The notes under the pieces: model-generated | Databases searched by the model: none | Told to the model about the DNA's origin: nothing | The model's input: the letters and a program-made list of their open reading frames with translations, nothing else | DNA from: Candidatus Rifleibacteriota bacterium | Lineage (GTDB): Bacteria; Muiribacteriota; Ozemobacteria; Ozemobacterales; Ozemobacteraceae | NCBI GenBank assembly: GCA_051747585.1 | Contig: JBNJGH010000053.1 | Span: forward strand, 1-22,396 | Length of the DNA stretch: 22,396 nucleotides | Reading direction: 5' to 3' | Part shown: positions 1 to 22,396 of the stretch, in pieces | Layout of the letters: every line of letters starts with the position of its first letter | Numbering within the stretch: position 1 is the stretch's first letter | Program-made: the position numbers and the translations under genes

Positions 1-1
1 T

Positions 2-1105
2 GAAGCTTTCGAAAAAATTATCCAGGTAAGATACAGAATCGACGGCATACTTTATGACATAATGCCAATTGAGCGTGCGGCGCACCAGGCAATTATTTCG
101 CGCATCAAAATTATGTCCAACCTTGACATTACCGAAAGATTCATGCCCCAGGATGGCAGCTTCAAACTCAGAATAAAGAACCATCAAATAGAGTTTCGTG
201 TTGCAATTTTGCCATCCATTTATGGTCAGAACTGTACAATTCGTATTCTCGACTCCGGCAGGGTTAATCTTGATTTAAGATCTCTCGGCTTTGAAGAAGA
301 AGACATGCGTCTTTTCGAATATAATATTGGAAGGCCATGGGGTCTGTGCCTTCTTGCCGGCCCTACGGGTTCAGGTAAAACAACCACTCTTTACTCAGCG
401 CTGTCTTTGGTAAACAGTCGCCAGAAAAAAGTTATCACGGTTGAAGATCCGGTTGAATTTAAAATTCCCGGCGTCCACCAGATGCAGGTTCACGAAAATA
501 AAAATGATCCAATGAGATCACTTACCTTTGCCAGAGGTCTTAGAGCAATCTTACGTCTTGACCCCGACATTATACTGGTTGGTGAAATTCGTGATTACGA
601 AACTGCAGAAATTACAGTTAAAGCTGCTCTCACCGGTCATATGGTTTTTTCGACAATTCATGCCAACACTGCAATCGAAACCATAAGCAGACTGGAAAAC
701 CTGGGCATTGACCCCTACCTTTATGCATCAGCCCTATGTATGTTAATTGGACAACGCCTGGTCAGAAAAATATGCCCCTATTGCAAAACCGAAATAGAAC
801 CAACCCCTTATGTTGCTGCATCACTTGGTATAGAAATGGATGTTCTAAAAGACACCAAGCTGTATCGTGGTATGGGTTGTAAAAAATGTAATAACAGTGG
901 TTTCCGTGACAGAACAGGCCTTTACGAAGTTATCGAAATCGACCAGGATCTAAAAGAATTGATCGGTCAGCGCCGACCAATTACTGAACTAATACAGCAC
1001 TTAAGAACAAAAAATGTTAAAACCCTTTCGGAATGTTGCCGAACTAAGGTTCTGGCAGGCGAGGTGCCGGTTGAAGAATACATCATGATTAATATGGGAA
1101 GTTAA
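2..1105 (+). CDS. pilB: PilB/GspE-family type IV pilus/T2SS assembly (extension) ATPase, 5'-truncated by the window edge
   Basis: The frame is open from base 2 (EAFEKIIQVRYRIDGIL..., the conserved RxRIDG motif), so ATG 62 is internal. Motifs: LDITERFMPQDG, Walker A GPTGSGKTT, Asp box TVEDPVE, Walker B DIILVGEIRD, His box GHMVFSTIH, and tetracysteine Zn motif CPYC...GCKKC (found in PilB/GspE, absent from PilT). Confidence 0.92.
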   Translation, partial: EAFEKIIQVRYRIDGILYDIMPIERAAHQAIISRIKIMSNLDITERFMPQDGSFKLRIKNHQIEFRVAILPSIYGQNCTIRILDSGRVNLDLRSLGFEEEDMRLFEYNIGRPWGLCLLAGPTGSGKTTTLYSALSLVNSRQKKVITVEDPVEFKIPGVHQMQVHENKNDPMRSLTFARGLRAILRLDPDIILVGEIRDYETAEITVKAALTGHMVFSTIHANTAIETISRLENLGIDPYLYASALCMLIGQRLVRKICPYCKTEIEPTPYVAASLGIEMDVLKDTKLYRGMGCKKCNNSGFRDRTGLYEVIEIDQDLKELIGQRRPITELIQHLRTKNVKTLSECCRTKVLAGEVPVEEYIMINMGS

Positions 1106-1107
1106 AA

Positions 1108-2169
1108 ATGGCAAAGTCTAAATTAAAAACGGTTCTTGAAATGGGAACCTATGAAATGCGTTTAATGACATTACAAAAAGCCAGTTCCGGAGAAATCCGC
1201 TTGGAAAAATGCCTGTCTACCGATACGCCCAAAGATTTTGTAGCTTCAACTTTTATTGAATACCCTATAATGGATCCGGAACCGGTAAAAACAGCAGCTG
1301 CTTCATTAATAAAAGAGGCCAAGCTTCCTTATGAAAACTGCATGGTGTTGTTGCCAGACCACGCCGTCTTGATGGACTTGATCGTAACTCCACCACGTTA
1401 CTCAAAAAAGGAAACGGAAGAAGTCGTTAAGGAAGATTTTGAGCCCATTATGCCACTGCCAATCGAAAACTGGCATCTGATAAGCGAGACAATCGGAAGC
1501 TGGGAAGAAGACGAAATCATATTGGCGCTTGCCGTTATAAAAAGCAATCTTCTCGAAGCTGGCGGGCTGATTCAACAATCAGGTCTTAATCCTAACTCCA
1601 TGGATATAAACTTTTTAAATGTCGCCAACCTTGCAGAAGAATATATCAGCAGCCATGAAAACAAGGGCAAAAACATCTGTCTGGTTCATCTTGGTCACGA
1701 ATCAACCTCTATAGGCGTTTTTTATGATGGGCAGCTAAGAGCACTGCAAAACCGCCCGATAGGTGCTTATGACTTTACCAAACAAATCAGCAAGCATTTT
1801 CACGTTCCCGAAACAGAAGCTGATCAGTTTAAGCGTAATGAAATATTCTTTTTACCAGAACCATCACCTGAACAAGACGGACTTTATAACTTCACTGTAA
1901 TAAAAAACACGTTTGCCAGTCTGACTCGGGAAATTTTCGGAGCAATCGAAAGTTACCTGACAAAATTTCGTGAGTTCAGCATCCATGAAATAATAATTTC
2001 GGGTGGTGGAGCAAATTTTGAAAATATATCTGTTGCACTTTCAACGAATTTGAATACTAAAGTTAAGTGTATCTCAGAAATTTACGAATTACATGTTAAT
2101 GGAAGCCCGGTTGACGCCACTGAAAAGAACTCTCTGGCAGCTGCCTGCGGTTGTTTTTTAAGGGAATAA
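1108..2169 (+). CDS. pilM: PilM-like actin-fold pilus alignment-complex protein
   Basis: 353 aa soluble protein with FtsA/PilM-like segments (LVHLGHESTSI, RPIGAYDFTKQI...EADQFK, IIISGGGA, C-terminal LAAACGCFLR). Lies 2 nt after pilB and before PilN/PilO-like genes. Confidence 0.82.
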   Translation: MAKSKLKTVLEMGTYEMRLMTLQKASSGEIRLEKCLSTDTPKDFVASTFIEYPIMDPEPVKTAAASLIKEAKLPYENCMVLLPDHAVLMDLIVTPPRYSKKETEEVVKEDFEPIMPLPIENWHLISETIGSWEEDEIILALAVIKSNLLEAGGLIQQSGLNPNSMDINFLNVANLAEEYISSHENKGKNICLVHLGHESTSIGVFYDGQLRALQNRPIGAYDFTKQISKHFHVPETEADQFKRNEIFFLPEPSPEQDGLYNFTVIKNTFASLTREIFGAIESYLTKFREFSIHEIIISGGGANFENISVALSTNLNTKVKCISEIYELHVNGSPVDATEKNSLAAACGCFLRE

Positions 2170-2173
2170 GCGG

Positions 2174-2731
2174 ATGAAATTTAAAATAGACATACTGCCA
2201 AATGAATACAAAAGCCTTCCCAGAGATACTCTGGGCATAGCACTGGCTGTTCTAACAATTATCGCCAGTATTTCAGCAGTTGGGTCTATGTATATCAAAA
2301 ACAAATCAGAGCTTAGCGACGTTCAAACCAAAGTCGATACCAAAGAAAACGAGCTTAGAGCAATGGTTGACAAAACCAGTAAGCTTCAACCCCCCGTCAA
2401 TGAAATAAATTCACTTAAAAACAGCATCAACTTCATTAACAAAAATCTTGATGCGCCAGGTACCAGTTGGGTTGATTTTCTTGCAAATCTTGAATCCGCA
2501 GTTCCAAAACGAGTGGTAATAAATGATATTTCGCCCAAGAATTTTACTCAAATTTCCGGCAATTATACCATTAGCGGAGAAGCGGCAACTATCTTCGACG
2601 CACTTGAATTTGCCAAAAGACTGAATCAAACCGGAAAATTCGATGCCTTTCTCAAAAACAATACCAATATAACCCAGAATGAAGGTTCTATACAGAAATT
2701 CACTCTGAACTTGTCTTATAAACCAAATTAA
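2174..2731 (+). CDS. pilN: PilN-like inner-membrane pilus assembly protein
   Basis: N-terminal IDILP (cf. the PilM-binding INLLP motif), one TM helix, coiled coil, then WVDFLANLESAVPKRVVINDI...ISGEA typical of PilN. Confidence 0.85.
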   Translation: MKFKIDILPNEYKSLPRDTLGIALAVLTIIASISAVGSMYIKNKSELSDVQTKVDTKENELRAMVDKTSKLQPPVNEINSLKNSINFINKNLDAPGTSWVDFLANLESAVPKRVVINDISPKNFTQISGNYTISGEAATIFDALEFAKRLNQTGKFDAFLKNNTNITQNEGSIQKFTLNLSYKPN

Positions 2732-2746
2732 TTTAAAGGAGCTGAC

Positions 2747-3328
2747 GTGAAAACCAGACTTCGCTCCATAATTGAACGAGTAGTAACCTATAGTCTTATT
2801 GCGATAGCAATAGGAGCTCTAATCTATTTCCTCAGTTATGTTAACACTCAGCAAAAGCAGGACATAACAGCTAAAGAAGCTGAACTGGCAGGACTTGAAG
2901 AAAAAATAGCAAGTGCTAAGCTTGAGTTTGGCAAAAGGCGCAAACAGGTATCAAGCATCGCTGAACAACTGCGCGAACGGAAGAAAGAAATAAAAGACAA
3001 GTTTGAAAAGCTTCTTGAAAAAGCCTCAAACTATACAGTTTTTATTGAGCAGGTTCAAAGAAAAGCAAAAGCGCTGAGCATTCACATTCATAACTCAGAA
3101 TATCAGCCACCTAAGCCTGCAGCCGGAGCTGGTTCAGCTTATCTGGAATTCAATTTTGATTTAAGAGTAAGAGGCCCTTATAACAAGGTTAAACAATTCC
3201 TCTGGGAAATGGAAAATTCACTGGGGCGACTGGTCAAAATTTCACAGATCGAAATTATTCCGCCACTGAGCGATTCTGCAGGTAATATGTCGCTCAAACT
3301 GACTTTGACAACATTTTTCAAGTCGTAA
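2747..3328 (+). CDS. pilO: PilO/GspM-like inner-membrane pilus assembly protein
   Basis: GTG start with AAGGAG at 2736-2741. N-terminal TM, coiled coil, C-terminal VRGPYNKVKQFLWEMENSLGRLVKISQI matching the PilO G-x-Y...F...E...R pattern. Located after pilN. Confidence 0.85.
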   Translation: MKTRLRSIIERVVTYSLIAIAIGALIYFLSYVNTQQKQDITAKEAELAGLEEKIASAKLEFGKRRKQVSSIAEQLRERKKEIKDKFEKLLEKASNYTVFIEQVQRKAKALSIHIHNSEYQPPKPAAGAGSAYLEFNFDLRVRGPYNKVKQFLWEMENSLGRLVKISQIEIIPPLSDSAGNMSLKLTLTTFFKS

Positions 3329-3352
3329 ACCTATAGCAAGGAATTAAAGAGG

Positions 3353-3991
3353 ATGACCAAACAGGAATTCAAGGAATACTACAAAAAGAATAAAACCGTT
3401 GTAATCGGTGTTCCAATTATTTTAGCAATCCTGCTACTCGACTTTTTTGTTTTAAAACCTGCAAGGCAAAAAAAGCTTGAAGAGCGTAATGCAGATAACA
3501 AGCCCCAGACAACACAATCTGCGCCTGCAACACAGGGCAAAAAGTCTCCTGAAAAATCTCAGGAAAAAGCCCCGATAAAAATGCCCGATCCAATAAGGCC
3601 GCCGGTTTATCCTCCTTTGAGCAACCAAATTAACGAAAGGTTTCAGCTGTCAAAGCAATATCCCTTTCCATCCAATCAGAGAAACATCTTTCAAGCAGAA
3701 AAAGACGATTCGATACAGATTATTCCCGAAATGAAAGAAGAAATAGCACAAACAGTTGTCAGACCTGACATAAGCTACCACGGTTTTTTCTCCCTCGGGC
3801 CTGACAAAGTTGCAATTCTAAAATCAACCGGCAGATTGCTTCTAACCAAAACCGGTGCAATGCTCAAAAGCAGTCCTTTCCAGCTTGCTTCAGTATTTCC
3901 CGATCATGTTGTAATAGTAGATACAGATAATACAGACAGGGCCTTCGAAGTCGCCTTATCAGAAAATACTAATGGAGGCGGGAATAAATAA
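3353..3991 (+). CDS. PilP/GspC-like protein (N-terminal TM anchor, Pro/Gln-rich linker, small beta domain)
   Basis: Occupies the pilP position. TM VVIGVPIILAILLLDFFVL, Pro-rich linker, RNIF (cf. PilP RDPF), then beta-rich ISYHGFF..DKVAILK...LASVFPDHVVI. No Cys, so no lipobox. Confidence 0.55.
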   Translation: MTKQEFKEYYKKNKTVVIGVPIILAILLLDFFVLKPARQKKLEERNADNKPQTTQSAPATQGKKSPEKSQEKAPIKMPDPIRPPVYPPLSNQINERFQLSKQYPFPSNQRNIFQAEKDDSIQIIPEMKEEIAQTVVRPDISYHGFFSLGPDKVAILKSTGRLLLTKTGAMLKSSPFQLASVFPDHVVIVDTDNTDRAFEVALSENTNGGGNK

Positions 3992-5310
3992 TGATGGACT
4001 ACCCAACTTTAAAAAAACTTTTCCAGGATAGAGACAAAAGTGTTCGCTTGTTTTGCCTTAAATGCGCAATAAGAGACAAAGTAGACAACCTGGAAGAATT
4101 TATTATTGAGGGGCTAAAAGATGGAAGACCTGAAATTGTTATCGCAGCATTAAAAGCTGTAAAACAGTATACCAGTTCGGAAATTGTCGAACTCGTTATT
4201 GAATACCTTGAATCTCCAAATACTATTTTAAAAAGCGAAGCCCTTAATGCGCTGGCCGGACAAAAGCGCCCAATGGTAAAAAATGCCGTCTGTGACTTTC
4301 TTAAAAGAGAAGAAGACTCTGCTCTTGTCGCTACAGGAGTAAAAGTTATAGGGTCTTTTCACAGTGACGAATTTCTACCACTGTTCAGGGCGTTTTTAAA
4401 TTATGCTGATGAAAGAGTCAGAGCAAATGCAGTTGAAGCGCTCGGAGAAATCGACAATCCTGAAGTTGTCGAAATTTTAAAAGTTCTTGTATCTGATAGA
4501 AATAACAGAGTAAGAGCTAATGCAATTAAAGCCTTATGGGAAAGGGGAATCAGATTTGGTCTGAATACCCTGCCCGAAGAGCTTCGATCGCCCAATTCAA
4601 GAAAAAGATCATCGGTTGCCTACATACTCGGCGAGATTGAAGAAGAAAGATCTCTTGAGCTGCTGGTAGGACTTCTAAATGATATTTCACCTACAGTCCG
4701 CAATCGAGCAGTCTTAAGCATAGGGAAAATTGGTTCCTCCAGAATTATGTCACAACTGATTGATTCATATAACAGCGAAGATGAGCCATCAATAAGAGAT
4801 CAGATAGTCGCTACAGCACTGGACATTAATCCAGACCTGGCAATTGCCAGATTGACCGAAAAATTTGTTAGAGAAGAAAATCCCCGAATGCGGGCGAATA
4901 TGGTAAAGAGCCTTGGCCGGGCAGCTTCACCCCAGGCGGTTCTTCTACTGTCTAAAGCACTCAAAGATTCAGACAGTAGAGTTAGAGCCAATGCAGTCGA
5001 GGCTGTAGGCCTTTTAAATGACCCACAACTTTCTGAGTTACTTTTTCCGCTACTGCATGATTCCCATAACAGGGTTCGAAGTAATGCCGCAGCAGCACTA
5101 TGGAAACTGGGTGGAATGGGAGCGGTTCTCACTCTTAAACAGATGCTACATTCTACTCACAAACAGATGCGTGCATCTGCTGCATGGGCCCTTGGCGAAA
5201 TTGGAGCGCTTCAATTCAGCGACTCTATCCAATACTTGACCAACGACTCTGACCCTGATGTGCGAAGATGTGCCCTAAAAGCACTGGCAAAACTATCAAA
5301 AATAACTTAG
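3991..5310 (+). CDS. HEAT-repeat (PBS-lyase-like) alpha-solenoid protein, cytoplasmic
   Basis: Recurrent ~38-aa units with D-x-x-x-RVRANA(V/I)xAL motifs (DERVRANAVEALG, DRNNRVRANAIKAL, DSDSRVRANAVEAVG, DSHNRVRSNAAAAL). No TM or signal peptide. Start overlaps the upstream TAA by 1 nt. Confidence 0.88.
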   Translation: MMDYPTLKKLFQDRDKSVRLFCLKCAIRDKVDNLEEFIIEGLKDGRPEIVIAALKAVKQYTSSEIVELVIEYLESPNTILKSEALNALAGQKRPMVKNAVCDFLKREEDSALVATGVKVIGSFHSDEFLPLFRAFLNYADERVRANAVEALGEIDNPEVVEILKVLVSDRNNRVRANAIKALWERGIRFGLNTLPEELRSPNSRKRSSVAYILGEIEEERSLELLVGLLNDISPTVRNRAVLSIGKIGSSRIMSQLIDSYNSEDEPSIRDQIVATALDINPDLAIARLTEKFVREENPRMRANMVKSLGRAASPQAVLLLSKALKDSDSRVRANAVEAVGLLNDPQLSELLFPLLHDSHNRVRSNAAAALWKLGGMGAVLTLKQMLHSTHKQMRASAAWALGEIGALQFSDSIQYLTNDSDPDVRRCALKALAKLSKIT

Positions 5311-5331
5311 ACTGTTAAGCGGTCATACCCT

Positions 5332-5347
5332 GAGGAGACGAGGAGAC
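5332..5347 (+). repeat. Perfect 8-bp tandem duplication (GAGGAGAC x2) containing the Shine-Dalgarno sequence
   Basis: gaggagac at 5332-5339 and 5340-5347, ending 1 nt before ATG 5349. Confidence 0.7.
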
Positions 5348-5348
5348 A

Positions 5349-7916
5349 ATGAACCGCTTTAAATTTTACTCTTTTTCAGCATTATTTTTACTTTTTTTTA
5401 TCGGTCTGAGCTCAGTGCTTTGCGCTCAATCATCTCAGGCACGCAAATTTAATCACGATGGCTTAACAGCAATTAGCGGCGGCCATCATCGCGAAGCCAT
5501 TCAAAACCTGAAAAAGGCGATGCAACTTGAGCCTGATTGGGCCGAGCCATATTTCAATGCCGCCAAGCTTCTTCGACTTCGCAACAAACCGGTTGAAATG
5601 AAAAAAGCTCTGCGCAAAGCTTACAATCTTGAACCCGACAATCCCAAATACGCAGAAGCTTATGCCAAAGCTTTAAAAAATGAGCTGAAAAGGCTTGTAA
5701 AAGCTGGAAAAAAATCCGAAGCAGACAAAATTCGCGCAGAAATTATAAAGGTTAACCCTGCTGAAGTGGCTATTGGTATTCAGATTTTTGATAAACTGGT
5801 AGCAGAAAATAAACTCGAACAAGCAACAGAGCTCGGAAAAAAGATTATCGACGAGAACCCGAAGCTTAGAACCAGATACAACTCTGAACCAATGGGTGAG
5901 TTATATTACAATCTTGCCCGGGTTGAAATGTCCAGAAATAATCTTGTTGCTGCCAAGAACTATGCAACAAATGCCACGAAATATACATTTGGAGTGTCCG
6001 GACAGATCAAGGGCCTGCTCAAAGAAATCGACGAGAAGCAGGACGAGGCTATTGGCGTTTTATTGCAACAAGCCAACGAACAAAAAAGAGTCGGTAATAC
6101 TCAGGAAGCCATTTCAACTCTAAAACGAGCGCTCGAAATCAATCCTTACAGCAACCAGGTCAAATCTGAGTTATCCAAAATTGTCAGTAAAGATGAAGCC
6201 CGAGGCGCACTTGAAGAAGCAAAAGAAATGATCGCTAACGGAAGCTGGCTTTCTGCAAGAGATATGCTTGAATATGTTATTTCTGCCAACCCGGAAAATA
6301 AAGAAGCAGAAAAGCTGCTTGAAAAAGCTGTCGCCAAAGAAGAAGATCTTATGAAAACACTGGGCAGAGCTACCAGATTACCAAGGTCATCGTCCGATCG
6401 TGCCAGCTTGGTAGAGGGATATTTAAGCAAAGGCACCAGATTTTCAGATGCAGGCAATTACAAAGATGCCAGTCTTTCTTTTAGACGTGGGCTTGCCATA
6501 ATAGAACTTGACAACAACCTAAATCATTATAAATCTGCCTTCGAAAAAGAAATGGCTAAAATCAATAAAATAGATAGACGCAAAGAATACTGGCAAAAGG
6601 CAATTGAAGCAAGAAATGCCTATGATTACGAAGAAAGTTTGAAATACCTTGAAAAGCTGCCTAAAAATTACAATATTCAGCTTCCAAGTTATCTTGCTGA
6701 AGCATACTGGAAAATTGGCAATACAGAAGAAGCACTTTCCAATGCCCGTTATCAATTAACCAAACAGCCGGACAACAATCGCGCAAAGTTTGTTCTTGGT
6801 TCGATACTTGATGAACAAGGCGAAACAGAACAAGCCTTCAATTATTATAATGAAATCTACCAGACTGATCCCGGATACCCTGGAATTAAAGATAAACTTT
6901 TAAAAACCAGCTCCTCAAAATGGAAAAGATATCTCCCGCTTGTTGTAATCGCTCTGTTATTATGGATAGCTTATGCCCTTTACAAGCATCTTCCTGAATA
7001 CAATAAGAATACATCTATTAAACGAGCTCGAACTTATCTTAAAAAAGAAATGCTCAAGGAATGTATTGACGAACTTAATAAAATCAAAAGACTGCCAATT
7101 TTAACTCCTTTTGACGGAGCTTTGATTTCCAGAATTCTCGCACAGGCTTATTTAAAAAAAGGCGTATACAGTAAAGCCATTGGCGAATGCAAGCACCTTA
7201 TCTCAATTAACCAGAATGATGAAGATGCTCACACCTGGCTTGGTTATGCCTACCTCGGAAGTCAAATGGTTTCTCCCGAAAGCCTGCCAGAACTTTTGCG
7301 TTTGTATAAAAAAGACAGCCGCAATATAGCCCTGGTATCCCTGTTGGGGTCTCACTATACTAAACAACAAAATCTTTCGCAGGATGGAGTCAAAATACTT
7401 GAACAATGGCTCAACCTTGACCCAAATAACCCGGAAGTACTTAAACCACTTGGAAGATATTACCTCAAAAAAGGTCGCAGCGATGAAAAAGCAATTAAAG
7501 TTTTCCAACGCATGATGGAGCATGGCTCACCCGAACCTGAATTTCTGATCGGTGTTGCACGAATTCATTTGAAGCTGAGACAGTTTGACGAATGTCTGCA
7601 ACTTTGTGAACAGGTTATAAACGCCGATGTAAACAATGAATATGTGCATCAGGTATTGCTTGAAGCCTATCATAAACAAAACAAGCTCGACGACCTGTTG
7701 GCAATCTACAAAAATTTCCTTCAGAACAACCCTTACAATGTTGCTTTCCAAAACGGCCTGCGAGAAGCGCAAAAAGTTGTTGAATCAATTAATTCTTCTG
7801 TAGCTCCGGCTTCAAATGAGCAGCCCGCAAACAATCAGGTTTTATGCCCGCATTGCCAGACAATTAACAGTACAGAAGAATATTACTGCCAGAATTGTGG
7901 GCAAAGCCTAAGTTGA
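5349..7916 (+). CDS. Bitopic TPR protein: signal peptide, periplasmic TPRs, single TM, cytoplasmic TPRs, C-terminal zinc ribbon
   Basis: N-terminal signal peptide (..SSVLCA|Q). Many TPR-like units (KKAMQLEPDWAEPYFN, KRALEINPYS, KQPDNNRAKFVLG). TM YLPLVVIALLLWIAYALY (~6930-6985). C-terminal CPHC-x10-CQNC. Confidence 0.8.
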   Translation: MNRFKFYSFSALFLLFFIGLSSVLCAQSSQARKFNHDGLTAISGGHHREAIQNLKKAMQLEPDWAEPYFNAAKLLRLRNKPVEMKKALRKAYNLEPDNPKYAEAYAKALKNELKRLVKAGKKSEADKIRAEIIKVNPAEVAIGIQIFDKLVAENKLEQATELGKKIIDENPKLRTRYNSEPMGELYYNLARVEMSRNNLVAAKNYATNATKYTFGVSGQIKGLLKEIDEKQDEAIGVLLQQANEQKRVGNTQEAISTLKRALEINPYSNQVKSELSKIVSKDEARGALEEAKEMIANGSWLSARDMLEYVISANPENKEAEKLLEKAVAKEEDLMKTLGRATRLPRSSSDRASLVEGYLSKGTRFSDAGNYKDASLSFRRGLAIIELDNNLNHYKSAFEKEMAKINKIDRRKEYWQKAIEARNAYDYEESLKYLEKLPKNYNIQLPSYLAEAYWKIGNTEEALSNARYQLTKQPDNNRAKFVLGSILDEQGETEQAFNYYNEIYQTDPGYPGIKDKLLKTSSSKWKRYLPLVVIALLLWIAYALYKHLPEYNKNTSIKRARTYLKKEMLKECIDELNKIKRLPILTPFDGALISRILAQAYLKKGVYSKAIGECKHLISINQNDEDAHTWLGYAYLGSQMVSPESLPELLRLYKKDSRNIALVSLLGSHYTKQQNLSQDGVKILEQWLNLDPNNPEVLKPLGRYYLKKGRSDEKAIKVFQRMMEHGSPEPEFLIGVARIHLKLRQFDECLQLCEQVINADVNNEYVHQVLLEAYHKQNKLDDLLAIYKNFLQNNPYNVAFQNGLREAQKVVESINSSVAPASNEQPANNQVLCPHCQTINSTEEYYCQNCGQSLS

Positions 7917-7928
7917 GAAAGGTTTCGA

Positions 7929-10900
7929 TTGCTGATTAGAAGACAGGCAAACCAAAAAAAATTACACCGGAAATGGAGACTGGCTTCATTTCTTATATTT
8001 GTATTCTCTTTGTTTGGAAGCCAAGTTTTTGCTCTCAACCAGGATTACGCAACTTTAAGAAAATTTCTTTCAGCACGCATGTATGGCGAAGCCTACATGG
8101 AGCTCCTTAAACAGGAAGTAGCCGAAGATGAATTTGACCCAAAATTACTTAAACTCAGAAAAGATCTGCTCACACCTACCAAAAAGCGTCTGCTTAAGCA
8201 GGCTGAAATTAATCCTGATGACCCTGCAATCTTTACTATTTTGGCAGACATTTGTTTTCATCAAGGCAGACTTGACGCTGCTGCCCGTTATGCAACCAAA
8301 TCCCTGGCCAATAATTCAGGGGCAATGGCAAACTATGTATTTGCCAAAATCCTTTTCCGAAAAGGAAACATAAACCAGGCTTTCGACCAGATGGGGATAG
8401 CTATCGAAAGCATGACTCAATCCCCGGTTGTTTTTGCAGACTTTCAGTTTCTTTATTCCTGCAAAAGCTACGGCGTGGAAACCGCAAAAAAAATTGTTCA
8501 AAACACCAATTTTTTAAAAAGAGCAAAACCTATTGCCGGTGACGATAAGATAGTTGAGGCTCCAGAAAGCCCCTTTGTTAATGACCCAACCCAACCTCCA
8601 ACGCCAATAGAACCCGATGAACCCTCCAGTGTCGAAATAACCGACATCAACGATATCGATGATGCCGATTTGCCCCCGGATGAGCCTGAGGATCAGTCTA
8701 CCGATGCCCAGCCCGACATGGATGAGCTTCCCGACTTACCTGAAATTGATACAGACCCCACAACAGACTTAACTGACCGCCCAATGCCTTTTGCTCATGG
8801 GAACGAGGATCCCTCAACAGATCCTGCACCTGAACCCGAACCAACTGAAATAGAAGAAGATCCCGAAAATGAAAAAATAAAAAAAGCCGAATACTGGCTT
8901 GACCAGGCCGTTAAACAATTTAACCGCCATAATTACAATGATTCCAAACTCAACCTTGAAAAAGCTGTTTCATTATATCCCGGCGTACGCGGGAAAGATG
9001 AGTTAAAAGAAAAACTCGAAGCGAAGTTCGACCTTTTCAAACGCTATAAAAAAGCCCTTAACCTTTATGAGCTTGAAAAATATGAAGAGGCTCTGCCAAT
9101 AATACAAGAAGCATACGAACAAGAGCCACAAAAATACCCTGAGGCCCCATTTTATATTGGCAAAATATACTTGCTCAAAGATAATCCTGATTTGCAGAAA
9201 GCTCTGAAAAGCCTTGATGTCGTTCTTAAAGAAAAAGATCTCGATCCCCTGCTTAAGCGCGATATTGAATGGACAAAACTTGAAATACTATTTGAACTTG
9301 AACGCTTCGAAGAAGCTGATAAGCTTTTTAATAATTTCGAAAAAAATGAAATCGATTATGCTAAAAATCAAGCAGATTTTAATAAATTAAAATATCTGAT
9401 TTTTTACAACCTCCATAAACTATGGATCCACATCGGACTGGGTATTTTCGCCACCCTCTTTTTAATTGTTTTTCTGCTCCGTTTATTGCCAGCAATCACC
9501 TTAGCATTCCTTAAAGCAGAAAACATGGCCAGAAGAGCTTTTGGCAAGAAAAATTACCAGAAAGCCTGCTCTATGGCAGAAAAAGCCCTCAGCAAGAAAT
9601 TGCCGGTACAAATAGAGCGCGAAATGCTCGAGATTTGTTCCAAGGCAAATTTTCATCTTAAAAATTACGTTAAGTGCCAGGATTATTCTAAAGAGCTGCT
9701 CGAAAGGTTTGCCGACAACCCCGTGGGTTGGAATTATCTTGCCAGGGCATCAATTGCATGCAATGACACCTCTTCTGAGGCTATTGCCATGTATGAAACT
9801 ATTTATCGAGAAAATCCCGAAAACACAGAATATCTTAAAATTCTTGCCAAACACTACGCCGAAACCCGTAACTATACGGTCGAATCCATGGAGATTCTTT
9901 TTACCTATTACCAGACCGGCATAGAAGATCCTCAAATCACGCTCGCACTGGCTGAAGGTTACTGCCAAAACCGAACCATGGGCAATGAAGTTATTACGGT
10001 AATTGAGGAAGCCTTGAAAATAGAGGATAGACTCGAATTTCGCGAACTATTAGCGAGAAACTATGCCAAGGCCGGAAGATATGCCGATGCTGCCCGAGAA
10101 TGTCTCAAGGTTCTCGATGAAAATCTTAACAACATGGGAATCCACGTTGTCTACAGCTCTTCAATGAAAAAGCTGAATATGCTTGAGGAAGCCATTGAAC
10201 AATACGAAAATTTTCTGGAAAGATCACCCGACGACCCACAATTAATTGAAATACTCAATGGCCTGAAAAAAGATGCTGAAAGGATGGCCGACGAACCAGA
10301 ATCGCCTGAATCAGAACTCCCGGAAATTGAAACCCTTGATCAGGATCTGCCAATGCCCGACCTGCCCTCGGAAACTGAAGAAAACAAGGAAGTTAATAGC
10401 GACGATGTCGATATAGAAGGCTTTGTCGAACCTCCACCCGAAGGTTTTGAAGAAGAAAACAAAAAAGAATCCGAAATTCCCGTACCAGATTTTCTTAAAG
10501 AAGAATACTCTGAGAATGAAGAAGAACCGGCTTCAGAGAAACAAACCGAAAATAGCAGGAAAAACGAAGAAAATATTTCCGGCATGGCCATGGATCCCAC
10601 AGAGCTGCCAGAGCTTGATCCATTCGCAGACCCCGACTCTCTGCTTGATGAATTTGCCACTGAGCTTCCTGAAGAACTCGGAGGAGCCGCTTCTCCTGAA
10701 AAGCAGCAACCAGAAGGTCTTGACAGTCTTGACGATTTTGAAAGCGATCAACAGAGCGAACTACCCGAACCTCAAACTGCCAGCCACAACCATGACAACC
10801 AGAATGATTCCGAATTTTTTAACCAGCTTTCAAAAGCAAGAGAGCTTTCAGGTCAGAAAAAATGGAATGATGTAATTGAAATACTAAGCCCGGTCTATGC

Positions 10901-11180
10901 TTCGGAACGACATAAAGATGTGGGTTTGCTTCTAATCAATGCCTATATCGAAACCAGGCAACCTCTTCTGGCCAAAGAAATTATAGATACTCTTGATATA
11001 GACATTGAGCTTATGAGCGAAGATACAAAAGATATTCTTTATCGTACAGGAATTGCGCTTGAAAAAGCAAAACTTACAGATGAAGCCCTGCTGATTTTTG
11101 ATATGATCTGCAATGTTGATATTAACTACAGAGACGCATTCGACAGGTCAGACAAACTGTATAATCTCAAAAAATCTTAA
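7929..11180 (+). CDS. Large bitopic TPR protein with two acidic/Pro-rich disordered regions and a C-terminal TPR module
   Basis: TTG start after GAAAGG. Signal peptide (..SQVFA|L), TPRs, D/E/P-rich linker (~8560-8870), TM LWIHIGLGIFATLFLIVFLL (~9420-9480), cytoplasmic TPRs, second acidic tract (~10280-10820), terminal TPR (LYRTGIALEK...DINYRD). Confidence 0.8.
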   Translation: MLIRRQANQKKLHRKWRLASFLIFVFSLFGSQVFALNQDYATLRKFLSARMYGEAYMELLKQEVAEDEFDPKLLKLRKDLLTPTKKRLLKQAEINPDDPAIFTILADICFHQGRLDAAARYATKSLANNSGAMANYVFAKILFRKGNINQAFDQMGIAIESMTQSPVVFADFQFLYSCKSYGVETAKKIVQNTNFLKRAKPIAGDDKIVEAPESPFVNDPTQPPTPIEPDEPSSVEITDINDIDDADLPPDEPEDQSTDAQPDMDELPDLPEIDTDPTTDLTDRPMPFAHGNEDPSTDPAPEPEPTEIEEDPENEKIKKAEYWLDQAVKQFNRHNYNDSKLNLEKAVSLYPGVRGKDELKEKLEAKFDLFKRYKKALNLYELEKYEEALPIIQEAYEQEPQKYPEAPFYIGKIYLLKDNPDLQKALKSLDVVLKEKDLDPLLKRDIEWTKLEILFELERFEEADKLFNNFEKNEIDYAKNQADFNKLKYLIFYNLHKLWIHIGLGIFATLFLIVFLLRLLPAITLAFLKAENMARRAFGKKNYQKACSMAEKALSKKLPVQIEREMLEICSKANFHLKNYVKCQDYSKELLERFADNPVGWNYLARASIACNDTSSEAIAMYETIYRENPENTEYLKILAKHYAETRNYTVESMEILFTYYQTGIEDPQITLALAEGYCQNRTMGNEVITVIEEALKIEDRLEFRELLARNYAKAGRYADAARECLKVLDENLNNMGIHVVYSSSMKKLNMLEEAIEQYENFLERSPDDPQLIEILNGLKKDAERMADEPESPESELPEIETLDQDLPMPDLPSETEENKEVNSDDVDIEGFVEPPPEGFEEENKKESEIPVPDFLKEEYSENEEEPASEKQTENSRKNEENISGMAMDPTELPELDPFADPDSLLDEFATELPEELGGAASPEKQQPEGLDSLDDFESDQQSELPEPQTASHNHDNQNDSEFFNQLSKARELSGQKKWNDVIEILSPVYASERHKDVGLLLINAYIETRQPLLAKEIIDTLDIDIELMSEDTKDILYRTGIALEKAKLTDEALLIFDMICNVDINYRDAFDRSDKLYNLKKS

Positions 11181-11758
11181 AACCGGCCAAATAGAAATTC
11201 AGCCTCTAACATAAGACCTTCTATTTTTACACCTGTTGTTTTGGCAAACGTATAGCCAGTCGAAAATTCCAGAACTATATGGCGGGACAAGGGCAAAACT
11301 CCAACTATTACCGGCTCAATGAAAGCAAATGAGCCCGAGTTCAATTCGCGACCGGATGCCGAGGTCTTTAAATTATATTCTCCAACGCCAAAACTCGCAC
11401 GCCATTTTACCCTGGCATCTTCTCTGAATGAATCTTCAAGGGTTAATCCGCCCATTTCCATATCAAATTCTAGACTGGTTCCATTTAAAGTCCCGGCCCG
11501 ATACATAAGCCCGATTGCCGGATCTCTCAATCTTCCCGCAAAAGCTCTAATACCCCATAAATTTGTGTCTCCACCAAAATCATGAGGTCCAGAAACTTTT
11601 TTATAGGTTATTGTTGGCCCAATGCCCATTGTATACTCATGACCATCAGGATTTTTATCCATAAGCAGGGTCGGACCAATAGCAGCGTTAGATGGAAAAG
11701 CAACAATATTTATAAAAATTATCAATATTAATGACACATAAAGTTTTTTCATCAACAT
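11177..11758 (-). CDS. Small outer-membrane beta-barrel-like protein
   Basis: Signal peptide MKKLYVSLILIIFINIVAFPSNA (the true start may be ATG 11752). Gly/aromatic-rich alternating strands (VKWRASFGVG, IVLEFSTGYTF). Ends in Phe (LEAEFLFGRF), like a BAM beta-signal. Confidence 0.62.
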   Translation of the reverse strand: MLMKKLYVSLILIIFINIVAFPSNAAIGPTLLMDKNPDGHEYTMGIGPTITYKKVSGPHDFGGDTNLWGIRAFAGRLRDPAIGLMYRAGTLNGTSLEFDMEMGGLTLEDSFREDARVKWRASFGVGEYNLKTSASGRELNSGSFAFIEPVIVGVLPLSRHIVLEFSTGYTFAKTTGVKIEGLMLEAEFLFGRF

Positions 11759-11788
11759 TATATCGACAAAAACTCTTTAATTTTAAAC

Positions 11789-11957
11789 TCAGATGCTCCG
11801 CCGGGCTTGTCGGTTTATTAGAACTATGAATAGCAGCCTGTTTTTGTTATCATATTGAAAATGCAAACTAAATCGAAAAAAGGTTGCTTTGCCCGGAAAA
11901 AAATCGTTATTATAAATAGTCTTTAAAGTAGTTATTTTGAGCCATCGGCGCATCTGA
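11789..11957. repeat. Imperfect ~18-bp inverted repeat pair bracketing the divergent promoter region
   Basis: Left 11789-11807 tcagatgctccgccgggct. Reverse complement of right 11940-11957 is tcagatgcgccgatggct. 8-bp perfect core, 15 aligned identities. Confidence 0.5.
11884..11913 (+). promoter_or_regulatory. Candidate sigma70-type promoter for the SBP-OmpA/pspA/ABC/AAA operon
   Basis: TTGCTT (11884-11889), 18-nt spacer, TATTAT (11908-11913), with A-tracts upstream. Strong SD AGGAGG at 11968-11973 before GTG 11979. Confidence 0.4.
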
Positions 11958-11978
11958 CAATCATAGCAGGAGGATATT

Positions 11979-13772
11979 GTGAGCAACGATCTAGGCCCTA
12001 CGCCACTAGGCAAATTCATTATGTTTGTCTTCATAATCGGCTGTATTCTTGCAGCCGCCGTTTCATTTTCACCGGATCTGAGGAACAAATTGTTTCCATC
12101 AGGTTCTGATAAATCAGGACAAAACATACAAAATCAGGGAAAAACCCAGCAACAGGCTTCATCTAGTCAATCTTCCGGGACAGGCAATCAATCCCCTCCA
12201 AAAATAAAGGTGGAAGCCCCCGATTCATCAGGCGTTGTTACAAGCGTAAAAGAATATTCTTATGTACCCCGCGAAGCATTACCCCCGGTAAAAGGAGTTT
12301 CCGGTTACAAATGGGATAAAAACGAAAAAATTGTCGTTTTTCCAATAAATGTCTGGTATGGATGGCTACCTATTATTGCTGCCAATCATGGCTTTGCCCC
12401 TAACGAAGAAAGCGTTTTCTTTAAAAAATATGGGTTTAAAGTCGATCTAAAGCTTATCGATGACCCGGTAACTGCCCGCGATTCTTTTGCTTCCGGCGAA
12501 TCCCATATTTTATGGGGAACCCTTGATATGATAGCCCTTTTTGCCCCCAGTCTCATGAAAGACAGTCGAACTTCTCCGAGAATTTTTCAGCAGGTTGACT
12601 GGTCCAGTGGCGGCGATGGTGTGGTCGTCAGAGGCAATATCAGATCAATAAAAGACCTTAAAGGCAAAACGATTGTTTATGCCCAGAACAGCCCTTCACA
12701 GTATTTTATTACCAATCTGCTTTTGAATGCCAACATTCCATTAAATGAAGTTAATCATAAATATACCTCTACAGCCTTTGAAGCTGCAGCTGCATTCGTA
12801 TCAGATGATAGCATTCATGCTTGTGTAAGCTGGGCACCCGACATTTACACTATTCCCGAAAAACTTGCCGGCACAAGGATTCTGACCACCACAGCCGACG
12901 CGAACCGCCTGATAACAGACGTATGGGCCGCCCGAGCCGACTTTGCCAAAGACCACCCTGAAATAATCAAAGGCCTGGTTGCCGGTATTTTTGAAGGCAT
13001 GAGTATGCTCAAAAACAAAACTCAGAAAATTAAAGCATTTCAATGGATGGCTGAAGGCTATGGGATGAAATTAGATGACGTTAAATCTATGGAAGCTGAT
13101 GCCTATCCAACTAACTTTGCAGAAAATAAAAACTTTTTCCTAAATAAAAATAATCCGACCAATTTTGAGCGAACCTGGAAAAATATTATCTTTGTTTACC
13201 GGGAACTGGGGCTGATAGGCACTCCGGTAAGGTTCGATCAAGTCGTTGATTTCTCTGTCATCAAAGAACTTTCAACTAAAAATATGTTCCCGGACCAAAA
13301 AAGCCTTCAGGTTAACAGATTTGTTTCAACCAGCTATAAGAAGGTCTCCGCCGAAGCTCCGGTTTTGACTCAGACTATCAGAATAAATTTTTATCCGAAC
13401 TCGGCAAATGTTTATGAGCCTGAGCATGATGAATTTGGCCAACCAATACCGAACTCTCTCTATGACCCATCAGTAGATTCTACCCTGGAAAAAATAGCAC
13501 GCATGGTTGGCCAATATGAGAGAGCAACCGTTGCAATCGTTGGGCACACAGACAGCTCAATGAGGGGCAAGGTTCCGGAAAAAGCTGTTAAAGATCTTTC
13601 TTATGATCGTGCCGAAGCGGTTAAAAACGCTCTTATAAGAAAATATAACTTCCCCAAAGATAAATTTGTAGTAACCGGCAAAGGCTGGGATGACCCGGCC
13701 GATCCAAGCGACCCCTTGAATCAAACTCTTAACCGAAGAGTCGAGATTCAGGTCTTTACCCCCGAAAGATAA
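11979..13772 (+). CDS. Membrane-anchored ABC substrate-binding protein (NMT1/SsuA-like) fused to a C-terminal OmpA-like peptidoglycan-binding domain
   Basis: N-terminal hydrophobic anchor plus Q/S/G-rich linker. SBP motifs INVWYGWLP, DWSSGGDG, IKDLKGKTI, VSWAP. OmpA_C motifs INFYPNS, IVGHTDS, LSYDRAEAVK, NRRVEI. Confidence 0.85.
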   Translation: MSNDLGPTPLGKFIMFVFIIGCILAAAVSFSPDLRNKLFPSGSDKSGQNIQNQGKTQQQASSSQSSGTGNQSPPKIKVEAPDSSGVVTSVKEYSYVPREALPPVKGVSGYKWDKNEKIVVFPINVWYGWLPIIAANHGFAPNEESVFFKKYGFKVDLKLIDDPVTARDSFASGESHILWGTLDMIALFAPSLMKDSRTSPRIFQQVDWSSGGDGVVVRGNIRSIKDLKGKTIVYAQNSPSQYFITNLLLNANIPLNEVNHKYTSTAFEAAAAFVSDDSIHACVSWAPDIYTIPEKLAGTRILTTTADANRLITDVWAARADFAKDHPEIIKGLVAGIFEGMSMLKNKTQKIKAFQWMAEGYGMKLDDVKSMEADAYPTNFAENKNFFLNKNNPTNFERTWKNIIFVYRELGLIGTPVRFDQVVDFSVIKELSTKNMFPDQKSLQVNRFVSTSYKKVSAEAPVLTQTIRINFYPNSANVYEPEHDEFGQPIPNSLYDPSVDSTLEKIARMVGQYERATVAIVGHTDSSMRGKVPEKAVKDLSYDRAEAVKNALIRKYNFPKDKFVVTGKGWDDPADPSDPLNQTLNRRVEIQVFTPER

Positions 13773-13792
13773 GTCTCAAAGGAGTTTGAAAA

Positions 13793-14542
13793 ATGTTCGA
13801 AAGAATTAAAAATTTAATTCGTGGATTTTTCAGTCTGTTTATCAAAGGACTGGAATCAGAAAACCCCGAAGCACTAATCGAAGCTGAAAAGCAGAATTTG
13901 CGCAATCAGATTTCCAGATTTAACGAAAATCTGGCAAATCACGCAGCTTTCACTGAAAGACTTATGCGCCAGATCAAAACACTTAACTCTAAAGAAAAGC
14001 AACTTTCCGCCAAAATTAACGCCAACATCAAAGCAGGCAATAAAAGAGTTGCCGGGCAACTTGCCCTTCAGCTTCAAACTGTAAAGAACCAACTTGATGA
14101 AAACCAGCAACAGCTTGAAATTGCTGAAAAGACGTTTCAAGACCTCGAACGTTCCAGAAACGTTGCTGTTCGCGAAGCTCAGGCCAAGATTGAAAAACTT
14201 CAAGCGCTTGTCAGTGAAACTGAGATGCTCGAAGCCCAGGCAGAATTACAGGAAATGGCGAAAGGAATGGTAGGAGGTATTGGCGGAAGCGGCGACACCA
14301 TAAGCCGAGTAACCGAACTGGTGAATGAACGTCGCGATAAAGCTGCAGGAAAAGCCCGCGTTGCCTCTGGTTCTTACGACAACTCCTCTATTGAAATAAA
14401 AGAAAATGAACAGGAAGCTCTGGGCGATGCCGCCCTGGCTGAATTTATGGCCATGAATGACATGGAGACCACAGTAACCCCTGAAGACGTCGAATCTGAG
14501 CCTGTCCCCGAACGCGGAATGGGCCCAATCGAAAAGAATTAA
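13793..14542 (+). CDS. pspA: PspA/IM30 (Vipp1, ESCRT-III superfamily) protein
   Basis: 249 aa. N-terminal amphipathic helix MFERIKNLIRGFFSLFIKGL followed by ENPEALIE (cf. PspA EDP..L), long coiled-coil hairpin, KAAGKARVA segment and terminal helix DAALAEF. SD AAAGGAG. Confidence 0.85.
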   Translation: MFERIKNLIRGFFSLFIKGLESENPEALIEAEKQNLRNQISRFNENLANHAAFTERLMRQIKTLNSKEKQLSAKINANIKAGNKRVAGQLALQLQTVKNQLDENQQQLEIAEKTFQDLERSRNVAVREAQAKIEKLQALVSETEMLEAQAELQEMAKGMVGGIGGSGDTISRVTELVNERRDKAAGKARVASGSYDNSSIEIKENEQEALGDAALAEFMAMNDMETTVTPEDVESEPVPERGMGPIEKN

Positions 14543-14556
14543 TAAGCGGAGGATAT

Positions 14557-16209
14557 ATGAACAATTATTTTAAAATTATCTGTTTGTTTTCAGTTTTTGC
14601 ACTTTTTGCATCCAACGGCTCTCTTCTTGCCGAAGAAAATATTCAGGTGGAAGCGCCTGATGCAAACTCGGTTACTACTGCAAAAGAATACAAATTTGTC
14701 CCCAGAGAAACCCTGCCGGCAGTTCAAGGCACCTCAGGTTATAAATGGGATGAAAAAGAAAAAATCGTTGTTTTTCCAATCAACGTATGGGCCGGATGGC
14801 TGCCTATTATTGCCGCCAACCATGGCTTTGCCCCTAACGAAGAAAGTGTTTTCTTTAAAAAATATGGTTTTAAAGTAGACCTTAAACTTATTGATGACCC
14901 TGTGGCAGCCCGCGACTCTTATGCTTCGGGAAACAGCCATGTTTTATGGGGCACCCTTGATATGATCGCTCTTTTTGCCCCTGGATTAATGAGAGACAGC
15001 CGCACCGCACCTCGAGTTTATCAACAAATTGACTGGTCAAGTGGTGGCGACGGAATTGTATGCAGAACTAAGATCAAAGACGTGGCAGACCTTAAAGGCA
15101 AAACGATTGCTTATGCGCAAAACAGCCCGTCTCAATATTTTGTCAGCAACCTGCTTATTAACGCAGGCATAGGTCTGGACGAAGTTGAACATAAATATAC
15201 CTCTACTGCTTTTGAAGCCGCTGCAGCTTTTGTTTCAAATCCGGAAATTGATGCCTGCGTAAGCTGGGCACCAGATATTTATACAATTCCCGAAAAAGTA
15301 GCCGGCACAAAAATTCTAACAACCACAGAAGAAGCAAACAAACTCATTGCAGATGTGTGGGCGGTAAGAGCCGACTTTGCCCGCGACAAACCTGAAATAG
15401 TAAAAGGCCTGGTTGCAGGTATTTTTGAAGGCATGGATATGCTTGACAATAAAACAAAAAAATCCAAAGCCTTTCAGTGGATGGCTGACGGATATGGAAT
15501 GACAATCGAAGATGTTAAAGCCATGGAAGCCGATGCCCATTCAACAAACTTTGCCGAAAACAAAGAATTTTTTCTCAATGCCAATAATCCGACGAACTTT
15601 GAACGTACCTGGGAAAACATCTGTTTCATTTATCACCAGGCCGGCCTCATAAAAGATCCGGTACCTTTTAACCAGGTAATGGATTTCAGTATAATCAAGG
15701 ATCTTGAAAAAGACGGCAAATTCAAACATCACAAAGATAAATATGTAAGTAAATTTGTTCCTACTTCTTATAAAAAGGTTAATGCCGAAGCTCCGATTAT
15801 TACTCAGACAGTTAGAATAAATTTCTATCCAAACTCCGCAAATATTTACGAACCTGCACATGATGAAGCTGGAGTTCCCATACCGAACACACTCTATGAC
15901 CCGAATGTTAATGCAACCATGGAAAAAGTAGGACGCCTGGTAGGCTCTTATGACCGCGCAGTTGTCGCAATAGTAGGACATACCGACAGCTCGATGAAAG
16001 GAAAAATCCCTGAAAAAATTGTTAAAGACCTTAGTTTGGCACGCGCAAAAGCCGTAAAACGGGCCTTGATCGAACAATTCAAATTTGATCCAAAAAAATT
16101 CGTAGTCGAAGGAGCCGGCTGGGACAAACCTGCAGATCCGGCAAGTCCACTTAATCAGGCATTGAACCGCAGAGTTGAAATCTCGGTATATCCACCTGAA
16201 AGCAATTAA
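14557..16209 (+). CDS. Second, soluble (cleavable signal peptide) substrate-binding protein/OmpA-domain fusion; paralog of 11979-13772
   Basis: Signal peptide ..GSLLA|EE. Collinear with the first copy over its whole mature length (INVWAGWLP, DWSSGGDG, IVGHTDS, LSLARAKAVK, NRRVEI). SD GGAGG. Confidence 0.85.
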   Translation: MNNYFKIICLFSVFALFASNGSLLAEENIQVEAPDANSVTTAKEYKFVPRETLPAVQGTSGYKWDEKEKIVVFPINVWAGWLPIIAANHGFAPNEESVFFKKYGFKVDLKLIDDPVAARDSYASGNSHVLWGTLDMIALFAPGLMRDSRTAPRVYQQIDWSSGGDGIVCRTKIKDVADLKGKTIAYAQNSPSQYFVSNLLINAGIGLDEVEHKYTSTAFEAAAAFVSNPEIDACVSWAPDIYTIPEKVAGTKILTTTEEANKLIADVWAVRADFARDKPEIVKGLVAGIFEGMDMLDNKTKKSKAFQWMADGYGMTIEDVKAMEADAHSTNFAENKEFFLNANNPTNFERTWENICFIYHQAGLIKDPVPFNQVMDFSIIKDLEKDGKFKHHKDKYVSKFVPTSYKKVNAEAPIITQTVRINFYPNSANIYEPAHDEAGVPIPNTLYDPNVNATMEKVGRLVGSYDRAVVAIVGHTDSSMKGKIPEKIVKDLSLARAKAVKRALIEQFKFDPKKFVVEGAGWDKPADPASPLNQALNRRVEISVYPPESN

Positions 16210-16219
16210 TAACAAATCT

Positions 16220-16239
16220 GGTGGGCCTTCGGGCCCACC
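16220..16239 (+). promoter_or_regulatory. GC-rich intercistronic hairpin with a C(UUCG)G tetraloop (mRNA stabiliser or partial terminator)
   Basis: GGTGGGCC-TTCG-GGCCCACC is a perfect 8-bp stem between the SBP gene and the permease. No U-tract on the + strand. Confidence 0.7.
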
Positions 16240-16257
16240 GAGTCTTAGGGATAAGTA

Positions 16258-17484
16258 ATGCTACAAAGTCTCTGCAAAAATATTTTTGCCATAAGAATTC
16301 CGGTGAAAACCACTGAAAAAATAGTGCTGGGTTTGATTCCCATTATACTTATATTTTTTCTCTGGGTTGCTGTTACCACTGGGCGCAAGGAAATAATAAC
16401 TCTGCCCACCGGAACTTTTGCAGGTTATGAAGAATCAATGCCGGAATTTGGAACATCTTTTCCCGATGGTGTTCGCTACACAATAGACGATGCAGAAATC
16501 AAATATATTTCCAAGAATGATAAATCCGTCACTCTACTGATTAAAGACGACAAAAAATACGATGTAACTTTTTGTGGCATTAGATCCATGGGAAATTCTA
16601 TCAGACTAACCCTTGACCCCGGTGTCCTTGTTCCTGCTCCTGAAGGAGTAAAAGCTTCTCAGGCAAAAGAGTCTGAAGAGCAGACATCTGCCGGAACAGT
16701 AGATCTATCCGCAGATAGCCAGAGCAGACCAGCTACAGAAGAGACCGCGACTCCGTCAAATTATAAGAATATTGCCTACCGATACGAGGTAGTAGAGTCC
16801 AGAATTTTCTCGCCCACCACCCTTCCCAGTCCAAGGGAGACCTTCAGATCCTTACCCCAACTCTGGACCCAGCGCAAACTTCTGACAAACATTCTTTACA
16901 GTTTTCTCAGAGTTGGCGCAGGTTTTCTGGTAGCATTTGTTATTGTTTTCCCAATATCGCTTTTAATGGGAACTTTCACCAAATTTAAAGCTTTCTTTTC
17001 TCCGCTGATGCTTTTTGGTGCCTATCTGCCAATTCCGGCTCTAGTGCCTCTTACTATGGTCTTTTTCGGAACAAACGAAGAACAAAAGGTAATGTTTCTT
17101 GCCCTTGGTTTTGCGATTTACCTGCTTCCATTATTTGTTCAAGCCCTTGAAGAGGTAGATAACGTTTATTTACAAACCGGCTATACTTTGGGGGCAACAA
17201 AATTTCAGATTTTGAATAAAATTATGCTCCCTATAGCTTTGCCGAAAATTTATGATGCAATGCGCCTCGGCTTTGGCATAGGCTGGGGTTATATTATTCT
17301 GGCTGAAATGGTCGACATGGGTAGCAAAGGCGTAGGCGCATTAATTCTCATAAGTCAGAGAAGAGGCCCGCGCGAAGATATTTACTTAGTTTTGATCGCA
17401 ATTGTTATTATGGCTTTTATAACTGACAAAATCTGGGAAAAAATCGGAGACCGACTATTCCCTTACAGGAGTCAGGAAAGATGA
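16258..17484 (+). CDS. ABC transporter permease, SsuC/TauC/NitT type, with a large extracytoplasmic insertion
   Basis: LPSP motif, SFLRVGAGF, LPIPALVPL, EAA-like loop YLQTGYTLGAT..ILNKIMLPIALP, GWGYIILAEM. 408 aa because of ~140 extra residues after TM1. Confidence 0.9.
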   Translation: MLQSLCKNIFAIRIPVKTTEKIVLGLIPIILIFFLWVAVTTGRKEIITLPTGTFAGYEESMPEFGTSFPDGVRYTIDDAEIKYISKNDKSVTLLIKDDKKYDVTFCGIRSMGNSIRLTLDPGVLVPAPEGVKASQAKESEEQTSAGTVDLSADSQSRPATEETATPSNYKNIAYRYEVVESRIFSPTTLPSPRETFRSLPQLWTQRKLLTNILYSFLRVGAGFLVAFVIVFPISLLMGTFTKFKAFFSPLMLFGAYLPIPALVPLTMVFFGTNEEQKVMFLALGFAIYLLPLFVQALEEVDNVYLQTGYTLGATKFQILNKIMLPIALPKIYDAMRLGFGIGWGYIILAEMVDMGSKGVGALILISQRRGPREDIYLVLIAIVIMAFITDKIWEKIGDRLFPYRSQER

Positions 17485-18608
17485 CTAAACAGCAGAAAAA
17501 ACAAAGTTTCTGGCAAAAATTTATCGGTCTTTTTTATCATCTTCCGGAAAATAAAAATGCCACCAAATGCCCGCCAAACCTTAATGCCCAGCCAACTAAC
17601 CCTGAAGCAATAAAACCTGCAGACAAAGAAGAAATCATGCGACCTGACTCAGCTGGAAATGATCAAGTGCGTCTGGATGAGAAAAAAGAAAAACAGCATT
17701 CTATTCAGCAACAACAGAAAACTTTTACAAGTGAAACGGGCCTGATTCATTGCCCCCCTATCGCCGACAAAAGAGAATTTGCCCCCGTTGTTTCGTTTAA
17801 AAATGTTACCAAGATTTTTAATCAGGGCACTGATAACGAATTCGTAGCTCTCGACAACGTATCATTCGAAATTGAAGATCTGCCAGATGTTGGTGAATTT
17901 ATAGCTCTTATCGGACCTTCAGGCTGCGGCAAATCAACCGTATTGAATCTCATTCAAGGATTCCAGGAAGTCGGCCCTCCGACTGAAGGCGAAATTCTGG
18001 TAAGAAATCGACCCGTAACCGGACCGGGGCGCGATCGGGGTATGATTTTTCAAAAATACAGTTCTTTTCCCCATCTTACAGTTTTAGAAAACGTAAAATT
18101 CGGACTTGAATTGAACCGAAAGAGCCTGGGTTTTTCTGATAGAACTATGACTCAGCTTGCAATGGATATGATAACTAAAGTCGGCCTTTATGGTCACGAA
18201 GACAAGTATCCTTATCAACTCTCGGGTGGCCAGCAACAAAGAGTGGCAATAGCACGCACCCTGGTTCTCAAGCCCAGAATAATTTTTATGGATGAGCCAT
18301 TTTCTGCCCTTGACGAGCCGACCCGAATCGAAATGCAGCAACTCATAACCGACCTGTGGAACAGAGTTGAAGCAACAGTATTCATTATTACTCACTCTTT
18401 GGCAGAAGCTTTATATTTGAGCGATCGCATTTTCATGTTTACCCATTCCCCCGGTCGGCTCAACAAACAAATTCTCATTCCTCCCGAAGCCATTGGCAAA
18501 ACAGCTGACAAATCGCCATTGGAGGTTCAGGAAGGACCAAAGTTCAAAGCAGCTCTTAAAGAAATAACCGATGAATTTATAAAAATTGGTGGAATAAATA
18601 CAAAATGA
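17481..18608 (+). CDS. ABC transporter ATP-binding protein, SsuB/TauB/NitT type, with a ~100-aa N-terminal extension
   Basis: Walker A GPSGCGKST, Q-loop MIFQ, signature LSGGQ, Walker B FMDEPFSALD, H-loop ITH. ATGA overlap with the permease. Confidence 0.93.
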   Translation: MTKQQKKQSFWQKFIGLFYHLPENKNATKCPPNLNAQPTNPEAIKPADKEEIMRPDSAGNDQVRLDEKKEKQHSIQQQQKTFTSETGLIHCPPIADKREFAPVVSFKNVTKIFNQGTDNEFVALDNVSFEIEDLPDVGEFIALIGPSGCGKSTVLNLIQGFQEVGPPTEGEILVRNRPVTGPGRDRGMIFQKYSSFPHLTVLENVKFGLELNRKSLGFSDRTMTQLAMDMITKVGLYGHEDKYPYQLSGGQQQRVAIARTLVLKPRIIFMDEPFSALDEPTRIEMQQLITDLWNRVEATVFIITHSLAEALYLSDRIFMFTHSPGRLNKQILIPPEAIGKTADKSPLEVQEGPKFKAALKEITDEFIKIGGINTK

Positions 18609-19507
18609 TAAAAAAGAAATTCCAACCTGGTTTTTCAGATTATTTAAGCGAAGCCTTTAATGCAGGTCTCGACATAAAAGGCATGGGCGAAATTCCTGTG
18701 AATAAGCTCTTTATTCTCGGCACTTTTATTCTCGGATTCAGTAATCCGGGCTTCTGGTTCGCCGGCGCAGCGCTTGAAATAATCTATCTTTATTATCTTT
18801 CAACCAACCCCCGCTTTCAAAAATACGTTCAATCCAGGCAATATGAACAGGTTCAAAAAACCAGAAACGATAAGATGCAGCAAATTGTATCTTCACTTGA
18901 ACCGCCGCTGCAATCACGGCTTAGCAAACTTAACAGCAACATTGCTGAAATTAACAAACTCATGGACTGGAATCTTGATGAAACCTCAAGCTTTTTAAAC
19001 AAAAGCAAGCAAGACACCCTTAATCATCTACCTACAATTTTTCTCAAACTGCTAAAAACCAAGCAACTGATTCAAGAAAGCCTTGCCCGAACCAAATCCT
19101 CTCAAATTCATAAAGAGCTTAACCAACTCAAGCAACAGCTCAAAACAGAATCTCTCAGTCCGGCACTCGAAAAATCTTTAAAAAGTAATATAGAAATTCA
19201 ACATAAAAGGCTCGAGAACCTTACCAATGCCCATGAAAACGAAATGCTGGTCGAAATGGAATTACAGCGCATTGAGAGTCAACTCTCATTGGTCAGAGAA
19301 GAAATCGCTCTTGACAGCAGTCCGGAAGGCCTCTCGTCAAATATCGACAAAATCAACTCAACCCTCGGCGAAACTCAGGATTGGCTCAATACTCATTCAG
19401 ACTTTTTGCGAAAACTAAGTGGGCCACCAATTGATGATTTTGAATCCGCTGACATAAATGAGCCCTTAACCAACACTCCGCCACCACAAAAAGAACTAGA
19501 ACGATAA
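18605..19507 (+). CDS. Uncharacterised membrane protein: N-terminal two-TM hairpin followed by a long coiled-coil/helical bundle
   Basis: Hydrophobic LFILGTFILGF-SNPG-FWFAGAALEIIYLYYL, then ~200 aa of heptad-rich Q/K/E/L sequence and an acidic Pro-rich tail. ATGA overlap with the ABC ATPase. Confidence 0.75.
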   Translation: MIKKKFQPGFSDYLSEAFNAGLDIKGMGEIPVNKLFILGTFILGFSNPGFWFAGAALEIIYLYYLSTNPRFQKYVQSRQYEQVQKTRNDKMQQIVSSLEPPLQSRLSKLNSNIAEINKLMDWNLDETSSFLNKSKQDTLNHLPTIFLKLLKTKQLIQESLARTKSSQIHKELNQLKQQLKTESLSPALEKSLKSNIEIQHKRLENLTNAHENEMLVEMELQRIESQLSLVREEIALDSSPEGLSSNIDKINSTLGETQDWLNTHSDFLRKLSGPPIDDFESADINEPLTNTPPPQKELER

Positions 19508-19518
19508 GGATTTGTATC

Positions 19519-21312
19519 ATGGCTAATTATCCAGATTGGGCCAGAGAAATGGCCGAAATTTTTAAAAGTGGCTCCATAAGCCAATTCCTTTTATATGGTA
19601 ATATCGATGACTGGGTAAGCTTCAAATCAGAGCAGCAAAATCAACTGGAATGCCTGTCATTAAAAGATTTTTTGTCCAACATAATGTTTGCTCCCTTCGA
19701 AGTTGTTCTGTGCTATGATCGCGGTCATGGCATACGAACCACCAAAGGCGGAGAAATCTTTTTCAATTTTCTAAAAGCCTATGACAGTTTTCATCATACC
19801 GGATTATCTATGGGGCATAGTGGACACAAAGCAATTGCTTCTGCGAATGCTTTGCCCAAAGATCCCAAACGTGCTCTGGCCATTATTGACCGTTTCATTC
19901 GCTATGGCCTTAACCGCACTACCATAGATAAAGAAGGAAATAAAAAATCTAATCCGATTAGAATTGCAGTTATTGTAGAATATGCACAATATCTGCTGCC
20001 TAGATCAGACATAGCCTATACCAGCTCAGAATCCGTGGAAACCCTTATCAGAATGCTCGACTGGGCTTCTGACCCTAATATTAACAATGCATACGTCACT
20101 ACATGTCTGATAGCAGAAAATCTCAACGATATGAACCGCCAGATAGTAGAAAATCCTCGTTCTGCTAAAATTCAGATCGATCTGCCTGATGCAGAGCAGG
20201 TTTTTAATTTCGTCCAGGCAATTACAGCCAATATAGAAAATTTTAGTGAATTTTGCGATGTTGACCGGGAATCTCTGGCACAAAAGCTTGAGGGACTTTC
20301 CTGCATCGATGTTCAAAACCTCATAGAACGTGCAGTAAAAAACAATCGCCGAATCACCATGGACTATCTGCGCGAAGTAAAAAAAGAAATGATAGAGAAG
20401 TCGGCAAGTGGTCGCATTGTCTTTGTCGAATCGACCAGAACTCTCGACGCCGTTGCCGGTCACCGAGAAGCCAAAGCCTGGTTGCGACAAGATGCCCAAC
20501 TAATGAAAAAAGGCAAATTAAAAGCTCTGCCCATGGGCTATCTCATAACCGGACGTATAGGAACAGGTAAAACCTACCTTGTTGAATGTTTTGCCGGTGA
20601 AGCCGGCGTTCCCTGTGTCGAACTGAAAAATTTTCGCGACAAATGGGTTGGCGCAACCGAAGGCAACCTCGAAACTATTTTTAAAATTCTACATGCAATG
20701 GGTCAGGTAATTGTCTTTATCGATGAAGCCGACCAGGTAGCCGGGAAGCGCGGCGCAGGTTCAGGAGACTCAGGCGTTTCAGGCAGAATTTATGCAATGC
20801 TCGCCAGAGAAATGGCCGACACTAAAAACCGCGGACGCATCTTCTGGATTTTTGCTACCTCCAGGCCCGACCTGCTTGAAGTCGATCTCAAACGTGTAGG
20901 CCGTCTCGATGTTCACATTCCTCTTTTTGCACCACAGACCGCCCAGGATAAAAAAGACCTTTTTGCTGCTCTGGCCCGCAAAAATAATATAGAAGTTAAG
21001 CCCAAAGATATTCCCGACTTTCCCGAAGACTTAGATATTGGCGGAAATGAAATGGAAGGCATTCTTATCATGGCTTCGCGCCAATATGAGCTTCAATCAG
21101 ACGAACCTGATGCAAAAGAAATCGGCCACTTTATAAATGAAGCAATGAAAACTTACAGGCCAATGAGCCATTCAGAGCGTCTTGAATACATGGACCTGGC
21201 AGCAGTGATAGAATGCACTGACCAGAGGTTTCTGCCAAAAAAATTCAGCGAGCTGGAGAGCGGTCAGGTAAAACAAAGAATGGAACAGTTAAAACTCGAG
21301 CTCGGCGAATGA
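19519..21312 (+). CDS. Tandem classical-clade AAA+ ATPase (degenerate N-terminal module, intact C-terminal module)
   Basis: C-module: Walker A GRIGTGKT (20551-20574), pore loop KWVGATEGN, Walker B VFIDEAD, sensor-1 region ATSRP, Arg finger LKRVGRLD. N-module: degenerate LLYGNIDD and VIVEYAQ at Walker-equivalent positions. Confidence 0.88.
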   Translation: MANYPDWAREMAEIFKSGSISQFLLYGNIDDWVSFKSEQQNQLECLSLKDFLSNIMFAPFEVVLCYDRGHGIRTTKGGEIFFNFLKAYDSFHHTGLSMGHSGHKAIASANALPKDPKRALAIIDRFIRYGLNRTTIDKEGNKKSNPIRIAVIVEYAQYLLPRSDIAYTSSESVETLIRMLDWASDPNINNAYVTTCLIAENLNDMNRQIVENPRSAKIQIDLPDAEQVFNFVQAITANIENFSEFCDVDRESLAQKLEGLSCIDVQNLIERAVKNNRRITMDYLREVKKEMIEKSASGRIVFVESTRTLDAVAGHREAKAWLRQDAQLMKKGKLKALPMGYLITGRIGTGKTYLVECFAGEAGVPCVELKNFRDKWVGATEGNLETIFKILHAMGQVIVFIDEADQVAGKRGAGSGDSGVSGRIYAMLAREMADTKNRGRIFWIFATSRPDLLEVDLKRVGRLDVHIPLFAPQTAQDKKDLFAALARKNNIEVKPKDIPDFPEDLDIGGNEMEGILIMASRQYELQSDEPDAKEIGHFINEAMKTYRPMSHSERLEYMDLAAVIECTDQRFLPKKFSELESGQVKQRMEQLKLELGE

Positions 21313-21437
21313 TCGCGACCTTTATGGCAGGGAACAGTTGTTTGTGTGCCGACAAATTCGGAATCAACAGGTGGTTCTCGGTCTTCAAGATACTTGACGC
21401 ATTGCTGGCACAACACGAAAATCAGCAGACTGCATAA
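21309..21437 (+). CDS. Possible 42-aa small ORF coupled to the AAA+ gene
   Basis: ATGA overlap with the AAA+ stop. Reads MIATFMAGNSCLCADKFGINRWFSVFKILDALLAQHENQQTA and ends ~40 nt before the putative terminator. No recognisable homology. Confidence 0.2.
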   Translation: MIATFMAGNSCLCADKFGINRWFSVFKILDALLAQHENQQTA

Positions 21438-21476
21438 AAAATAAGACTGTCATAGTGACTCGCTGCAGTATCATTA

Positions 21477-21515
21477 TTCAGCCAGAAGATGGACTTCCGG
21501 CTGAAAGTTATTTTT
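21477..21515. terminator. Putative intrinsic (possibly bidirectional) terminator between the convergent operons
   Basis: TTCAGCCAGAAG-ATGGA-CTTCCGGCTGAA: 12-bp stem with one A.C mismatch (G.U on the - strand), followed on + by AGTTATTTTT. Confidence 0.6.
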
Positions 21516-21566
21516 GGAACTATAATCGAGTAAGGTGTCCCTCGATTTCCTCGTTAAAAAAGAAAA

Positions 21567-21860
21567 TCAGGCATTTAATAAAGCCTGGCTGATTGCTTCC
21601 GGGTTGGTCTGAGCGATTTTCAGCAGAACCATTGCCGGGCCTTCCGGTTTCCTTCGGCCCTGTTCCCAGTTTCTTAAAGTGGCAACGCTTATGCCGATCA
21701 TCAGCGCGAATTCCTGTTGAGTCTTCTGAAGTTTTTGTCTGATTTGCTTCACATCAAGCGGAGTTATCTCAAAGACTCTGCTTGGTTTCTTTTTCCCGCG
21801 CCGAATCTTTCCGGCTTCCTTGATGCTGGTCACCAGATTGTTAAAGTCACTGTCTTTCAT
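21567..21860 (-). CDS. higA: HigA2/NadS-like Cro/C1 HTH antitoxin
   Basis: N-terminal FNNLVTSIKEA helix, then DVKQIRQKL..TQQEFALMIGISVATLRNWEQGRRKPEGPA..LL typical of HigA2-type antitoxins. ATGA overlap with the upstream toxin. Confidence 0.88.
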   Translation of the reverse strand: MKDSDFNNLVTSIKEAGKIRRGKKKPSRVFEITPLDVKQIRQKLQKTQQEFALMIGISVATLRNWEQGRRKPEGPAMVLLKIAQTNPEAISQALLNA

Positions 21861-22174
21861 TTGAGTTCCTCCTCTACCAGCTTGCTCAAGATTTTGAGCT
21901 GATCGCGGGTTAAATCTTCCTGGCGATTTTTTGCATAAGCATAAAGCATGTAAATGGCTTCCATTTCTTTATACCAGTAATAGATAATTCTGCTTCCGCC
22001 GCGTTTGCCTTTCTGCCCTGATTTCCAACGCAGTTTTCGTAAGCCCCCGCTGCCCTTGATAATATTACCGGCAACCGGACATCTGATCATCGCATTCTAA
22101 AGATCTTTGTAATCATCATCAGACAGAAGCTTGGTAATGAAAGCGGTAAAAACAGAAGTTTCTATGATTTCCAT
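21857..22174 (-). pseudogene. higB: HigB2/RelE-family toxin gene interrupted by an in-frame TAG at codon 26
   Basis: From ATG 22174 it reads MEIIETSVFTAFITKLLSDDDYKDL*NAMIRCPVAGNIIKGSGGLRKLRW...GKRGGSRIIYY...YAKNRQEDL. TAG is at 22099-22097. The 77-aa ORF in the track is only the downstream fragment. Confidence 0.85.
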
Positions 22175-22180
22175 ACCTTT

Positions 22181-22209
22181 ATTATACGTCATTGGCGTAC
22201 TTTCTGCAA
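22181..22209 (-). promoter_or_regulatory. sigma70-type promoter of the toxin-antitoxin operon
   Basis: On the - strand: TTGCAG (22209-22204), 17-nt spacer, perfect TATAAT (22186-22181), then 6 nt to the toxin ATG. Confidence 0.75.
22185..22199. promoter_or_regulatory. Probable antitoxin operator palindrome
   Basis: TACGTCA-T-TGGCGTA (6/7 arm match) covers the promoter spacer and overlaps the -10 box, the usual position for TA autorepression. Confidence 0.65.
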
Positions 22210-22227
22210 CTTTCTAAAATATTCTAT

Positions 22228-22395
22228 TTAGCAGCTAAATGAAAAAGTCATTCTTTCTGCTTTTCCGGCTTGAGTTTCGCTGCGGGATCCCTCTGTGTTA
22301 ATGAGAATCTCGATTTTTAAATCCTGTATATAGGCATACCAGGTAATATCATCTGAAAAGTTTGCTATATTGTTATTTGGTGCATTTTCCGAAAA
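22228..22395 (-). CDS. 3' end of an unknown gene running in from beyond the window
   Basis: Open frame of 55 codons from the window edge (FSENAPNNNIANFSDDITWYAYIQDLKIEILINTEG...RMTFSFSC) ending in TAA at 22230-22228. Confidence 0.45.
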   Translation of the reverse strand, partial: FSENAPNNNIANFSDDITWYAYIQDLKIEILINTEGSRSETQAGKAERMTFSFSC

Positions 22396-22396
22396 T

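Follow-up and report, generated by a model that had tools for sequence, protein, structure and literature searches.

PspA and a predicted p97/Cdc48-like tandem AAA+ ATPase form the two-gene core of a conserved bacterial operon

Introduction

The operon type described here, together with its ESCRT-like reading, is already in print, as the initial annotation had indicated: Ravi et al. (2024; PMC11237479) catalogued the type from genomes and proposed the reading. By domain order, the operon in section 18 and Table S3 of that paper (OGG56892.1) has six genes that recur here with their order unchanged, and its authors likewise propose that membranes are remodelled in an ATP-dependent way and that this is linked to the transport of solutes. 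They report a pair of AAA+ domains of which the N-terminal member is inactive, and this is also what we find. Our hairpin protein corresponds by position to their 'SIG+TM+Snf7' protein; the Snf7 label was not reproduced here. The available sections of Ravi et al. make no mention of a C-terminal PspA tag, and unlike their operon, the lineage studied here has an anchored binding protein at the head and a signal-peptide copy after PspA. In the literature searched, mostly outside subscription journals, we found no experimental study of the operon.

The locus shares with archaeal and eukaryotic ESCRT-III and Vps4/CdvC the pairing of a predicted ESCRT-III-superfamily protein with a neighboring classical AAA+ ATPase whose pore loop is aromatic. 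Vps4 and CdvC carry one AAA domain preceded by an MIT domain, whereas the ATPase here has two AAA domains and no MIT domain. According to the portions of PMC8281802 at hand, the MIM motifs of ESCRT-III lie C-terminal to the last core helix, much like the candidate PspA tag described below. The p97/Cdc48/VAT, Rix7/NVL and Pex1/6 ATPases provide the whole-length fold match and the best sequence matches to the ATPase, which differs from p97-type unfoldases in having no N domain, a first ring without nucleotide motifs, and 15–20% identity to them.

The mycobacterial ClgR-PspA-PspM system also combines PspA with a membrane-anchored helical partner, PspM, which retains one species of PspA at the membrane (PMC13622631). 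As described in the available text of that source, the system has no AAA or ABC part, whereas the operon here has no regulator gene. In E. coli PspFABC, PspA is likewise linked to an AAA+ protein, but PspF is an NtrC-type transcription activator, unlike the ATPase here, and a family search of the whole genome (93.6% complete) found no PspC.

Results

Organization and conservation of the locus

The window comprises positions 1 to 22,396 of contig JBNJGH010000053.1 of a Candidatus Rifleibacteriota bacterium (assembly GCA_051747585.1). ORF calling yields seven co-oriented genes (Table 1) separated by 20, 14, 48, -4, -4, and 11 nt, exactly as initially annotated. Neighborhood conservation had been proposed as a check, and the genes are indeed found together widely across genomes and metagenome loci. 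All 12 genome loci with enough flank keep every part in the same order, so the cluster is not due to chance. In the 17 metagenome loci with wide flanks (two duplicates included), PspA lies beside the AAA in 17, the hairpin protein in 15, the binding protein in 14, and the permease in 12; loci L078, L088, L090, L099, and L081 end too early for absence of the ABC pair to be judged.

Table 1. Features of the locus, in window coordinates
Position	Strand	Feature	Basis
11876..11913	+	Candidate conserved promoter of sigma-70-like type: A-tract and TTG-type hexamer, then TATTAT after 18 nt	Upstream alignment
11979..13772	+	Binding protein 1: membrane anchor, NMT1/SsuA/TauA-type domain, OmpA-like wall-binding domain	Pfam
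13793..14542	+	PspA/IM30-family protein: amphipathic N-terminal helix, C-terminal extension	PF04012, hydrophobic moment
14513..14527	+	Conserved PspA C-terminal tag, residues 241-245, [KR]x[MLI]GP; candidate AAA recruitment motif	Alignment
14557..16209	+	Binding protein 2: signal-peptide-like N-terminus (judged by eye), same two domains	Pfam
16220..16239	+	G+C-rich hairpin in the binding protein 2–permease interval	RNA folding
16258..17484	+	ABC permease, TauC/SsuC class, large insertion after first helix	BPD_transp_1
17481..18608	+	ABC ATPase, motifs intact	ABC_tran
18605..19507	+	Membrane-hairpin and helical-bundle protein; candidate PspM-like anchor	Structure model, family search
19519..21312	+	Tandem AAA+ ATPase of the classical clade: first domain degenerate, second intact; MIT and N domains absent	Pfam, motifs, fold

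A distant sister system, whose AAA is ~25–28% identical, has the same parts list. In its clusters G001–G005 the AAA falls under the 1e-60 limit, and a looser search places a distant AAA directly after the ABC ATPase. Loci of other lineages contain two further partners, one with a vWA domain and one helical; neither was found in this genome, save for one weak match to the vWA query (E 4e-4). Sequence repeats within the locus reflect only the binding-protein duplication.

When 14 upstream regions are aligned, 13 show the promoter candidate, which a consensus scan did not flag. Around the RNA hairpin, positions 16205-16262 fold at -19.7 kcal/mol (z -2.3; 3 of 200 shuffles fold as well), and the hairpin is likely to be an mRNA-stabilising or attenuating element. 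Rfam gave no match in the locus. A single metatranscriptome (word share 0.07) yielded six short contigs at ≥99%, one of which spans the junction of PspA and binding protein 2; these may represent DNA carry-over and carry no weight here.

The PspA–AAA pair

As the initial annotation had linked them, PspA and the AAA are the tightest pair of the cluster. The two genes are adjacent in 6/6 genomes of genus g12, and none of these genomes (78–97% complete) yielded a hairpin protein, a binding protein, or a permease (0/6 for each). Because g12 holds just this adjacent pair, PspA and the AAA constitute an irreducible two-gene core. Persistence of the pair alone also leaves unsupported the proposal that positioning PspA for the AAA requires the ABC complex and the 300-amino acid protein; the wiring of the ABC module to PspA is likewise unsupported, as is the ligand proposed for that module.

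Complex prediction, which had been suggested as a check, gave weak support for the AAA with PspA residues 198-249 (score 0.32; best of three controls, 0.01) but no interface. At least 73% of contacts are shared between runs, with partner pLDDT of at least 51. The score sits at the threshold, a mark that 116 of 157 solved complexes attain, as do 2 of 215 mismatches; among those reaching it, just 18 of the 157 solved complexes and both mismatches score 0.60 or under.

PspA and its C-terminal tag

The assignment of the 249-amino acid protein as PspA-like holds by a narrow margin (PspA_IM30, PF04012; 36 bits against a cut-off of 33.9), with the match covering residues 2-219 and positions 3-215 of the 220 in the model. 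It is the sole PF04012 match in the genome. Residues 1-18 have the highest hydrophobic moment in the protein (0.63), as found in amphipathic N-terminal helices. An ESCRT-III fold would follow from family membership; the PspA profile found no match at E≤1 among sequences of solved structures.

The tag is preceded by a variable linker in operon PspAs. It occurs in 53 of 55 locus PspAs and 113 of 120 homologues, as compared with 0 of 1314 background ORFs, and G244 is invariant in all 102 aligned sequences. All six g12 pairs have the tag, and two genomes whose AAA moved to another contig retain it. Four stand-alone PspA paralogues lack it, as does the single PspA of G019, a genome (96% complete) in which no AAA was found. 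By tree, these five tagless PspAs without a nearby AAA represent two separate lineages, to which the association of tag loss with AAA loss is confined. A paralogue released from the operon could also shed its tail if the tail served to bind some other operon partner. One genome, G056, has the full operon yet a degenerate PspA tail. The sister system has an AAA without the [KR]x[MLI]GP tag, and its four readable PspA tails share no single ending.

The tandem AAA+ ATPase

The AAA was described initially as tandem, and its structure model agrees: residues 5-561 align with Rix7 (Z 20.7, rmsd 6.0, 458 aligned). The Pfam AAA domain spans residues 342-468. The first domain has no GKT or DE motif, whereas the second has Walker A, an aromatic pore loop, Walker B, and two arginines. 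These motifs are kept in the second ring of 88 locus homologues (Walker A in 88, aromatic pore loop in 83, Walker B in 88, and arginine fingers in 87), although the pore-loop and Walker B counts are partly circular, as those words served as search patterns for the metagenome loci. With an intact second ring, the AAA stands as a candidate protein-threading motor.

A relationship to Vps4 in the strict sense, as initially implied, is not supported. The architecture is p97/Cdc48-like, with no MIT domain and an N-terminal half formed by an α/β AAA-like domain; Vps4 structures align with the second half only (residues 293-566). Scores against the CdvC (44 bits) and CDC48 (85 bits) models are both far under cut-off. 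By sequence and model, the AAA is a p97/Cdc48-like protein with a dead first ring, and an analogue rather than an orthologue of Vps4. We also take it to resemble Ycf46.

The hairpin protein

The 300-amino acid protein had been called a two-transmembrane protein. Hydrophobic helices are present at residues 32-44 and 48-67, but the hairpin is short (best 19-residue hydropathy, 1.45) and may not cross the membrane twice. The protein belongs to a family of 1767 representatives at E≤0.001 and matches no Pfam family above cut-off; in a Pfam scan of 150 members, no consistent family emerged (at most 6/150). Its model (pLDDT 89.9) finds unrelated helical bundles in a fold search, the best at Z 10.1–11.7, which is in the noise range of the tool. 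No ESCRT-III chain is among the matches listed in the fold searches, Foldseek gave no match at E≤0.001, and comparison of the protein's profile with the PspA alignment gave 0.2%. We rejected the BAR-domain and VirB5-like fold matches as noise rather than homology, along with coiled-coil noise from the profile search of solved sequences, in which the top match, pneumococcal surface protein A, is a namesake.

In a language-model atlas, the nearest Pfam-named cluster is Rv2743c (PspM), at 0.86 (under 0.9; 181-183 of 256 features), the family label sitting on 40% of the members of that cluster. An HMM search of this genome with PF25587 gave no match at E≤10, with 3 candidates. We regard kinship with PspM as a lead.

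Binding proteins and the ABC module

Binding protein 1 has a hydrophobic segment at residues 13-31, AGGAGG ahead of it at 11968-11973, and an anchored N-terminus that, by tree, it shares with non-Riflebacterial homologues. Binding protein 2 is 73.5% identical to it, and the two form sister clades in a quick tree; they are a lineage-specific duplication. In binding protein 2, D477 of the GHTD motif and R496 are invariant in 30 of 30 sequences and align to A. baumannii OmpA (3td3); we take them to be the conserved Asp/Arg of the OmpA-like peptidoglycan wall-binding pocket.

The best models for the permease (SaoP, TauC, and NtrB) all score below their own cut-offs. Likewise, the binding proteins match TauA, SsuA, and TIGR03427 best, all far under cut-off, and every NCBIfam model scores below its own. 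Motifs of the ABC ATPase are kept in nearly all of 52 locus homologues (Walker A in 51, signature in 52, Walker B in 51, and H-switch in 51).

Discussion

What this analysis adds to the published operon type is the two-gene core, the PspA tag, the p97-like assignment of the AAA, and the lineage-specific duplication of the binding protein. We consider it somewhat better than an even bet that PspA and the p97-like tandem AAA+ form a dedicated pair, in which the AAA grips the tail tag and extracts subunits from PspA polymers. From what is known of the families, PspA would bind the inner membrane via its first helix and polymerise, and the AAA would form a polypeptide-threading hexamer. Gripping the five-residue tag on the flexible tail, the AAA would pull subunits from membrane-bound PspA polymers, as Vps4 does in eukaryotes. 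Genomic context suggests that the hairpin protein would anchor and localise the pair in a PspM-like manner, and that the wall-tethered binding proteins and ABC importer would serve as an accessory small-solute input module, ancient but dispensable.

PspA might instead regulate or adapt the AAA rather than be its substrate, the true substrates being membrane proteins that have been damaged, the ABC complex, or the hairpin protein, extracted in the manner of p97 or Msp1. The usual direct upstream neighbor of the AAA is the hairpin gene, not PspA (47/51 metagenome loci and 19/19 genome loci, in both gene orders), and the hairpin protein could be the real substrate or adaptor. E. coli PspA regulates PspF, according to the available part of a 2025 review (PMC7619361), and any binding between PspA and the AAA fits equally. 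We nonetheless judge regulation unlikely, as the AAA persists with PspA in the six g12 genomes in which no hairpin protein, binding protein, or permease was found, and a tag borne on a flexible C-terminal linker looks more like a substrate handle than like an inhibitor of the coiled-coil kind. Less probable still is that the binding proteins, together with the ABC pair, make up an ordinary small-solute importer of the sulfonate, thiamine-precursor, or urea/guanidine class, sharing a promoter with PspA and the AAA while being mechanistically separate from them. The intact ABC motifs, the TauA/SsuA/TIGR03427 best matches (distant as they are), and the loss of the module in g12 are in keeping with this, as is locus L101, where no ABC pair lies within ~10 kb on each side. 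At that same locus, however, the binding protein still adjoins PspA; moreover, linkage survives rearrangement, both gene orders being seen, and recurs in the distant sister system. The recurring neighbors scanned include no conserved catabolic enzyme, and Rfam found no riboswitch. An OmpA fusion with a membrane anchor is unusual in such importers, which also counts against this explanation.

Phage defence had been raised initially as well, and a system in which envelope sensing against phage or toxin triggers PspA-based membrane sealing or cell death strikes us as very improbable. Phage stress does induce the PspA family (PMC7619361, in the text at hand), and PADLOC gives weak matches to IetA for the AAA and to mad3 for the ABC ATPase, but these matches cover generic ATPase cores only and none is defence-specific. 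The operon is instead inherited syntenically across the family (PspA in 43/46 and the AAA in 44/46 same-family genomes), in a fixed chromosomal context and with a G+C content resembling its flanks. No phage match was found, and of five plasmid matches (~28% identical), the one inspected had no annotated operon genes. The operon is likely to serve routine envelope upkeep and repair rather than defence.

A Vps4-like ATPase appears to be absent in bacteria, as stated in the available part of the 2025 review (PMC7619361), and the 2021 paper placing PspA in the ESCRT-III superfamily, as far as its accessible text goes, leaves the equivalent ATPase open (PMC8281802). Our analysis reduces the catalogued operon type to a core of two genes that occurs naturally and to a tag of five residues. 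Tentatively, and with less than even confidence, we suggest that a bacterial Vps4 equivalent may have evolved from a p97/Cdc48-type tandem motor, whose dead first ring would replace the MIT domain and read the PspA tag, while the binding protein, ABC pump, and PspM-like anchor would tell the motor where to cycle ESCRT-III polymers.

Operon content and conservation

Re-examination of the window returned exactly the seven open reading frames and six gaps of the initial annotation. By Pfam, both large binding proteins consist of NMT1 and OmpA domains, the 249-amino acid protein is PspA_IM30 (36 bits against a cut-off of 33.9), and the remaining assignments are a permease, an ABC ATPase, and one AAA domain; the 300-amino acid protein (hereafter, the hairpin protein) has no Pfam family. 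The operon PspA is the sole match to PF04012 in the genome, in which PspC was not found. Upstream of the operon, which contains no regulator gene, is a conserved candidate promoter of the sigma-70-like type.

Features of the window and its operon
Feature	Position	Strand
Type IV pilus or secretion assembly run (PilB-like ATPase, PilM, PilN, PilO), with a HEAT-repeat protein and two large TPR proteins after it	2-11180	
Secreted-looking 193-amino acid protein, divergent from the operon	11177-11758	minus
Seven-gene operon	11979-21312	plus
Hairpin protein	18605-19507	plus
Tandem AAA+ ATPase (AAA)	19519-21312	plus
RelE-type toxin gene interrupted at codon 26 by an in-frame stop, then an HTH antitoxin-like gene of the NadS family, intact	21567-22174	minus
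PspA C-terminal tag	PspA residues 241-245	

That these genes occur together in other genomes was borne out, the complete set of parts being present in all 12 genome loci with wide flanks. Most of the closest loci that have a name carry the title Candidatus Riflebacteria or Ozemobacter. The operon is real, and its kind has already been described in silico. According to Ravi et al. 2024 (PMC11237479), PspA occurs with an AAA+ protein of two domains, the first of them inactive, in longer operons that also carry an ABC ATPase, a permease, and a PBPB-OmpA protein; their example OGG56892.1 has the gene order of the present operon except for the first binding protein. These authors proposed that membranes are remodelled, in a manner likened to Snf7 and Vps4. 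No experimental study of this operon type was found in the literature searched, and sections of PMC9239133 make no mention of it. A bacterial Vps4 equivalent is regarded as absent or open in the relevant sections of PMC7619361, PMC8281802, and PMC11746142.

Among the flanking genes, the 193-amino acid protein has no family match and is kept in 14 related loci, and relatives carry an RsbW-like kinase gene at the position of the RelE and NadS genes. Secretin stress, which could be relevant to the pilus run, is the classic Psp trigger. Just after AAA in L063, L067, L074, L085, and 14 more loci is an unnamed family of 200-250 amino acids, mostly located between AAA and PspA in the second of the two gene orders seen across related loci; it was not found in the window's genome.

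The PspA-AAA pair

In fold comparison, the AAA model (pLDDT 81.5) matches p97, Cdc48, and Rix7 along its whole length (for Rix7, Z 20.7, rmsd 6.0, 458 aligned), whereas the match to Vps4 is confined to residues 293-566. The relationship to Vps4 drawn initially is one of analogy at most, not orthology. The first domain retains its fold and has lost its nucleotide motifs. In the second, Walker A is conserved in 88 of 88 homologues, the aromatic pore loop in 83, Walker B in 88, and the arginines in 87, with two of these four motifs having doubled as search patterns for metagenome relatives.

Among the best 80 of 546 metagenome relatives, the 17 loci with wide flanks have PspA (17), the hairpin protein (15), a binding protein (14), and the permease (12). 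Across 46 same-family genomes, PspA occurs in 43, AAA in 44, the hairpin protein in 38, a binding protein in 37, and the permease in 36. In other lineages, genes for a vWA protein and for a second helical protein are added. In one genus, PspA adjoins AAA in all six genomes, and the hairpin protein, binding protein, and permease were not found. This reduction is one evolutionary event, yet it shows that the pair is able to stand alone. The proposed chain from ABC complex to hairpin protein to PspA is therefore dispensable for whatever the pair does. A natural two-gene PspA-AAA form occurs at L113-L116, L139, L140, and L026, and is the simplest system for bench work.

The C-terminal tag of PspA

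PspA continues past the Pfam model with a variable linker, 18-27 residues long in the 27 sequences measured, and then [KR]x[MLI]GP. Of 55 complete locus PspAs, 53 carry this tag, and the other two deviate solely at the last residue. Among 120 homologues it is present in 113; the seven exceptions are two truncated sequences and five whose motif closes with N or T. The background set of 1314 ORFs contains no instance. The tag is retained in the pairs of the reduced genus and in two genomes (G020 and G021) where AAA has moved to another place in the genome. It is absent from four stand-alone PspA paralogues and from the PspA of G019, a genome in which AAA was not found; these five form two lineages in the tree. 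As counter-cases, G056 has a full operon and a degenerate PspA tail, and a distant sister system (G001-G005) has different PspA tails despite an AAA of its own. Stand-alone tagless paralogues at L104-L107 are followed in three of four cases by a 131-139-amino acid protein of no known family.

A predicted complex of AAA with PspA residues 198-249 scored 0.32, as compared with 0.01 for the best of three controls (at least 73% agreement in contacts, a partner pLDDT of 51 or more, no interface given). Of 157 solved complexes, 116 passed the score mark, as did 2 of 215 mismatches; those passing it with a score of 0.60 or below were just 18 of the 157 and both mismatches. The modeled complex lends weak support to contact between AAA and the PspA tail.

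The hairpin protein and the ABC module

The hairpin protein is one of a large family without a name (1767 representatives). Its model, which is confident (pLDDT 89.9), shows a short hydrophobic hairpin bearing an invariant or near-invariant glutamate, followed by a bundle of helices built around a long hairpin. Fold and profile comparisons with Snf7 gave no clear match. Among clusters with a Pfam name, Rv2743c/PspM is the nearest (0.86), a likeness unsupported by HMM search and taken as a lead. As PspM keeps mycobacterial PspA at the membrane, according to part of PMC13622631, our best guess is that the hairpin protein may be an anchor. A weak paralogue adjoins a VIT-vWA protein (L137:6358-7320), and six same-family genomes have weak second matches.

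The ABC ATPase motifs are intact, and the module appears TauABC/SsuABC-like, with no model near its cut-off. The two binding proteins (73.5% identity) are sister clades within the Riflebacterial lineage (SH-aLRT 96, quick tree). The anchored N-terminus is the form of non-Riflebacterial homologues with a readable N-terminus, and the putative wall-binding residues of the OmpA domain are invariant. Even the distant sister system has the module alongside PspA and AAA, so its link to the pair is old, but losable. The sister loci (L126, L127, L128, L141-L143) run binding protein-OmpA, vWA, anchored binding protein-OmpA, hairpin protein, PspA-like protein (under the Pfam cut-off), third binding protein, permease, ABC ATPase, and tandem AAA. 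A highly divergent clade of the binding protein-OmpA fusion occurs at L078, L088, L090, L099, L101, and L102; at L101 it has an amine-oxidase-like gene and a vWA gene nearby instead of an ABC pair.

Possible function

Phage defence had been among the suggested roles. PADLOC gave generic ATPase matches only, phage sequences had no match to the operon, and the operon is near-universal in the family in a fixed genomic context; these observations argue for a housekeeping role over defence. The best reading, toward which we lean slightly, is of a motor dedicated to the recycling of PspA, which carries the C-terminal tag. To a specialist aware of the 2024 survey, the operon is no surprise, but the minimal pair and the tag allow a standing question to be put directly to the test.
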